In this document: positions 1 through 64,000 of the stretch, in pieces | How positions within the stretch are numbered: the stretch's first letter is position 1 | Layout: every line of letters begins with the position of its first letter | From: an uncultured Actinomycetes bacterium | GTDB lineage: Bacteria > Actinomycetota > Actinomycetes > S36-B12 > UBA5976 | Direction of reading: 5' to 3' | Assembly: GCA_903892635.1 (NCBI GenBank) | Contig: CAITJH010000017.1 | Coordinates: 50,909-114,908 of the forward strand | Length of the DNA: 64,000 bases | The notes under the pieces: generated by a model | What the model was told of the DNA's origin: nothing | Database searches by the model: none | The model's input: only the letters and a program-made list of their open reading frames with translations | Translations under genes and position numbers: made by a program

Positions 1-958
1 TCGGAATATATTCGCCGAATGGAACTAGATGAGATTTTTCATAGCGCTGGCTTGGGCCTTCGTGTGGAAGCCACAGAATTCCAGAGTTATAGGGACCAAG
101 ATCAGCATCAGACACAGCAGCGCCAATGAGGATCGGAACATTGAGTTCGTCAACTACTTGCTGAATCTCATCAAACATCGCTCGGTGCGCAATGGGATCG
201 CCGTCTGCGGCATCCTCAGGCCACACAACAAAATCGACAGGAGATGCTTTTCCATTCTTTATATCGACCGCAAGCTTGTGAGTTTGCGCAATGTGATTAG
301 CAAAAACTCGATCGGCTTGAGCAACGGGATTCAGCCCTAGTCGAGGCACATTTCCTTGAATTACGGCAACGCGAATGGTGTCAGTCGTACTTGTGGAGTG
401 CAACGTCAGATTGCCAACGAGAACCACAATTGCCGTTAACGTTAACAATGCAAATGCGCGATGCACTACGGCTGCATAGAGTGCAAAGCCACACGCCACC
501 ACCATCGCAGTTGTCGCGACTTGTCCACCAAGTCGAGCGGCCCACATCAAAGGTCCATCAACTTGGCTATAGGCAAATAATCCCCAAGGAAAGCCACCCC
601 ATGGCACTGAACTGTGTACCCACTCGATGAGTACCACTACCCCACTGGCTCTTAACGCGGAAATCACAAAGGAATCATTCGGCTGATACAGAACAAATAA
701 CAACCACGGAAGGGCGCACACCACAACGAGAAACACAGTGGCATTCATGCCTACTACTGACAGCCAACTTAACAACGGTCCATACATGAATACCGCAAAA
801 GTCATTGCAGAAATAACACGCCACTTTCGCGAATCTTGACGTAGTGAAGCTATAAAAAGACTTATTGCAAGTAGTGCTAAGAACCACAAATGCGGACGAA
901 AAGAAAAAGCTGCTAAGAGTCCAGCGGCTGCTGTCAACAGCAGATGCTTCGTACGCAT
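1..958 (-). CDS. lnt: Apolipoprotein N-acyltransferase, N-terminal part only (ORF runs off the left edge of the window)
   Basis: Absent from the ORF track because there is no stop in the window. My minus-strand translation from ATG 958-956 gives MRTKHLLLTAAAGLLAAFSFRPHLWFLALLAISLF... It has several TM segments and VPWGGFPWG, then CN-hydrolase motifs IRVAVIQGNVP, DFVVWPEDA and YEKSHLVPFGEYIP. The + strand ORFs 29-340 and 391-630 are antisense shadows. Confidence 0.8.
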   Translation of the reverse strand, partial: MRTKHLLLTAAAGLLAAFSFRPHLWFLALLAISLFIASLRQDSRKWRVISAMTFAVFMYGPLLSWLSVVGMNATVFLVVVCALPWLLFVLYQPNDSFVISALRASGVVVLIEWVHSSVPWGGFPWGLFAYSQVDGPLMWAARLGGQVATTAMVVACGFALYAAVVHRAFALLTLTAIVVLVGNLTLHSTSTTDTIRVAVIQGNVPRLGLNPVAQADRVFANHIAQTHKLAVDIKNGKASPVDFVVWPEDAADGDPIAHRAMFDEIQQVVDELNVPILIGAAVSDADLGPYNSGILWLPHEGPSQRYEKSHLVPFGEYIP

Positions 959-964
959 ATCAGG

Positions 965-2053
965 TTAAAGGGACACGAGATCGCGAGACGTATTATTCGT
1001 GTTAGAAATTCCAGTGGAAGTACATGTCACGATGTCTTCGATACGTGCGCCATATTTATTTGGAATGTAAAAACCAGGCTCAATCGAAAACGCATGGCCC
1101 TCTTGAAGCGGCTTGAGATTTCCAGCAACGATGTACGGCTCTTCGTGCGTTTCAAGACCGATACCGTGTCCGGTTCGATGAATAAAGAATTCACCTAAAC
1201 CATGATCCTTAAGAATATTTCGAGCAACCATATCCACAGATTCACAAGTGACTCCTGGACGTGCATAGTCAACTGCAGCACGTTGGGCTTCTTGAAGCAC
1301 TGCGTAGTACTCCACATACTGTTTAGGTGCAGTGCCACATACATAAGTACGAGTCGAATCACTGCAATATCCACTGGGCATTGTGCCGCCGATGTCGACG
1401 ACGACAGGTTCATTGACGCCAATTACACGATCGGACACTTCATGATGAGGACTTGCGCCATTCGGCCCACTCGCGACAATGACAAAATCTACGGTTTCGT
1501 GTCCAGCCTTGAGTATTGCATCGGCAATATCGCGACCAACTTCGCGTTCAGTGCGACCAGGTCGCAACCACAAATGCATCTGCTCGTGAACTTCATCAAT
1601 GGCACGACCTGCCGCATGAAGTGCCGCGATTTCATCTGGAGTCTTAATTTCGCGAATGTCAGACAACACTGAATTAGCCAGGTGAACCTGCGATCCAATT
1701 ACTTCTTGTAGGTGCCATGCCTTTTCTACCCACATCAAGTTATTGACTAACGGATTAGAGACCTTTCCAAGAGCCGAAATGAGCTTGTCATATGGATTCT
1801 CGGTTTCGTTCCAATCAATAAGTTCAATTCCACTATCAGCCACGCGTGATGCTTCTGCCGCTGGTCGCTCGAGCGTTGGCACGATCATCACTGAACTACC
1901 ATCGGACTTCACCGCAAGGCACGTTAAGCGTTCGAGAGGAAGGGCTTGGTATCCAGTCAGATACTTCAAATCTGCACTTGGAGTAACGAATAAGAAATCA
2001 TTTCCGGACTGGCGCAATGATTCTGCGACACGTTGAATTCGTTGATTGAACAC
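965..2053 (-). CDS. M24 family Xaa-Pro dipeptidase/aminopeptidase (PepE/PepQ-like)
   Basis: 362 aa. Creatinase-like N-domain plus M24B metal-site motifs (VVVDIGG, HRTGHGIGLETHEEPYI, FSIEPGFY). GTG start lies 5 nt after the upstream stop. Sits beside the 5'-3' exonuclease, as pepE does in mycobacteria. Confidence 0.85.
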   Translation of the reverse strand: MFNQRIQRVAESLRQSGNDFLFVTPSADLKYLTGYQALPLERLTCLAVKSDGSSVMIVPTLERPAAEASRVADSGIELIDWNETENPYDKLISALGKVSNPLVNNLMWVEKAWHLQEVIGSQVHLANSVLSDIREIKTPDEIAALHAAGRAIDEVHEQMHLWLRPGRTEREVGRDIADAILKAGHETVDFVIVASGPNGASPHHEVSDRVIGVNEPVVVDIGGTMPSGYCSDSTRTYVCGTAPKQYVEYYAVLQEAQRAAVDYARPGVTCESVDMVARNILKDHGLGEFFIHRTGHGIGLETHEEPYIVAGNLKPLQEGHAFSIEPGFYIPNKYGARIEDIVTCTSTGISNTNNTSRDLVSL

Positions 2054-2058
2054 GTGTT

Positions 2059-2979
2059 CTACGTTAGCCGAATATTGAGCGTCTTGAGCAGTCTGGTCAC
2101 TTGCCGTTCAATTCCCCAGTCACCTATGAGAAACTCAAGATCTGCAGGATCCGCCACTTTCTTGGGAATCGCAAGTGACTTTGGAAGTTTCGCATCAGTT
2201 CTAGTGGTAACCACTTTTCTAGCCGCCTCGATGTATTCGCGATGGCTATTGATCTTGTCGATCACACCTTGCTTGATCGGAGCACTCTGAGAATCCACTG
2301 CTGCGATCAATCCAGCAATACTTCCAAACGTAGCCACCAATGAGGAAGCAGTCTTCTCCCCCACGCCTTTCACGCCGGGCAACCCATCCGATGCATCTCC
2401 GCGTAACGTGGCATAGTCCACATACTGACGGCCGGATACTCCAAACCGGTTAATGAGATAGTCATCAGTGATTACTTCAAGATTCTTGATTCCCTTAATG
2501 ATGGAGATCACCTGAACATCTGATTCATCATCAACTAATTGGAAGAGGTCTCGATCACCAGTCACGACAGCGGTTGCGCCAGGTCTCTGGTGCACCAATG
2601 AACCGAGAATGTCATCAGCTTCATGACCATCTTGTCCGATGCGCGGCAAACCAATGGCATCCAAAATATTGCGAATGGCATCAATCTGTGGTCCAAGCGT
2701 GTCTGGAACTACTTCTATTGCTTCGCCTTGTTCATCTTCTGCTCTATGAGTCTTGTAACTCGGAACAAGAGCCACGCGCCAAGCAGGACGCCAATCATCA
2801 TCCCAAGCGAATACAACTTCGTCTGGCGGGAATTGCGTTAATAATGTTGACACCATGTCGAGAAAACTGCGCACTGCACCGCTAGGTGTGCCATCAGGCG
2901 CAGTGATACTTTCCGGCACAGCGTAATAAGCACGATAGTAAAGAGTGGCCGTGTCGAAATAGATATGTCGATTTACCAT
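2059..2979 (-). CDS. 5'-3' exonuclease (FEN / Pol I N-terminal domain homologue)
   Basis: 306 aa. Motifs YYRAYYA, VFAWDD, VVTGDRDLFQLV and the H3TH motif LPGVKGVGEKTA. Overlaps the helY stop by 7 nt. Confidence 0.85.
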   Translation of the reverse strand: MVNRHIYFDTATLYYRAYYAVPESITAPDGTPSGAVRSFLDMVSTLLTQFPPDEVVFAWDDDWRPAWRVALVPSYKTHRAEDEQGEAIEVVPDTLGPQIDAIRNILDAIGLPRIGQDGHEADDILGSLVHQRPGATAVVTGDRDLFQLVDDESDVQVISIIKGIKNLEVITDDYLINRFGVSGRQYVDYATLRGDASDGLPGVKGVGEKTASSLVATFGSIAGLIAAVDSQSAPIKQGVIDKINSHREYIEAARKVVTTRTDAKLPKSLAIPKKVADPADLEFLIGDWGIERQVTRLLKTLNIRLT

Positions 2980-5663
2980 GCAACGATTCCTCGCTCCAAA
3001 CTATTCATTGCTTGACGTGCAGTTCGTGAAACTTGGTCATCATCTGTTGCCATACTAATTTGACTCAGCATGTCAATCACCATCTTTGTCCAACGAACAA
3101 AATCACCTGGCTGCAGATCGCTATTACGCAAAACTTTTGTTATCGCCTGACCTCTAGACCAACGCAACATTGGCCAAATGAAATTCACATCCATTTCAGG
3201 CAGATAGTCAGTTCGATGCTGGCTCTCAACATCTTTGATCTCGCCCCACAACCTAAACATCTCGTCAATAACCTCACCGAGAACACCTTCGGGAAGCGTT
3301 ATGTGTTCGCCATCGTCATCGCGACGCGATTCATAGACAAGCATGGAGGCTACCGCTGCAAGTTGATCAGGTTCGAGGTCCTTCCAAATTCCTGAGCTCA
3401 AGCACTCAGCAGCAAGCAAGTCCCGCTCACTGTAAATGCGACCAAGCACTTCACCTTGCGCTGTCACTTGGTGACCATCATCGGTACGCACGAGATAATT
3501 CAAATATGTCAACACGTCACAAATACGATCAAACTCACGAGTAATCGAACTAGTTCGCTGTTCTACCTTGGTCTCGAGCTTTCGAATTTCTCTGTCAGCT
3601 TCCCAGATCCGCTCGTACCATCGAGCGTGCTGTTCACGGTCGTTGCATCCATGGCAAGGATGAGCGCGAAGAGCTTTTCGAAGTCGAGAAATTTCAACAT
3701 CAGCCTGAGTGTGAACAGGATCATCTTTCTTTTCTGGCTTATCAGCACGCGCAGCAAACTTCTTCATCTGCTCAACTAGCCATGCTTTGCTTTTAGCGGC
3801 ACGCGAGTCGAATAACGGCGGAATTCGTACGACACCGACGATTCGACCACCATCGCTAAGTTCTCCATAACCAATGCGTTTAATTTCTTTATGAATCGAC
3901 ATCACACGAGGACGCGGATCCTCTGCATCTCTAGCTTCATCAAGTACAACATAAGGAACACTTGAGCGCCGGTGAGTATCAATGACAATGACGTCGCCAC
4001 GCGCAAGATCATTCAAGAAATTGATGTTCGCGAATCGACGTTCACGCACTCCATCTCGAGCGACTGCCTTTTCGAGAATCGACAATTCTTTTCGTAAGTC
4101 GAAATACTCTTCGAAATTTCCTAGATGACATTGCGTTGCTTCGGCATACCCTTCACGCGCCTCTTCGCTTCGACGAAGTTGTGTCGCCAAACCAACGACT
4201 GATTTATCGGCTTGAAATTGTGCAAAGGACGACTCAAGTAACTCGCGTGCCTTGTGAGTTCCGACCTTGCCAATCAAATTGATTGCCATGTTGTATGACG
4301 GTCGGAAGCTTGAACGTAAAGGATATGTACGAGTGCTTGCTAAACCTGCAAGCGCATTCGGATCCATTCCTTGATGCCACACAACGACCGCATGGCCTTG
4401 CGTGTCGATGCCACGACGGCCTGCACGCCCTGTCAACTGGGTGTACTCCCCTGGCGTAATGGGAGCGTGCACTGTTCCGTTCCATTTGGACAATTTCTCT
4501 AGTACAACACTTCGCGCCGGCATGTTGATTCCCAGAGCCAAAGTTTCGGTAGCAAAAACAACTTTGATCAAATTTTGCTGGAAAAGCTTCTCAACAACTT
4601 CCTTAAAAGCAGGCACGAGTCCCGCGTGGTGCGCCGCAATACCTCGCTCGAGTCCTTCTAGCCACGAGCTATATCCAAGAACACGAAGTTCCTCGACATC
4701 GGCATCAGCAAACGCTGCATCAACATGTCCGCGGATTCGTAAGACTTCATCACGCGTCGTCAAATGTAATCCTGAAGACAGGCACTGTTGAACTGCATCA
4801 TCACATGCAGCACGGGAAAAGATAAACGTAATACACGGCAACATATCATTTTTCGCCAGCTGCTCAATAACCGAGGCACGGTTAGGCGTGTATCGACTCA
4901 TGAATCGGCCGCGCCCTTGCGGGTTCGTGCGCTCGTTTCGAGCGATTCGGGCAAGTTCGGGATTGAGTTTCAGCAATCTCTCGTCAGTGAATAAGTCATA
5001 CATTTCTCGACCTGCAATGACGTGCTGATGCAGTGGTGTTGGTCGATGCTCTTCCACGACAATTTCGAGATTTCCGCGGACCGCTCGCAACCAGTCTCCA
5101 AATTCTTCGGCATTCGAGACTGTGGCAGACAATGCAACGACACGTACTTGTTGGGGTAAATGAATAATCACTTCTTCCCAAACTGCGCCTCGGGAGCGAT
5201 CTGCTAAATAATGAACCTCATCCATAACAACGTGACTTAAGTCGCGCAATCCTGACGAATTTTCATAAAGCATGTTTCGAAGGACTTCAGTTGTCATCAC
5301 GACAATCGGTGCATCTCCATTGATGTTGTTATCACCAGTCAACAGTCCAACACTTGATTCGCCAAACACTTCGCAGAATTCACGAAACTTCTGATTCGAC
5401 AGTGCCTTGATAGGAGTCGTGTAAAAACACCGAGTCTGTTTAGCAAGTGCGAAATAGGCAGCGAACTGCCCCACCATCGTCTTACCAGCACTCGTAGGCG
5501 CAGCAACTAGAACACTGTGACCTTCTTGGATGGCCTCAGCGCCAAGCACCTGGAATTCATCGAGTGGATAAGGCAATGCATCACGAAATTCTCCGAGCAA
5601 AGACTTCGACATTTCATTTCGTCGTTTCGCAGCGGCATAACGGGCGGCTGGCGAATCTTCCAT
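2973..5663 (-). CDS. helY: Ski2-like DEAD/DEAH-box RNA helicase HelY
   Basis: 896 aa. Walker A AAPTSAGKT, DEVH box (MDEVHYL), SATVSN, HHAG. Long C-terminal Ski2/DSHCT-like region. Conserved position next to tatC. Confidence 0.9.
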   Translation of the reverse strand: MEDSPAARYAAAKRRNEMSKSLLGEFRDALPYPLDEFQVLGAEAIQEGHSVLVAAPTSAGKTMVGQFAAYFALAKQTRCFYTTPIKALSNQKFREFCEVFGESSVGLLTGDNNINGDAPIVVMTTEVLRNMLYENSSGLRDLSHVVMDEVHYLADRSRGAVWEEVIIHLPQQVRVVALSATVSNAEEFGDWLRAVRGNLEIVVEEHRPTPLHQHVIAGREMYDLFTDERLLKLNPELARIARNERTNPQGRGRFMSRYTPNRASVIEQLAKNDMLPCITFIFSRAACDDAVQQCLSSGLHLTTRDEVLRIRGHVDAAFADADVEELRVLGYSSWLEGLERGIAAHHAGLVPAFKEVVEKLFQQNLIKVVFATETLALGINMPARSVVLEKLSKWNGTVHAPITPGEYTQLTGRAGRRGIDTQGHAVVVWHQGMDPNALAGLASTRTYPLRSSFRPSYNMAINLIGKVGTHKARELLESSFAQFQADKSVVGLATQLRRSEEAREGYAEATQCHLGNFEEYFDLRKELSILEKAVARDGVRERRFANINFLNDLARGDVIVIDTHRRSSVPYVVLDEARDAEDPRPRVMSIHKEIKRIGYGELSDGGRIVGVVRIPPLFDSRAAKSKAWLVEQMKKFAARADKPEKKDDPVHTQADVEISRLRKALRAHPCHGCNDREQHARWYERIWEADREIRKLETKVEQRTSSITREFDRICDVLTYLNYLVRTDDGHQVTAQGEVLGRIYSERDLLAAECLSSGIWKDLEPDQLAAVASMLVYESRRDDDGEHITLPEGVLGEVIDEMFRLWGEIKDVESQHRTDYLPEMDVNFIWPMLRWSRGQAITKVLRNSDLQPGDFVRWTKMVIDMLSQISMATDDDQVSRTARQAMNSLERGIVAW

Positions 5664-5686
5664 AGGTCAAGACTATGGCGCTTACA

Positions 5687-6553
5687 TCAAACTCTTGGCC
5701 GCCACACAGAAAGCCGCTGAGGCTGAACTGAGATTACGGCTGGACCCACCCCGACACGTTCACCATCGGCATAAATGGAGAAGCTGCCTCCTGACAAAGT
5801 CAGTGATGAAGTTTGATCCATCGTCACAGCAGGATGAGTGATGTGAGTTCCTCGAAAAACGCGAGGAAATACTCGAAGCAAAGTCATACGACTCACTGGC
5901 CCAACGCTCATGACGTCGAATAATGCGTCATCACACTTGGCATGAGGACACACTTTCATTCCTCCTCCATACGAGGACGTGTTACCAAGTGCTAACAAGG
6001 TAATTTCTCGATCCGCAACCTCATTGTTGTGCTCAATAGTCACTTCAATAGGGCTGAGATCCTTAAGCTCGCCCAACAGCGCTGCAACATATTTTGCAGT
6101 CCCTTGGGGTCCCCTATAACGATTGGCACGCTCATTGACCTGAGCATCAAAACCACACGACGCGATTCCAGCAAAATACCTAACTTCATCGTCGAGTTGA
6201 ATGTGGCCAATGTCAATCGTCTGTAGTCTGCCATTAAAGACTGCGGAGCGAGCCTGTTCGAGATTCGTAATTCCAAGATGTCGAGCAAAGTCATTTCCCG
6301 TACCCATAGGAAAAACGGCAAACTTAACTGGAAGTTCAACAGTCGCATTGAGCAAGAGGTGGACCGTTCCATCACCCCCACAAGCAACTACTGTGACGTT
6401 GTCTGTTTTTTCAAGAATTTCTTGAACTTCATTACGTATTGACTCCGCATTGTCGCCTTGCAACACTATTGCACCTTGCGACTGCCACTCGCGGATAAAT
6501 TTTGCTGAATTTCGCTTTTTCCACACCGCAGGCTTAACTAACAATGCGTACAT
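5687..6553 (-). CDS. Diacylglycerol kinase family lipid kinase
   Basis: 288 aa. DAGK catalytic motifs VVACGGDGTV and PMGTGNDFARHLG. Confidence 0.8.
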   Translation of the reverse strand: MYALLVKPAVWKKRNSAKFIREWQSQGAIVLQGDNAESIRNEVQEILEKTDNVTVVACGGDGTVHLLLNATVELPVKFAVFPMGTGNDFARHLGITNLEQARSAVFNGRLQTIDIGHIQLDDEVRYFAGIASCGFDAQVNERANRYRGPQGTAKYVAALLGELKDLSPIEVTIEHNNEVADREITLLALGNTSSYGGGMKVCPHAKCDDALFDVMSVGPVSRMTLLRVFPRVFRGTHITHPAVTMDQTSSLTLSGGSFSIYADGERVGVGPAVISVQPQRLSVWRPRV

Positions 6554-7359
6554 TACAAATCCAACGGCGATGCTTCGTCATCTGCCCACTGGTCAGTTCC
6601 AGTGTTCTGTGCACGCTTTGCGCGTCGCTTGTCATTAGCAAGTGCAATCGCTAATGCGGCGCACGTTAAACCAATCATGGGAACAGCAATAACAGTCATA
6701 CCAACTGGATCGCCATTTGGTGTTGCAATTGCACCAAACATAAAACTTCCCAAAATAATCCAGCGCCACGATGCCTTAATTCGCTGCCCGGTCAAAATGC
6801 CGGCAAAATTTAGCATGACAAGTAGCAATGGAAGCAAGAATCCAATTCCAAAAAAGACCACAACTTGCAAAAAGAAACTGATGTAACTTTCGACACTCGT
6901 TACGTTGGATACATCGTCAGGCGTAAATCCAAAAAGAACATTGAGCATTGTTGGCATGATGTGGTACGCCAAGGCAACACCAGCAGCAAATAGCGGGACA
7001 GCAACGCCAGTAAATATATATGCCCAGCGACGCTCGTGAATGTGCAACCCCGGTGCGATGAATTTCCACAATTGGTAGAGCCAGACTGGACTGGATACAA
7101 CTACAGCCGCAGCCAAGGTCACTCGAAGCTGCAAGTTAAATCCGCTAGTCACGCCAGGAAGTGCCAAAATTGCATTTGCATGGTGTGCATGAACAAGGTC
7201 ATAAGGGCGACGAATTACTGCGAAAAATTGTGGATAGAAATTCCACACAACTACAGCTGCAATCAAAATTGCAAGAGCACTGCGCACCAATCGCTTACGA
7301 AGCTCTTGAAGGTGCTCAGTGATCGACATGGCCGACGCTTGAGTCGTTGTAGCACTCAT
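6553..7359 (-). CDS. tatC: Twin-arginine translocase subunit TatC
   Basis: 268 aa polytopic membrane protein with a typical TatC N-terminus (HLQELRKRLVRS). Lies directly downstream of tatA. Confidence 0.9.
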   Translation of the reverse strand: MSATTTQASAMSITEHLQELRKRLVRSALAILIAAVVVWNFYPQFFAVIRRPYDLVHAHHANAILALPGVTSGFNLQLRVTLAAAVVVSSPVWLYQLWKFIAPGLHIHERRWAYIFTGVAVPLFAAGVALAYHIMPTMLNVLFGFTPDDVSNVTSVESYISFFLQVVVFFGIGFLLPLLLVMLNFAGILTGQRIKASWRWIILGSFMFGAIATPNGDPVGMTVIAVPMIGLTCAALAIALANDKRRAKRAQNTGTDQWADDEASPLDL

Positions 7360-7371
7360 TGTGCTGACAAA

Positions 7372-7560
7372 TTACTTTTGGTCGTCAGTTGACGTCTGTT
7401 CGGCTGTGCCTTCTTTAGCACCGGCATCCAATTCAGACTTAAAAATCCGAATAGATCGACCAACACTTCGAGCAGCATCAGGAAGACGTTTGGCACCAAA
7501 AAGCACAATCACAAGAAGGAGCAGAACTAATGCCATCGGTGAATCAAAAAGTGCTTTCAT
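7372..7560 (-). CDS. tatA: Twin-arginine translocase subunit TatA
   Basis: 62 aa. One N-terminal TM helix, then LFGAKRLPD and an amphipathic helix. GGAG RBS upstream of the ATG. Confidence 0.85.
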
Positions 7561-7609
7561 GACAACTCCTGTAGTCGAGGTGGTTCTAGCCTAACCTATG
7601 TTGAACTTA

Positions 7610-8509
7610 TTACTCGAGCCAACGACTTGCGGCAGAAACGACTAAATCTCTAGCCTCTTCGGGCGAAACTACTGTGATTGCACCGCCAGCAGACAACACC
7701 ACGCTAGCCAACCATTCGAGGTTCGCCACTTTGGTGCTGACTCGAATTCGACGCTCGTCTAACTCGTGAATCGATGAAACAGTATCGTTGTCGAAATCGC
7801 CAAGGAATTCTTTGTCCAGTTCCAGTATGACGTCAATCCACGAAGTTACATCGCGAACAAGCTCTTGATCATTAATGTCGACAACCTGCGGCAAGTCGCT
7901 CAATGACGCTCGCGCAATTCGATCAACTCGAAACGTTCTCATTGCTTCTGCCTCAGTGCACCAGGCACGAACGTAAGTCCGATCGTCACGCGTCAATAGC
8001 CGCTTCGGCTCGATGACACGTTGGGAAGCATTCAACGAACTACCAGACGCATAGGAAATTTCTACTTGGACTTCTGCGTCAATTGCCGACTTGAGAAGTT
8101 GAATGCAGTCATGCTCGCGAACATCCGTAACGATCGAAACCGTAGGCTCTGGATTTAGTGCAGCCGAAATCTTGTCAATAAGAATTGCCACTTCGGTCGA
8201 ATCTGCAAGTGCTGGCATTTGCTCGAGATATGTCAATCCCGCTAGTAACGCCGAAGCCTCTGCGCCCGTCAGTCGAACTGGACGATCAAACTTCTGGGCA
8301 TCCATCACATAAATGCCTTGGTCCGCACCAAAATGAACGTCAACAAGTTCTCCGCCGTACTGCCCTGGTCCGGTGTACTGCAACACATCGAGTAGACGAA
8401 GAACTTCCTTTGCTGAAATTCCAAATTCCTCAGCTACTGTCTCTGGGGGTACACCGGGGTGCGCGACTAACCACGGCAACATCCGGATCAAAAGTTCAAT
8501 GTGATTCAT
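7610..8509 (-). CDS. pafC: WYL-domain transcriptional regulator PafC
   Basis: 299 aa. N-terminal HTH and central WYL-type region (RTYVRAWC). 4-nt overlap with the preceding paralogue. Canonical position between pafB and tatA. Confidence 0.75.
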   Translation of the reverse strand: MNHIELLIRMLPWLVAHPGVPPETVAEEFGISAKEVLRLLDVLQYTGPGQYGGELVDVHFGADQGIYVMDAQKFDRPVRLTGAEASALLAGLTYLEQMPALADSTEVAILIDKISAALNPEPTVSIVTDVREHDCIQLLKSAIDAEVQVEISYASGSSLNASQRVIEPKRLLTRDDRTYVRAWCTEAEAMRTFRVDRIARASLSDLPQVVDINDQELVRDVTSWIDVILELDKEFLGDFDNDTVSSIHELDERRIRVSTKVANLEWLASVVLSAGGAITVVSPEEARDLVVSAASRWLE

Positions 8510-9456
8510 GAATTCACCGCGATAGCTTGGCGTATGTAGTTCGCGATGTCTGCATTAAGTTCACTTGGCGAGACTGATTGGACGTATTGACACACTGCTG
8601 CGACTTCGCGCAAGAGTCGACCTTTATGTCCAAATTCAATAGTGAGTTCATCGTAGGTGTCAGTAGATTCAACAGACTTAGCGCGTAGTCTCAAATTTGA
8701 GCAGGTTCCAGGATCAATCCGAACCACTGCAGTGCTTTTTGCCCCTGGGATTTCACTCCATGATTGCACTAGTTCCGCCAGATCCAAATCGTCAGGCATG
8801 TCGTGAACGCACGAACGATTAGTAACCGAGATCGCGCTGACTATTCGACTAAGTCGAAAAGTTCGTAATGCCTCTCGCTCTTCATCAAAACCAACGAGAT
8901 ACCACGCTCCACCAGTGAGAAGCAGTCTCCATGGTTCCACTACTCGATCACTAACAGTTTGGGAACTTTTACTTTCATAAGCGAAAGTCACAACACGCTT
9001 ATTAGTGATTGCGTCAAACAACTCTGCAACTTTGGTTTGACCTACGCCAATACGCATGTCAGGACCATCGTGCGGTCGAAGGGCCATTGAGCCCATTCGA
9101 TGGGCGGCTTCGCGCGCCACAGAGGTAAGTTGCTGATCTTCCCATGCTGACGCTGCCAAAGTGATCATCAAACGCTCGTCAGCGGTGAGTTTCAAATCAG
9201 GCAAAAGCCACGTTTTGCGATCTAGCCAGTAACCCTGAACATCGTCGTGTACGGCATCGAAGTTTTTCAACTCGATGGGTACACCCATGTCACGTAACGC
9301 ATCTTTATCGCGCTCGAACATACGTTGAAATGCTTCGTCACTGCCTTGGTCGTAGCCAGGAACACGTTGACGAATCTGTTCGCGGGTAATAGGCGTGCTC
9401 GCATTAAGCAAGACGAACAAGACATCCATCAAGCGTTCGGTGCGAGCTGCAGTCAT
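8506..9456 (-). CDS. pafB: WYL-domain transcriptional regulator PafB
   Basis: 316 aa. HTH (RLMDVLFVLLNASTPITREQI) plus WYL region (GAWYLVGFD). First of the pafB-pafC pair downstream of pafA. Confidence 0.75.
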   Translation of the reverse strand: MTAARTERLMDVLFVLLNASTPITREQIRQRVPGYDQGSDEAFQRMFERDKDALRDMGVPIELKNFDAVHDDVQGYWLDRKTWLLPDLKLTADERLMITLAASAWEDQQLTSVAREAAHRMGSMALRPHDGPDMRIGVGQTKVAELFDAITNKRVVTFAYESKSSQTVSDRVVEPWRLLLTGGAWYLVGFDEEREALRTFRLSRIVSAISVTNRSCVHDMPDDLDLAELVQSWSEIPGAKSTAVVRIDPGTCSNLRLRAKSVESTDTYDELTIEFGHKGRLLREVAAVCQYVQSVSPSELNADIANYIRQAIAVNS

Positions 9457-9458
9457 TG

Positions 9459-9818
9459 TTATCCGACAGCGAGCAAGTCAATAACGAAAATGAGGGTCTT
9501 GCCAGACAGTCGATGCCCTGCTCCGGCGGGTCCGTATGCCAAGTGTGGCGGAATGATGAGCTTGCGACGGCCACCGACAGCCATTCCCGGAATGCCCTCT
9601 TGCCAACCGGCAATCAAACCACGCAGCGGAAACTCAATGGACTCTCCACGATCCCACGACGAGTCAAACTGCTCGCCCGAATCAAACTCAACACCGAGAT
9701 AATGCACGGTGACTTTATCGCCAGGAGCAGCAACAGTACCGTCGCCAATCGTGATGTCTTCAATCACGAGTTCAGCAGGAGCTGGACCCTCGTGGAATTC
9801 AATTTCTGGTGCTTCCAT
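9459..9818 (-). CDS. FKBP-type peptidyl-prolyl cis-trans isomerase (cytosolic)
   Basis: 119 aa FKBP_C domain: VHYLGVEFDSGEQFDSSWDRGESIEFPLRGLIAGWQEGIPGMAVGGRRKLIIPPHLAYG. Confidence 0.9.
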   Translation of the reverse strand: MEAPEIEFHEGPAPAELVIEDITIGDGTVAAPGDKVTVHYLGVEFDSGEQFDSSWDRGESIEFPLRGLIAGWQEGIPGMAVGGRRKLIIPPHLAYGPAGAGHRLSGKTLIFVIDLLAVG

Positions 9819-9841
9819 TGTTCCTCTTTAGATGTTGATTG

Positions 9842-10450
9842 TTATTGAACGGACTGTAAATCGACGACGAATACCAAAGCTTCACCGACAGCAATACCAC
9901 TACCATCCGGAGGTGAGTCGCCGTATGCCTGCGATGCTGGAATAACCAGAACGCGTCGACCTCCTTCTTTCATTCCAACAAGTCCTTTTTGCCAACCGAC
10001 AATTACATTGTCCAAGGGAAAAGTGGCTGCTTCATTGCGTGCCCAAGAACTATCAAATTCCTTGCCCGACATTGCTCCGTAACCAACGTAATGGGCAGTC
10101 ACAGTTGAATGAGCTCCAACCGATTTACCGGTTCCAACTTTGACATCCTTAATGATCAACGTGGGCGAAGGCGTCTTCGTGACGTCAATTTTGACAGTCG
10201 GTTCACTGCCTAACTTCCCGCCGATTGTTGCAGGTCCAACTACCAGCCCACCGGCACTTGCAGTCTGTGACACCGTCGGAATCGGTGACGCAACAGCCGA
10301 ATCTGTTGGTAATGGTGTATCCGAGCTTGCTGGAACGTCCATTTCCGGTGACATTGCTGTCGCGCTCGGAACTGGCGATGTAGCGGTCTTTGCCGAGCCA
10401 CATCCGGCTAACATTCCAACAGCCACAAGGGCGATGATTACTTTACGCAT
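9842..10450 (-). CDS. FKBP-type peptidyl-prolyl isomerase, predicted lipoprotein
   Basis: 202 aa. Signal peptide with lipobox (VGMLAGCGS), an S/T/P-rich linker, then an FKBP_C domain ([34 protein letters not shown]). Confidence 0.85.
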
Positions 10451-11831
10451 TCTTCAACTCTACGTCGTCCATGGATTCAATGAGCTTTTCGACGCGCTCA
10501 TCGACATTTGCAAACGGATCTTTGCACAACACAGTGCGCTGGGTTTGATCGTTCATCTTCAAATGAACCCAGTCCACAGAGATGTCTTTGCCTGCAATTT
10601 GCGCAGCTTTGATGAAATCTCCGCGCAATTTTGCGCGGGTGTTTTGTGGTGGGATTGATTTTGCCGCAAAAACTTCAATATCTGTTGAGATTCGATTGAC
10701 CGCGCCAGTACGTTCCATCATGTTGAATAGCCCGCGAGACCTCGACACATCGTGATACATCAAATCAACTTGCGCAATACGTGCTGAATCCAATTCCAAA
10801 TTATGACGCTCTTGATAAGCGGTGATTAGGCGCTTCTTAATAGCCCAATCAATGTCGCGATCAATCAGACCATGATTTCCGGTCTCGACCGCATTCAAAG
10901 TTCGTTCCCACAGCTCTAGCGCCTGACCGTGTGTGGCAGATAGTTCTGAGTCGGACTTTTCGATGTAATCCTTAACCATCGTTAAAAATTCAGTCTGCAA
11001 ATTTAATGCAGTCATCGTTTGCCCACTCGACAAAGTCACCATCGCTTGTCCCGTAAGGTCATGCGATACATCACGAATAGCACGTATTGGATTTTCTAAA
11101 GTGAGATTCTTGCGTAAGGCATTTGCCTCGAGCGCACGCAGAACAAGATCCATAGATGCGACTTTGACCATTGTGGTCAACTCGCACATGTTTGAATCCC
11201 CTACGATGACGTGCAATCGACGGAATGATTCCGCATCAGCATGTGGCTCATCTCGAGTATTGATAATCGGGCGGGATCGAGTCGTTGCGCTTGATACGCC
11301 TTCCCACATGTGATCAGCTCGCTGCGACAGTGCATAAATCGTGCCGCGAGGAGTGGACAAAACTTTGCCAGCTCCGCAAATTAACTGTCGAGTAATTAAA
11401 AAAGGTAATAGCGCCTCAATTTGGTCAAGGTAGTCTGCGCGTCGACGAATGAGGAAATTCTCATGGCAGCCGTACGAATTACCGCCAGAGTCCGTGTTGT
11501 TCTTAAATAAGTGAATTTCGCCTTCGATGCCTTCTTCGGCGAGTCGTAACTGGGCATCCGCGACCAAGCCTTCAACAATTCTTTCGCCAGCACGATCTTG
11601 AATCACAACCTCGCGAATGTCGTCACATTCAGCAGTTGCATACTCTGGGTGACTACCGACATCCAGGTACAGACGCGCTCCGTTGGTTAGAAAGACATTG
11701 CTACTACGTCCCCATGCAACTACACGCCGAAATAAGTAGCGCGCCACTTCGTCCGGCGTCAGTCGACGTTGACCCTCGAAAGCGCAAGTGACACCGTACT
11801 CGGTTTCAATGCCAAAAATACGACGATCCAT
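10443..11831 (-). CDS. pafA: Pup--protein ligase PafA
   Basis: 462 aa. N-terminus is nearly collinear with mycobacterial PafA as I remember it ([59 protein letters not shown]). It lacks the Dop-specific insertion. Lies downstream of pup. Confidence 0.9.
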
Positions 11832-11839
11832 CGGTGGGG

Positions 11840-12022
11840 TTACTCGCCACCCTTTTGCACAAAACTCTTTACAAATTCTTCAGCGTTCTTTTCCAAGACT
11901 CCGTCGATTTCATCAAGCAAATCAGTGATATCAACAGCACTGGTATTGGTTACCGCCGCTACGACTTCTTCGGTCGATTCATTCTGGCTCGTACTCTTGC
12001 TAATAAATTCGCGCTCTGACAT
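11840..12022 (-). CDS. pup: Prokaryotic ubiquitin-like protein Pup (C-terminal GGE)
   Basis: 60 aa from the ATG at 12022, preceded by GAGAGG. The ORF-track start at 12058 adds 12 aa with no RBS. C-terminal half [30 protein letters not shown] matches the Pup consensus. Sits between dop and pafA. Confidence 0.9.
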
Positions 12023-12065
12023 TAGTTCACCTCTCGCTATGAATAGCCTATGCCACAAGCGTTTT

Positions 12066-13568
12066 CTATGCTCCTAGTGCAGCAACAAAGTCTGCAGCAC
12101 TGAGATTCTGATCAAATAACACTCCGGCCGTTTCTCGTGTCCCCCGCCGCGCATCACCAGTGGCAATGCGATGAAGCGGCACTTCTGGACCCAAGTCGAA
12201 AATCACAGAATCCCACGATGCCGCAGCGATTTGTTCGGTATAGGTCTTCATGCACATGCCACGGAAATAGGCACGCGTATCATGTGGAGGATTTGAGATT
12301 GCATGGTTGATTTCGTCGTCACTAAACATGACATCCTGACGCCCCTTACGCTGCATCAGCAATGCCAGACCTTTGTCGGGCCGCAAATCCGAGTACTGGA
12401 TATCAACGGCAGCCAGGCGGGGGTCTTTCCAAGTGCTGTTGTCACGTTGTCGGTAACCCTCGAGAACTGAGTACTTAAGGATCCAGTCCACTTCGTTGGC
12501 AAGAGACATTTTGTTAGTACGTAATGTCGAAATAATGCGCGTCCAGTGATTCAACACATGCATCGTCATGGCATCGCCTGTGCCTGAATCGGCGACATAT
12601 TTTGTTGCTGCCTCAATAAACACTTCTTGAATGTCTAAAGCGCTAATTGTTTTTCCGTTGCGTAATTCCAGAAGTCGCACGAAATCCACGTCGTGACTTA
12701 CTTGATGCATCGCCGAGACTGGATCACGCAGTTCTAGGTCTTGAGTCAGATACCCTGCCTCAATCATGCTGAGCATCAATGAAGTCGTGCCTAATTTGAG
12801 ATACGTCGCCCGTTGCGACATGTTGGCATCACCAACAATGACGTGCAGGCGTCGGAATTCCTCGGGATTTGCATGAGGTTCATCGCGCGTATTAATAATT
12901 GGTCGACGTAACGTTGTTTCGAGTCCAACTTCAGCCTCAAAATAATCAGCTCGCTGTGAAATTTGAAAACCTTCAGTCAGGCTTTCTTGACCTATTCCAA
13001 CCCGACCTGCACCAGCGAATACACATCGTGTGACAAAAAATGGCGTGAGATATTTGACTAGTTGTGCAAATGGTGTCGCACGGTCAACTTGATAATTCTC
13101 ATGCGTTCCATAACTCACCTTGCCATCAGTGTTGTTCTTATAAGCAGTGATCAACTGTCCAGTAAAGGAACTTGCAAGTTGCGCACTGTGCTGCATGATG
13201 CGATCTCCCGCAGCATCCCAAAGAGCCGCATCACGTGGATTGGTGACTTCCGGCGATGAATACTCAGGATGTGCATGATCAACATAGAACCGAGCGCCAT
13301 TGAAAAGTACGAGATTGGCCAGACCATAATCATCGTCAGTCAACTGTGAAGGATCAGCGTCAGCCCTACTCATATCAAAACCACGCGCATCACGCAATGG
13401 CGTCTCTACGTCATAGTCCCAACGCATTCGGCGCGGGCGCTCGGGCATCACTTCTGTGCCATACGCAGTAACTACCTGCGACGACAACAACACGGGATTG
13501 GCCAATGGGTCAGCTAATGCCGAGATCCCATATTCAGTTTCAACACCCATAATGCGGTGTACAGACAT
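12066..13568 (-). CDS. dop: Pup deamidase/depupylase Dop
   Basis: 500 aa PafA paralogue with Dop-type sequence ([53 protein letters not shown]). Lies between arc and pup. Confidence 0.9.
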   Translation of the reverse strand: MSVHRIMGVETEYGISALADPLANPVLLSSQVVTAYGTEVMPERPRRMRWDYDVETPLRDARGFDMSRADADPSQLTDDDYGLANLVLFNGARFYVDHAHPEYSSPEVTNPRDAALWDAAGDRIMQHSAQLASSFTGQLITAYKNNTDGKVSYGTHENYQVDRATPFAQLVKYLTPFFVTRCVFAGAGRVGIGQESLTEGFQISQRADYFEAEVGLETTLRRPIINTRDEPHANPEEFRRLHVIVGDANMSQRATYLKLGTTSLMLSMIEAGYLTQDLELRDPVSAMHQVSHDVDFVRLLELRNGKTISALDIQEVFIEAATKYVADSGTGDAMTMHVLNHWTRIISTLRTNKMSLANEVDWILKYSVLEGYRQRDNSTWKDPRLAAVDIQYSDLRPDKGLALLMQRKGRQDVMFSDDEINHAISNPPHDTRAYFRGMCMKTYTEQIAAASWDSVIFDLGPEVPLHRIATGDARRGTRETAGVLFDQNLSAADFVAALGA

Positions 13569-13581
13569 CGCTTTGCCTTAC

Positions 13582-15222
13582 CTAAACGTATGGATTGGAT
13601 GGAACAGTTGTGTCGATACTTCGACCGGCTTCTACGCCGACAGTTCCGTGCACCAAAGTGCGCATGAATGCAATCCGCTCGCCCTTCTTGCCAGAAATTC
13701 TCGCCCAGTCATCTGGATTAGTTGTATTCGGCAAGTCCTCGTTCTCACGGAATTCGTCGTAGCACGCTGTCATAAGTTGATCTAACGTGATGCCGCGTTG
13801 CCCAGTTTCAAGTTCGGACTTAATCGCTGCCTTTTTTGCTCGCGAAATAATGTTTTCGATCATCGCACCCGACATGAAGTCTTTGAAATACATGATCTCT
13901 TTATCGCCATTGGCATAGGTCACTTCGAGGAATTCATTCTCGGTCGACAATGCATACGTGCGATCGACAATTGAATCGATCATGTGCGTGATCAACGCAG
14001 CGGTATCGCCATTGAACTTCGCCAGTTCAGATGGATGAAGCGGGACATCCTTTGTCAGGTAAATCTTGAAGATGTCGTTTGCTGCAGGACCATCAGGACG
14101 TTCAATCTTGATTTTCACATCAAGTCGACCTGGCCGAAGAATTGCTGGGTCAATCATGTCTTCACGATTCGACGCGCCAATAACGATGACGTTCTCGAGT
14201 GTTTCAACACCGTCAATTTCACTCAACAATTGAGGGACGATTGTATTTTCAACGTCACTTGATACGCCGCTTCCTCGAGTGCGGAACAGCGAATCCATCT
14301 CGTCAAAGAACACGATCACAGGGGTTCCTGCGTTTGCGTGCTCACGTGCCTTTTGGAAGATCACTCGAATCTGTCGCTCGGTTTCACCAACATACTTATT
14401 AAGAAGCTCAGGACCCTTGATGTTGAGGAAGTAACTCTTTCCTTCTCCGACACCACGCATCTCATATGTCTTTTTCGCGAGCGAGTTCGCTACAGCTTTT
14501 GCGATCAATGTCTTGCCACATCCGGGAGGACCATACAGAAGGATTCCTTTTGGTGGCTTGAGTTCGTACTCTTTAAACAACTCTGGATGCAAGAACGGAA
14601 GTTCAACTGAATCGCGAATCATCTGAATCTGTGGAGTAAGACCGCCAATGTCTTCGTACGAGATATCTGGAACTTCTTCGAGTTGTAAGTCTTCGACTTC
14701 TGACTTCGCTATGCGCTCAATGACGTAGCCTGACCGACTGTCACACAAAACAGAATCGCCAGACTTTAAATCAATGTCTACAAGTGGTGCAGCCAAGCGC
14801 ACAACTCGTTCTTCGCTTCCTCGAACGAGCACGAGAGCACGCCGACCGTCTTCAAGCATTTCCTTGAAAATCGCCAACTCACCATGTTCTTCGAAACCAC
14901 AAGCGACAACAACGTTCATCGCTTCGTTCAAAATGACTTCTTGGCCAGCTTCCAAGACGCTCTTATCAATTGATGGAGCAATCGAGACCCGCATCTTTCG
15001 ACCGTTCACAACGACATTCACCATGTCATTAGCTGCAGGGCTGTCATAAATAGCAAAACCATTAGGAGGTCCAGATAAACGCTCAACTTCTTCCTTGAGC
15101 GTGATGAGTTGTTCACGGGCTTCACGAAGAGTCGTTGACAGGCGCTGATTATTAGCACTTAGATCGTTGATTTGCTCGTGCAGCTTCTGCAATTCGACAT
15201 TAGGCGAAGTGCTCTCGGTCAT
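13582..15222 (-). CDS. arc: Proteasome-associated AAA+ ATPase ARC/Mpa
   Basis: 546 aa. N-terminal coiled coil, OB region, and an AAA+ module with Walker A GPPGCGKT and Walker [11 protein letters not shown]-terminus is ...[12 protein letters not shown] overlap with trmI. Confidence 0.9.
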
Positions 15223-16115
15223 GGCGTTGCCTCCTCGTTTGACCCTAATGCTTCAAGTCCCTCAATCGCACCTTTGGCAGGTCGAATTCGTCGAGGTGGA
15301 AGTACAGTTCCCGGCGCCAAACGGCGAGTCTGAATCAGAAAACCAGTGTGTCCCTGCATTCGATGATTTGGACGAACCGCGAGCCCTTCGACGTGCCACG
15401 GTCGTTGGATCAACTCTTGTGCTTCAGGATCTGTCCAGCGCTTGTCCTTTCGTAAGTTCTCAACCATGTTGGACATTTGGGTCGTCGTTGCTACGTAGGC
15501 AATCAGAACACCACCAGGGCGAATGACAGGTGCCAACGATTCAATACATTCCCACGGAGCCAGCATGTCCAGCACCACCCGATCAACGGATCCTTCAGGA
15601 AGATTGACGACCTCATCCTGCAAGTCACCAATTGTTACTGACCAATTCGCTGGAGTTTCTCCAAAGAAATTAGTGATGTTCTTCGTTGCAATCTTGGCGA
15701 AGTCTTCACGGCGCTCATAGCTATGAACTGTGCCATGCTCCCCTACTGCCCGAATCAACGAGCAAGTAAGTGCACCAGAACCAACACCTGCCTCAACGAC
15801 CGTTGCTCCGGGATACACATCTGCGAAGCCAACAATGGCTGCGGCGTCCTTGGGATAGACAACTGCTGCGCCTCGAGGCATGGACAGCACAAAGTCGGTA
15901 AGCAAAGGTCGTAGCGCTAGGTACACCATGTTTCCCGTCGAAGTAACAGTACAGCCTTCGAACTGGCCAATGATGTCGTCATGCGGAATGCTGCCATGGT
16001 TAGTAAAGAAACTGTTTCCACGTTGCAACACGATGGTGTGTTTGCGAGCCTTTACATCAGTTAATTGGACACGATCGCCCTCGGTGAATACACCAGTGAC
16101 ATTGCGGGCAACCAT
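15219..16115 (-). CDS. trmI: tRNA (adenine(58)-N1)-methyltransferase TrmI
   Basis: GERVQLTD-like N-terminus (EGDRVQLTD) and SAM-binding [13 protein letters not shown] place the start at ATG 16115 because AAGGAG lies 4 nt upstream. The ORF-track start at 16181 adds 22 aa. Confidence 0.85.
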
Positions 16116-16228
16116 GAGGCTCCTTTGTTTCATCGCTATTGTCCTTACATTCTCGCAGGTTTGCCTCGAATGACTCACCACCGCATTGCTAAACTCTGGT
16201 TAACCGCACAAATTTCAGCCAAGGAGTC

Positions 16229-17074
16229 TTGTTGACATCGCTCTCCGGTTTCCCTCGAAACTGCAATGTGATCATCGCAGCATTTGCTGGGTGGAACGAT
16301 GCCGCACAATCCGCAACTGATGCGCTAGAAGTCCTACTTGAACTATGGGATGCCGAAGAAGTCGCTGAGCTCAACGGCGACGACTACTACGACTACCAAT
16401 TCAATCGACCCGAAGTGAGCATCGATATCGACGGCGCCCGCCACATTGAATGGCCGAGCACGACGGTGTATCGCGCAAATTCTCAAACAATTCCTGGGAC
16501 AAACATTGTGCTTGTGCTTGGAGTCGAGCCCAGCATGAAGTGGAAAACGTTCTGCCAAGAAATCCTGAAACACACGCCAACCAATGTTCCAACCGTTCTT
16601 GTAACTCTGGGCGCACTTCTAGCTGACGTACCGCACACGCGACCAATTCCAGTTAATGGAACTACTGCGAATTCCGAACTTCAAGAAATTACTGGCTTCG
16701 AGGTGTCACGCTACGAAGGCCCAACGGGAATTCTCGGTATTTTGCAGACCGAAGCTGAAGCACAGGGCATCTCTGGAATGTCGCTCTGGGCTGCGGTTCC
16801 TCATTACGTTGCTGCTCCACCATGTCCAAAGGCAACACTTGCGCTACTTCGTTCAATCGAAGACCTTCTTGATGTTGCAATCCCAATCGATGACCTTGTG
16901 GAAGATGCTCGCGCCTGGCACACCGGTGTTGAGGAAATGACATCAGACGACGAAGAGATTGCAGATTACGTTCGTAATCTCGAAGAGTCTCAAGATACTG
17001 CCGAACTGCCCGAAGCTTCAGGCGAAGCAATTGCAAAAGAATTTGAGCGTTACTTACGTCGTCGCGAACATTAA
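16229..17074 (+). CDS. PAC2 (proteasome assembly chaperone-like) family protein
   Basis: 281 aa. N-terminus (VIIAAFAGWNDAAQSATDALE) and acidic C-terminal tail are typical of actinobacterial PAC2-family proteins found near arc. AAGGAG at 16221-16226 favours the second TTG, at 16232. Confidence 0.7.
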   Translation: MLTSLSGFPRNCNVIIAAFAGWNDAAQSATDALEVLLELWDAEEVAELNGDDYYDYQFNRPEVSIDIDGARHIEWPSTTVYRANSQTIPGTNIVLVLGVEPSMKWKTFCQEILKHTPTNVPTVLVTLGALLADVPHTRPIPVNGTTANSELQEITGFEVSRYEGPTGILGILQTEAEAQGISGMSLWAAVPHYVAAPPCPKATLALLRSIEDLLDVAIPIDDLVEDARAWHTGVEEMTSDDEEIADYVRNLEESQDTAELPEASGEAIAKEFERYLRRREH

Positions 17075-18699
17075 CGGTGCGAACGGTACCAATCAATCGC
17101 TGAGGCCGTGGCTGCATCAAATCCACTTGTTGAATCGTGATTGCTCAGAAACGGCGCAATAGTTGTAGCCATTTCTTTTCCAAGTTCAACGCCCCATTGA
17201 TCAAATGAGTTGATTCCCCAGACAACACCTTGCACGAATGTCATGTGTTCATACATGGCTACGAGTGCACCTAAGACATAAGGATCTAAACACTCGATCA
17301 TGATGACGTTCGTTGGACGATTACCTGGCATTACCTTGTGATCGACAAGCTCTGGAGCAACTCCGGATGAAACAACTTCTTCTCGAGTTCGGCCAAATGC
17401 AAATACTCGTGCCTGACCAATCGCATTACTCACTAGGACATCATGGTGAGCGCCAATCGGATTGAGTGACTTGCCTGTGAAAATCACATCACAAGCCACA
17501 ACTGATGTGCCTTGATGCAGTAACTGAAAGAAGGAATGTTGACCGTTCGTGCCCGGCTCTCCCCAGTAAATGGCGCCGGTATCGCATCCAACAGCCGAGC
17601 CATCCAGACGCACACTCTTACCGTTGCTTTCCATAACCAGCTGCTGAAGGTAGGCAGGAAATCGCTTTAAGTATTGGTCATAAGGTAGCACAGCCACACT
17701 CGGAATGTTCAAGAACGAACGATTCCAGACACCGAGTAGACCAAGAAGTACTGGCACATTCTTTTCTAACGGTGTTGTGGCAAAGTGTTGATCCATTGCA
17801 TGAAACCCTGCCAACATCTGATCAAATGCCTCTGGGCCAATCGCGATCATTGTCGACAGTCCGATGGCTGAATCCATGGAATACCGTCCACCGACCCAAT
17901 CCCAAAATCCGAACATATTTGCCGGATCAATTCCGAATTCAGTGACAAGCTCTTCATGCGTCGACACTGCGACGAAATGTTTTGCGATAGAACTTTCGGC
18001 ACGATCTGGTACTACTTGAAGAAGTGCCTCACGCGCAGTCTTGGCATTCATCATTGTTTCTTGAGTCGTGAAAGTTTTGCTTGCAATGATAAAGAGTGTT
18101 TCTAGTGGGTCAACAACTCTTAAAACTTCCGCAATGTCAGTGCTATCAACATTGCTCACAAAATGGAATGACATGTCGCGCTGTGAAAAGTGACGCAACG
18201 CTTCGTAAGCCATCACAGGTCCTAAATCCGAACCGCCAATACCGATATTGACGACGTGTCGAATTCGTTTACCCGTCGCACCAAGCCATTGCCCGTCACG
18301 TACTGCCCGAGCTAGAGCAGCCATGCGGTCGCGCACTTCGTACACATGCTCAACGATGTCGATACCGTCGACAAGCAAAGTTGATGACCGAGGCAAGCGC
18401 AGCGCAGTGTGAAGCACGGCTCGATTTTCAGTGCTATTGATGTGCGAGCCACCAAGCATGCGATCACGAATAGCTTCTAGCCCAGATTCTCGCGCAATAG
18501 TCATTAGTTCTGTGAGCACGTCTTCGTCAATACGCTGACGGCTGTAGTCAAAGGTGATGCCGGCAGCAGTTGCATGAAATGAACTGCGATCCGACTCAAA
18601 CAAATCACGAATGTGAATGCTGGCCCATAACTGCGCTTTCCGAGCGAGTTGTTCCCACGCAGGAGTACCAACAGCACCGTGCTGTGTCATTAGTACCAC
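17071..18699 (-). CDS. pgi: Glucose-6-phosphate isomerase
   Basis: 542 aa. PGI signatures NIGIGGSDLGP, FDQWGVELGK and SNGKSV. Confidence 0.9.
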   Translation of the reverse strand: MVLMTQHGAVGTPAWEQLARKAQLWASIHIRDLFESDRSSFHATAAGITFDYSRQRIDEDVLTELMTIARESGLEAIRDRMLGGSHINSTENRAVLHTALRLPRSSTLLVDGIDIVEHVYEVRDRMAALARAVRDGQWLGATGKRIRHVVNIGIGGSDLGPVMAYEALRHFSQRDMSFHFVSNVDSTDIAEVLRVVDPLETLFIIASKTFTTQETMMNAKTAREALLQVVPDRAESSIAKHFVAVSTHEELVTEFGIDPANMFGFWDWVGGRYSMDSAIGLSTMIAIGPEAFDQMLAGFHAMDQHFATTPLEKNVPVLLGLLGVWNRSFLNIPSVAVLPYDQYLKRFPAYLQQLVMESNGKSVRLDGSAVGCDTGAIYWGEPGTNGQHSFFQLLHQGTSVVACDVIFTGKSLNPIGAHHDVLVSNAIGQARVFAFGRTREEVVSSGVAPELVDHKVMPGNRPTNVIMIECLDPYVLGALVAMYEHMTFVQGVVWGINSFDQWGVELGKEMATTIAPFLSNHDSTSGFDAATASAIDWYRSHR

Positions 18700-18758
18700 C
18701 TCGCTTTAACCCTCACCGATAACATAAAGGATATACGTTGCAATCAAGGGAGCACTCG

Positions 18759-19805
18759 GTGGCTAGCACTTCTCAGATCACACACATCGGCATGGTGGGC
18801 TTGGGGCGCATGGGGGCTAACTTGGTTCGCCGAATCAGCGACGCCTCAATATCCGCTGTTGCTTATGACGCACAACCTGATGTTGCATCGGAGTTAGCCC
18901 GCGAAAACCCGACATTCATCAGTTCAGCGGCCTCAATCGACGATTTGATAAGTCAACTTCCGGCTCCTCGAGCCATCTGGATCATGGTGCCAGCCGGAGC
19001 CATCACCGAATCTGTGGTGGATGAATTGGTCAGCAAACTCTCCCCTGGCGACATCATCATTGATGGCGGAAACTCGTATTACCGAGACGATCTTCGCCAT
19101 AGTGCAAGTGCGGCACTCAAGGGCATCCACTTCTTAGATGTAGGAACCAGTGGCGGTGTTTGGGGTCGTGAGCGTGGTTATTGCCTCATGATCGGCGGCG
19201 ATAGTCAGGCAGTTTCTAGCCTCACCGCAATCTGGGATGCAGTATCCCCTGGCTTTGAAGCGGCTCCACGCACTCCCAATCGAACTGGCGAGACAACAAC
19301 TGACGAACGTGGCTGGTTGCATTGCGGTCCATCTGGTGCCGGACACTTCGTCAAGATGGTTCACAACGGAATTGAATATGGATTGATGGCTGCTTACGCC
19401 GAGGGTCTCAATATTTTGAAATCCGCCGACGAAGGACTCAAGCCTCGGTCAGCCGATGCCGAAACAGCGCCACTCGCCCACCCAGAGCATTACCAATACG
19501 AATTTGATGTTCCCGCAATAACCGAACTGTGGCGTCGAGGAAGTGTTGTCTCCTCGTGGTTGCTCGATCTCACAGCAATCGCATTGCATGATTCACCAAA
19601 TCTCGATGAATTCAGTGGTCGCGTATCTGACTCTGGCGAAGGTCGATGGACTGCGATTGCTGCCATCGAAGAAGGCGTTCCAGCTCCGGTATTAACGGCA
19701 GCAGTATTTTCACGATTTGAATCACGCAGTCGTTCCGAGTTTGCCAACAAAGTACTGTCAGCCATGCGCAAGCAGTTTGGCGGACATCACGAAAAGAAGG
19801 ACTAG
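18759..19805 (+). CDS. gnd: 6-phosphogluconate dehydrogenase, decarboxylating (short Gnd/YqeC-like type)
   Basis: Rossmann motif GMVGLGRMGANL and KMVHNGIEYG. ORF track starts at TTG 18738. I prefer GTG 18759, which lies 6 nt after AAGGGAG. Confidence 0.8.
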   Translation: MASTSQITHIGMVGLGRMGANLVRRISDASISAVAYDAQPDVASELARENPTFISSAASIDDLISQLPAPRAIWIMVPAGAITESVVDELVSKLSPGDIIIDGGNSYYRDDLRHSASAALKGIHFLDVGTSGGVWGRERGYCLMIGGDSQAVSSLTAIWDAVSPGFEAAPRTPNRTGETTTDERGWLHCGPSGAGHFVKMVHNGIEYGLMAAYAEGLNILKSADEGLKPRSADAETAPLAHPEHYQYEFDVPAITELWRRGSVVSSWLLDLTAIALHDSPNLDEFSGRVSDSGEGRWTAIAAIEEGVPAPVLTAAVFSRFESRSRSEFANKVLSAMRKQFGGHHEKKD

Positions 19806-19842
19806 GAAGCACTTTTCCTAGCCACTGCATAGACTTAAGTTC

Positions 19843-21060
19843 ATGCAGGCATGGTCGCCCGTCGCAGTTCCTGCGACTTCTCAACAATTCACAGCACTTC
19901 AAGTCTTTGACTCAGTTTCGCAAGAACTCGTTCCATTGGATTGCGATCGAGAGGTGACAATGTACGTCTGTGGAATTACTCCATACGACGCAACACACAT
20001 GGGACATGCTGCAACATACGTTGCATTCGATACCTTGCAACGAATTTGGCGTGCTTGCGGTGCCACAGTGAATTACACCCAAAACGTCACAGACGTGGAT
20101 GATCCGCTCATCGAACGAGCACTGGCTACAGGCAGGAAATGGCAGGACATCGCCGAAGAGCAAACTGACCTCTTTCGAAGCGACATGGAAGCATTGAGAG
20201 TAATTCCACCAGCTAATTACATTGGCGCAGTTGAATCAATTGATCTAGTTGTTGAACGAATCAACCAACTTGCTCAAGCCCAGTCGGTTTATGATCTCGA
20301 CGGTGACCTGTACTACGACATTTCTCATGCGCGACTCTTAGGCCAGATCGCCCATTTGTCACGCGACGAGATGATTGCAGTCTTCAGCCAGCGAGGTGGC
20401 GATCCAACTCGAGAAGGCAAACGCGATCCGCTTGATGCCTTGCTCTGGCGACATGAACGACCCAACGATCCCTCTTGGGAGACCGAACTTGGTGCTGGCC
20501 GACCAGGATGGCACATTGAATGCGCCGCCATCGCATTGAAATACCTCGGGAACACAATCGACGTGCAAGGTGGTGGCAGCGACCTGAAATTCCCGCATCA
20601 TGAAATGAGTGCTGCACACGCCGAAACCGCTACTGGAGAACAACCATTTGCCAAGGCCTTCATGCATACCGGAATGGTGGCTTTGGGTGGCGAGAAAATG
20701 AGCAAGTCACTCGGCAATCTTGTTTTTGTTTCGAAACTAACCGCATCTGGAATCGATCCAATGGCAATTCGCCTAACGATTTTAAACAATCACTACCGTT
20801 CAGAATGGGAATGGTTTGACAGCAGTCTCGATACTGCAATTGCTCGCCTTGATCGCTGGCGAAGTGCACTCAACCAATCGAGCGGTGCACCTGATATCAC
20901 TGCCGAGATTGGCGCTGCGATAACCAACGACCTTGACACACCGCGTGCGATTGGCTTAATCGACGAATGGGTGCACGCCACATTGAATGGTGACACGTCC
21001 ACTCACGGTAGCCCCCAATCAATGGCTGTGACCATCGATGCATTGTTAGGAATCGCGTAA
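19843..21060 (+). CDS. mshC: Cysteine:1D-myo-inosityl 2-amino-2-deoxy-alpha-D-glucopyranoside ligase (mycothiol synthesis)
   Basis: 405 aa class-I aaRS fold (TPYDATHMGHAATY, KMSKSLGN). N-terminus is collinear with MshC (MQ.W..P.VP.....L.L.DS). Neighbourhood matches the mycobacterial mshC region. Confidence 0.85.
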   Translation: MQAWSPVAVPATSQQFTALQVFDSVSQELVPLDCDREVTMYVCGITPYDATHMGHAATYVAFDTLQRIWRACGATVNYTQNVTDVDDPLIERALATGRKWQDIAEEQTDLFRSDMEALRVIPPANYIGAVESIDLVVERINQLAQAQSVYDLDGDLYYDISHARLLGQIAHLSRDEMIAVFSQRGGDPTREGKRDPLDALLWRHERPNDPSWETELGAGRPGWHIECAAIALKYLGNTIDVQGGGSDLKFPHHEMSAAHAETATGEQPFAKAFMHTGMVALGGEKMSKSLGNLVFVSKLTASGIDPMAIRLTILNNHYRSEWEWFDSSLDTAIARLDRWRSALNQSSGAPDITAEIGAAITNDLDTPRAIGLIDEWVHATLNGDTSTHGSPQSMAVTIDALLGIA

Positions 21061-21062
21061 CC

Positions 21063-21782
21063 GTGGAGATCCTTGGCCGCATGGTCAACGCATCAAATTC
21101 CACGTTGGTAGTTCGCGACAGTGAACGGCAATACGTTTACAAACCAATCTCTGGCGAGCGTCCGCTATGGGATTTTCCCGATGGAACGCTCGCAGCGCGA
21201 GAACGAGCAGCATTTCTGCTATCTCACAGTGGTGGCTGGAATGTGGTGCCTGAAACGACGCTACGAGTTGGGCCAATGGGTTTAGGTAGCTTCCAAAACT
21301 GGGTGGAGGCAGAACCGACCAGTGTCGACATTCTTGAACCTCATCTAGTCCCTGAAAACTGGCACGATGTTTTTACCGGCGTCAATGAAAATGGCAAGGA
21401 AGTCGTTTTGACTCATGCCAACGATTTAATGTTGCGACGCATTGCATTATTCGATGCCGTCATCAATAACGCTGATCGAAAAGCTGGGCACATTCTTACC
21501 GACGACCATGGACAACACTTTGCCATCGATCACGGCGTGACTTTTCACCATGAACCAAAATTGCGCACCGTGCTCTGGGGTTGGATGGGCGAAGAAATAT
21601 CAGATGAAGAAACACAACTACTTCAGCGTTCACTCGAGGCTAGTAATGCACCAGAATTCTCGGAGCTACTCACTGATACCGAGATCGAAGCTCTTCGTTC
21701 GCGCATTGCAGAGTTAATCGAAACCCGCGTGTTTCCGGAACCATCTCGAGAGTGGCCAGCAATCCCCTGGCCCATTTTTTAG
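21063..21782 (+). CDS. SCO1664-family protein (PI3/4-kinase-like fold, function unknown)
   Basis: 239 aa. Kinase-like catalytic segment NNADRKAGHIL....IDHGVTF. Conserved actinobacterial neighbour of DUF3090 and the phosphomutase-like gene. Confidence 0.7.
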   Translation: MEILGRMVNASNSTLVVRDSERQYVYKPISGERPLWDFPDGTLAARERAAFLLSHSGGWNVVPETTLRVGPMGLGSFQNWVEAEPTSVDILEPHLVPENWHDVFTGVNENGKEVVLTHANDLMLRRIALFDAVINNADRKAGHILTDDHGQHFAIDHGVTFHHEPKLRTVLWGWMGEEISDEETQLLQRSLEASNAPEFSELLTDTEIEALRSRIAELIETRVFPEPSREWPAIPWPIF

Positions 21783-22330
21783 CCCCGTCGACGATATCCA
21801 TTTGCCCGCGGACAGATGTGACCTCGAGGATCGAGTGGAAATTCGCAGAGCGGACATGGGGGTCGCCCAGCCGACACTACAGATAAAGCGCGGCGAGCAA
21901 ATGCCCGTGCTGCCATCGAATCCATTCGAACCCGCAATACATCGGGGCCTTCGTCGGAATCTTCTTCCAATTCGGGCACGTCATCAAATGATTCGGTTTG
22001 AGCATGCGCTTCTACAACAACTTGCGCACTCCTCGAGTTCCACCCCAATGCCAGTGTTCCAACGCGAAATTCATCTTCGATTGGATTATCAAGTGGCTCA
22101 AGATCCGCTGGACCGACAAGTGAAGTGTCGATACCTTCGGCGATTCCTACTTGATCTAATAACTCGTTGAGTCTGTCACCAAGTAAATTCACTTGTTCTT
22201 TTTCAAGCGAGACACTGATTAATCGCTTGCCGTCACGTGCCTGAAGAAAGAACGTGCGATCGCCTGGTTCGCCAACAGTGCCTGCAACAAAGCGTGCGGG
22301 ATTATCAAACAAGTGCACAAACCGAGCCAT
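21779..22330 (-). CDS. DUF3090 family protein
   Basis: 183 aa. N-terminal FVAGTVGEPGDRTFFLQA, an acidic middle region, and a C-terminal Cys/His cluster CPLCEFPLDPRGHICPRANGY. 4-nt convergent overlap with the SCO1664-family gene. Confidence 0.7.
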   Translation of the reverse strand: MARFVHLFDNPARFVAGTVGEPGDRTFFLQARDGKRLISVSLEKEQVNLLGDRLNELLDQVGIAEGIDTSLVGPADLEPLDNPIEDEFRVGTLALGWNSRSAQVVVEAHAQTESFDDVPELEEDSDEGPDVLRVRMDSMAARAFARRALSVVSAGRPPCPLCEFPLDPRGHICPRANGYRRRG

Positions 22331-22332
22331 TG

Positions 22333-23001
22333 CTATTGGTCCTTTCCGCTCTGTCCACCAAGTTGTGGCGCTTCTGGCGACAAATGCTCAAGCCATCCGT
22401 GGCCAGTATCGTTCAATTTCGATATCGCACTTCCGTTGGAACTGTATCGAATCACACTTACTGAACAAGGATCAACCATGATCCGCTGGAAATCGTTCAG
22501 ATTCATTCCCAACGCATCAGCACAAATAGCCTTGATGACATCGCCATGGCTCACAGCAGCCCACACGACATTTTCTCCGTGTTCAGCAGTCAGTTGAGCA
22601 TCCCATTCACGTATACAAGCGACTGCTCGACTTGCCATTGCTGCCATTGCTTCACCGTCTGGGAAAACCATGTCAGCAGGCTTTTCTTGAACGATCTTCC
22701 ACATATCGAGCTGGGCAAGATCACTAATTTTTTCACCTTGCCATTGCCCGTAATCACACTCAATGAGTCGATCGTCGATCTCAAGCGGAACAGACTTTAA
22801 TGCAAGTGCGGTTGTAGCCAGCGTGCGTTCGAGAGGACTCGACACAACTTTGACCACAGGAACTTGAGCTAGGCGGTCACCTAACTCATATGCTGACTTG
22901 CGCCCAACATCATCAAGATCAACACCGGTCAAACGACCAGCAAGAATGCCATCAGCATTTGCCGAAGTACGCCCATGACGAATCAGCAATAACAGTCCCA
23001 C
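22333..23001 (-). CDS. Histidine phosphatase family protein (MSMEG_4193-type putative phosphomutase)
   Basis: 222 aa. Catalytic RHG motif (LIRHGRTSAN) and a downstream SHGD. Confidence 0.8.
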   Translation of the reverse strand: MGLLLLIRHGRTSANADGILAGRLTGVDLDDVGRKSAYELGDRLAQVPVVKVVSSPLERTLATTALALKSVPLEIDDRLIECDYGQWQGEKISDLAQLDMWKIVQEKPADMVFPDGEAMAAMASRAVACIREWDAQLTAEHGENVVWAAVSHGDVIKAICADALGMNLNDFQRIMVDPCSVSVIRYSSNGSAISKLNDTGHGWLEHLSPEAPQLGGQSGKDQ

Positions 23002-23047
23002 GTTTTAACTCTAACGCGAAAGAGTGTTACGCGTATCGCGGCCTGAC

Positions 23048-23884
23048 TTACGAGGTTGCGCTGACAACTCCAGTAGCCAACAAGATGAGTAGGAGTACAC
23101 CTAGTCCAACTCGGTACTGCACGAATGGCTTAAATGACTTTGTCTGGATGTAATTCATGAAGCCTGAAATCACGCCGTAACCCACAATGAAGGCAATCGC
23201 CGTAGCCACAATAGTTGCCGGCCAATTCGCATATGAATCCGATGAAATGTTTTTTACTTCCAACAAGGAACTCGCTAATACCGCTGGAATAGCCAGCAAG
23301 AATGAATAGCGCGCAGCAACTTCACGCTTGAAACCCATGAACAATCCAAAGGTAATCGTCGCACCTGAGCGAGAGACTCCAGGAATCAATGCAAGCGCCT
23401 GTCCAACTCCAAAAATCAGAGCTGACTTCCACGAAAGATCAGACTCACCTTTGACGTGCTTGGCACTGATGTCCGCGTATCCAAGAATCAGACCCATCAC
23501 GATAAGGGCGAGTGCCACAACCACGAGATTGCGAGCCGTAGTTTCAATCTGGTCTTTAAACACCAGTCCCAATAGTGCGATAGGTAGCGTTCCAACGATC
23601 ACGTACCAAGCCATTTTGGCTTCTGGTTCTTTTCGCAATTCCGCATGCTTGAAGCTTTTTGCCCACGTGGAAATAATCGAGACGATGTCTTTTCGGAAAT
23701 ATAAAATCACCGCAGATTCTGTGCCGATTTGAGTCACAGCTGTGAATGCGGCGCCGGCATCTTGCCAATGAAAGAGTCTGGTCAAAATCAATTCGTGAGC
23801 TGATGAAGAAATCGGCAAAAACTCGGTTAAGCCTTGGGACACTCCAAGCACAATGGCTTGGAGCCACGTCAAGTGATCGGTCAT
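23048..23884 (-). CDS. uppP: Undecaprenyl-diphosphate phosphatase
   Basis: Polytopic membrane protein with the FLPISSSAH motif. Start set at ATG 23884, 8 nt after AAGGAG. The ORF-track start at 23935 adds 17 aa. Confidence 0.9.
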   Translation of the reverse strand: MTDHLTWLQAIVLGVSQGLTEFLPISSSAHELILTRLFHWQDAGAAFTAVTQIGTESAVILYFRKDIVSIISTWAKSFKHAELRKEPEAKMAWYVIVGTLPIALLGLVFKDQIETTARNLVVVALALIVMGLILGYADISAKHVKGESDLSWKSALIFGVGQALALIPGVSRSGATITFGLFMGFKREVAARYSFLLAIPAVLASSLLEVKNISSDSYANWPATIVATAIAFIVGYGVISGFMNYIQTKSFKPFVQYRVGLGVLLLILLATGVVSATS

Positions 23885-23956
23885 CGAAAAGTCTCCTTGG
23901 TAACGACACGCCACCGTAAAGCGCGCGTGCTTCACATTGAACGCTAGCGTGAACTT

Positions 23957-24916
23957 ATGGAACTTCGCGGACTAGGCAACAGCGGGCTTTTCGTGTCGCG
24001 TTTGGGTCTTGGCACGATGTCATGGGGCCGGGACACCGACATTCACGAAGCTCGGGATCAGTTCAACTTGTACTACGAGGCCGGCGGTCGTTTCGTTGAT
24101 ACGGCAGATATTTATAGTGATGGCGGCTCAGAAGAAATTCTCGGCGAATTCCTGCGCGATAAACCTGATGTCATTGTGTCGACTAAGGCAGGCTCAGTAC
24201 GAAGCGCTCGCCGCAGGAATGCCAGCCGTGGCCATCTGATATCAGCACTCGATTCATCACTCAAGCGCCTTCGGCGCAATCACATCGACATTTGGCACGT
24301 TAATGCTTGGGATCCTTACACCCCAATTGAAGAAACCCTTAGCGCACTGGACTTTGCCGTCAGTACTGGTCGAGTTCGATATGTCGGGGTCTCCAATTAT
24401 TCAGGGTGGCAACTAGCGACTGCTTCTACAACTCAAAGCGATCGTCCAGCTCGGATAATTTCTACTCAAATGGAATATTCGCTCATCGAACGCGGTGTTG
24501 AACGAGAAGTTGTTCCGGCTGCAACCGCTCACGGCGTAGGACTATTGGCATGGTCACCACTTGGACGTGGAGTTCTCACAGGTAAGTATCGGCACGCTAC
24601 CCCACCAGATTCTCGGGCGGCTTCTGCACACCTTGCCTCATTTGTTACGCCGTACCTACACGAACGGCCTCGAGCAATTGTCGATGCTGTGTGCATGGCA
24701 GCTGAAGGTCTAGGCCTATCTCCAATAGATGTCTCGCTTGCTTGGTTGACTGCACGACCTACGGTGGCAAGTGCGATTGTTGGCGCTCGCACGGCATCTC
24801 AAATGCGTGCAATTGTGGCTGGCATGGATGCGTCGTTGCCTGATGAAATTCACACTGCGCTTGACGAAGTGTCTGCTCCACTTCGTGGCTACCCTGAATT
24901 CGGCTGGAATCAATAG
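23957..24916 (+). CDS. Aldo/keto reductase
   Basis: 319 aa. AKR motifs LGLGTMSWG, DTADIYS and GVSNYSGWQ. Confidence 0.85.
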   Translation: MELRGLGNSGLFVSRLGLGTMSWGRDTDIHEARDQFNLYYEAGGRFVDTADIYSDGGSEEILGEFLRDKPDVIVSTKAGSVRSARRRNASRGHLISALDSSLKRLRRNHIDIWHVNAWDPYTPIEETLSALDFAVSTGRVRYVGVSNYSGWQLATASTTQSDRPARIISTQMEYSLIERGVEREVVPAATAHGVGLLAWSPLGRGVLTGKYRHATPPDSRAASAHLASFVTPYLHERPRAIVDAVCMAAEGLGLSPIDVSLAWLTARPTVASAIVGARTASQMRAIVAGMDASLPDEIHTALDEVSAPLRGYPEFGWNQ

Positions 24917-25104
24917 TGGCTGCCGTCTGGGAATTCAAAGAGTTGCGTTTTGCGCAAGATTCAAAGCGTTCAGATGTTAAGGCAGTACTGACAAGCATGG
25001 CCGAAGTCGACCGATGGGAGTTAGACCGAGTTCGGGTCTATAACGATGGTCGCCGTTGGGTGAGGTTGCGCCGCAAGATTTACCACCTTGAACGAACTGC
25101 TTAA
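24916..25104 (+). CDS. Small conserved actinobacterial protein (DUF5703-like)
   Basis: 62 aa. GTG start overlaps the AKR stop by 1 nt. Sequence (WEFKELRF...RWELDRVRVYNDGRRWVRLRRK) resembles the small protein usually found here in actinobacteria. This is from memory only. Confidence 0.5.
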   Translation: MAAVWEFKELRFAQDSKRSDVKAVLTSMAEVDRWELDRVRVYNDGRRWVRLRRKIYHLERTA

Positions 25105-26424
25105 TTAACTGGATCGAACAAAGCGATCCATTACACGCATGCCAAATTCCAATCCGTTGACTGGAACTCGCTCGTCCACTCCATGAAACATCGCCGAGAA
25201 ATCTAACTCAGGTGGTAGTAACAGCGGCAAGAACCCATAACACGTAATTCCTAATTTGCTGAATGCCTTGGCATCGGTGCCACCAGAAAGTGTGTACGGC
25301 ACCGGTGTACCACTTGGATCTTCTGCACGAATTGCATTCGACATGGCCTCAATCAGCGGACCACTGAACGGTGCCTCCAGAGCAATCCCGTTAACTACGT
25401 CTTCTCGCACAACACCAGGTGGAAGCAGATTCTCGATGTCTTTGATTAACTCGTCTTCGTAACCAGGTAGGAAACGACCGTCAATCATTGCTTCGGCAGT
25501 ACCTGGAATGACGTTGTGCTTGTACCCAGCGTTCAACATTGTGGGGTTCGCTGTATTCGATAACGTTGCTCCAATGATTCGAGCTATTGGTCCAAGATGA
25601 CTGAGTAGTTCTTCAGGATCATCCGCCGAGAGTTCAATTCCCAGCGCATCTGAAAGCGCTTTAATAAAGTCGCGCACGGTAGGCGTCATGGCAAGTTCAA
25701 ATTTGTGCTCACCGATCGCTGCAACGGCTTGGGCTAAATGTGTCACTGCATTGTCGTTATTGATAAACGATCCGTGGCCAGCTGTGCCTTCGGCACGTAA
25801 TTTCATCCAGCGGATACCTTTTTCAGCTGTCTGCACGAGGTACAAACGGACGTCGTCGCGCACTGTCAGGCTATAGCCGCCTACTTCCCCAACAGCCTCA
25901 CTAATGTTTGAAAACATATCTTTGCGATGGTTCACCAACCATTCGGATCCATGGATACTTCCAGCCTCTTCGTCTGGCAGAAACTGAAGCACGATGTCGC
26001 GAGGTGGCTTCACGCCCGCTTTAGCCCAGGCTCGCACCAAGGCCAAAATCATGCCATCGCCATCCTTCATATCGACAGCGCCACGACCCCAAATCATGCC
26101 ATCGTGAATCTCCGCAGCAAAGGGATCGTACGTCCAGTCCTTAGCTTGTGCTGGGACGACGTCTAGGTGCCCATGTAAAAGCAACGCTGGTCGAGAAGAA
26201 TCGGAACCTGCTAATCGCGCGTAGACCCCTTGGCGTTTGCCACTTGTCGTCTCGTAACGCTCACAATCAATACCGACCTCTTTGAGCTTCGACTCAACGT
26301 ACTCAGCAGCCAAGGCTTCACCGGGACCTGAATCGTCACCATAGTTCGACGTATCAATCTTGATGAGATCTCGTACGATCTCTACAACTTCAGCAGAAAT
26401 GTCAGCAAGCGGCTCGATTGTCAT
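25105..26424 (-). CDS. M20/M25/M40 family metallopeptidase (DapE/ArgE-like)
   Basis: Motifs LLHGHLDVVP, RGAVDMKDG and LPDEEAGS. The maximal ORF reaches a GTG at 26457 (450 aa). ATG 26424 gives a more typical N-terminus, but the start remains uncertain. Confidence 0.8.
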   Translation of the reverse strand: MTIEPLADISAEVVEIVRDLIKIDTSNYGDDSGPGEALAAEYVESKLKEVGIDCERYETTSGKRQGVYARLAGSDSSRPALLLHGHLDVVPAQAKDWTYDPFAAEIHDGMIWGRGAVDMKDGDGMILALVRAWAKAGVKPPRDIVLQFLPDEEAGSIHGSEWLVNHRKDMFSNISEAVGEVGGYSLTVRDDVRLYLVQTAEKGIRWMKLRAEGTAGHGSFINNDNAVTHLAQAVAAIGEHKFELAMTPTVRDFIKALSDALGIELSADDPEELLSHLGPIARIIGATLSNTANPTMLNAGYKHNVIPGTAEAMIDGRFLPGYEDELIKDIENLLPPGVVREDVVNGIALEAPFSGPLIEAMSNAIRAEDPSGTPVPYTLSGGTDAKAFSKLGITCYGFLPLLLPPELDFSAMFHGVDERVPVNGLEFGMRVMDRFVRSS

Positions 26425-26466
26425 GGCTCCAGTCTTACCTATATCGCAGGCGAGCACCTTCTAGGC

Positions 26467-26499
26467 ACCCGCATTTGAGCAAGGACGGCAAATGCGGGT
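26467..26499. promoter_or_regulatory. Perfect 11-bp inverted repeat with an 11-nt spacer in the divergent M20-peptidase / tRNA-Leu intergenic region
   Basis: ACCCGCATTTG (26467-26477), agcaaggacgg, CAAATGCGGGT (26489-26499). All 11 pairs checked base by base. Confidence 0.5.
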
Positions 26500-26548
26500 A
26501 TTCTTACGAGGCTAGCAAGTAACGAACATCGCAATGCTAGAAACCTCA

Positions 26549-26632
26549 GTCCGGGTGGCGGAATAGGCAGACGCGCTAGCTTGAGGTGCTAGTCCCCTCA
26601 CGGGGATGGGGGTTCAAGTCCCCCCTCGGACA
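26549..26632 (+). tRNA. tRNA-Leu (anticodon GAG), type II with long variable arm, no encoded CCA
   Basis: Folded by hand. Acceptor GTCCGGG/CTCGGAC; 3-bp D stem; anticodon stem CTAGC/GCTAG with loop TTGAGGT; variable arm CCCC-TCA-GGGG; T arm GGGGG-TTCAAGT-CCCCC; discriminator A. Confidence 0.9.
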
Positions 26633-26635
26633 CTA

Positions 26636-26674
26636 GAACGGACTTTGCACTTGCAAGGTCCGTTCTTTTATTTC
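26636..26674 (+). terminator. Rho-independent terminator after tRNA-Leu
   Basis: 13-bp stem (26636-26648 pairs with 26653-26665, one G-U) with a 4-nt loop, followed by TTTTATTT. Confidence 0.75.
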
Positions 26675-26738
26675 TGACCGAGCACTCGCCCGCACTTGGC
26701 GTTTAGCCGCACCATTGAGAGCGAGTAAAATTAGGCTT

Positions 26739-27626
26739 ATGTCTGGGCTCAACAAAATTATTTTGTACTACGGATTCACTCCAATTGATGACCCCGAGGC
26801 AATCCGACTGTGGCAACGAACGCTATGCGAAAAACTCAACCTCAAAGGCAGAATCCTGATTTCTGAGCATGGAATCAATGGCACTCTAGGTGGCGACATT
26901 GAGGACCTCAAGAATTACATAAAGGCAACTAAGGAATACAAAGGCTTTAAGCGCATCGATTGGAAATGGTCGGATGGCACTGGCGAGGACTTTCCACGAC
27001 TCAAAGTCAAAGTGCGTGATGAGATAGTTGCTTTTGGTGCAACCGATGAACTCAAAGTAGACAAACATGGAGTTATCGGCGGTGGCGAGCATTTGTCGCC
27101 CGAGCAAGTAAATGAACTCGTCGAAAAATATGGCGACGACGTGGTGTTCTTTGATGGCCGTAACGCTTTCGAAGCGAAAATTGGAAAATTTCGAAACGCG
27201 ATTGTTCCTGATGTGCGCACAACACATGACTTCATAAAGGAAATTGAAAGCGGAAAATACGACGACATCAAGGATAAGAAAATTATCTCGTACTGCACTG
27301 GCGGAATACGGTGCGAAATTCTTTCAGTACTGATGAAGAATCGTGGATTTAACGACGTCTATCAAATTCAAGGTGGCATCGTGCGTTACGGAGAAAAGTT
27401 TGGCGACTCTGGATTATGGGATGGATCGCTCTACGTTTTCGATAATCGCATGGCGGTTGACTTTACTGACGAAGCAAAAGTTATCGGCGAATGCGAAAAA
27501 TGTAACGGTGCAACAAACCAATTTTATAATTGTGCCAATCAGCAGTGTCGAGAACTGACTTTGCTGTGCGACGAATGTGCTGCGAAGTACAGCAGCGCAG
27601 CGTGTACTCACGAATTGGTCAAATAG
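26739..27626 (+). CDS. trhO: Rhodanese-domain tRNA uridine(34) hydroxylase-like protein (UPF0176/YceA/TrhO family)
   Basis: N-terminal [12 protein letters not shown], rhodanese active-site loop YCTGGIRCE, and a C-terminal Cys cluster (CEKCNG..CANQQC..CDEC). ATG 26739 is preferred over TTG 26715. Confidence 0.75.
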
Positions 27627-27628
27627 CA

Positions 27629-28258
27629 CTAGCCGGCTGAGCCTGGCCAAAATCCCTTGATTGAAGCAACGATCATCTCAACAGCGATGGCGGCACTCAA
27701 CAAACCAGCTACACGCGCTAGCAATGTGACGCCCGATTCGCGGATCACGCGAACAATTTGGGTAGAAAACATCAACGTCAAACCAATGACCACGTGAACC
27801 AAGACGATTGCCAATGCCAGCGAGGCTTTGTGCATTGGAGTTGATGCAGATTGCGCAAACAACATAGTCGCAACGATTGCACCTGGCCCTGCAAGCAATG
27901 GTGTACCAAGAGGCACCATAGCGATGTTGGTACTTCCCTCAGTCGTTTCTTCCTGGCCCTTACCTGTCAGCAATTCCAACGCAATGAGCAGCAAAAGCAG
28001 TCCACCGGCACCTTGGAGCGCCGCGAACGACACATGTAGAGCTCCGAGAATTGCTTGTCCGGCTACAGCAAAGGTCACGATCAAAATCAATGACACAGCG
28101 GCCGCCTGCCATGCCAGTCGAATCCGTTGTCGCGGTGACTTGTCAGCAACTAGCGCCAAGAAGATTGGTGCCACACCAGGAGGATCCAAAACCACTAGCA
28201 ATGTAATAAAGGCTTGAACACCAAAAGTTACCGCAGTGAGTTCGGAGTAATTGTTCAC
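27629..28258 (-). CDS. MarC family (UPF0056) integral membrane protein
   Basis: 209 aa with six predicted TM segments. N-terminal FITLLVVLDPPGVAPIF is typical of the MarC family. Confidence 0.7.
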   Translation of the reverse strand: MNNYSELTAVTFGVQAFITLLVVLDPPGVAPIFLALVADKSPRQRIRLAWQAAAVSLILIVTFAVAGQAILGALHVSFAALQGAGGLLLLLIALELLTGKGQEETTEGSTNIAMVPLGTPLLAGPGAIVATMLFAQSASTPMHKASLALAIVLVHVVIGLTLMFSTQIVRVIRESGVTLLARVAGLLSAAIAVEMIVASIKGFWPGSAG

Positions 28259-28301
28259 AGCCCAACTCTAGAGCATCGGATTCCAGAGAAATTTTGGTGT
28301 T

Positions 28302-29207
28302 TTAGGCTAGGCCTTCCATACGTTTTAATTGCTCAATTCGCCAAGCAAGCGGCGGATGTGTATCGAATAGTCGCGAAGTCTTGGATGAGTCCAGCGGCGA
28401 TTCGATCCAAATGTGCGCAACAGCATTTGAGCGCTGGTGAACCACTGTTGAGTCAGCATTAAGAACCTCAAGTGCTCTTCGAAGCCCTGTTGGATTGCGT
28501 GTGAACTGAACGGCTGTTGCATCCGCCAACGCCTCTCGGTTTCTTGAAACTGCAGCTCGAAGCAAAATTGCAGCTATCGGCGCCAATATCAAAGCAACGA
28601 TTCCGGCGATCAAAGCGATTGGATTGCCACCGTTGTCATTGTTGTCGCGCCGCCCACCAGAAAACATTGTGAATCGAAGAACGAAGTCACTCAGGATTGC
28701 AATGGCACCTGCAGTAGTTGCGGCAACAGCAGCAACCAGAGTGTCTCGATTTGCCACATGTGCTAGCTCGTGAGCCGTCACGCCTTGCAATTCTTCACGA
28801 TCCATTTTTTCCAAAATTCCAGTGGTAAATGCAATAACAGCATGCTCCGGATTCCTGCCCGTGGCAAAAGCATTCGGAGCAGAATCTTGCACGATTGCAA
28901 CCTTAGGCATGGGTAAGCCAGCTGCCATCGTCATTTCTTGTACCAAGTTGAACAACTGCGGCGCCGAATCATGGTCAATTTCTCGAGCGCCAGTCATGGT
29001 TAAAACAATTTTGTCTGAAGCAAAATATGATCCCCACACTGAAGCGACTGCGATCATCACCGCGATAGGGAAAATACCAACCGTAGTCTGACCAGTGACA
29101 ACGGCTGCACCGTAAACAGCAGCAGCCACCACACAGCCCATTGAGGCCAACAGCAGATATGTCTTACGTTGATTGCTGGCTTGCGCCGCTCGGAAATCAG
29201 TAGTCAC
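28302..29207 (-). CDS. htpX: M48 family zinc metalloprotease HtpX
   Basis: 301 aa. Two N-terminal TM helices, zinc motif HELAHVANRD, two more TM helices, and a C-terminal HPPL motif. Confidence 0.85.
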   Translation of the reverse strand: MTTDFRAAQASNQRKTYLLLASMGCVVAAAVYGAAVVTGQTTVGIFPIAVMIAVASVWGSYFASDKIVLTMTGAREIDHDSAPQLFNLVQEMTMAAGLPMPKVAIVQDSAPNAFATGRNPEHAVIAFTTGILEKMDREELQGVTAHELAHVANRDTLVAAVAATTAGAIAILSDFVLRFTMFSGGRRDNNDNGGNPIALIAGIVALILAPIAAILLRAAVSRNREALADATAVQFTRNPTGLRRALEVLNADSTVVHQRSNAVAHIWIESPLDSSKTSRLFDTHPPLAWRIEQLKRMEGLA

Positions 29208-29213
29208 GATAAT

Positions 29214-29768
29214 TTACTTGAAGTCAACCTTAGGAACGTCTCGCTTTGAAGGATCGTCCACTTCGTAAAATTCTCCAGCCGAGACATTGGCAAGTCCTGC
29301 AAAAAACTTACCGGGAATTGCGGCAATGCTTTCATTGAGTGAACGAACGTTGTCGTTGTAATACTGGCGAGCGAAACCAATTTTGTTTTCCGTTGACGAA
29401 AGCTCTTCCTGCAATGACAAAAAGTTCGCTGATGCCTTAAGGTCTGGATACGCTTCACTCACCGCGAGCAGGCCGCGCAGTGCTTGTGTCATTTGGCCAT
29501 CAGCTACTGCTACATCATGAACCGTTTGAGCACTCGTAGCCGCGGCGCGAGCTGCGACCACTTTTTCAAATGTTGCAGACTCATGGGCGGCATAGCCCTT
29601 TACTGTCTCAACCAAATTAGGGATGAGATCAGCACGTCGTGCCAATTGCACCTCAATTTGTGAAAAAGCCTCGTTGACACGGACATTCAACCGGACGAGT
29701 CGATTGAATTGACCAACTACAAAAAGAATTACTAGTGCAAGTACGCCGACAACAATCCATGTATTCAT
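29214..29768 (-). CDS. lemA: LemA family protein
   Basis: 184 aa. A single N-terminal TM helix followed by the LemA signature (FNRLVRLNVRVNEAFSQIEVQLARRADLIPNLV...YYN). Confidence 0.85.
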   Translation of the reverse strand: MNTWIVVGVLALVILFVVGQFNRLVRLNVRVNEAFSQIEVQLARRADLIPNLVETVKGYAAHESATFEKVVAARAAATSAQTVHDVAVADGQMTQALRGLLAVSEAYPDLKASANFLSLQEELSSTENKIGFARQYYNDNVRSLNESIAAIPGKFFAGLANVSAGEFYEVDDPSKRDVPKVDFK

Positions 29769-29794
29769 AACTTGAGGTTACCCCGACTTTGACC

Positions 29795-30244
29795 CTATAA
29801 AACCAACGTCGCCCGATGTTCCTCATCGTGGCGAAGGACTTCAATCAGCAACGTCGAAATGTCCAATTCGCCAAAAACATCGTGAACACCGGTTGCTTGC
29901 CATTGCGCCTCGGTGAGCGCACGAAGACGTGTCAACAGACGCGTGCGTCCCGCCATAAGTTCGGCACTTGCAGCCTCAAGCGTATAACTGGAGTACCGAT
30001 TTTCGGTCTCTACTGGATCTGGCTCCCACCACGTGAAAGCTGGAGGATTCGAGCCTGCTTCGAGGGCATCAACCATTTGATCGATACGAACTCCCCATAC
30101 CTGTTCATCGACTTGGGAGAGATGTCCCAGCACGACCGAAGGAGTCCACTGCCCTTCAATCGACGCTGCTGATTGAGATGATTGCACGAGTCGGTCGGCC
30201 GACATGATGAGCTCGACAAGCAGGATCGACGGTGAAATTGCCAT
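29795..30244 (-). CDS. DinB-superfamily protein (mycothiol-dependent enzyme-like four-helix bundle)
   Basis: 149 aa. The His..Asp..His metal triad pattern (GHLSQVDEQ ... HDEEH) is typical of the DinB/YfiT fold. Weak call. Confidence 0.5.
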   Translation of the reverse strand: MAISPSILLVELIMSADRLVQSSQSAASIEGQWTPSVVLGHLSQVDEQVWGVRIDQMVDALEAGSNPPAFTWWEPDPVETENRYSSYTLEAASAELMAGRTRLLTRLRALTEAQWQATGVHDVFGELDISTLLIEVLRHDEEHRATLVL

Positions 30245-30261
30245 GGTTTAACTATGCCGTA

Positions 30262-30996
30262 TTAGGACTTACTTTTCGCGGTAGGTAATGCGACTTTGGA
30301 ACATGATCGCTTCTTCAGCACTGAAATCATTGTGGCTTTTTCACTGGGAGTCACCCAAAGATGGTATTTGCGTTTCACTGCTACTTGTCGTGCAACATAA
30401 GCACATTGATACGACACTCGAGGAGGTAGCCAAGCCGACGCGTCGGAATCTGATTTTTGATCGTTCAAGGAAGAGCTAACCGCAATAAGTTCTAGTGGAT
30501 CATTAGCAAGTTCGACTCGGGTTGCATAAGGCAAAGACTGAGCGCCCGTGACCCATGCATTCGACAACGCAACGACGTGATCAATTTGAATTGCAGTAGA
30601 CATTGGACATGTTCCAAAAGTACAGGTTTCAGCAAAAGTTGTACGTTTACCTGAATAAGGATCGGTAAAGACTCCGCCAATAACTCGACAACGAGAACTA
30701 CTCATCACTACTTTTTTCAAATCTCGCCTCAAAATGTCATTGCGAGTATCACAACCATTTCCATCGAGATCTTTCCATCTGCCACCGAACTGATCTCGGG
30801 AATAGCCATCGTGAGCGGCCCATCCGGCAACTGGCAATTGTTTTGCCGCTTTCAAGGCTTTGCTGATTTGTGTTCGAGTACTTACGGACGTGGATTCGTG
30901 TGAATGCGCAGAACTAACAGGTGTAGCGGTGAGAGCGGCGATTGCCACACCAAAGCTGAGGACTACAACGCTTGTACGTGCCATTTGTTCAATCAC
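30262..30996 (-). CDS. Secreted HNH-type nuclease, DUF1524 (GmrSD C-terminal domain) family
   Basis: 244 aa. Signal peptide (VVVLSFGVAIAALTATPVSSAHS), GNGCDTRNDILRRDL, IQIDHVVALSNAW and NDQKSDSDASAWLPP. Confidence 0.7.
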   Translation of the reverse strand: MIEQMARTSVVVLSFGVAIAALTATPVSSAHSHESTSVSTRTQISKALKAAKQLPVAGWAAHDGYSRDQFGGRWKDLDGNGCDTRNDILRRDLKKVVMSSSRCRVIGGVFTDPYSGKRTTFAETCTFGTCPMSTAIQIDHVVALSNAWVTGAQSLPYATRVELANDPLELIAVSSSLNDQKSDSDASAWLPPRVSYQCAYVARQVAVKRKYHLWVTPSEKATMISVLKKRSCSKVALPTAKSKS

Positions 30997-31083
30997 CCAT
31001 TTCTGAAAAAATACTCTTGCCCTTACCCGGTATCACTAAGGCTCTGTTGTTGCCATTATGGCGTTCGACTCTGACAGCAGGCA

Positions 31084-31737
31084 CTACCAACGAATTGGCG
31101 TGTAGCCATCATGTTGCAAAATCCGATTAACTTGAGAAAAAGGCGCAGATCCAAAGAATCCGCGCTGTGCACTCAGCGGACTGGGATGCACGCCACTTAT
31201 CACGTGCTTGTCGTCAAACTTATTGTTCAGCTCTTGCGCCTTTTTCCCCCACAAAATTCCAACAACGTTTGGGTTTGATTGAACGACAACGTCAATAATC
31301 CGATCTGTTACTTCGTTCCATCCCCAGTTTTGATGTGAACCTGATTCAAAGGCTGCGGCCGTCAGTGTTCGATTCAGTAACATCACACCTTGCTCAACCC
31401 AAGGACTCAAATCTCCATCAACAATCTGAGTTGATCCGGTGTCACTAACCACTTCAGTCAATATGTTTCGCAACGAACCGGGAAGTGGTGTAGTTCCACG
31501 AGGAACTGAAAAGCTAAGGCCGCAAGCATATGTGGGATTCGGATAAGGATCCTGCCCAACTATGACAACGCGCACCTCGTTGGGTGACAACTGTAATGCT
31601 CGAAAAATATTCTCGTTCTGAGGCACAATTTCGGCTTTCGGGTCACGCGCCATCTGTTGAGCGATCCCTTCAATTTTGGGACGCACTGGAGTAAGCGGCG
31701 ACTGCCACGCAGGTGGAATTAACGTCCATAGATCCAT
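31084..31737 (-). CDS. ung: Uracil-DNA glycosylase (family 1)
   Basis: 217 aa. Motifs VVIVGQDPYPNP, GLSFSV, LLNRTLT and GVHPSPLSA. Confidence 0.9.
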   Translation of the reverse strand: MDLWTLIPPAWQSPLTPVRPKIEGIAQQMARDPKAEIVPQNENIFRALQLSPNEVRVVIVGQDPYPNPTYACGLSFSVPRGTTPLPGSLRNILTEVVSDTGSTQIVDGDLSPWVEQGVMLLNRTLTAAAFESGSHQNWGWNEVTDRIIDVVVQSNPNVVGILWGKKAQELNNKFDDKHVISGVHPSPLSAQRGFFGSAPFSQVNRILQHDGYTPIRW

Positions 31738-31829
31738 AGCGCCCTCCTCTCACAGTGAATGGCCTTAAGTCGATGGTAACTAATGAGGTGGTGCCGCCGG
31801 AGACGTGAGCGAACCACTAGCCTTACATC

Positions 31830-32504
31830 GTGCAATCATCAAGTCATCCGCCAATTCGAACATTTCATGCTCGCCACGGTCGCATCAGCGCCAGTCGCCT
31901 TGAGATTCTCGAAAACGTAGTTCCAGAGTTTGAAATTTCACAATTGTCTTCGCCCATTGATTTGCGGAAAATATTTCCTGGACTCACAACCGTCGTCGAT
32001 TTTGGTTCCGGAATGGGTCATCACGCTCACGAATTACTTCAAGCAGGATTTGGTGTGCTTGCTATTGACGTCCATAAGCCAGGCATTAGCCGAATCGCTG
32101 AAATCGCACACAATGAATCTCTGTCGTCGTTGAAAGTACATCTTGGTGATGGCTTGGCAGTTTTGACGGACACACTTGCTCCCCAATGTGTAGATGAGTT
32201 GCACGTGATGTTTCCCGATCCGTGGCCAAAGGCGCGTCATAACAAACGCCGAGTCATTCAACACACGTTCCTTGATTTGGCAGATCGAGTGCTCGCAGCG
32301 CAAGGTGAAATCATCATGGTGACCGACGATGACTCGTATGCCGAACACATGAATGAAGTTTTTTCGCAATCTGCAACTTTTGAATTAAGTGACGAATCAG
32401 TAGAGATTCCGCAAACGCGATACAAGCGACGTGCCGACCACATGCGAAACACGATTCATGGATTTAGAGCCCGTCGACGAGTTCAACCAAACTCTCACGA
32501 ATAG
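31830..32504 (+). CDS. trmB: tRNA (guanine(46)-N7)-methyltransferase
   Basis: 224 aa. Motifs VVDFGSGMG and FPDPWPKARHNKRR. Confidence 0.85.
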   Translation: MQSSSHPPIRTFHARHGRISASRLEILENVVPEFEISQLSSPIDLRKIFPGLTTVVDFGSGMGHHAHELLQAGFGVLAIDVHKPGISRIAEIAHNESLSSLKVHLGDGLAVLTDTLAPQCVDELHVMFPDPWPKARHNKRRVIQHTFLDLADRVLAAQGEIIMVTDDDSYAEHMNEVFSQSATFELSDESVEIPQTRYKRRADHMRNTIHGFRARRRVQPNSHE

Positions 32505-32937
32505 TTCCCCAAACTTGGGCTAATCCGGGGTGCAAATCTAAATCTCCAACCTGATGAACATCCACCCACACAGCTTCGACAGATTCTTCATTTGTCGATA
32601 GCTCAGGTTGTGAGGCTACCGTGCCAATAACAGTGTGGTAACTCCACGTACCGTGGTCAGTCAGTAACACATCGTGAATCACTGTTACATCGTGAGATTC
32701 GACCCCAAGCTCTTCTTGCAGTTCACGCAAAGCTGCCTCAACTGCAGTTTCGTGTGAATCTCGTGCTCCGCCCGGTATTCCCCATGTTTGACCGCCGTGC
32801 GTCCATTCAGCACGAAGTTGCATCAAGGCTGTCTTGGTTGGTGGATGTACGAGAACAATGCCAGCTGCGCCGTGGAGTCCCCAATGCCGAGAACCACAGG
32901 TACATTCAATCCAGCCATCGCCATCACTATCTGCCAC
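32464..32937 (-). CDS. NUDIX hydrolase
   Basis: Nudix box GGARDSHETAVEAALRELQEELG. Start re-assigned to GTG 32937, 2 nt after the upstream stop. The ORF-track start at 33081 lies inside the upstream gene. The 3' end overlaps the trmB 3' end by 41 nt. Confidence 0.75.
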   Translation of the reverse strand: MADSDGDGWIECTCGSRHWGLHGAAGIVLVHPPTKTALMQLRAEWTHGGQTWGIPGGARDSHETAVEAALRELQEELGVESHDVTVIHDVLLTDHGTWSYHTVIGTVASQPELSTNEESVEAVWVDVHQVGDLDLHPGLAQVWGTIRESLVELVDGL

Positions 32938-32939
32938 GA

Positions 32940-33476
32940 CTATGGCAACTGTCCGACATGTGCAAGCGCCAGTCGCACTAGCAAATCTTGTCCGCCTGTC
33001 ATTTCGGCTCGAACATTGTGACTCACAGCCTCGGCAGGTGTGACCCACACAAGGTCTAATGCATCTTGGCTTGGCTGACATTCGCCTTTGACAGGCACTA
33101 CATAAACCAACGAGACAGCATGTTGCCGCGGGTCATGAAACCCAGATACGTCAGGATCGGGAAAGTATTCAGCCACTGTAAACGGTGCAGGATTTGCGGG
33201 GATTTGCGGAAACGCCATTGGGCCAAGATCTTTTTCAATGTGGCGCATTAACGCATCCCGAATTCGTTCGCCATAGAGCACTCGCCCTGAGATAACGGCT
33301 CGACTAATAGAACCGTCTGGCCTGCCACGAAGAAGTAAGCCAATTTCAGTAACGCGACCATGATCGTCGAGTCGCACGGGCACGGCATCAACATAAACAA
33401 TTGGGAGTCGCTCGCGAGCGTATTCGAGCTCTTCAGAGCCCAACCACGATGGCGTGATATTCGTTAAATCAGTCAC
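32940..33476 (-). CDS. Nudix-fold family protein (DUF4916-like)
   Basis: 178 aa. N-terminal LPIVYVDAVPVRLDDHGRVTEIGLLLR resembles a Nudix-fold beta-grasp, but there is no canonical Nudix box. Family assignment is from memory. Confidence 0.5.
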   Translation of the reverse strand: MTDLTNITPSWLGSEELEYARERLPIVYVDAVPVRLDDHGRVTEIGLLLRGRPDGSISRAVISGRVLYGERIRDALMRHIEKDLGPMAFPQIPANPAPFTVAEYFPDPDVSGFHDPRQHAVSLVYVVPVKGECQPSQDALDLVWVTPAEAVSHNVRAEMTGGQDLLVRLALAHVGQLP

Positions 33477-33508
33477 GTGTGCCTCACCGCCGTTTCGAAC
33501 GAGTCTCT

Positions 33509-34321
33509 TTATGCTAGCGCGCGTCGGCCACGACTGGGCTTAAATCCATGCGCGTACCATCGATCTTCGGCACGCTCGACTGTAAGTCGCACACCGAATG
33601 CTTGTGACATCGGTTCACTTGCAATCACATCATTGACCAAGCCTTGTGAACTCACCTGACCATTTGCAACAAGCAAAGCATGCGTAAAGTTCGATGGAAT
33701 CTCTTCGACGTGATGAGTGACCAATAACAAACTTGGGCTCGTAGGATCCTCAGCCAACAGTGTTAATCGACCAACTAAATCTTCACGGCCGGCAACATCG
33801 AGGCCAGCTGCGGGTTCATCCAAGATCAATAGTTCGGGATCAGCCATCAAAGATCTTGCGATGTGCACTCGCTTGCGCTCGCCTTCAGACAACGTTCCAA
33901 CCCTGCGTTGAGCTAGAGCATCAAGTCCCCAAGCAGTAATCATGAGCGAGGCTCGATCTCGATCTACGTCGTCGTACACCTCGCGCCATCGACCATTAAC
34001 TCCATGTGCGGCAGTAAGCACTGCATCGAAAACGGATTCCGAAGCAGGAAGCAAACTCGCAGTAGCTGCGCTGCTGATTCCAATGCGTGTTCGAAGTTCT
34101 CGCACGTTGGTCTTGCCTAGTGTTTCATCAAGGACATCAGCCGTACCTGAAGTGGGATGCATGTAACCCGAGCAAATTTGCATCAGAGTTGTTTTGCCCG
34201 CACCATTTGGGCCCATGATGACCCACCGCTGTCCTTCGGTCACACTCCATGTGACGTGTGACAGGATTTGTTTGTCGCCACGCACAACGGTGACGTCTTT
34301 TAAGGCAAGCACACTAGTCAC
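33509..34321 (-). CDS. ABC transporter ATP-binding protein (orphan, no adjacent permease)
   Basis: 270 aa. Walker A GPNGAGKTT, signature LSEGERKR, Walker B LLILDEP. Confidence 0.8.
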   Translation of the reverse strand: MTSVLALKDVTVVRGDKQILSHVTWSVTEGQRWVIMGPNGAGKTTLMQICSGYMHPTSGTADVLDETLGKTNVRELRTRIGISSAATASLLPASESVFDAVLTAAHGVNGRWREVYDDVDRDRASLMITAWGLDALAQRRVGTLSEGERKRVHIARSLMADPELLILDEPAAGLDVAGREDLVGRLTLLAEDPTSPSLLLVTHHVEEIPSNFTHALLVANGQVSSQGLVNDVIASEPMSQAFGVRLTVERAEDRWYAHGFKPSRGRRALA

Positions 34322-34357
34322 ATCAGTAATCTATCTTGCGAAGGTCAGGGAAAAGCA

Positions 34358-34930
34358 GTGCAGTTACCAATTCCGATATCGGCGTTGCTCGCACTGTGGC
34401 TCAATGCTTGGATCAAAGGTTCCATCACTACAACTGATGCTCGAAATGCTCTAGAAACGCTCACTCATCAGTATCTGGATCTCCCAACTGAAGCCTTGTA
34501 CGCCATCGCACTGCCCGACCGCGTCATCGTCAATCGCCATCTGGCACTTGCTGCACGTCCCGATGGATCATGGGATTACCGAGCAATCGAAAACTCCGTC
34601 GGACTACCCGATCCTGCGTACGCTCGTCGACATTTTCTCGAAACGCTGGAGGCAGCCACCGAAACTCTAGCCAAACTTGATCTTGTGGGAATGCGTGATG
34701 ACATTGACGAGGCGCTCAATCAATTAGAAGACATGCATTTACCGGCAATTAGTGGCCGAGACAGCGAATCGCTGAATAACGCAGTTCGAACTCTGGTGGT
34801 TGCCCGACTGGCTAAAACTCATGCCAGTTCAATGTCGAGTCCAAGTCACGATAAGTCGCGGATGGCGATTTTGAACAGTGTCGACCAAGTGTGCTTGGAC
34901 GTAATTTTTGCGATCGCTTCAACTGCGTAA
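34358..34930 (+). CDS. Hypothetical protein
   Basis: 190-aa ORF with a GTG start, divergent from the ABC ATPase across a 36-nt gap. I recognise no motif. Coding status is inferred from its length and the absence of a competing ORF. Confidence 0.4.
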   Translation: MQLPIPISALLALWLNAWIKGSITTTDARNALETLTHQYLDLPTEALYAIALPDRVIVNRHLALAARPDGSWDYRAIENSVGLPDPAYARRHFLETLEAATETLAKLDLVGMRDDIDEALNQLEDMHLPAISGRDSESLNNAVRTLVVARLAKTHASSMSSPSHDKSRMAILNSVDQVCLDVIFAIASTA

Positions 34931-34987
34931 CTTTGTCAGTGAATTCGTCGCTATCTCGTGTATGTCACTGAAGTGACGCGAGAACGA

Positions 34988-35761
34988 TCAGGGACCACCT
35001 TGAGAATGCACGCCACCGTCGACGTGGATGATCTCTCCCGTTGTGGCAGGGAACCAATCACTGAAGAGTGCCACACAAGCTTTTGCAGTTGGAACCACAT
35101 CACTGGTATCCCAGCCAATGGGCGCACGGCGTTCCCACATCGGACCGAACGTATCAAAACCAGGTATTCCCTTTGCCGCTGTCGTAAACAGTGGACCAGC
35201 TGCAACCAAATTAACTTTGACACCTTTAGGACCAAGATCACGAGCCAAGTAACGACATGTCGATTCGAGAGCTGCTTTTGACACACCCATCCAGTCGTAA
35301 AACGGCCACGTTACCGTCGCATCAAAATCAAGACCGAGGACTTGTGCTCCACGGCCTTCCATCAATGGCAAACAAGCCATCGCGAGGGATTTAAGTGAGA
35401 AAGCAGAGATCTCAAGAGCGACTTTGACGTCTTCCCATTCGGTATTGAGGAAGTTGCCACCCAGTGCGGCTTCCGGAGCAAATGCAATTGAGTGAAGGAC
35501 ACCGTCAAGGTGCGGGACGTGTTCGGCGACTGCCGCAGCAAGATTATCGAGATCTTCCTTGCTTGTGACATCGAGTTGAACTATCGGCGCTTCGTGCGGA
35601 AGTCGCTGAGATATGCGCTTGGTGATGCCCGCTGCTCGTCCAAAGGACGACAAAACGACATTCGCGCCTTGTTCCTGCGCCAACCGAGCAACGTGAAAAG
35701 CGATCGACGAATCCGTCAATACGCCCGTTACGAGAATATTTTTGCCATCGAGGAGTCCCAT
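34988..35761 (-). CDS. fabI: Enoyl-[acyl-carrier-protein] reductase (NADH), InhA-type FabI
   Basis: 257 aa. N-terminus GLLDGKNILVTGVLTDSSIAFHVARLAQEQGANVVL is almost collinear with InhA. Confidence 0.85.
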   Translation of the reverse strand: MGLLDGKNILVTGVLTDSSIAFHVARLAQEQGANVVLSSFGRAAGITKRISQRLPHEAPIVQLDVTSKEDLDNLAAAVAEHVPHLDGVLHSIAFAPEAALGGNFLNTEWEDVKVALEISAFSLKSLAMACLPLMEGRGAQVLGLDFDATVTWPFYDWMGVSKAALESTCRYLARDLGPKGVKVNLVAAGPLFTTAAKGIPGFDTFGPMWERRAPIGWDTSDVVPTAKACVALFSDWFPATTGEIIHVDGGVHSQGGP

Positions 35762-35768
35762 AGTTGTC

Positions 35769-36473
35769 CTAGTGTCCCATACCTAAGCCACCATCAACGG
35801 GAATGACGGCCCCAGTGATGTACCCAGCCGCAGGCGAGGCCATGAAATAGGCAACGTCGGCAACTTCTTGAGGGGATGCATAACGCCCAAGTGGCACATT
35901 AGCCACAATTTCGTTGCGTCGATCCTCGGAAAGTTCGGCAGTCATGTCAGTATCTACGAACCCTGGAGCAATGACGTTGGCAGTAATTCCGCGGGACCCA
36001 AGTTCGCGTGCCAATGAACGAGCAGCACCAACGAGCCCTGATTTCGAAGCGGCGTAATTCACTTGACCGGCTGACCCCATGAGTCCTACGACACTGGAAA
36101 TAAAAATTAAACGACCAGTACGGGCCTTCATCATGGCTCTGCTGGCTCGTCGAGCCACCCGAATTGCTCCGACAAGATTGGTATTTAAGACATCGTTGAT
36201 GTCGTCATCTGACATTCGCATAACGAGGCCGTCACGGGTTATTCCAGCATTAGCAATGGCTACTTCAACCGCACCGATTTCGGCTTCGATGTAATCAAAA
36301 GCCGCATCGACACTGGCGGTATCGCCAACGTCGCACTTGACGACGTGAAGCCCTTCGATTGGCTCGCCAGAACGACTGGTAACCACAACAGTGTCACCAG
36401 CAGATTGGAAAGTGCGTGCAATTGAAAGACCAATGCCACGGTTTCCGCCAGTGACAAGAACAATACGACCCAT
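35769..36473 (-). CDS. fabG: 3-oxoacyl-[acyl-carrier-protein] reductase, MabA-type FabG
   Basis: 234 aa SDR. Motifs VLVTGGNRGIG and YAASK, with a MabA-like CDV.D segment. Immediately upstream of fabI. Confidence 0.85.
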   Translation of the reverse strand: MGRIVLVTGGNRGIGLSIARTFQSAGDTVVVTSRSGEPIEGLHVVKCDVGDTASVDAAFDYIEAEIGAVEVAIANAGITRDGLVMRMSDDDINDVLNTNLVGAIRVARRASRAMMKARTGRLIFISSVVGLMGSAGQVNYAASKSGLVGAARSLARELGSRGITANVIAPGFVDTDMTAELSEDRRNEIVANVPLGRYASPQEVADVAYFMASPAAGYITGAVIPVDGGLGMGH

Positions 36474-36490
36474 AGGTCAAGGCTACTAGT

Positions 36491-37978
36491 GTGGTGCTCA
36501 TGTCTACGCATTTGCCCGATTATCTCGCCGAGTCAGCCCTCAATCTTGCAAGTGACGCAGGGGCAAGTGTCGCGCACTTTCGAATTGCACAACATGACAG
36601 TCGTGGAGTTTCGACTCGTGATGGCAATGTTGAAAATGTCGCGTCTGATTCCACTTCGGGATTGAGCGTTCGCGTAGTACTCAATGGCGCTTGGGGATTT
36701 GCGGCCACGAATGAACTGACCGAGCAGGGTGCGGCTCACGCTACACAGCGCGCACTCGACATGGCGCGGATCAGTGCACTTGTCATGAAGGAACCTGTTG
36801 AGCTCGCCGATGAACCTTCCTATGGAACCGCATCGTGGGTCATGCCTAAAGAAATAGATGCGATGGCAGTTTCTGACGACGACGTGGTTGCTTTGCTCCA
36901 GGAATGGAATTCGCGAGTATCACGATCGTCAGTAGTCAATCACGTAGACGCACATGCGGCTATGGGACGTGACACAACCTTTTTTGCCGACTTGAACGGA
37001 AGTCGCCTGACACAAGAGCGCGACCGAATCAGCGCACAACTCACGGCAATTCACATCGGAGAAGGCGGCTTCGACGACATGAGAACCTGCGCTCCGCCTG
37101 CTGGCCGCGGTTGGGAGTATCTCCTTGGTCATGGCTGGGACTGGGACAACGAACTTACTCAACTTCCAGACTTCTTGGAAGAAAAAGTAAAGTCTCCGTC
37201 TGTTGAAGCTGGAACTTGGGATCTCGTTATTGATCCAACGAATTTGTGGCTCACCATTCATGAGTCAATTGGGCATGCAACAGAACTAGATCGTGCCCTG
37301 GGATACGAAGCTAACTACGCCGGCACTTCGTTCGCAACATTAGAAAAATTGGGAAACTTCGCCTATGGCAGTCCGTTGGTAAATGTCACCGGAGATCGAA
37401 ATGCAGCCCACGGATTATCAACGGTTGCGTGGGATGACGAAGGCGTTGCAGCTCAAGAATGGGACTTAATCAAGGACGGAATATTGGTCGGCTACCAAAC
37501 TGATCGAAGCATCGCAGCGCGAGTAGGGCTCGAACGATCGAATGGCTGTGCATTTGCGGATTCTGCATTGCACTCGCCAATCCAGCGCATGCCTAATGTT
37601 TCACTTCGACCTGGACAAGTCGAACGGACAACAAATGACCTTATATCTGGAGTCGAACGAGGAATTTACATCGTTGGCGACAAATCGTGGTCGATTGACA
37701 TGCAACGGTACAACTTCCAATTCACTGGTCAGCGGTTTTACGAGATTAACAACGGCAAAATCGTTGGTCAACTTAAAGACGTGGTTTATCAATCACGCAC
37801 TCCAGATTTTTGGGGCTCACTTGTCGACATTGGTGGACCATCGACCTACCTCCTCGGAGGCGCACTGAACTGCGGAAAAGGTCAACCAGGACAAGTAGCT
37901 CCAGTAAGTCACGGTTGTCCAAGCGCGGTATTTGCCAACATCAATGTCCTTAATGGACGTAAGGAGGCAAGCGCATGA
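36491..37978 (+). CDS. tldD: TldD family metalloprotease
   Basis: 495 aa. HExxxH-type motif (HESIGHATELD) and the glycine-rich C-terminus of the TldD/PmbA fold. Alternative ATG at 36500. Confidence 0.8.
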   Translation: MVLMSTHLPDYLAESALNLASDAGASVAHFRIAQHDSRGVSTRDGNVENVASDSTSGLSVRVVLNGAWGFAATNELTEQGAAHATQRALDMARISALVMKEPVELADEPSYGTASWVMPKEIDAMAVSDDDVVALLQEWNSRVSRSSVVNHVDAHAAMGRDTTFFADLNGSRLTQERDRISAQLTAIHIGEGGFDDMRTCAPPAGRGWEYLLGHGWDWDNELTQLPDFLEEKVKSPSVEAGTWDLVIDPTNLWLTIHESIGHATELDRALGYEANYAGTSFATLEKLGNFAYGSPLVNVTGDRNAAHGLSTVAWDDEGVAAQEWDLIKDGILVGYQTDRSIAARVGLERSNGCAFADSALHSPIQRMPNVSLRPGQVERTTNDLISGVERGIYIVGDKSWSIDMQRYNFQFTGQRFYEINNGKIVGQLKDVVYQSRTPDFWGSLVDIGGPSTYLLGGALNCGKGQPGQVAPVSHGCPSAVFANINVLNGRKEASA

Positions 37979-39342
37979 GCGACATGACAATGGCACAAGC
38001 AGTCGAGATTGCAATGGAGCTTGTTGGACAAGGCGTAGTTGTCGGCGAAGTGAATTCGGCGCGTAACTTGCGGTGGGCCAATTCAGCGCTTACTACCAAT
38101 GGCGACACCATCGACCAGTCTCTCTCAATCGCAGCATTTGTCGATACAACTGAAGGCGTGGCCAGTGGCATCTCAAGTGGGCAAGTTCGAACGCGTGATG
38201 ACATCGTTGCGCTCGTAGAAGCAAGTAAGGCAAGCGCTCGAGCTGCTGGTGCAGCCCAAGATGCAATGGAATTGGTCGCAGGTCCAGTACACGATGATTT
38301 CGCCTTAGCGGCTCCTGCAGTCGTTAACGATGGTCTTGCTGAGCTTGCGCCACAACTTGGGGACGCATTTTCGCAAGGTGAATTCTTTGGATACGCAGAG
38401 CACTCCCAAGACACGATGTACGTCGCCACATCAGCGGGAACTCGCATGCGATTTTCGCAAGCTACATCTCGATTTGAGTTATGCGCAAAGAGCGTTGAAC
38501 GCGATCGTTCTGCATGGAGTGGGCAATCTGGAACAACACTGACTGATGTGTCTGTTGCCGAACATGCTCTCACCGTGCTTCGTGGCTTGGAACATCAAAA
38601 AAATCGAATCGAGCATGACCCCGGTCAACACACAGTGACACTGTCATCGAGTGCCATGGCTGACTTAATGATTTACCTGCTGTGGAGTGCAACAGCCCGA
38701 GAGGCTCACGAAGGACGCAGCGTATTTAGCAATCCAATGGGTGGAACCCGTATCGGTGAACAACTCTCCAAGCGCAAAATTACGATCGCCACAGATCCTC
38801 GACTTCGCGGACTTGAAACCTATGACCACGTTGTCAATCTTGGATCGTCATCAATGTCGAGTTCATTCGATACTGGGCTTGCAATCCCCCGCGCTGAAAT
38901 TATTCGAGATGGACAACTTGAATCTCTAGGAAGTAGCCGCCAAGCTGCAGCCGAAGCAGGTCTGCCATTCACTCCACTGAGCGACAACATCGATGTGCAT
39001 GACAAAGCCGGACACGGATCCCTCGATGAACTAGCGGCACGAATGCACGATGGCTTGTTGATTACGTGCCTGTGGTACATCCGAGAAGTAGATCCACAAT
39101 CACTACTTCTCACCGGCCTAACTCGAGATGGCGTTTACGTAGTCAAGAACGGTGAAATTATCGGTGCGGCAAATAATTTCCGCTTCAATGAATCTCCAGT
39201 TGGGATTTTGTCACGCATTACCGATGCTGGCGATTCAGTTAATTGTCTGCCGCGTGAATGGGCTGATTGGTTCGCACGTGCTCGAGTCTGCCCCGTCACA
39301 ATCGATCAGTTCAACCTCTCGACACGATCGGACGCCGTGTAG
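37975..39342 (+). CDS. pmbA: TldE/PmbA family protein (partner of TldD)
   Basis: 455-aa paralogue of the upstream gene that lacks the HExxxH motif. ATGA overlap with tldD. Confidence 0.75.
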   Translation: MSDMTMAQAVEIAMELVGQGVVVGEVNSARNLRWANSALTTNGDTIDQSLSIAAFVDTTEGVASGISSGQVRTRDDIVALVEASKASARAAGAAQDAMELVAGPVHDDFALAAPAVVNDGLAELAPQLGDAFSQGEFFGYAEHSQDTMYVATSAGTRMRFSQATSRFELCAKSVERDRSAWSGQSGTTLTDVSVAEHALTVLRGLEHQKNRIEHDPGQHTVTLSSSAMADLMIYLLWSATAREAHEGRSVFSNPMGGTRIGEQLSKRKITIATDPRLRGLETYDHVVNLGSSSMSSSFDTGLAIPRAEIIRDGQLESLGSSRQAAAEAGLPFTPLSDNIDVHDKAGHGSLDELAARMHDGLLITCLWYIREVDPQSLLLTGLTRDGVYVVKNGEIIGAANNFRFNESPVGILSRITDAGDSVNCLPREWADWFARARVCPVTIDQFNLSTRSDAV

Positions 39343-39368
39343 ACAACTGGCTCAACCACCAAGGAGTC

Positions 39369-39581
39369 TTACGCGTCTTCGAGACGGAAGCCGACCTTCA
39401 TACCAACTTGGAAGTGCGCGATCTCGCCATCCATGATGTTTCCGCGAACTTGTGTTACTTCGAACCAATCAAGGTGGCGAATTGTCTCGGAAGCACGTTT
39501 GATGCCATTGCGAATCGCTTGGTCAATGCCATCAGGCGACGTTCCAACGATTTCGGTTACTCGGTATGTTCGATCAGCCAT
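39369..39581 (-). CDS. Dodecin (flavin-binding) family protein
   Basis: 70 aa. Y.V.E.VGTS..G.D.A...G..RA..T.R.L.WFEV pattern. Confidence 0.8.
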   Translation of the reverse strand: MADRTYRVTEIVGTSPDGIDQAIRNGIKRASETIRHLDWFEVTQVRGNIMDGEIAHFQVGMKVGFRLEDA

Positions 39582-39631
39582 GGGTGCTCCTTCAAGATGC
39601 CTACTTAGTCTTCACACCGTACTCTAGAGGT

Positions 39632-39925
39632 ATGCCTGAAGAGCCGGAAGTATTCAGTATCACTGGAGCCGCTTTGGGCATTTCTGAAGAGCAAAAATCC
39701 CGTCAACGTCGGTACTTATTCAGCATGAGTCTGCGTACCGTGTGCTTCGTTGCTGGAATTGCCACAACTGGCTGGCTGCGCTGGACGTTCATTACCGGAG
39801 CAATCCTTCTGCCCTACATCTCAGTTGTCATTGCGAACGCTGGACGAGAAAGACGCCTGAGTGGACCAGATCTGATTTCGCCAGGAGCATCACGCGTGGC
39901 AATCACAGACTCACCACGCGACTAA
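39632..39925 (+). CDS. DUF3099 family small membrane protein
   Basis: 97 aa from ATG 39632. RQRRYLFSMSLRTVCF plus two TM helices. The ORF-track start at 39566 would overlap the dodecin gene. Confidence 0.6.
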   Translation: MPEEPEVFSITGAALGISEEQKSRQRRYLFSMSLRTVCFVAGIATTGWLRWTFITGAILLPYISVVIANAGRERRLSGPDLISPGASRVAITDSPRD

Positions 39926-39935
39926 TCTTGAGTGT

Positions 39936-40703
39936 GTGTACAAGTTTCTGCTAACTCCAAAATGGATCGCATTGACACTTGTTGCACTGATGCTGCTACC
40001 TGCATTCAACGCACTTTCACAGTGGCAATGGAGCCGACTTCACCAACGACAGGCATACAACGCTGTCATTGTGACTAATCAGAAACTGCCGCCAGCAGAG
40101 CTCGGTGACGTTGAAAATTCTGCGACACGAACGATCGATCCGAGTCATCAGTGGCGGCTCCTGCATCTCGTTGGACATTGGGATCAGGCGCATCAAGTAT
40201 TCGTTCGCAAACAAAGTTTTGAATCCGAATTGGGATTCTGGGTCATTACGCCATTTGTCACATCCGCCGGAACTATCGACATCAATCGAGGTTGGGCGAT
40301 AGCAGGAAAGACTGCACACGACTCCCCTACAGTTTCGGACCCGCCAGCAGGCACTGTCGAAGTTGCCGCTCGAGTTCGAATTCTTAGTTCAACGCAAAAG
40401 CCGCGTCCTGCAGATTTACCTACAGGTCAAGTCGACTCAATCAATCCTTCGCAACAAGTGACCGACAATTCCATTGTTACTAATGCTTACGGAGAACTCG
40501 TCGCTAGTCGACCCGACTCTGGTGTGGGGCTGAAATTGATTCCAACACCAGAAATTACTGAAGGCCCTCATCGCTCATACGCGTTGCAGTGGATTTTCTT
40601 TGGAATTATGACAATTATTGGCTGGGTAATTCTGGTTCGGAATGAAGCGCAGAATCTGAAAACTGCCGATGGTAAAGATCCGCATATAGGCCACCCTCAG
40701 TAA
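39936..40703 (+). CDS. SURF1 family cytochrome oxidase assembly protein
   Basis: 255 aa. N-terminal TM helix with the QWQWSRL motif and a C-terminal TM helix preceded by HRSYALQW. Confidence 0.7.
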   Translation: MYKFLLTPKWIALTLVALMLLPAFNALSQWQWSRLHQRQAYNAVIVTNQKLPPAELGDVENSATRTIDPSHQWRLLHLVGHWDQAHQVFVRKQSFESELGFWVITPFVTSAGTIDINRGWAIAGKTAHDSPTVSDPPAGTVEVAARVRILSSTQKPRPADLPTGQVDSINPSQQVTDNSIVTNAYGELVASRPDSGVGLKLIPTPEITEGPHRSYALQWIFFGIMTIIGWVILVRNEAQNLKTADGKDPHIGHPQ

Positions 40704-42519
40704 GTAGTTCATCGTGAGTACCTCGCTGTACTACTTGACCAGCATCAATTACCAAAATCTGGTCTGCTTGGCGGATCGTGGATAATCTGTGAGCAATAAC
40801 TAGCGACGTGCGTCCACGCAGCGCAGTCATCAAGGCTAACTGAACTGCGGATTCACTTTCACTATCTAGGTGAGCAGTTGCTTCATCAAGTACGACAACA
40901 TCTGGAGCCTTGATCAGTAATCGAGCAATCGCTAAACGTTGTTTTTCTCCGCCCGATAGACGATAGCCCCGATCGCCAACAACTGTGTCTAAGCCTTGGG
41001 GCAGCTCGTCGATAAGGTGAGCAATTTGTGCATCGCAACAAGCCTTCATGATGTCGTCGTCAGTTGCAGTCGGATTGGCATAGAGCAAATTAGCTCGAAT
41101 GGTGTCGTGGTACATATGCGAATCTTGCGACACGACACCTACGACTGACCGAAGAGATTCTTGCGTCACGTTCTTAACATCTTGCTCACCGACACAAACT
41201 GATCCTGATGTTGCATCAAACAGTCGCGATACAAGCGAAATAGTCGTGCTCTTACCTGCACCAGAAGGACCGACGAGCGCCACAAGCTGACCTGGCTCAA
41301 CGCGAAATGACATATCTTTAATCACTAATTCTTCTTGCGTTGGTACATCTGGTCGAGCGACTACTTCCAAGCTCGCGAGTGAAACTTCTTCAGAACTTGG
41401 GTAGCGGAAATTGACATTCTTAAACTCAACACTCGTGGCACCGCGAGGCAACACAACTGCATCTATTGCATCTTTCACCATTGGTTCCAGATCAAGTACC
41501 TCGAAAACTCTTTCGAAAGAGACAAGCGAAGTCATGATGTCTACGCGCACGTTTGCTAGCGCCGTGATAGGACCGTAGAGCCGCGCTAACAACGCTACGA
41601 GTGCCAGCAACGTTCCTAGAGTTAGGACCCCAGAAATAACTGCATTTCCACCGATGCCGTACACCAGGGCAGTGGCCAACGAACCTACGAGCATCATTGC
41701 CGTGAAAAACACACTACTTGCCATTGCGATGTTGACGCCAACGTCACGAACTTGAGCAGCACGGGCAGAAAATTGTGCAGTTTCCCGATCAGGTTGTCCA
41801 AATAACTTCATGAGCAACGCGCCAGAAACATTAAATCGCTCTGACATTTGCGTACTCATTGCCGCATTGTTATCAGCCTGTTCACGAGTCAACTGTTGCA
41901 ACTTTTTGCCCATTAATCGAGCCGGCAGCATAAACAGTGGAAGCAATAGTAACGAAGCCACGGTGATCTTCCATGACAAAGCAAGCATCGTGCCAGCAAC
42001 TGCAATTAAGGTGATGAGATTTCCTACAACTCCCGCAAGCGTCGATGTGAAGGCGCGTTGAGCCCCCATCACATCGCTATTGAGTCGCGAGATCAAGGCA
42101 CCAGTTTGTGCCCGAGTAAAGAATGCGATGGATTGTCGTTGCACATGATCAAATACCTGAGTGCGAAGGTTGTATATGAGGCCCTCACCAATTTGTGACG
42201 ATATCTTGCGAGTAAAGACGCTAATGGATGCATCAAAAATTGCCAGGAAAGCAATCAGTAAGGCCGTTATTGTGACGGCTCGAGAATCCTTATTGGGGAT
42301 GTAAGTATCGACGATCGTTCGAAAAAGTAAAGGCTGAACGACAACTAAGAGGGAATCAATGACGAGCAACACCAAGTAAATAGCAATGAGCTTCTTAAAG
42401 CCTCGCGCATAGGACAAAACCCTACGTACAGTTCCTCGATTAAGTCGTTGGTCTTTGACGGACTTATCCGATGTGAACCCCCGATAAGCGGCCCACAGAC
42501 TTCCAGAATGCATACTCAT
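40615..42519 (-). CDS. ABC transporter, fused permease/ATPase (MsbA-like exporter)
   Basis: 634 aa. Six-TM domain followed by an NBD with GPSGAGKST, LSGGEKQRLAIAR and VVVLDEATAHLD. Confidence 0.85.
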   Translation of the reverse strand: MSMHSGSLWAAYRGFTSDKSVKDQRLNRGTVRRVLSYARGFKKLIAIYLVLLVIDSLLVVVQPLLFRTIVDTYIPNKDSRAVTITALLIAFLAIFDASISVFTRKISSQIGEGLIYNLRTQVFDHVQRQSIAFFTRAQTGALISRLNSDVMGAQRAFTSTLAGVVGNLITLIAVAGTMLALSWKITVASLLLLPLFMLPARLMGKKLQQLTREQADNNAAMSTQMSERFNVSGALLMKLFGQPDRETAQFSARAAQVRDVGVNIAMASSVFFTAMMLVGSLATALVYGIGGNAVISGVLTLGTLLALVALLARLYGPITALANVRVDIMTSLVSFERVFEVLDLEPMVKDAIDAVVLPRGATSVEFKNVNFRYPSSEEVSLASLEVVARPDVPTQEELVIKDMSFRVEPGQLVALVGPSGAGKSTTISLVSRLFDATSGSVCVGEQDVKNVTQESLRSVVGVVSQDSHMYHDTIRANLLYANPTATDDDIMKACCDAQIAHLIDELPQGLDTVVGDRGYRLSGGEKQRLAIARLLIKAPDVVVLDEATAHLDSESESAVQLALMTALRGRTSLVIAHRLSTIRQADQILVIDAGQVVQRGTHDELLTEGGLYADLYHRQFSDSALHSEPELPSQ

Positions 42520-42536
42520 GATGCATCCACTCTAAG

Positions 42537-44135
42537 TTACGCAAGCGAGATGAGATCAAGGTAGTCATCGTTCCAGATGTCTTCGACCCCATCTGGCAGG
42601 AGAAGTACTCGCTCCGGATTAAGAGCGGAAACGGCTCCCTCATCGTGAGAAACCAGCACAACTGCACCTTCAAAAGTACTTAGAGCATCCAAAATTTCCG
42701 CTCGGCTGGCAGGATCCAAGTTGTTTGTCGGTTCATCTAGCAGCAGAACGTTTGCAGCTGAGACCACAAGCATCGCCAAGCTCAATCGAGTCTTTTCTCC
42801 ACCAGAAAGCACACCTGCAGGCTTATTTACTGCATCACCCGAAAAGAGAAATGATCCCAGCACGCTACGCACCTGTGTGTCATTGAGTTCAGCCGATGCA
42901 GACATCATGTTGTCTAAGACTGTTCGTTCATCATCGAGAGTTTCATGTTCCTGCGCGTAATATCCGATTTTCAGACCATGCCCTGCGATGATTTCGCCGG
43001 TGTCTGGTTGGTCAACTCCACCCAGCATTCGCAGCAAGGTAGTTTTTCCTGCACCATTAAGCCCGAGAACAACAACTTTGGATCCTTTATCGATTGCTAG
43101 ATCAACATCGGTGAAAATTTCGAGTGAACCATACGATCGGCTCAATCCTGTAGCCATCAAGGGAGTCTTGCCACATGGACTCGGAGTTGGGAATCGCAAC
43201 TTCGCAACTCGATCGGCAACTCGCTCGCCTTCGAGACCTTCCATAATGCGATCTGCTCGTTTCAACATGCCTTGTGCAGCTTTGGCTTTTGATGCCTTGG
43301 CTCGCATTCGGTCTGCTTGCTGCTTAAGGACTGCAGCCTGCTTTTCGGCATTGGCATACTCACGCTTACGTCGGCGTTCGTCCGTTTCGCGAGCATTGAG
43401 ATATTCTTTCCATCCGACGTTATAGAGATCAAGTGTTTGTCGATTGGCGTCAAGATGAAAAACTCTATTAACAGTTGCCTCTAATAATTCAACATCGTGA
43501 CTAATCACGATCAATCCACCTTGATGGTTTTGCAAGAAGCCCCGCAACCATGCAATCGAATCAGCATCAAGGTGGTTTGTCGGCTCATCGAGTAAGAGTG
43601 TTTCTGCTCCACTGAAAAGAATTCTTGCAAGCTCAATACGTCGCCGCTGTCCACCTGATAACGTGCCGAGCTCTTGGTCGAGCGTGGTGCGGGTAAGGCC
43701 AACTGCACTGGCAAGCGTCGCTGCCTCACTTTCAGCTGCATAGCCACCTGCGGCTTGAAAATCTGCTTCGGCATTTGTGTACTTGCGCATTCCGCGGTCG
43801 CGAACATCTTCATCATCACTTGCCATGTCTTGCTCTGCTTGACGTAGCCGACGCATCGCGTCATCTAGGCCACGTGCAGAAAGAATTCGATCCATGGCGA
43901 TGACATCAAGGTCACCTGTGCGAGGATCTTGGGGCAAATACCCCACCGATCCTCCTGTTGCGACAAGCCCGCCTGCGGGCTGTGTCACACCCGCCAAAAC
44001 TTTGGTCAGCGTAGTTTTGCCAGCACCATTTCGACCTACGAGACCAACTCGATCGCCGGCATCAATTCGAAATGTGGCCCCACCGAGCAACAGTTCTGCC
44101 CCAGCACGCAACTCAAGATCAGTTACTTGAATCAC
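42537..44135 (-). CDS. ABC-F family ATPase (two NBDs, no TM domain)
   Basis: 532 aa. GRNGAGKTT / LSGGQRRR, then GLNGAGKTT / LSGGEKTR, with a charged inter-domain linker. Confidence 0.85.
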   Translation of the reverse strand: MIQVTDLELRAGAELLLGGATFRIDAGDRVGLVGRNGAGKTTLTKVLAGVTQPAGGLVATGGSVGYLPQDPRTGDLDVIAMDRILSARGLDDAMRRLRQAEQDMASDDEDVRDRGMRKYTNAEADFQAAGGYAAESEAATLASAVGLTRTTLDQELGTLSGGQRRRIELARILFSGAETLLLDEPTNHLDADSIAWLRGFLQNHQGGLIVISHDVELLEATVNRVFHLDANRQTLDLYNVGWKEYLNARETDERRRKREYANAEKQAAVLKQQADRMRAKASKAKAAQGMLKRADRIMEGLEGERVADRVAKLRFPTPSPCGKTPLMATGLSRSYGSLEIFTDVDLAIDKGSKVVVLGLNGAGKTTLLRMLGGVDQPDTGEIIAGHGLKIGYYAQEHETLDDERTVLDNMMSASAELNDTQVRSVLGSFLFSGDAVNKPAGVLSGGEKTRLSLAMLVVSAANVLLLDEPTNNLDPASRAEILDALSTFEGAVVLVSHDEGAVSALNPERVLLLPDGVEDIWNDDYLDLISLA

Positions 44136-44182
44136 GAGTGGTAGCGCCGTTCTCTAGAAGAATTACAAAAGTTGTTGCAGGG

Positions 44183-44496
44183 CTAAATATTAAAGCCCAA
44201 CGCACGCAACATTTCGCGACCGTCATCCGTGATCTTATCTGGACCCCATGGCGGCATCCACACCCAGTTCAACTTGAAGTCGCTCACATGACCATCCAAA
44301 GCCGCGCGAGCCTGGTCTTCGATGACGTCAGTCAGCGGGCAGGCAGCCGAAGTAAGCGTCATATCGATTGTCGCTGCGTTTGCCTCATCGACAGTGACGC
44401 CATACACCAATCCGAGATCGACCACATTGATACCCAATTCAGGATCAACTACGTCGCGTAACAACTCAAAGACATCGTCTTCTTTAATAGTTTCCA

Positions 44497-44497
<1 letters not shown>
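44183..44497 (-). CDS. sufT: Fe-S assembly protein SufT (DUF59/MIP18 family)
   Basis: 104 aa from the ATG at 44497, which overlaps the sufU stop as TAATG. Motif VVDPELGINVVDLGLVY...TSAACP. Confidence 0.75.
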
Positions 44498-46217
<1,720 letters not shown>

Positions 46218-46970
46218 CTACGCCGTTACAAACTGCGCATAACCGTTCTCTTCGATTTCAGCAGCTAACTCAGGGCCACCTTCACGAACGATACGGCCTT
46301 CGAAGAACACGTGAACAAAATCAGGCTTGACGTAATTCAAAATTCGCGTGAAGTGAGTGATCACAAGCATGCCTGTGTCGCCTGTTGCGCGAACACGATT
46401 GATACCTTCAGAAACAATACGAAGCGCATCAACGTCTAGACCTGAGTCAGTTTCGTCAAGAACAGCGATCTTTGGCTTCAGAAGTTCAAGCTGCAAAATT
46501 TCCGTACGCTTGCGCTCGCCACCAGAGAAGCCTTCATTGACTGAACGCTCTGCGAATGTTGGATCAATCTGAAGAGCCGACATGGCTTCCTTCATTTCCT
46601 TGATCCAGGTACGTAGGTTAGGAGCTTCGCCACGGATGGCTGTAGCTGAGGTACGAAGGAAGTTCGATACTGATACGCCTGGTACTTCAACTGGATACTG
46701 CATTGCAAGAAAGAGTCCGGCGCGGGCACGCTCGTCGACAGACATTTCAAGAACTTCTTGACCATCGAGCAACACTGAACCGCCAGTGATGTCGTACTTA
46801 GGGTGACCGGCAATTGCGTACGCAAGAGTCGACTTACCTGAACCGTTAGGTCCCATCAATGCATGTGTTTCGCCAGCCTTAACGGTTAGGTCAACGCCGC
46901 GCAAAATATCTTTCGGGCCGTCATCAGTTGCTACCTGAACTTGCAGGCCCTTGATTTCTAGTGTGGACAT
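46218..46970 (-). CDS. sufC: Fe-S cluster assembly ATPase SufC
   Basis: 250 aa. Motifs GPNGSGKST, FSGGERKR and AVLDETDSGLD. Confidence 0.9.
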   Translation of the reverse strand: MSTLEIKGLQVQVATDDGPKDILRGVDLTVKAGETHALMGPNGSGKSTLAYAIAGHPKYDITGGSVLLDGQEVLEMSVDERARAGLFLAMQYPVEVPGVSVSNFLRTSATAIRGEAPNLRTWIKEMKEAMSALQIDPTFAERSVNEGFSGGERKRTEILQLELLKPKIAVLDETDSGLDVDALRIVSEGINRVRATGDTGMLVITHFTRILNYVKPDFVHVFFEGRIVREGGPELAAEIEENGYAQFVTA

Positions 46971-46972
46971 CC

Positions 46973-47290
46973 TTAGCTCCTCGCTGCTAGGTGAATTTCT
47001 GGATCAGAATCGTCACTGAGTGTGACGACATAGGTTTCGAGAGGTCGTACAGCTGGCGGGCCAGAAGGCTCGCCGGTTCGTAAATCAAATGCAGAGCCGT
47101 GAAGCCAGCACTCAATACCGCAATCAACAATGTCGCCTTCGCTCAGCGAAACTTCAGCATGCGTGCAGGTATCACTGACAGCAAAGACTTCATCGCCAAT
47201 GCGAACGACGAGTACGTCTTCCCCATCAACGTCCACCTTGTGCGGTACCCGATCTGCAAGTTCTGAAAGTTTCACTACAGCGCTGCTCAT
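46973..47290 (-). CDS. Rieske [2Fe-2S] ferredoxin (non-haem iron oxygenase ferredoxin-subunit-like), embedded in the suf operon
   Basis: 105 aa. Rieske ligand boxes CTHAEVSLSEG and CWLHGSAF. 1-nt overlap with the sufD stop and a 2-nt gap to sufC. Confidence 0.8.
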   Translation of the reverse strand: MSSAVVKLSELADRVPHKVDVDGEDVLVVRIGDEVFAVSDTCTHAEVSLSEGDIVDCGIECWLHGSAFDLRTGEPSGPPAVRPLETYVVTLSDDSDPEIHLAARS

Positions 47291-48432
47291 TAGCTGCCTG
47301 CCAAGCGATCTTCGATGCGTGCGCGAACGCGATCATCGATTTCGTGAACGTTAATTTGATTCAGCAAATCTTCAAAGAAACCGCGCAATACAAGATTGCG
47401 TGCCTCTTCACCTGAGATTCCGCGTGACATCAAGTAAAACAATTGCTCGTCATCAAAACGACCGGTTGTACTTGCGTGGCCAGCACCTACGATTTCGCCG
47501 GTTTCAATTTCCAAGTTGGGAACTGAATCGGCACGACCGCCTTGGCTTAGCACCAAGTTGCGGTTAATTTCATAGGTTTCCGTACCGATTGCAGCGGCAC
47601 GGATGAGCACATCTCCAACCCATACAGTGTGTGCGTTCTCACCATTGAGTGCACCCTTGTAGACCACGTTGCTGCGGCAGTGATCAATGCTGTGGTCAAC
47701 GAACAAACGATGTTCGGCATGCTGGTTAGGTCCAGCAAAATAGAGACCGATTAATTCAGCATCTCCACCAGGAGCGGTGTAGTTCACGCTTGGAATGAGG
47801 CGAACAACTTCGCCGCCGAGTGTGACCACGACGTGCTTAACGCGAGCATCGCGACCCAGCGTGATTCGATGATGGCTCAGTTGAACCGCATCCGAATCCC
47901 AGTCCTGAATCGATACAACGGTTAGCTGGGCACCATCGGCAACATTGATATCAACATTCGCCGCAAGGGTTGCAGAACCAGTGTGATCAAGAATGACTGT
48001 CGCTCGCGAATGCTGTTCGGCATTGATGTCGAGCTGGCCGTATTCAACGACTGACGAACCAGTAAAAGCCACATTGATAACTCCGGCAATGTCAGCATTC
48101 TTTGGAATTGTCAAAGTCGACACAGTTGAAGCATGTTCCCATGCTGAGGCTGCGACACGATCAGTAAAACCGCGACGAGTTGTGTCCTTGGCGGTGTCAT
48201 TTACCAAGGTCACGCCGTCAACGACATCTGCTGACAGTGACCATGTCTTACCTTCTGGAGCGTTTTCTGAATGTAAGTTCTTCACTCGCTTGAGCGGAGT
48301 AAATCGCCATGCTTCTTCGCGACCAGTTGGTACATCGAATCCATCGCCTGTCAGCGAGAAAATTGATGGAGCATGATCCGTTGCCGGTACAAACTCAATT
48401 TCATATTCTTTAACGGCAGTCACGTTAGCCAA
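47290..48432 (-). CDS. sufD: Fe-S cluster assembly protein SufD
   Basis: 380 aa beta-helix SufBD family protein. Overlaps sufB by 8 nt. C-terminal FYLMSRGI motif. Confidence 0.85.
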
Positions 48433-49834
48433 CCGCGCCTTCCATTTGTAGTTCGATGAGTCGGTTCAGTTCAAGTGCGTATTCCATTGGAAGTTCACGA
48501 GCAATCGGCTCGACGAATCCACGCACAATCATTGCCATAGCTTCGTCTTCGTTCATTCCGCGCGACATCAAATAGAACAACTGATCTTCAGAGACCTTTG
48601 ATACTGAAGCCTCGTGACCGAGCGCAACATCGTCTTCGCGCACATCAACGTATGGATACGTATCTGAACGTGAAATGTCATCAACAAGAAGTGCATCACA
48701 CTTCACAGTGCTCTTAGAGCCATGGCAACCTTCAAGCACTTGAATCAAACCACGGTAAGAGGTACGACCGCCACCGCGAGCAACAGACTTACTGATAATT
48801 GATGACGAGGTATTTGGAGCAGCGTGGACCATCTTGGCACCAGCATCCTGATGCTGGCCTTCGCCGGCAAATGCAATCGACAGAGTTTCGCCCTTTGCAT
48901 GTTCGCCTTGCAACCAAATAGCTGGGTACTTCATCGTGACCTTCGAGCCAATGTTTCCATCGACCCATTCCATAGTCGCGCCTTCATAAGCCACGGCTCG
49001 CTTTGTCACCAAGTTGTACACGTTGTTCGACCAGTTTTGAATCGTCGTGTAACGGCAACGAGCGCCCTTCTTGACGATGATTTCAACAACGGCCGAGTGC
49101 AATGAATCACTTGAATAAATCGGTGCAGTGCAACCTTCGACGTAATGCACGTATGCATCTTCGTCAACGATGATCAAGGTTCGTTCGAACTGACCCATGT
49201 TTTCAGTATTAATGCGGAAGTAGGCCTGCAATGGAATTTCTACGTGCACACCCTTAGGTACATAGATGAATGATCCACCTGACCATACTGAAGTGTTCAA
49301 GGCTGCAAACTTGTTATCGCCTACGGGGATAACTGTTCCAAAGTATTCCTTGAATAGCTCTTCGTGCTCACGCAACCCTGTGTCGGTATCAACGAAGATC
49401 ACACCTTGCTCTTCGAGATCCTCACGGATTTTGTGGTATACAACTTCGCTTTCGTACTGAGCAGCTACACCTGCAACGAGACGTTGCTTTTCGGCCTCTG
49501 GAATACCGAGTCGGTCATAGGTGTTCTTGATGTCATCAGGAAGATCTTCCCAACTAGTTGCTTGTTTCTCAGTTGAGCGCACAAAGTACTTTATGTTGTC
49601 GAAGTGAATGCCACTGAGGTCGCTACCCCAGTTCGGCATCGGCTTCTTGCCGAAAAGATCGAGACCCTTGAGGCGCAGATCAAGCATCCACTGTGGCTCG
49701 CTCTTGAGTGCAGAGATGTTGCGAACAACTTCTTCACTCAATCCACGGCGGGCATTCTTGCCAGCTTCGCTTTCGTCGTGCCATCCATACTCATAGTTTC
49801 CAATGGAGTCGATGGTTTCCTGTTGTGTTGTCAT
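48425..49834 (-). CDS. sufB: Fe-S cluster assembly protein SufB (no intein)
   Basis: 469 aa from ATG 49834, which overlaps the sufR stop as ATGA. Starts [20 protein letters not shown]. The ORF-track start at 49957 lies inside sufR. Confidence 0.9.
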
Positions 49835-50499
49835 GCGGTATCCCTTCGGGTGTGTGGTACCAAGGTCGTGCAAACTGGTGATCCTGCGGCTATCGTCGCA
49901 AGGCGGGTGACGTGTACTCCGGTGAGTTGTGAAAATGCTTCGGTCTCTGCCTTGCACACATTTGGAAATTCGGCGGCCACATCACCCATTGGGCAGTGAT
50001 GCTGCGAGATTTGAGTCGAACCACCAAGTCCTGGAGTGACGACAGCAGCAAAGCCTTCGGCATTAAGAGCATCTACGAGTGCTAGCGCACGCCCCTCGAT
50101 TGATGCGTGTTCTGCGATGTCACTGTGTCGCTGAACAAAATCCTGCGAAATTTGTTCGGCAAACGCATTGACTGAGTCTGGACCTGCCACTGTGGCCATA
50201 AATTTCACTGCAGCCACTGCAAGTGAATCTTCGTGGGCACCAAACTTGGACTTACCTAGTGGCGTGAGACTAAAAACTCGAGCAGGACGCCCGCGACCTC
50301 GGGGTCCAGCCAATGCTGCTGGACCATACGGCGCGCGTTCTGAGGCTTCGACAAAACCTTGTTCAATCAACGAATCAAGAGTCTTACGAATGGCTGTACC
50401 GGTATGTCCTAATTCATCGGCGATAGTCACGGCCGTTGACGGTCCAAGGGTCAGCAATACCCGTGCCACATTGGCTGCTGCTGATCCATTGAATTTCAC
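49831..50499 (-). CDS. sufR: ArsR/DeoR-like HTH regulator of the suf operon (SufR-like)
   Basis: 222 aa. N-terminal winged HTH ([32 protein letters not shown]). C-terminal domain has three Cys (HHCP, NVCK, SPVC). It is the first gene of the suf cluster. Confidence 0.7.
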
Positions 50500-50512
50500 A
50501 ACCTTATTGTTG
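50499..50512. promoter_or_regulatory. CAAC-N6-GTTG inverted repeat abutting the sufR start codon (candidate SufR operator, weak)
   Basis: The sequence CAACCTTATTGTTG spans 50499-50512 in the 62-nt sufR/ctaA divergent intergenic region. The half-sites are only 4 bp, so chance occurrence is plausible. Confidence 0.25.
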
Positions 50513-50561
50513 CGTATTTCCGTGGTATTCGCACATTGAGGGTTACCTCTAGGCTAGAAAC

Positions 50562-51431
50562 GTGCTAAAACCTTGGAAAACCCGCATTTTGCAGGCGAAC
50601 TTAGTCGCTCAGACCCTCATTGTTTTTACCGGTGCAGTGGTTCGAGTCACGTCCAGCGGATTGGGGTGTCCAACGTGGCCCGAATGTGTGGCCGGCTCAA
50701 TTACTCCTACATCTGCCCAGACGCAGGCTTGGCATAAATACGTCGAGTTCGGAAATCGTCTACTTACTTTTGTGCTGGTCGCTGTCGCAATCGCAACGAT
50801 TTTCGCAATGCGCAACGAACGTTCATCACTGCGCAAGCTTTCGTGGGGATCGCTTGTAGGAATTTTTGCTCAAGCAATTCTCGGAGGCATCTCTGTCCTC
50901 ACCCACCTGAACCCGCTCGTCGTGGCAGCACACTTCTTGCTCAGCATTGGCTTGATTACTGTCGCACGAATCCTGCTCTGGCGAAGTCATGAAAGTTCGG
51001 ATGAACCTCGACGACTTGCAGTCCATCCCATGGTTGCTCTGGGAGTTCGCTTGCATACTGTGTTGGCGCTTGTCATCATTCTCGTCGGAACGTTAGTCAC
51101 AGGAACGGGACCTCATGCAGGCGATAGTGCTGACATCACTCGCCTACCTTTTGATCCGCAAATGATCTCGTGGTTGCACGCAGACATAGTTGTCTTATTT
51201 ATCGGTCTTACTATTGGCCTGTACATTGCACTTCGAGCAACGCAAGCGCCGACTCGAGCCATTCGTGGCGCCGTAGAAGTTCTCGGTGTGAGCGCACTGC
51301 AAGGCTTAATTGGCTATTCACAATACTTTTTGAATTTGCCATGGGCACTTGTGGCACTTCATGTACTCGGAGCTTGCCTGCTTTGGATTGTCTCGCTCGG
51401 TTTGAGATTGAGTATTTACGTTCGCGATTAA
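50562..51431 (+). CDS. ctaA: Haem A synthase (COX15/CtaA family)
   Basis: 289 aa polytopic membrane protein with paired Cys (GLGCPTWPEC) and conserved His in TM helices. Convergent with ctaB. Confidence 0.75.
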   Translation: MLKPWKTRILQANLVAQTLIVFTGAVVRVTSSGLGCPTWPECVAGSITPTSAQTQAWHKYVEFGNRLLTFVLVAVAIATIFAMRNERSSLRKLSWGSLVGIFAQAILGGISVLTHLNPLVVAAHFLLSIGLITVARILLWRSHESSDEPRRLAVHPMVALGVRLHTVLALVIILVGTLVTGTGPHAGDSADITRLPFDPQMISWLHADIVVLFIGLTIGLYIALRATQAPTRAIRGAVEVLGVSALQGLIGYSQYFLNLPWALVALHVLGACLLWIVSLGLRLSIYVRD

Positions 51432-52363
51432 TGTACGAAGGGATCTAATCCCACCGCAAGAAATAACAGTGCAAGGTAACTGATGGAGAAATGAAAGAGT
51501 CGCATCGGAGCTAAGTCGCTGAGTTCCTTACGAACGCGGGTGCGAAGTGCATATGCTTCCCAGATAAAAGCAGCACCGAGGATGATGCTGGCTCCTGAAT
51601 ACAACCAACCTGTATGCGCCACAGGAATGAGCGCTAACGAAGTGAGCACCATAAGCCACGAGTAAAAAATAATGTGGCGAGTCACAGTCATAGGTTCTTC
51701 TTCGACCGGAAGCATCGGCACGCCAGCTCGTGCGTAGTCTTCCTTGTACCGCAATGACAATGGCCAGTAATGCGGTGGCGTCCAAAAGAAAACGATGAGA
51801 AACAAAATGACCGGAGCCCAGTCGAGCGAGTTACGAACGGCAGACCAACCAATGAGTACTGGCATGCATCCTGCTGCGCCACCCCACACAATGTTTTGGC
51901 TAGTGCGACGCTTCAAGATCAACGTATATCCGAACACATAAAAAATAATTGCCAAACCAGCTAATTGAGCCGACAATGCGTTCACCGTAATGAAAAGCAC
52001 CGAGATTGAGAGCAGAGACAGCACTATGCCAAAAATAATTGTGTTGCGTCCGGAAATCTGACCTGTAGCCGACGGACGATGCATTGTGCGATGCATTAAA
52101 GCATCAATATCTCGATCGATAAAACAATTCAGGACATTTGCTCCACCAGCGGCAAGCGTGCCGCCAACTAGTGTCCAGCAGACAGTGGCTAGATCTGGAA
52201 ATCCATTCGCCGCCAAGAACATGGTCGGAATCGTGGTCACTAAGAGAAGCTCAATAATGCGCGGTTTTGTCAGAGCCAAATACGCTCGCCACGTAGCAAG
52301 AGGTTTCACCTCGGCTGGCACGGAAACTGACACAACGGCAAGCCTACCTGCGCCCAGCGCCAT
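51428..52363 (-). CDS. ctaB: Protohaem IX farnesyltransferase (haem O synthase)
   Basis: UbiA-family motifs (YLALTKPRIIELLL, NCFIDRDID). I prefer the ATG at 52363. The ORF-track start at 52429 would overlap the tkt start. Confidence 0.85.
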   Translation of the reverse strand: MALGAGRLAVVSVSVPAEVKPLATWRAYLALTKPRIIELLLVTTIPTMFLAANGFPDLATVCWTLVGGTLAAGGANVLNCFIDRDIDALMHRTMHRPSATGQISGRNTIIFGIVLSLLSISVLFITVNALSAQLAGLAIIFYVFGYTLILKRRTSQNIVWGGAAGCMPVLIGWSAVRNSLDWAPVILFLIVFFWTPPHYWPLSLRYKEDYARAGVPMLPVEEEPMTVTRHIIFYSWLMVLTSLALIPVAHTGWLYSGASIILGAAFIWEAYALRTRVRKELSDLAPMRLFHFSISYLALLFLAVGLDPFVH

Positions 52364-52394
52364 AGCGCGTTGGGCACTAGATACGATTAATAAT

Positions 52395-54443
52395 GTGAGC
52401 GAATTCTCTTGGTCCCCTATTGATGACAAGGCTGTCGTTACAGCCCGATGCCTAGCTATGGACAGTGTCCAAAAAGTAGGAAATGGTCACCCTGGTACTG
52501 CGATGAGCCTTGCGCCTGTTGCCTACCTACTATTTCAAAAGTTTTTGCGTCATGACCCAAGTGATCCCCACTGGATCGGTCGCGATCGTTTCGTCTTGTC
52601 AAACGGTCACAGCAGTCTCACGCTTTATATTCAGCTCTACTTGTCGGGTTACTCACTCACGCTTGATGACCTCAAGTCATTCCGAACTTGGGACAGCCTG
52701 ACGCCCGGTCACCCCGAATTTGGTCACACCGCAGGTGTTGAAGTAACAACTGGCCCATTGGGTACGGGCCTTGCAACAGCAGTTGGCATGGCAATGGAAT
52801 CCCGTTACGTTCGCGGCTTGCTCGATAACGACGCACCCGCAGGAACAAGTCCTTTTGACCATCGCATTTGGGTCATTGCTGGAGACGGTTGCTTACAGGA
52901 AGGCATCACGGCCGAAGCATCGTCACTTGCAGGACATCAAGAGCTCGGAAACTTAGTTGTCATTTACGACGACAACCACATCTCAATCGAAGGCGATACT
53001 GCCGTTTCGTTCAGCGAGGATGTTCTTGCTCGTTACGCGGCTTACGGCTGGAACATTGATCACGTCGATATGGCTGCTGATGGAAGCGTCGACGCCAACG
53101 CACTTGATGCCGCGCTCACTCGTGTCTCAGCAATTACTGATCGACCGTCAATCGTTAGAGTCCGCAACATTATTGGTTGGCCAGCACCTCACTTGCAAAA
53201 CACTGGCAAGGTTCACGGCTCGGCGTTAGGCGATGCTGAAATTGCCGCAACTAAAGCGCTTCTTGGCGCGAATCCTGACGCAACCTTTGACGTGTCGGAT
53301 GAGGTAATTGCTCATACCCAGTCTGTTCGTCATCGTGGCGCAGCCCTTCACACACAGTGGCAAGCAACATTCAATGAATGGGAGGCACGCAACCCTGATG
53401 GTGCGGCATTACTCACTCGCCTTCGCAACCGTGAACTGCCCGCAGAGTGGAATGCTGACGTTCCAGTATTCGAAGCAGGCACTCAGGTGGCGACTCGTAA
53501 GGCTTCAGGTGACGTCATTAATGCACTGGCAGCGCGCCTGCCTGAATTTTGGGGTGGCTCGGCCGACCTCGGCGAAAGCAATCTGACCACCATTGAACAC
53601 GGCGACTCGTTCTTGCCAGCCTCGAGCACGATGCCGAATGCAAGCACACACGGGCGCATCATTCACTTTGGTATTCGTGAATTCGCCATGGGCGCTGCGT
53701 TAAACGGAATGGCTTTATCTGGTCTCACTCGCTCTTTCGGCGGAACTTTCATGGTGTTCAGTGACTTCATGCGCGGTGCCGTGCGACTAGCTGCACTCAT
53801 GAAGTTGCCAGTTACTTACGTATGGACGCATGACTCAATCGGTGTTGGTGAAGACGGACCAACACATCAACCTGTTGAGCATCTATGGGCCCTTCGCGCT
53901 ATTCCGGGACTTGATATTGTTCGACCAGCCGATGCCAACGAAACTGCTGCTGTATGGCAGATCGCAATTCAGCGCAAGAATCCTGTTGGATTAGTGTTGT
54001 CCCGCCAGAACTTGCCCGTCATCGATTCATCATTGACCGCCGACACACATGTCGTCAGTCGAGGTGCCTACGTACTCGCCGAGGCTTCTGCCGCCCCTCA
54101 AGCAATTGTTATCGCAACTGGCTCTGAGGTTTCCATCGCACTAGCTGCCCGCGAGGAACTGGAAGCATCTGGAATTCCAACTCGCGTAGTTTCTGCGCCG
54201 TGCTTGGAGTGGTTTGATGAACAATCCAGCGACTACCGCGAATCAGTTCTCCCACGCTCCGTCACAGCGCGAGTAAGTATCGAGGCCGGTATCGCGCAAG
54301 GCTGGTGGAAATACGTCGGAACCGATGGAGCCTGCGTATCGCTGGAGCATTTCGGTGCTTCAGCTGGAGCTGCAAAGCTATACGAAGAATTCGGCATTAC
54401 ATCCAGTGCTGTAGTCAAGGCAGTACAAGGTTTGGTGAAGTAA
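52395..54443 (+). CDS. tkt: Transketolase
   Basis: 682 aa from GTG 52395. Motifs [19 protein letters not shown] and GEDGPTHQP. The ORF-track start at 52086 adds 103 aa antisense to ctaB, with no Tkt similarity. Confidence 0.9.
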
Positions 54444-55540
54444 TGAGCGTTCTTGATGAACTCAGCCAGATAGGCGTTTCGATTTGGCTCGATGACCTCG
54501 ATCGTCATCGTATTGAATCGGGAAATTTAGCGAACCTCATTGCTTCTCACTGCGTCGTAGGTGTGACAACAAATCCCAGTATTTTCGAAAAGGCCCTGAC
54601 CTCTGGTGTTGCCGAATACGCGCCACAGCTTGCGCAGCTCAAAGGAAGCGATGTCGACACAGCTGTCAAAGCACTAACGATTCACGATGTGCAAGCTGCT
54701 TGCGATATTTTTCATGAGACATGGGTGAACAGCAATGGTGTTGACGGTCGAGTCTCACTAGAAGTTGACCCTCGTCTGGCTCACGACACTAAGGCAACCA
54801 TCGCTCAGGCGCGTGAACTATGGGCAGCAGTTGATCGCAAGAACTTGATGATCAAAATTCCTGCAACTCTCGCGGGCGTGCCTGCGATCACTCAAGTCAT
54901 CGGTAGCGGAATCAGCGTCAACGTCACATTGATCTTTTCAGTTGAGCGCTATCGCGATGTCATGAATGCTTGGCTTGAGGGCCTTGAATTAGCGCAATCA
55001 AATGGGCATGACTTAGCCACAATCGAATCGGTCGCTTCATTTTTCGTTTCACGAGTCGATGCGCAGGTTGATAAAGAACTTGACGCTCTTGGAACACAAC
55101 AAGCACAATCACTTCGCGGCAAAGCAGCAATTGCAAATGCTCAACTAGCATGGGCCGCCTTTGTTGACACAACACAACAGTCACGCTGGACGGCTTTAAG
55201 TGAGCAAGGTGCCCATGTGCAGCGCCCGCTGTGGGCATCAACCGGTGTCAAAGATCCGACTTACGACGACACTCGGTATGTCATCGAACTCGCGGCACCA
55301 GGATGTGTCAACACCATGCCCGAATCTACATTGAATGCTGTCGCCGATCATGGAGTATCCCGAGGTGACACAGTCACGGGAAGCGCCATTTCTGCTCAAC
55401 AAGTGTGGGACGAATTAGCGACTATTGGCATCGATCGAATTGCTATATGTGAGCATCTTGAAAAAGACGGTGTTGCGAAATTCATCGATGCTTGGAATCA
55501 ACTTCTTACTTCCTTGTCAGAAACGTTGGCCGAGATCTAG
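54443..55540 (+). CDS. tal: Transaldolase (long actinobacterial type)
   Basis: 365 aa from ATG 54443, which overlaps the tkt stop as TAATG. Motifs VTTNPSIF and MIKIPAT (Schiff-base Lys). Confidence 0.9.
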
Positions 55541-57057
55541 TGACTAATCCTCTGCGCTCCCCCGACGATCGGCGCCTGCCGCGCGTTGCCGGGCCTTGCA
55601 GTTTGGTGATCTTTGGTGTCACCGGAGATCTAGCTCGCAAAAAAGTTATGCCAGCAATTTACGATCTAGCCAACCGAGGACTTTTACCGCCAGGTTTTGC
55701 ATTAGTTGGTTTTGCCCGCCGAGATTGGGACAAACAGGATTTCGCTCAGATTGTTCATGATTCAGTGCGCGAACACTCCCGAACTGAGTTTCGCGAAGAT
55801 GTCTGGCAACAACTAGCCGAAGGCATTCGATTCGTCGCAGGTGATCTCACAAGCGAAGAGTCCTTTGATGAACTACGACGAGTAGTTGATGAGTTGGATC
55901 AAACTCGCGGCACGCGGGGCAACCATGGGTTCTACTTGTCTATCCCGCCAAGCATGTTTCCAGTCGTCATCGAACAATTGAAACGATCAGGATTAGCACA
56001 AAGTACAAAAGACGCATGGCGACGTGTGGTCATCGAAAAGCCTTTTGGTCACGATGCCAAGTCCGCACGTGAATTGAATAATGTGATCGCCGGTGTATTC
56101 CCCAGTGGTTCAGTATTTCGCATTGACCACTACTTGGGTAAAGAAACTGTTCAAAACATGATGGCGATTCGCTTTGCCAATAATTTGTATGAGCCAATTT
56201 GGAACTCGAACTACGTTGATCACGTACAAATCACAATGGCAGAAGATATTGGAATCGCAGGACGTGCTGGCTATTACGACGGTATCGGAGCGGCGCGCGA
56301 TGTGATTCAAAATCACCTACTGCAGTTGGTTGCTCTCACTGCCATGGAAGAACCAACGTCACTTCAGGCTGATGCAGTTCGTATTGAAAAAGAGAAGATC
56401 TTGGCATCGATCAAACTTCCTCGCGATATCGAAAAACATTCGGCACGCGGTCAATATGCAGCTGGATGGCAAGGTGGCGTGGAAGTTCGTGGCTACCTCC
56501 AAGAAGAAGGAATTAATCCTTACTCAACAACCGAAACTTTTGCAGCAGTTCGGCTCGACATCGATAACCGACGCTGGGCGGGCGTTCCGTTTTATGTACG
56601 AACTGGCAAGCGACTTGGACGGCGCGTCACTGAAGTCGCTGTTGTTTTCAAAAAAGTACCTCGACAATTGTTCAGCCCGTCTTCGACGCAAGAGTTGAGT
56701 AACAACGCTGTTGTTTTTCGGATTCAGCCTGATGAAGGCATGACAGTGCGATTTGGTTCAAAGGTTCCCGGCACTTCACTCGAAGTACGCGATGTATCCA
56801 TGGACTTTGCCTATGGTGACTCATTTACTGAAGCGAGTCCCGAGGCCTACGAGCGGCTGATTTTGGACGTACTGCTGGGCGACCCACCGCTGTTTCCTCG
56901 TCATGAAGAAGTGAACTTGCAGTGGCAGATTCTTGATCCAATCTTAGAACGCTGGGACAAAAAAGGACAGCCGGAACAATACGCAAGTGGCGGTTGGGGT
57001 CCGCAAAGTGCCTACGACATGATGAAGCGCGACGGCAGAATGTGGCGACGACCATGA
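55540..57057 (+). CDS. zwf: Glucose-6-phosphate dehydrogenase
   Basis: 505 aa from GTG 55540, which overlaps the tal stop as TAGTG. Motifs FGVTGDLARKK, EKPFG and RIDHYLGKE. Confidence 0.9.
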   Translation: MTNPLRSPDDRRLPRVAGPCSLVIFGVTGDLARKKVMPAIYDLANRGLLPPGFALVGFARRDWDKQDFAQIVHDSVREHSRTEFREDVWQQLAEGIRFVAGDLTSEESFDELRRVVDELDQTRGTRGNHGFYLSIPPSMFPVVIEQLKRSGLAQSTKDAWRRVVIEKPFGHDAKSARELNNVIAGVFPSGSVFRIDHYLGKETVQNMMAIRFANNLYEPIWNSNYVDHVQITMAEDIGIAGRAGYYDGIGAARDVIQNHLLQLVALTAMEEPTSLQADAVRIEKEKILASIKLPRDIEKHSARGQYAAGWQGGVEVRGYLQEEGINPYSTTETFAAVRLDIDNRRWAGVPFYVRTGKRLGRRVTEVAVVFKKVPRQLFSPSSTQELSNNAVVFRIQPDEGMTVRFGSKVPGTSLEVRDVSMDFAYGDSFTEASPEAYERLILDVLLGDPPLFPRHEEVNLQWQILDPILERWDKKGQPEQYASGGWGPQSAYDMMKRDGRMWRRP

Positions 57058-57974
57058 TCACATTGACCAATACTCAGGCAAACGAAGTCGCGGCCTCGAT
57101 CAATGAAGAACGCCGCCGTATGGGCAGCCCTGCCGTCGGTATGGTTCTCACACTTTTGGTCATTACAGATGAACTCAACCAAGCAGATGCACTTGCTGCA
57201 GCAAGTCAGGCTGCACGTGAACATCCAATGCGCGTCATTGGGCTGATTGAACGTCCTGGACGCGAAGCTGCCCGACTTGATGCGCAAGTGATGGTCGGTG
57301 GCGATGACGGACCAGGTGAACTGATTGCTTGCCGTTTGCATGGCGAACTAGCCAAACATGCTGGCTCTGTTGCTATCCCCCTCTTGCTATCAGATACTCC
57401 CGTGGTTGCGTGGTGGCCATCTCATGGCCCTCGGCGCCCGTCGTCTGATCACATCGGTAGCCATGCGCAGCGCCGAATTACCGATACGTTTGCGGATGCC
57501 CGCTACCTTGAGGAACTCGCGGCTCGTCTCGAGAACTACGCACCAGGCGATACAGATTTAGCGTGGACTAGAACTACTCCTTGGCGTTCACTCCTTGCTG
57601 CAGCACTTGATCAGCCTGTTGGCAAAGTAATTGAGGCTCACGTTCAAGTCCAGAGCCGAAATCCCAGTGGAGTGTTGCTCGCTGGATGGCTGCAACAACG
57701 GTTGCACGTACCCACGCGAATCTCCCACGGCAAGAATCCAGGAATCAACAAGGTTGTTCTGGCAACAACTAAAGGCGAAGTGAAGATCTCCAGGCCCGAT
57801 GGTCGAGTGGCGCAACTTGAAGTGCCAGGTATGCCGCCATCGACAGTCTCGCTTCCTCGGCGAACTCTTGCTGAACTTCTTGCTGAGGAATTGCGCCGAC
57901 TAGATTCTGATGAAATTTACCTACAGGCACTTCGTGGGGTGCAACATATTTTGCACCCAGAGATAAAGAAATGA
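57054..57974 (+). CDS. opcA: Glucose-6-phosphate dehydrogenase assembly protein OpcA
   Basis: 306 aa from ATG 57054, with an ATGA overlap with zwf. Canonical position between zwf and pgl. Motif DTPVVAWWP. Confidence 0.8.
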   Translation: MITLTNTQANEVAASINEERRRMGSPAVGMVLTLLVITDELNQADALAAASQAAREHPMRVIGLIERPGREAARLDAQVMVGGDDGPGELIACRLHGELAKHAGSVAIPLLLSDTPVVAWWPSHGPRRPSSDHIGSHAQRRITDTFADARYLEELAARLENYAPGDTDLAWTRTTPWRSLLAAALDQPVGKVIEAHVQVQSRNPSGVLLAGWLQQRLHVPTRISHGKNPGINKVVLATTKGEVKISRPDGRVAQLEVPGMPPSTVSLPRRTLAELLAEELRRLDSDEIYLQALRGVQHILHPEIKK

Positions 57975-58648
57975 TCGTCGAGCATTCAACAGATCCTGTC
58001 GGAAACTTGATTGCCGAAGTAATCAAGTTCGTTGATCAGCAGCCAACAGGAGACATACACATTTCGCTTACTGGTGGTCGTTCTGGCGACACCATCACGC
58101 ATACTCTTATTGATCAACTAAGAGACAACTCTCGAATTCATTTCTGGTGGAGTGACGAACGATTTGTCCCAACAAATGATCCCGAAAGAACAGCTCCGAC
58201 TATCAATTCCGCCGACTACTCGTGTCACTTTCATGCGATACCTAGTTCGGATGAAAGTTCTTCAGCTCAAGAATGCGCTGTGACCTATTCTGAGACTTTG
58301 CACAAAACTCTGACATCACGATTTTGTAGCGATAACACACTCATGGACATTTGTATTTTAAGTGTTGGTCCTGACGGCCACATTGCTTCGCTTTTTCCAC
58401 ACCACGCGGCGCTTGATAGTGCTCTTGGCGTAGTTGCGATTTCAGATAGCCCAAAGCCACCATCGCAACGAGTCACGTGGACTTTTCACACCATCAATGC
58501 CTCGAGGCAAGTCTGGCTACTTGCAACTGGGGACGAGAAGCGAGCCGCAGTTGCAGCAATCCAGGCTCAGGCCGATTTTCACGACATTCCGGCAGCAGGA
58601 GCAACTGGCAAGACATCGACACGCCTTTTTACCGACATCGCTAATTAA
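57971..58648 (+). CDS. pgl: 6-phosphogluconolactonase
   Basis: 225 aa. Motifs SLTGGRSG, WWSDERFVP and GPDGHIASLFP. ATGA overlap with opcA. Confidence 0.85.
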   Translation: MIVEHSTDPVGNLIAEVIKFVDQQPTGDIHISLTGGRSGDTITHTLIDQLRDNSRIHFWWSDERFVPTNDPERTAPTINSADYSCHFHAIPSSDESSSAQECAVTYSETLHKTLTSRFCSDNTLMDICILSVGPDGHIASLFPHHAALDSALGVVAISDSPKPPSQRVTWTFHTINASRQVWLLATGDEKRAAVAAIQAQADFHDIPAAGATGKTSTRLFTDIAN

Positions 58649-58703
58649 TTCACATCCGCGAGTTACCCCCACCCCAGATGACGATCTAACGCACAATCAC
58701 GCC

Positions 58704-58718
58704 CAACATTCAATGTTG
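58704..58718. promoter_or_regulatory. 15-bp perfect palindrome CAACATT-C-AATGTTG, ending 4 nt upstream of the EXORDIUM-like gene start
   Basis: Read directly from the sequence. It occupies the position where an RBS would be expected, and no Shine-Dalgarno sequence is visible. Confidence 0.45.
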
Positions 58719-58722
58719 CGTA

Positions 58723-59661
58723 ATGAAAACTATTACATCCTTCATAGCAGTTTGCTCTACCGTGTTTACTCTAGGTTTTCTCGGAGCACCTGCTCACGCA
58801 GCAAACAGCACCGCAACCAGGCCTGTTACCCCGATAACTCACATGAAAAATCCTGCACTTGCTCGAACTCAATCTGCTCGTCCCGCAAATTCAGTTCCCT
58901 CAACGACATTTGCCTACCACGGCGGACCAGTCATGACCGAGCCAGTAAATCTCTATGTGATTTGGTACGGCCAATGGCCATCACTTTCGCGAAAAAAACC
59001 CGTTGTTCAACGCGTGCTACGCACTTTAGGTCAATCAACCTATTTCGGGATCAATACTGCCTATACCCAATCAAACGGAAAGCACGTCACACATACTGTT
59101 CACCTAGCTGCCGAAACAGTTGATGCATATTCCTCAGGAAAGGTACTTCAAGATGCGAGTGTCGCAACGATTGTGGGTCGGAACATTTCATCCACGCCCA
59201 GCTTTCGAACGAATGCGAATACTGCCGATAAGAATGGGATTTACATTGTTATCTCATCAAGCGACGTGCGCAATACATCAGGATTCTTAACAACCTACTG
59301 CGGGTGGCACTCATCTGGAACTATGGGAAATATTGTCACAAAATTTATATTTGCAGGAGATCCCTCGGCCAACCTCATAGTCTGTGCACCACCCACGAAC
59401 CGAGATCACTCGCCAAATGATTATCCAGGGATGGATGCCGCAGCCAGCACGATCGCTCACGAAATCAGCGAGACGGTCACGGACCCAGAGTTAAATGCTT
59501 GGTTCGATGATAATCACATGGAAAACGCGGACCTATGTGCTTGGCAGTACGGAAAAACATATTCAACGAATCAAGCGCAAGCAAATCTACAATTCGAATG
59601 GCGCGATTACTTGATTCAAGAAAATTGGAATCTCACTACCCATTCGTGTTCGCTGAATTAA
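58723..59661 (+). CDS. Secreted EXORDIUM / phosphate-induced protein 1 (PHI-1, Phi_1 domain) family protein
   Basis: 312 aa with a Sec signal peptide (...FLGAPAHA/AN). Blocks are collinear with plant EXO as I remember it: FAYHGGPVM..VNLYVIWYGQW; IYIVISSSDV...GF...YCGWHS; FIFAGDP...VCAP; PNDYPGMDAAASTIAHEISETVTDP; ADLCAWQYG; SCS at the C-terminus. Confidence 0.75.
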   Translation: MKTITSFIAVCSTVFTLGFLGAPAHAANSTATRPVTPITHMKNPALARTQSARPANSVPSTTFAYHGGPVMTEPVNLYVIWYGQWPSLSRKKPVVQRVLRTLGQSTYFGINTAYTQSNGKHVTHTVHLAAETVDAYSSGKVLQDASVATIVGRNISSTPSFRTNANTADKNGIYIVISSSDVRNTSGFLTTYCGWHSSGTMGNIVTKFIFAGDPSANLIVCAPPTNRDHSPNDYPGMDAAASTIAHEISETVTDPELNAWFDDNHMENADLCAWQYGKTYSTNQAQANLQFEWRDYLIQENWNLTTHSCSLN

Positions 59662-59674
59662 CTCTCAACATAGC

Positions 59675-59706
59675 GAAAGCCTCTCACTCAAGAGTGAGAG
59701 GCTTTC
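59675..59706. terminator. 14-bp stem / 4-nt loop hairpin between convergent genes (candidate bidirectional terminator)
   Basis: GAAAGCCTCTCACT-CAAG-AGTGAGAGGCTTTC. The T/A runs lie within the stem ends and no long U-tract follows. Confidence 0.5.
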
Positions 59707-59717
59707 TACGTTAACAA

Positions 59718-60053
59718 CTATTTTCCGCGAAGCTTGGCTAACGCTTCATCAAGAATATCTTTGCCTTCTTTGTCGGTACGACGTTCTTTGACATACGCCA
59801 AGTGAGTTTTGTACGGCTCGGTCTTTGCTTGAACTGGAGGATTCTCTTTGTCGCGACCTGCAGGAAGCCCGCACTTAGGGCAATCCCAATCCTCAGGAAT
59901 TTCTGCATCGTGAGCAAAACTTGGCATGGTCTCGTGACCTTCTGCACAGTAATAGCCAACATAAATTCGTGGAGCTGCGTCGCCGCGCTCTGCTTCGCCC
60001 ATTGGACCTGCGCCGACTCGACTTCCGCGAATTGCGCTACCGCTACCTGCCAT
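59718..60053 (-). CDS. rbpA: RNA polymerase-binding protein RbpA
   Basis: 111 aa. Matches the RbpA core (YYCAEGHE...DWDCPKCGLPAG) and the C-terminal sigma-interaction helix (THLAYVKERR...ILDEALAKLR). Confidence 0.85.
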   Translation of the reverse strand: MAGSGSAIRGSRVGAGPMGEAERGDAAPRIYVGYYCAEGHETMPSFAHDAEIPEDWDCPKCGLPAGRDKENPPVQAKTEPYKTHLAYVKERRTDKEGKDILDEALAKLRGK

Positions 60054-60070
60054 GTGTATCTTCCTTACGA

Positions 60071-60304
60071 CTAAGCGTTCTTAAGCACTAGACCAAGAGC
60101 AACAATTGCTGTGATCCAAATTAGTGCGAGCGCGATTGTGATGCGATCAAGGTTGCGTTCAGCAACCGAGGAACCGCCGAGTGAACTGCTGACGCCACCA
60201 CCAAAGAGGTCCGACAGGCCACCACCCTTGCCCTTGTGGAGCAATACCAAAAGGATGAGCAACAGACTCGTGATTGCAAGCACAACCTCAAGCAGGATTG
60301 TCAT
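60071..60304 (-). CDS. secG: Preprotein translocase subunit SecG
   Basis: 77 aa. Two TM helices flank a glycine-rich loop (HKGKGGGLSDLFGGG). Downstream of tpiA. Confidence 0.8.
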   Translation of the reverse strand: MTILLEVVLAITSLLLILLVLLHKGKGGGLSDLFGGGVSSSLGGSSVAERNLDRITIALALIWITAIVALGLVLKNA

Positions 60305-60360
60305 GTGTTCTCTCGTTTCTAGCGGGGTTTCTCAAGGATACCTGACGTTACTGACTGGCT

Positions 60361-61134
60361 CTAACCGTGCAATCGGAAGCGACAAATAGCCACAAATTCA
60401 TCGGGATCTAGGGATGCGCCACCAACTAAACCGCCGTCAACATCCTTTTGCGCCATAATTTCGGCCACATTGTCCGATTTCATGGATCCCCCATAAAGCA
60501 CGCGTACTTTGTCAGCCGCCGTTCCGTGAACCTGGCGGATTCGATCACGAATTGCCGAACATACTTCTTGGGCATTCTCAGGAGTTGCCACTTCGCCAGT
60601 GCCAATTGCCCAGACCGGTTCATACGCAACAACCAAACTTGCAACTTGATCGGCTGACAAATCGGCAAGTGCGCCGTCTACTTGAGAAACGGTGTGCGCA
60701 ACATGGTCTCCTGCTTGTCGGACGTCAAGCCCTTCACCAACACAAACAATTGGGGTGAGTTCGTGACGGAACGCAGCTTTGACTTTGGAGTTAACAATCT
60801 CGTCAGTTTCACCATGATATTGACGGCGCTCTGAATGACCAACAACGACAAACGTGCATCCAAGTTTTGCCAACATTGCACCACTGATGTCACCGGTGTA
60901 GGCACCCTTGTCTGCGGGCGAAAGATCTTGAGCTCCGTATCGAAGGTCAATCTTGTCACCATCAACAAGCGTCTGGACGGATCGAATATCGGTAAACGGT
61001 GGAAGAACGGCAACTTCCACATTTGCGAAGTCTTCAGCATTGAGCGTGTACGCCAACTTTTGCACCAAAGCAATAGCTTCGATGTGGTTGATGTTCATCT
61101 TCCAGTTGCCGGCCATCAATGGCATGCGACTCAT
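60361..61134 (-). CDS. tpiA: Triose-phosphate isomerase
   Basis: 257 aa. Motifs AGNWKMN, VGHSERR and [11 protein letters not shown]. Confidence 0.9.
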
Positions 61135-62330
61135 TTAGTTGTCCTCCAGAACTGCCAAACCAGGCAAAGTCTTTCCTTCTAAGTATTCAAGGCTTGCGCC
61201 ACCACCGGTCGAGATGTGAGTAAAGCCATCCTCATCAATTCCCAAAACACGAACCGCGGCAGCAGAATCGCCGCCGCCAATAACTGTTGTGGCATTGATC
61301 TTTGTCATCGCAACCGCAACTGCACGTGTTCCTTCAGCGAATGCTGCCATTTCAAATACGCCCATCGGCCCATTCCACACAACAGTCTTTGCATCAGCCA
61401 GTTTCGATGCAAAAAGCTCGCACGTTTTAGGACCAATATCAAGGCCCATCCAGCCATCAGGAATAGCGTCAGCATCGACTACTTGGGTGTTTGCATCCGC
61501 TGCAAATGCATCAGCAACAACGACATCAACCGGAACCACGATCTCCACGCCATTGCTTGCCGCGCGGGCAACAAGATCCTTCACTGTGTCGATCATTTCT
61601 TGCTCGAGTAAAGAATTACCGACTGAGTACCCTTGAGCAGCAAGGAACGTGTAAGCCATTCCCCCACCAACAAGCAGTCGATCGACTGACTTGAGCAAGT
61701 TCTCGACAACGCCAAGCTTGTCGCTGACTTTCGAGCCACCAAGAATCACCACGTATGGGCGATCTGGATCAGCGAGAAGTTTGGCAAACACCTTGGCTTC
61801 TTTTTCGACAAGAATTCCCGCAGCATGTGGCAATGCTTCAGCTAAGTCAGTTACTGATGCTTGCTTGCGGTGAACAACTCCAAAGCCATCGCTGACATAC
61901 AAGTCGCCGAGTTTGGCCCATTCTGCTGCAAGTTGCGCCCGCTGCGCAGAATCCTTGCTTGTTTCACGAGCATCGAACCGAACGTTCTCAAGCATTGCTA
62001 CATCGCCATTACCCAACGACGCCGCAAGTTCTACAGCAGGCTGACCTGACGTCGTGGCGCACAACTCAACGTGCTTACCCAGCAATTCTCCGAGTCGCTT
62101 TGCCGCTGGAGCAAGCGAGTACTTCGCTTCGGGTGTGCCTTGAGGACGACCGAGATGCGCCAAGATGATGACTTTGGCGCCACGGTCGGCCAACGATTTT
62201 ATTGTCGGAACACTGGCAACAATGCGCCCGTCGTCAGTGATACTTCCCTGATCGTCAAGTGGAACGTTCAAATCTGAACGCACTAAGACAGTCTTTCCAG
62301 CAACGTCCAGCTGGTCGATCCCACGAATCA

Positions 62331-62331
<1 letters not shown>
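61135..62331 (-). CDS. pgk: Phosphoglycerate kinase
   Basis: 398 aa. Motifs [15 protein letters not shown] and STGGGASLE. Confidence 0.9.
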
Positions 62332-63383
<1,052 letters not shown>

Positions 63384-63410
63384 CTACCTGTCAGTCAAGT
63401 CTAGCGTTGG

Positions 63411-64000
63411 CTACCCTTCGAGCATCTCTGGGGTGAGCCCAGATTCGGTGTTCGGAATACCCAAATCGGCTGCCCGCTTGTCAGCCATAGCCAGCAAACG
63501 ACGGATGCGACCAGCGATGGCATCCTTGGTCATCGGCGGGTTTGCCAGAGCGCCTAATTCTTCCAAACTGGCCTGCTGGTGAGTAACCCGCAATTGACCT
63601 GCTTCGAGTAAGTGCTCGGGAATTTCATCTCCGAGGATTTCCATTGCCCGCGCGGCGCGTGCACCGGCAGCAACTGCAGCCCGTGCCGAACGACGCAAAT
63701 TGGCATCATCAAAATTCGCTAAGCGATTAGCCGTAGCTCGCACTTCGCGACGAAGTCGACGTTCTTCCCACGCCATGACGGATTCGTGGGCGCCAATGAG
63801 TGTCAGCATTGCGCTGATTGCATCGCCGTCTCGAATTACTACGCGATCAACTCCACGCACTTCGCGAGCCTTAGCCGAAATTCCAAGTCGGCGGGCGCTT
63901 CCAACGAGAGCAAGGGCAGCCTCGGGACCGGGGCAGGTCACCTCAAGGGAACTGCTTCGTCCTGGCTCAGTAAGAGAACCGTGCGCCAAAAAAGCCCCGC
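63411..64000 (-). CDS. whiA: DNA-binding protein WhiA, C-terminal part (gene continues beyond the right edge)
   Basis: The frame stays open to position 64000 (..[20 protein letters not shown]..). LAGLIDADG-derived middle domain and C-terminal HTH ([26 protein letters not shown]). Canonical position upstream of gap. Confidence 0.85.

Follow-up and report, generated by a model that had tools for sequence, protein, structure and literature searches.

A pupylation locus without proteasome core genes in a clade of uncultured freshwater actinobacteria

The closest described system is that of Corynebacterium glutamicum, whose missing 20S proteasome, like that of Micrococcus luteus, has been described as a likely secondary loss (PMC8223512; PMC12288473). 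In published surveys, the location of pup directly before pafA is a signature of genomes without the 20S (PMC3511204). For C. glutamicum, whose pupylation system is the subject of Kueberl et al. 2014 and 2016, here followed as far as PMC8223512 and PMC12288473 summarise them, ARC-mediated disassembly of ferritin has been described. The pupylation locus analysed here lies in a 64-kb stretch of DNA, referred to below as the window, and, judged from its sequence, probably represents a complete, functional pupylation system minus the 20S proteasome core, i.e. the proteasome-free configuration of the C. glutamicum type.

The genes arc, dop, pup and pafA form a contiguous block, all on the minus strand. 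The Mpa/ARC AAA+ unfoldase of 546 aa encoded by arc (13582-15222; TIGR03689, 789 bits; Pfam OB and AAA domains) matches Mycobacterium tuberculosis Mpa (PDB 7PX9) with 738 bits, and its Walker A (GPPGCGKT), Walker B (VFFDEMD) and pore loop (KYVGE) motifs are intact. It is followed by dop (12066-13568), encoding a full-length depupylase/deamidase of 500 aa (TIGR03688, 650 bits with a cut-off of 492, profile positions 2-483 of 485), by pup (11840-12022; 66 bits with both PF05639 and TIGR03687) and by pafA (10443-11831), encoding a full-length Pup ligase of 462 aa (TIGR03686, 713 bits with a cut-off of 551). Dop and PafA were identified by NCBIfam, and ARC, Pup, PafB, PafC and the PAC2 protein by Pfam scan. 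The start of pup was placed at the ATG at 12022, which is preceded by a Shine-Dalgarno-like site, GAGAGGTGA, and is also chosen by gene callers on identical contigs; its stop codon extends to 11840, and pafA begins with the ATG at 11831, leaving a spacer of 8 nt (11832-11839) at the site where relatives carry prcB-prcA (~1.5 kb). None of the four pupylation genes is truncated, and their catalytic motifs are intact.

Downstream, the 3' end of pafA overlaps by 8 nt with a gene of an FKBP-type peptidyl-prolyl isomerase with a lipoprotein-like N-terminus (9842-10450; PF00254), and further genes on the same minus strand encode a second FKBP-type peptidyl-prolyl isomerase of 119 aa (9459-9818), the WYL-domain regulator PafB (8506-9456; PF13280, PF25583) and PafC with HTH_PafC, WYL and WCX domains (7610-8509; PF19187, PF13280, PF25583). 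Directly upstream of arc lies a gene for a TrmI-like tRNA methyltransferase (15219-16181, minus strand; PF14801 and PF08704, found on an identical contig), a conserved neighbour whose synteny is common to relatives, and divergent from it a gene for a PAC2-family protein (16229-17074, plus strand; PF09754, 190 bits).

Genes of the 20S core were searched for in the window in three ways. In tblastn, eight PrcA/PrcB queries taken from relatives reached a best E of 0.08; PrcA/PrcB profile HMMs, which were built from 65-66 sequences and reached 1e-123 to 1e-129 in the positive control, gave a best E-value of 0.85 against all 824 six-frame segments of the window with filters off; and Pfam scans found no PF00227 match in ARC, Pup, PafB, PafC, PAC2 and 40 further window ORFs of at least 150 aa. 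The canonical slot of prcB-prcA (PF00227) between pup and pafA contains the 8-nt spacer only. The same junction was found on independent metagenome contigs with identical PafA (L001-L003), so the absence is no peculiarity of one assembly. An earlier note on this DNA had described a contiguous arc-dop-pup-pafA block with an 8-nt gap in place of prcB-prcA, no 20S-like ORF in the window, a full-length Dop, a ligation-ready Pup ending in GGE, an ARC ending in VPSNPYV and the neighbouring PAC2 gene, and in all these points its description holds.

The window groups with uncultured, Nanopelagicales-like freshwater actinobacteria in a strongly supported clade, whose 10 prcBA-less PafA sequences form one monophyletic group in all 200 NJ bootstraps (116 taxa); the best PafA match in the genome collection, among the matches listed, shares 85% identity with the window. 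In all 10 sampled species-level lineages of the clade (the window, L004-L009 and L084-L086) pup abuts pafA, and the flanks of the nine related loci contain no 20S genes. The spacer between the two genes is 0-21 nt in the prcBA-less relatives and at least ~1.5 kb, with PF00227 genes, in the others; outgroup loci with the region upstream of pafA in view, including those of other Nanopelagicales MAGs, all carry PF00227 genes. The loss of prcBA from the locus is clade-wide and apparently independent of the known losses, and we infer that the 20S is absent from the remaining genome too. The Pup of the window is of the PupE form (SFVQKGGE) and is 60 aa long, with the C-terminal GG[QE] and the conserved helix region that binds ARC and PafA. 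Its GGE is unconnected to proteasome loss: GGQ is the ending in most of the clade (7 of the 9 prcBA-less relatives with pup in view, the window being the tenth lineage), and GGE is also present in prcBA-positive genomes.

The part of ARC that meets the 20S has changed in this clade. Every in-view ARC C-terminus from prcBA-bearing loci (~50, several orders) ends in TGQYL, which was never found as the ARC end in the prcBA-less clade, where the tails are NPYV, NPFA, NPFN, NHYL, xQYL, SPYL and GNSF, a form given as N-[PH]-[YF]-[VALI]. In the window ARC ends in TTVPSNPYV, and its last four codons, AAT CCA TAC GTT (13585-13596, minus strand), encode N-P-Y-V at the position of the GQYL docking motif of proteasome-bearing relatives, so that of the motif only the Tyr is kept, with other residues in place of Gly, Gln and Leu. 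The second element, the beta-grasp hairpin ANGDK (aa 437-441), is intact in the window and has the same residues as in M. tuberculosis Mpa, where the GDK hairpin contacts the H0 helices of the 20S (PMC8755798). In loci outside the prcBA-less clade, all 73 ARC sequences have GDK unchanged, and in 20 of the 116 prcBA-less ARC clusters its Asp is replaced by Glu. Constraint is thus relaxed at two 20S-contacting elements of ARC, and only in the prcBA-less clade.

These changes bear on the possibility that prcB-prcA were merely relocated, i.e. that a canonical 20S is encoded elsewhere, ARC docks onto it by the aromatic tail and the hairpin, and the locus is a simple rearrangement. The data cover 64 kb of the genome, and the ANGDK hairpin has been kept; a penultimate aromatic followed by a hydrophobic last residue is found throughout the clade, some members still have xQYL or NHYL, and the glutamine of Mpa has been reported as non-essential for its function (PMC12288473). 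However, TGQYL is changed in every prcBA-less lineage, most of them, including most sister lineages of the window, having Phe for the key Tyr, and relocation would not relax this constraint; D504 of the hairpin is likewise variable only in the prcBA-less clade. Among 80 metagenomic prcA loci there was no orphan prcBA: where enough upstream DNA was available, dop (and pup where detectable) always adjoined prcB-prcA, and none of the 80 had the composition of the clade or a clade-like PafA identity. The pup-pafA arrangement itself is the published signature of 20S-less genomes (PMC3511204). The altered tail together with the varying hairpin Asp favours a true loss of the 20S over relocation, which we regard as improbable.

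Docking of ARC onto something other than the canonical PrcAB 20S is also improbable, whether the partner is a different ring-shaped peptidase, a ring-shaped chaperone or a highly divergent proteasome homologue with its gene elsewhere. Any such partner would define a new ARC-partner machine; in the stricter form of this reading the 20S is gone and the tail N-P/H-aromatic-hydrophobic serves the peptidase or chaperone. Such a partner might explain why conservation is higher in the tail than in the preceding linker, which varies while tail length is constant, why NPFA recurs in 66 clusters (65 of the 116 aligned prcBA-less ARC clusters) and NPYV in 17, and why the penultimate residue is aromatic in 27 of 27 non-redundant proteasome-less ARCs (Y 16, F 11). 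However, the conserved neighbourhood offers no candidate, and the PAC2 neighbour is present regardless of prcBA. The tails differ among subclades (YL, YV, FA, FN, the terminal F of GNSF), which gradual drift with a weak constraint inside the molecule would explain better than a specific docking code. When Mpa is free, its C-termini are directed back into the ring, which would be a structural reason for the aromatic residue (PMC8755798). A new ARC-partner machine is quite unlikely. As the penultimate aromatic is conserved clade-wide, the tail is relaxed, yet not neutral, and this residue is a real, if small, residual puzzle.

That the pupylation genes are a decaying, functionless relic left after proteasome loss is hardly credible: the protease they would serve is missing and freshwater actinobacteria commonly have streamlined genomes, but a streamlined genome would delete useless genes, and the four genes, complete and with their catalytic motifs preserved, share 68-85% identity across ten lineages, more than PGI does. 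Identity to the window across the clade is 72-85% for PafA, 68-80% for ARC and 62-65% for PGI, and this better conservation of PafA and ARC indicates that the pupylation system is maintained by selection.

The PAC2 gene had been presented in the earlier note as a puzzle if the proteasome is absent. Its product of 281 aa matches PDB 3MNF (263 bits) and 5UN0 (Rv2125, 239 bits) over residues 14-258 and, by PF09754 and this similarity, belongs to the Rv2125 subtype of the PAC2 family. Proteasome assembly chaperones proper, such as archaeal PbaA/PbaB and eukaryotic PAC1/2, would be recognised by a C-terminal HbYX motif or by demonstrated binding to the 20S alpha-ring; the window protein ends in YLRRREH and, unlike PbaA/PbaB, has no HbYX tail. 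Relatives that carry prcBA and relatives that lack it both have the gene, at full length and in syntenic position, and its conservation is similar to that of PGI. Its likeness to the Rv2125-type proteins (5UN0, 3MNF) is one of sequence, and its location close to arc and trmI agrees as well, assuming that Rv2125 lies near mpa in M. tuberculosis. Rv2125 is said to have been found by Bai et al. in 2017 not to bind the 20S and not to be needed for proteasome function. Being of the Rv2125 type, syntenic and equally conserved regardless of prcBA, the PAC2 gene is no puzzle.

With it, most of the joint puzzle that the note saw in prcBA loss beside a retained tail and PAC2 dissolves, and the tail aromatic alone remains. 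The note's claim that a docking-like tail is kept stands for the penultimate Tyr but fails for the GQYL motif itself, and its proposal of another proteasome-free pupylator gains from the clade-wide absence of prcBA from the slot, the relaxed 20S contacts of ARC and the lack of orphan prcBA among the metagenomic loci, the absence elsewhere in the genome being inferred.

The history of the locus is largely shown by these comparisons: prcB-prcA were cleanly removed from the pup-pafA slot in a single event in the ancestor of the clade, and the docking tail of ARC afterwards drifted from GQYL to xQYL, NHYL, NPYV or NPFA. On the reading of a proteasome-free pupylator, Pup would be produced ligation-ready, since its C-terminal residue is Glu, and PafA would ligate it onto lysines of target proteins. 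ARC would then bind Pup, thread it through its pore and unfold or disassemble the tagged protein or complex without degradation; such an unfold-and-release role may be supposed by analogy with C. glutamicum ferritin. Dop would remove and recycle Pup, only its depupylase activity being needed here.

The clade represents a further clade-wide loss of the 20S from the Pup locus, in abundant, uncultured and probably streamlined freshwater actinobacteria. Genes kept by such genomes are likely useful, and that pup, pafA, dop and arc persist here in the absence of the protease therefore supports a degradation-independent function of pupylation and ARC, like regulated unfolding or disassembly. The graded series of tails (GQYL, xQYL, NHYL, NPYV, NPFA) could help to separate residues that serve the 20S from those that serve ARC itself. 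For such genomes, automatic annotation as 'proteasome ATPase' or 'proteasome assembly chaperone' misleads.

With the canonical Pup-proteasome system of Mycobacterium, Streptomyces, Rhodococcus and the prcBA-bearing Nanopelagicales MAGs (L024, L031, L056, L060), the window shares orthologous arc, dop, pup, pafA and pafBC, the flanking trmI and, in some cases, the Rv2125-type PAC2 gene, as well as the conserved ARC-binding region of Pup and the motor elements of ARC. In contrast to that system, it lacks both prcB and prcA and has SNPYV in place of TGQYL, and the pathway therefore presumably cannot end in degradation by the 20S. With C. glutamicum, as far as the summaries of that system describe it, the window has in common the gene order with pup directly before pafA and no prcBA in the locus, the retained ARC and Dop, a Pup ending in GGE, an ARC without GQYL, and pafB-pafC and tatA-tatC downstream. 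The two differ in the hairpin, which is IDGSV in C. glutamicum (PMC8755798) and the Mpa-identical ANGDK in the window, whose ARC is about as Mpa-like as the ARCs of proteasome-bearing species and keeps the penultimate aromatic; in contrast to C. glutamicum, most members of the window's clade still encode PupQ (GGQ). The arrangement is that known from Corynebacterium, found here in a new lineage of uncultured freshwater actinobacteria as an apparently independent loss.

The pupylation genes of the window lie on the minus strand and encode the AAA+ unfoldase ARC (13582-15222; NCBIfam equivalog, 789 bits, with Pfam OB and AAA domains), the depupylase/deamidase Dop (12066-13568; NCBIfam equivalog, 650 bits), the tag Pup (11840-12022; NCBIfam Pup C-terminal domain, 66 bits, and Pfam Pup) and the ligase PafA (10443-11831; NCBIfam equivalog, 713 bits), all four with NCBIfam scores well over the equivalog-model cut-offs. 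Genes pafB and pafC, recognised by Pfam, are found on the same strand within 7.6-17.1 kb, a TrmI-like methyltransferase gene (minus strand) is located directly upstream of arc, and a gene of the PAC2 family (16229-17074; Pfam) is divergently transcribed. Only 8 nt (11832-11839) separate the pup stop from the pafA ATG, Pup ends in QKGGE, and ARC in SNPYV. What the earlier note had read from the sequence was all correct: the contiguity of the four genes, the spacer, the Pup and ARC ends and the position of PAC2. The likeliest start of Pup (60 aa) is the ATG at 12022, in view of the Shine-Dalgarno-like site before it; gene callers chose this codon too on identical contigs. Two tandem genes of FKBP-type isomerases (9459-10450, minus strand) are located between pafA and pafB, the first having a lipoprotein-like N-terminus and sharing 8 nt with the 3' end of pafA. 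This pair is kept in Nanopelagicales-like relatives with or without the 20S core genes prcB-prcA (L004-L014, L084-L086), and is absent at the pafA-pafB position in loci of Geodermatophilaceae and Pseudonocardiaceae.

The absence of any ORF resembling a 20S subunit from the window, also claimed in the earlier note, was borne out by three kinds of search. With eight PrcA and PrcB queries, taken from prcBA-bearing relatives and confirmed as PF00227, tblastn of the window gave no 20S match (best E = 0.08). PrcA and PrcB profile HMMs (65-66 sequences each, filters off; positive control 1e-123 to 1e-129) found none among all 824 six-frame segments of the window (best E = 0.85), and Pfam did not detect PF00227 in 40 further window ORFs of at least 150 aa, which have ordinary core-genome functions, e.g. 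helY, tatC, mshC-like, the SUF operon, ctaA/ctaB and tkt-tal-zwf-opcA.

PafA identical to that of the window is present on lake metagenome contigs. Among the matches listed in a scan of GTDB representatives, the closest PafA belonged to 'Actinomycetes bacterium ELA592' (85% identity); at 74-76% came several MAGs labelled 'Candidatus Nanopelagicales bacterium'. The window has a G+C content of about 50% and comes from an uncultured actinobacterium of fresh water that belongs to Nanopelagicales or lies close to it. When ARC, Dop, Pup, PrcB, PrcA and PafA were mapped on the loci of relatives, pup was found to abut pafA in the six closest ones (L004-L009; spacers 10-15 nt), and prcB-prcA lay upstream of pafA in every more distant locus where that region is visible, including other Nanopelagicales MAGs (L024, L031, L056, L060). 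In Geodermatophilaceae (Klenkia marina L015, Blastococcus, Geodermatophilus) the pup-to-pafA interval is 2.5-3.6 kb instead of 1.5 kb, due to extra ORFs inserted between pup and prcB; the one at 7463-8227 of L015 is Cys-rich and putatively HNH- or zinc-finger-like. A search of a large protein collection with ARC returned 120 close homologues, nearly all from freshwater metagenomes. Genomic context was checked for four homologues picked by their C-terminal tail: those ending in PQYL, SPYL and NHYL have pup immediately 5' of pafA and share the PAC2-pgi-6PGD-mshC synteny of the window, and the one ending in GQYL (a 1.68-Mb contig, 71% G+C) belongs to a locus with prcB-prcA. The order PAC2-pgi-6PGD-mshC-DUF3090-His_Phos_1 is kept throughout the proteasome-less clade. 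In a neighbour-joining tree of PafA with 116 taxa, which was preceded by an 81-taxon version, all 200 bootstraps united the ten prcBA-less lineages. By the simplest history, prcBA was cleanly deleted once, in the common ancestor of these lineages. The literature search returned nothing relevant on pupylation or the proteasome in Nanopelagicales or Planktophila.

The prcB-prcA genes have very probably been lost from the genome altogether, a reading drawn from the 64 kb searched and from indirect signatures. Two of these concern parts of the unfoldase that contact the 20S core. The tail TGQYL, which docks into the 20S alpha-ring, is present in about 50 of about 50 prcBA-bearing loci, from several orders, where the ARC C-terminus is in view, and GQYL is never the ARC tail in the prcBA-less clade. 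Among 120 ARC clusters the tail is NPFA in 66 and NPYV in 17, including the window, the remaining tails being NPFN, NHYL/NHYI/HNYL, [STP]QYL, SPYL and GNSF. A second Mpa-20S contact is the beta-grasp hairpin ANGDK (501-505), whose D504 and K505 touch the H0 helices of the alpha-ring (PMC8755798); residues 437-441 of the window ARC are likewise ANGDK, in a register confirmed by alignment to Mpa. In hairpins extracted by alignment, GDK was invariant in 73 of 73 ARC sequences whose loci fall outside the prcBA-less clade, and D was replaced by E in 20 of 116 prcBA-less ARC clusters, although these counts are not phylogenetically independent. Such relaxation at two separate 20S contacts, confined to loci without prcBA, is what loss predicts. 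The alternative, that prcBA has merely moved elsewhere in the genome, would not predict it. Relocation also finds no precedent in a metagenome scan with a PrcA alignment, which gave at least 80 loci, a sample and not a census: among the 80 prcA loci listed there was no orphan prcBA, dop adjoining prcB-prcA wherever the upstream DNA suffices, and pup too where detectable. Only two of these 80 have a G+C content near 0.52, and they lie outside the clade, since their own PafA is 60-62% identical to that of the window while identities within the clade are at least 72%.

The tail of ARC has changed in a constrained manner. In all 27 non-redundant (<92% identity) proteasome-less ARCs the last residue but one is aromatic (Tyr in 16, Phe in 11), the final position holds V, L, A or I with few exceptions, and the length of the tail is kept, bar one shortening by a single residue. 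The three linker residues preceding it belong to the protein's most variable columns, and each of NPFA and NPYV is invariant within its own subclade while the preceding residues change. Judged from these sequences, the evolution of the tail in this clade is not neutral. Of the penultimate Tyr that the earlier note had likened to the docking tail, the aromatic character is thus real and conserved, but GQYL itself was not kept, and most clusters have Phe. An intramolecular role of the aromatic tail would be the most economical explanation for its retention. The C-termini of free Mpa turn back into the ring (PMC8755798; PMC12288473). Docking to a non-proteasomal partner is a minority possibility. 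Simple decay as a full account is ruled out by the conserved penultimate aromatic residue, and constraint from the dop ribosome-binding site by the 13-nt spacer after the arc stop, which puts this site outside the tail codons. A conserved aromatic ARC tail without a proteasome is the one point worth following up.

The GGE end of Pup might be taken for an adaptation to proteasome loss. Within the proteasome-less clade it was found in the window and L004 only, GGQ dominating (L005-L008, L084-L086), and GGE also occurs in prcBA-bearing genomes, for example Klenkia, Cellulosimicrobium and L087; it therefore represents a single-nucleotide change that came late and has no link with the loss. The switch from Q to E (window 11840-11845) arose inside the clade, so that the deamidase role of Dop may have become dispensable only in a sub-lineage, after the proteasome was lost. 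In the lineage of the window, GGE would leave Dop with its depupylase role only, as already described for PupE organisms (PMC3511204).

The PAC2 gene, which the earlier note had considered puzzling if the proteasome is absent, occupies the same position with prcBA (L020, L024, L031, L056) and without it (window, L008, L084-L086). Its product most resembles the Rv2125 type (PDB 3MNF, 263 bits; 5UN0, 239 bits) and is more distant from the Rv2714/Cgl1923 type, Cgl1923 being a protein of C. glutamicum, which has no proteasome. The PAC2 gene is full length everywhere, with 58-68% identity in the proteasome-less clade compared with 62-65% for PGI, and carries no HbYX tail in the window. Rv2125 itself, according to what Bai et al. 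reportedly found in 2017, does not bind 20S and is dispensable for proteasome function. Taken together, these points argue for a conserved neighbour and not a relic of proteasome assembly. Genes of pgi and a 6PGD-like dehydrogenase flank PAC2 (17071-19805), and a separate tkt-tal-zwf-opcA cluster is located 35 kb away (52086-57974).

Elsewhere in the window, a 312-aa ORF (58723-59661, plus strand) matches PF04674 (Phi_1, phosphate-induced protein 1/EXORDIUM-like; 96 bits), a family best known from plants. A 244-aa ORF (30262-30996, minus strand) carries GmrSD_C (DUF1524-type HNH nuclease) but not the DUF262 part that GmrSD restriction enzymes have at their N-terminus, and two adjacent genes of TldD/PmbA-family metallopeptidases (36491-39342, plus strand) overlap by 4 nt at their ends. 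One tRNA-Leu(GAG) (26549-26633) and no rRNA were found in the 64 kb. GC skew stays below zero in 30 of 32 2-kb windows, the cumulative value falling nearly unbroken from -0.07 to -1.77, and the minus strand carries roughly two thirds of the ORFs of at least 150 aa. This suggests a single replichore for the full 64 kb, the given plus strand being the lagging strand.

Some actinobacteria, such as corynebacteria, are known to carry pupylation genes without prcBA; C. glutamicum and M. luteus are examples, and prcBA was likely lost secondarily (PMC8223512). ARC of C. glutamicum disassembles pupylated ferritin, so that iron is released without degradation (PMC8223512; PMC12288473). Within its 64 kb, the window matches this Corynebacterium-type description feature for feature. 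It differs from C. glutamicum in that the loss is apparently independent and occurred in a new uncultured freshwater clade, in that its ARC otherwise resembles Mpa strongly, the hairpin being the one of Mpa where C. glutamicum has IDGSV (PMC8755798), and has a tail that still carries an aromatic residue, and in that PupQ prevails among the members of the clade. The locus is thus a known configuration, correctly observed, in a new lineage.

Follow-up and report, generated by a model that had tools for sequence, protein, structure and literature searches.

A predicted secreted Phi_1/EXORDIUM protein at the pgl/rbpA junction of a freshwater actinomycete, and a candidate functional site in its bacterial relatives

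The Phi_1 gene, its product and the flanking DNA

The window (the whole stretch of 64,000 nucleotides analysed here, from an uncultured Actinomycetes bacterium) carries a gene for a protein of the Phi_1 (EXORDIUM) family between the last of a block of pentose-phosphate genes and the convergently oriented gene for the RNA polymerase-binding protein RbpA (Table 1). The preliminary description of this locus spanned positions 58649-59706, which comprise the open reading frame, the 74-nt spacer in front of it and the hairpin behind it; from the end of the reading frame to the rbpA stop there are 56 nt. The flanking genes place the DNA among uncultured freshwater Actinomycetes, and the nearest species-representative genomes are metagenome-assembled genomes (MAGs) of pond and lake origin. 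Public MAG data also contain a 312-aa protein (P0121) identical to the Phi_1 product.

Table 1. Positions in the window of the Phi_1 gene, its parts and its neighbours
Feature	Position	Strand	Remarks
pgl (6-phosphogluconolactonase)	57971..58648	+	upstream flank; final gene of the tal-zwf-opcA-pgl block
Spacer, pgl stop to Phi_1 start codon	58649..58722	+	74 nt
Phi_1 gene, CDS	58723..59661	+	312 aa; ATG start; TAA stop included
Signal peptide (predicted, Sec)	58723..58800	+	residues 1-26, MKTITSFIAVCSTVFTLGFLGAPAHA; cleavage before A27
Linker	58801..58905	+	residues 27-61; low confidence (pLDDT 44-68); length and sequence vary among homologs
Phi_1 domain	58912..59652	+	residues 64-310; confident alpha/beta model
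Bacteria-specific motif H246-E247-x-x-E250-x-x-T253-D254-P255	59458..59487	+	C-terminal end of helix 235-253; candidate metal/catalytic site
Stem-loop between Phi_1 gene and rbpA	59675..59706	.	perfect; putative bidirectional terminator
rbpA (RNA polymerase-binding protein)	59718..60053	-	convergent downstream flank

The translated product matches the Pfam-A profile PF04674 (Phi_1) with an E value of 3.1e-27 and a score of 96.1 bits, where the curated cut-off is 25. This is its sole Pfam match, and it covers positions 2-274 of the 276 in the profile; NCBIfam holds no model matching the 312-aa protein. As the HMM match is decisive, the family status is settled, in agreement with the assignment made in the preliminary description. 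The sequence blocks quoted there are all present and in the order given, namely YHGGP (residues 65-69), VNLYVIWYG (75-83), VISSSDV (176-182), CGWHS (193-197), CAP (221-223), PND (231-233), HEISE (246-250), DP (254-255), CAWQYG (272-277) and SCS (308-310). The open reading frame thus truly codes for a protein, one whose single domain belongs to the Phi_1/EXORDIUM family.

Inspection of the N-terminus, which continues as ANS after the predicted cleavage point, reveals a lysine at position 2, a hydrophobic core (residues 3-21, from hydropathy) and a cleavage motif of the AXA type (AHA followed by A, residues 24-27). An equivalent hydrophobic N-terminus is found in every aligned homolog. The protein looks like one that is exported via a Sec-type signal peptide, as had been suggested earlier. 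Four cysteines (C193, C221, C272 and C309) are invariant across bacterial and plant members, and they probably form two disulfides.

The stem-loop downstream of the gene has perfect inverted-repeat arms of 15 nt that form a 14-bp stem when folded, with a dG of -24.5 kcal/mol and a z-score of -6.4; none of 200 shuffled sequences was as stable. It lacks a U-tract and folds with equal strength on the opposite strand, and unrelated hairpins lie at the equivalent position both in an ENA contig (L001) and in a species-representative genome (L002) that are discussed below. This structure probably acts as an intrinsic terminator shared, in both directions, by the Phi_1 gene and rbpA. On the other side of the gene, the spacer after pgl shows no terminator-like fold (z -0.96), and neither a sigma-70-like promoter nor a Shine-Dalgarno sequence was recognised in its 74 nt. 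Consequently, of the single-gene unit proposed in the preliminary description the spacer and the hairpin stand, whereas the upstream boundary is marked by neither a terminator fold nor a sigma-70 promoter; read-through from tal-zwf-opcA-pgl and a separate transcription unit are equally likely.

Occurrence and descent of the gene at the junction

Among the matches listed, the only close homologs are the identical P0001/P0121, from the same population, and P0002/P0123, whose identity is 64% in the best local alignment and 56-57% along the full length. The latter is encoded by L001 at an identical junction, in the order pgl - Phi_1 - rbpA - secG. In the species-representative genomes L002-L005 the gap between pgl and rbpA measures 31-74 nt and there is no Phi_1 gene at the junction. 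This includes L002, whose RbpA and Gap are each 98% identical to those of the window and which nevertheless has no Phi_1 gene there. Scans with RbpA yielded seven loci in genome collections and six in metagenome collections. Looking up exact copies of the SecG encoded in the window proved far richer and led to ten distinct places, all in one genus-level clade. The Phi_1 gene occurs at the junction in one of the ten (the L001 contig) and is lacking in the other nine. In eight of these nine, pgl is called directly beside rbpA, and in the ninth (L020) pgl abuts rbpA as well. A deletion of pgl and opcA that seemed to distinguish L020 was rejected, since the apparent loss is a scaffold gap (a run of N). 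The gene is likewise missing from the pgl/rbpA junction of outgroups. Its accessory nature at this junction, which the preliminary description had proposed, is borne out by both the SecG-identical places and the outgroups.

In a neighbour-joining tree of gap+pgk+tpiA DNA the window forms a basal branch of its own, with 80-82% identity to the others, and L001 stands beside L028, which is Phi_1-negative. When the window is compared with L001, the Phi_1 gene has a dN of 0.373, to be compared with 0.387 for the adjacent pgl, and its dN/dS is about 0.1, a value computed with a saturated dS. These comparisons show an old accessory gene that has been kept in two lineages and is absent from the others sampled. 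The simplest history is one of ancient gain at the junction, followed by vertical descent under purifying selection and by several independent losses.

A quite different history would make the gene a recently acquired island of horizontal transfer, a possibility raised in the preliminary description. Such an origin would be in keeping with the absence of the gene from this junction in most close relatives, and with the distance to homologs outside the clade, which among the matches listed do not exceed 49% identity and belong to Acidimicrobiaceae, Bryobacterales and Gammaproteobacteria. The composition of the gene had also been described as low in GC. This is weakly true overall, as its GC content is 46.9% against 48-54% in the neighbours, but the deficit sits at codon position 1. 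Its GC3 of 0.425 equals that of most neighbours (0.40-0.47, with secG at 0.55 and gap at 0.57 being higher); as GC3 is typical, the low overall GC is no sign of recent transfer. Furthermore, an ortholog with a dN equal to that of pgl lies at the same junction in L001, whose core-gene DNA is about 81% identical. The features of a genomic island or mobile cargo are also missing at the borders of the gene, where we found no flanking direct repeats, no integrase and no tRNA genes, the sole tRNA lying at 26549. Old gain with repeated loss fits better because of the typical GC3, the L001 ortholog with its pgl-like dN and the lack of mobile traces at the borders, and a recent island is largely refuted and now quite improbable. 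The locus is a clean case, from streamlined freshwater Actinobacteria, of a gene gained at a junction between core genes and then lost repeatedly. That the gene might instead belong functionally to the pentose-phosphate operon tal-zwf-opcA-pgl, as an accessory factor of core metabolism, as its strand, its start 74 nt past pgl and the lack of an intervening terminator might imply, is hardly credible given that its product is predicted to be secreted, that nearly all relatives lack it at this junction and that Phi_1 genes in four other bacterial genomes have unrelated neighbours.

Taken jointly, the assignment to the Phi_1 family, the secretion of the product and the accessory status of the gene can be regarded as virtually certain.

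The bacterial Phi_1 family and its conserved residues

The link between proteins of the EXORDIUM/PHI-1 type and cell expansion in plants goes back more than two decades. The bacterial relatives of these proteins are very numerous. A full HMMER search through 1.84 billion cluster representatives (defined at 50% identity) gave 3485 matches at E <= 1e-3, 1580 at E <= 1e-10 and 407 at E <= 1e-30, so that the family is huge on its bacterial side, with thousands of such clusters, where in 2009 a single bacterial homolog was known, the 317-aa protein of Solibacter usitatus (Schroder 2009, PMC2661892). The statement in the preliminary description that bacterial members exist but are uncharacterised is in line with that single homolog, and the biochemical activity of EXO/EXL proteins was still called unknown in 2026 (New Phytol, PMC13103426). 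In the literature searched, neither work on bacterial Phi_1 proteins nor an EXO structure was found. The Phi_1 gene of the window is an ordinary copy among thousands, and its composition and context are unremarkable except for its patchy presence.

A word-indexed search passed 160 relatives, and PF04674 was recovered in all 120 of the 120 matches listed. Those with named sources come from Acidimicrobiaceae, Bryobacterales, Terriglobales, Gallaecimonas and Cupriavidus, and because of these source taxa the spread of the family across phyla is to be described as wide but patchy. Bacterial members such as those of Solibacter usitatus, Gallaecimonas kandeliae (PVT67_03790; P0020) and Cupriavidus sp. 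WKF15 (CupriaWKF_22195; P0072) resemble the window's protein in the domain, the H-E-x-x-E...D motif, the signal peptide and the size, at identities of 31-49%, and they are usually encoded by stand-alone genes. The window copy and its L001 ortholog differ from them in forming a branch of their own and in lying at a core-gene junction. Gene neighborhoods of Phi_1 in four other bacterial genomes have nothing in common and give no hint of a substrate. Some relatives are amplified in tandem with DUF4440 partners; Gallaecimonas kandeliae has three tandem Phi_1 + DUF4440 pairs.

Other relatives carry TIG, Ig, lectin or chitobiase-C fusions. Many are long proteins of 500-1400 aa in which the Phi_1 domain is joined to TIG, Big_3_5, Big_1, CHB_HEX_C_1, Fn3_assoc, NHL, ASH-type Ig, B_lectin or PEP-CTERM modules. 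In such multi-domain proteins Phi_1 is mostly N-terminal, with the Ig-like modules after it. Such architectures are typically those of adhesins and of enzymes that work outside the cell.

For a comparison with plants we took eight EXO/PHI-1 sequences from the supplement of PMC2661892 and aligned them with the bacterial ones; bacterial conservation was counted in an alignment of 116 homologs. Plant EXO/EXL/PHI-1 proteins (PF04674, IPR006766; e.g. Arabidopsis EXO and tobacco PHI-1) have the full-length Pfam domain in common with the window's protein and are likewise extracellular, single-domain proteins of about 300 aa with a signal peptide, at 20-30% identity. They differ in two extra insertions and in the replacement of the bacterial HExxE...D residues, and their regulation by brassinosteroid and phosphate has no bearing on the bacterial gene. 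Fourteen positions are invariant in plants and bacteria and are all present here, namely G68, Y82, G83, D181, C193, H196, C221, P231, N232, D238, P255, E267, C272 and C309. A second set, also complete in the window's protein, is confined to bacteria: H246, E247, E250, D254, W260 and D270 are each kept in 115 of the 116 bacterial homologs and Q299 is kept without exception (116 of 116), whereas all seven are replaced in each of the eight plant proteins. The contrast is most evident around the bacterial AHEISETVTDP, which in plants reads A[ST]LLAGT[AV]TNP. One bacterial outlier is P0041, from which most of the motif is gone too. On the evidence of these alignments, the His/Glu/Glu/Asp motif is an invariant feature of bacterial members that has been lost in plants. 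The suspicion voiced in the preliminary description, that the HEISE segment could be a hydrolase-like metal site, thereby gains weight, as H246, E247 and E250 all follow this pattern.

Predicted structure and possible roles of the domain

An AlphaFold2 model, a check that the preliminary description had pointed to, was built from the 116-sequence alignment and has a mean pLDDT of 87.4 and a pTM of 0.84, with block means of 88-98 for residues 61-310. In this model the signal peptide (pLDDT below 50) and the linker of about 35 residues are disordered. The predicted domain begins with a strand (75-82), two helices (91-104 and 106-113), a further strand (126-134) and a helix (144-157), and continues with three strands (172-178, 194-201 and 204-212), a long helix (235-253) and then short strands. 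The HExxE motif occupies the C-terminal half of the long helix and is preceded by a beta-alpha-beta-alpha-beta-beta-beta arrangement. D254 lies just past the helix, and E267-x-x-D270 follows 17 residues after E250, so that the spacing of the motif is H-E-x-x-E, 16 residues and E-x-x-D.

Foldseek found nothing at E <= 0.001 either in the PDB, where the best match has an E value of 0.098 and TM scores do not exceed 0.29, or among the predicted viral structures of BFVD, where the best E value is 0.081. Searches of the PDB by sequence, with the single protein, and by profile also met no relative. To the extent that the model is accurate, the Phi_1 fold is one without a recognisable solved relative in the PDB and BFVD.

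Zincins are recognised by the signature HExxH plus a later Glu or Asp ligand. Both the motif and its setting in the model recall these enzymes (adamalysins, fragilysin and ulilysin among the metzincins, thermolysin among the gluzincins): a long helix that comes after a mixed beta-sheet bears an H-E-x-x-[ligand] sequence in its C-terminal half, and invariant acidic residues stand four residues on (D254) and 17 residues on (E267, as part of E267-x-x-D270), making D254 and E267 candidate third metal ligands. The order of strands and helices ahead of the motif helix agrees with that of adamalysin-type metzincins. One homolog also has a weak match to Pfam Peptidase_M43. This is a comparison of how such a site might work and not one of descent, as H246-E-I-S-E250 is HExxE rather than HExxH, with Glu and not His as the second ligand, and no Met-turn was identified. 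Fragilysin, ADAM10, ADAM17, ulilysin and a viral MMP are among the weak Foldseek matches, none of them significant (E >= 0.26 and TM <= 0.29 for the first three, E 0.62 for ulilysin), and generic alpha/beta folds such as gephyrin E and caspases score as high as the metzincins. With hhalign, provisional sequences of astacin and MMP-8 yield probabilities of 0.4% and 0.1%, respectively. The top segment against the astacin sequence pairs the two motif helices, at a probability below 1%. At such values homology to metzincins by profile was dropped, leaving a structural analogy, and by sequence and model the Phi_1 protein is not a demonstrable member of the zincins.

The best explanation as a whole, which we favour while holding it at somewhat less than an even chance, is that of a secreted, old accessory Phi_1 protein with a metal-dependent hydrolase-type domain. 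The protein would be exported, its disulfides would form and the domain would work outside the cell as a metal-dependent enzyme of the hydrolase type. The proposed site would be made up of the bacteria-specific H246, E247, E250 and D254 together with D270, and would also draw on D181, H196, N232, D238 and E267, which are shared with plants. In this arrangement H246, E250 and either E267 or D254 might hold the metal and E247 might serve as the general base. The substrate might be an extracellular polymer, either glycan or protein, a target suggested by the fusion partners of the larger relatives.

Plant EXO proteins of the cell wall are usually assumed to be binding proteins. By extension, the bacterial domain might be a non-catalytic extracellular binder, whose conserved polar cluster would hold a ligand such as a small molecule, a metal ion or a glycan of the wall. 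Plant proteins without H246, E247, E250 and D254 keep D181, H196, N232, D238 and E267 and still affect growth (PMC2661892; PMC13103426), no hydrolase fold was detected in the structure searches of the PDB and BFVD, and the lectin and Ig-like fusions would suit adhesins equally well. Against this, a histidine and five residues of acidic or amide type are almost absolutely conserved across hundreds of divergent bacterial sequences, a pattern that suits catalysis or metal binding better than a binding surface, and the placement of the domain N-terminal to Ig-like modules in long proteins resembles that in secreted enzymes. As the likeness to zincins is insignificant and the motif is HExxE rather than HExxH, the enzymatic mechanism for the domain can be put forward no more than tentatively, and the binder, for its part, is only slightly less likely.

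A bolder proposal is that the bacterial Phi_1 proteins constitute an unrecognised family of secreted metallohydrolases with an H-E-x-x-E...D/E site, of which the plant EXO/PHI-1 proteins would be catalytically dead descendants, or pseudoenzymes. We consider this improbable as it stands. If true, the plant proteins would retain part of the pocket along with the fold and the disulfides and would bind, but not cleave, the ancestral extracellular substrate, and the bacterial homologs would offer the first biochemical entry point to EXO function. As plant homologs without the motif are biologically active (PMC2661892), the ancestral function of the family need not depend on HExxE. The contrast between bacteria and plants amounts to a testable hypothesis of an enzyme in the former and a pseudoenzyme or binder in the latter.

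A distant relationship to the microbial transglutaminase (MTG) of Streptomyces (PF09017, 1IU4), a Cys-based acyl-transferase, was tested because weak Pfam and PDB matches recurred and hhalign gave a probability of 24% over 45 columns against the single MTG sequence, which we verified to be identical to 1IU4. Both are secreted actinobacterial proteins. Weak Transglut_prok matches appear in nine of the 116 homologs (best E 0.0031), the PDB profile search meets 1iu4 at an E value of 1.2 and there is a local similarity of 45 residues (W-F/Y..E.ADK..W..G..Y.APNGS). However, against an MTG family profile built subsequently the probability drops to 2.2%, conservation does not extend to the catalytic Cys, Asp and His (D255 and H274 of MTG align with the non-conserved L257 and Y276) and MTG is missing from the best 50 Foldseek matches. 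Such homology was rejected, and its probability is negligible.

The preliminary description had recommended the gene as a tractable handle on an enigmatic family. The window copy is not a particularly tractable one, because its source organism is uncultured. The window gene adds little beyond the family-level hypothesis, and homologs from cultured isolates are more practical, with Gallaecimonas and Cupriavidus as carriers.

Length of the Phi_1 protein and its co-directional block

Some public gene calls for the Phi_1 protein and for its ortholog in L001, a contig from a related lineage, are truncated (window 58723-58842 and L001 4043-4258). These versions, of 272 aa (P0001, from the window's own population) and 243 aa (P0002, the L001 ortholog), begin at downstream starts and thereby lose the signal peptide. 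As the signal peptide is conserved in both orthologs, the sequences support the long forms of 312 aa (window) and 315 aa (L001) as the likely products.

Among the members of the co-directional block, only the Phi_1 gene is set apart by a real spacer (74 nt). In the window tal/zwf, zwf/opcA and opcA/pgl overlap (55492-55540, 57054-57057 and 57971-57974, respectively), the extent ranging from a few to tens of bases according to which start codon is taken; these overlaps suggest that the three pairs may be translationally coupled. The fastest-evolving gene of the block by far is pgl (window 57971-58648), with 57-66% amino-acid identity to that of the closest relatives; in the same comparison Gap, SecG and RbpA are 97-100% identical, and Zwf and Pgk about 90%. 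An apparent deletion of pgl and opcA in L020, a relative lacking the Phi_1 gene at this junction, was rejected, as the run of N at about 4900-5100 is a scaffold gap; their absence is an assembly artefact of the public contig.

Hairpins at the rbpA junction

In each of three lineages, including L002, a relative without the Phi_1 gene there, a strong hairpin separates the convergent rbpA from either pgl or the Phi_1 gene. The three sequences are unrelated to one another; the structure is conserved by position and not by sequence.

Hairpins between the convergent pgl/Phi_1 gene and rbpA
Feature	Locus	Coordinates
Hairpin	window	59675-59706
Hairpin	L001	about 5006-5040
Hairpin	L002	about 6345-6385

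Variant, multi-domain and tandem Phi_1 homologs

The 317-aa protein P0041, from a Logan assembly, is a Phi_1 protein of the bacterial type and carries a lipoprotein-like signal (LSAC). It has A, Q, I and T in place of H246, E247, E250 and D270 (window numbering) and is a natural bacterial variant without the motif. Its neighbours in the neighbour-joining tree are plant sequences, a placement that is probably a long-branch effect.

Several large relatives (P0143, P0147, P0157, P0158, P0174, P0193, P0208, P0213, P0254 and P0051) combine Phi_1 with TIG, Big_3_5, Big_1, CHB_HEX_C_1, Fn3_assoc, NHL, ASH/Cep192-type Ig or B_lectin modules. Most of these proteins have Phi_1 at the N-terminus; it is C-terminal in P0193 and also in P0190, which has no Pfam match other than Phi_1.

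In Gallaecimonas kandeliae (CP118480.1, 797898-808848; L009 5001-9599) three gene pairs stand in tandem, with Phi_1 first and DUF4440 (SnoaL/NTF2-like) second in each. The two could be functional partners in this organism, whereas such pairing is absent from the window. LodA-like and FAD-monooxygenase genes adjoin the Gallaecimonas pairs.
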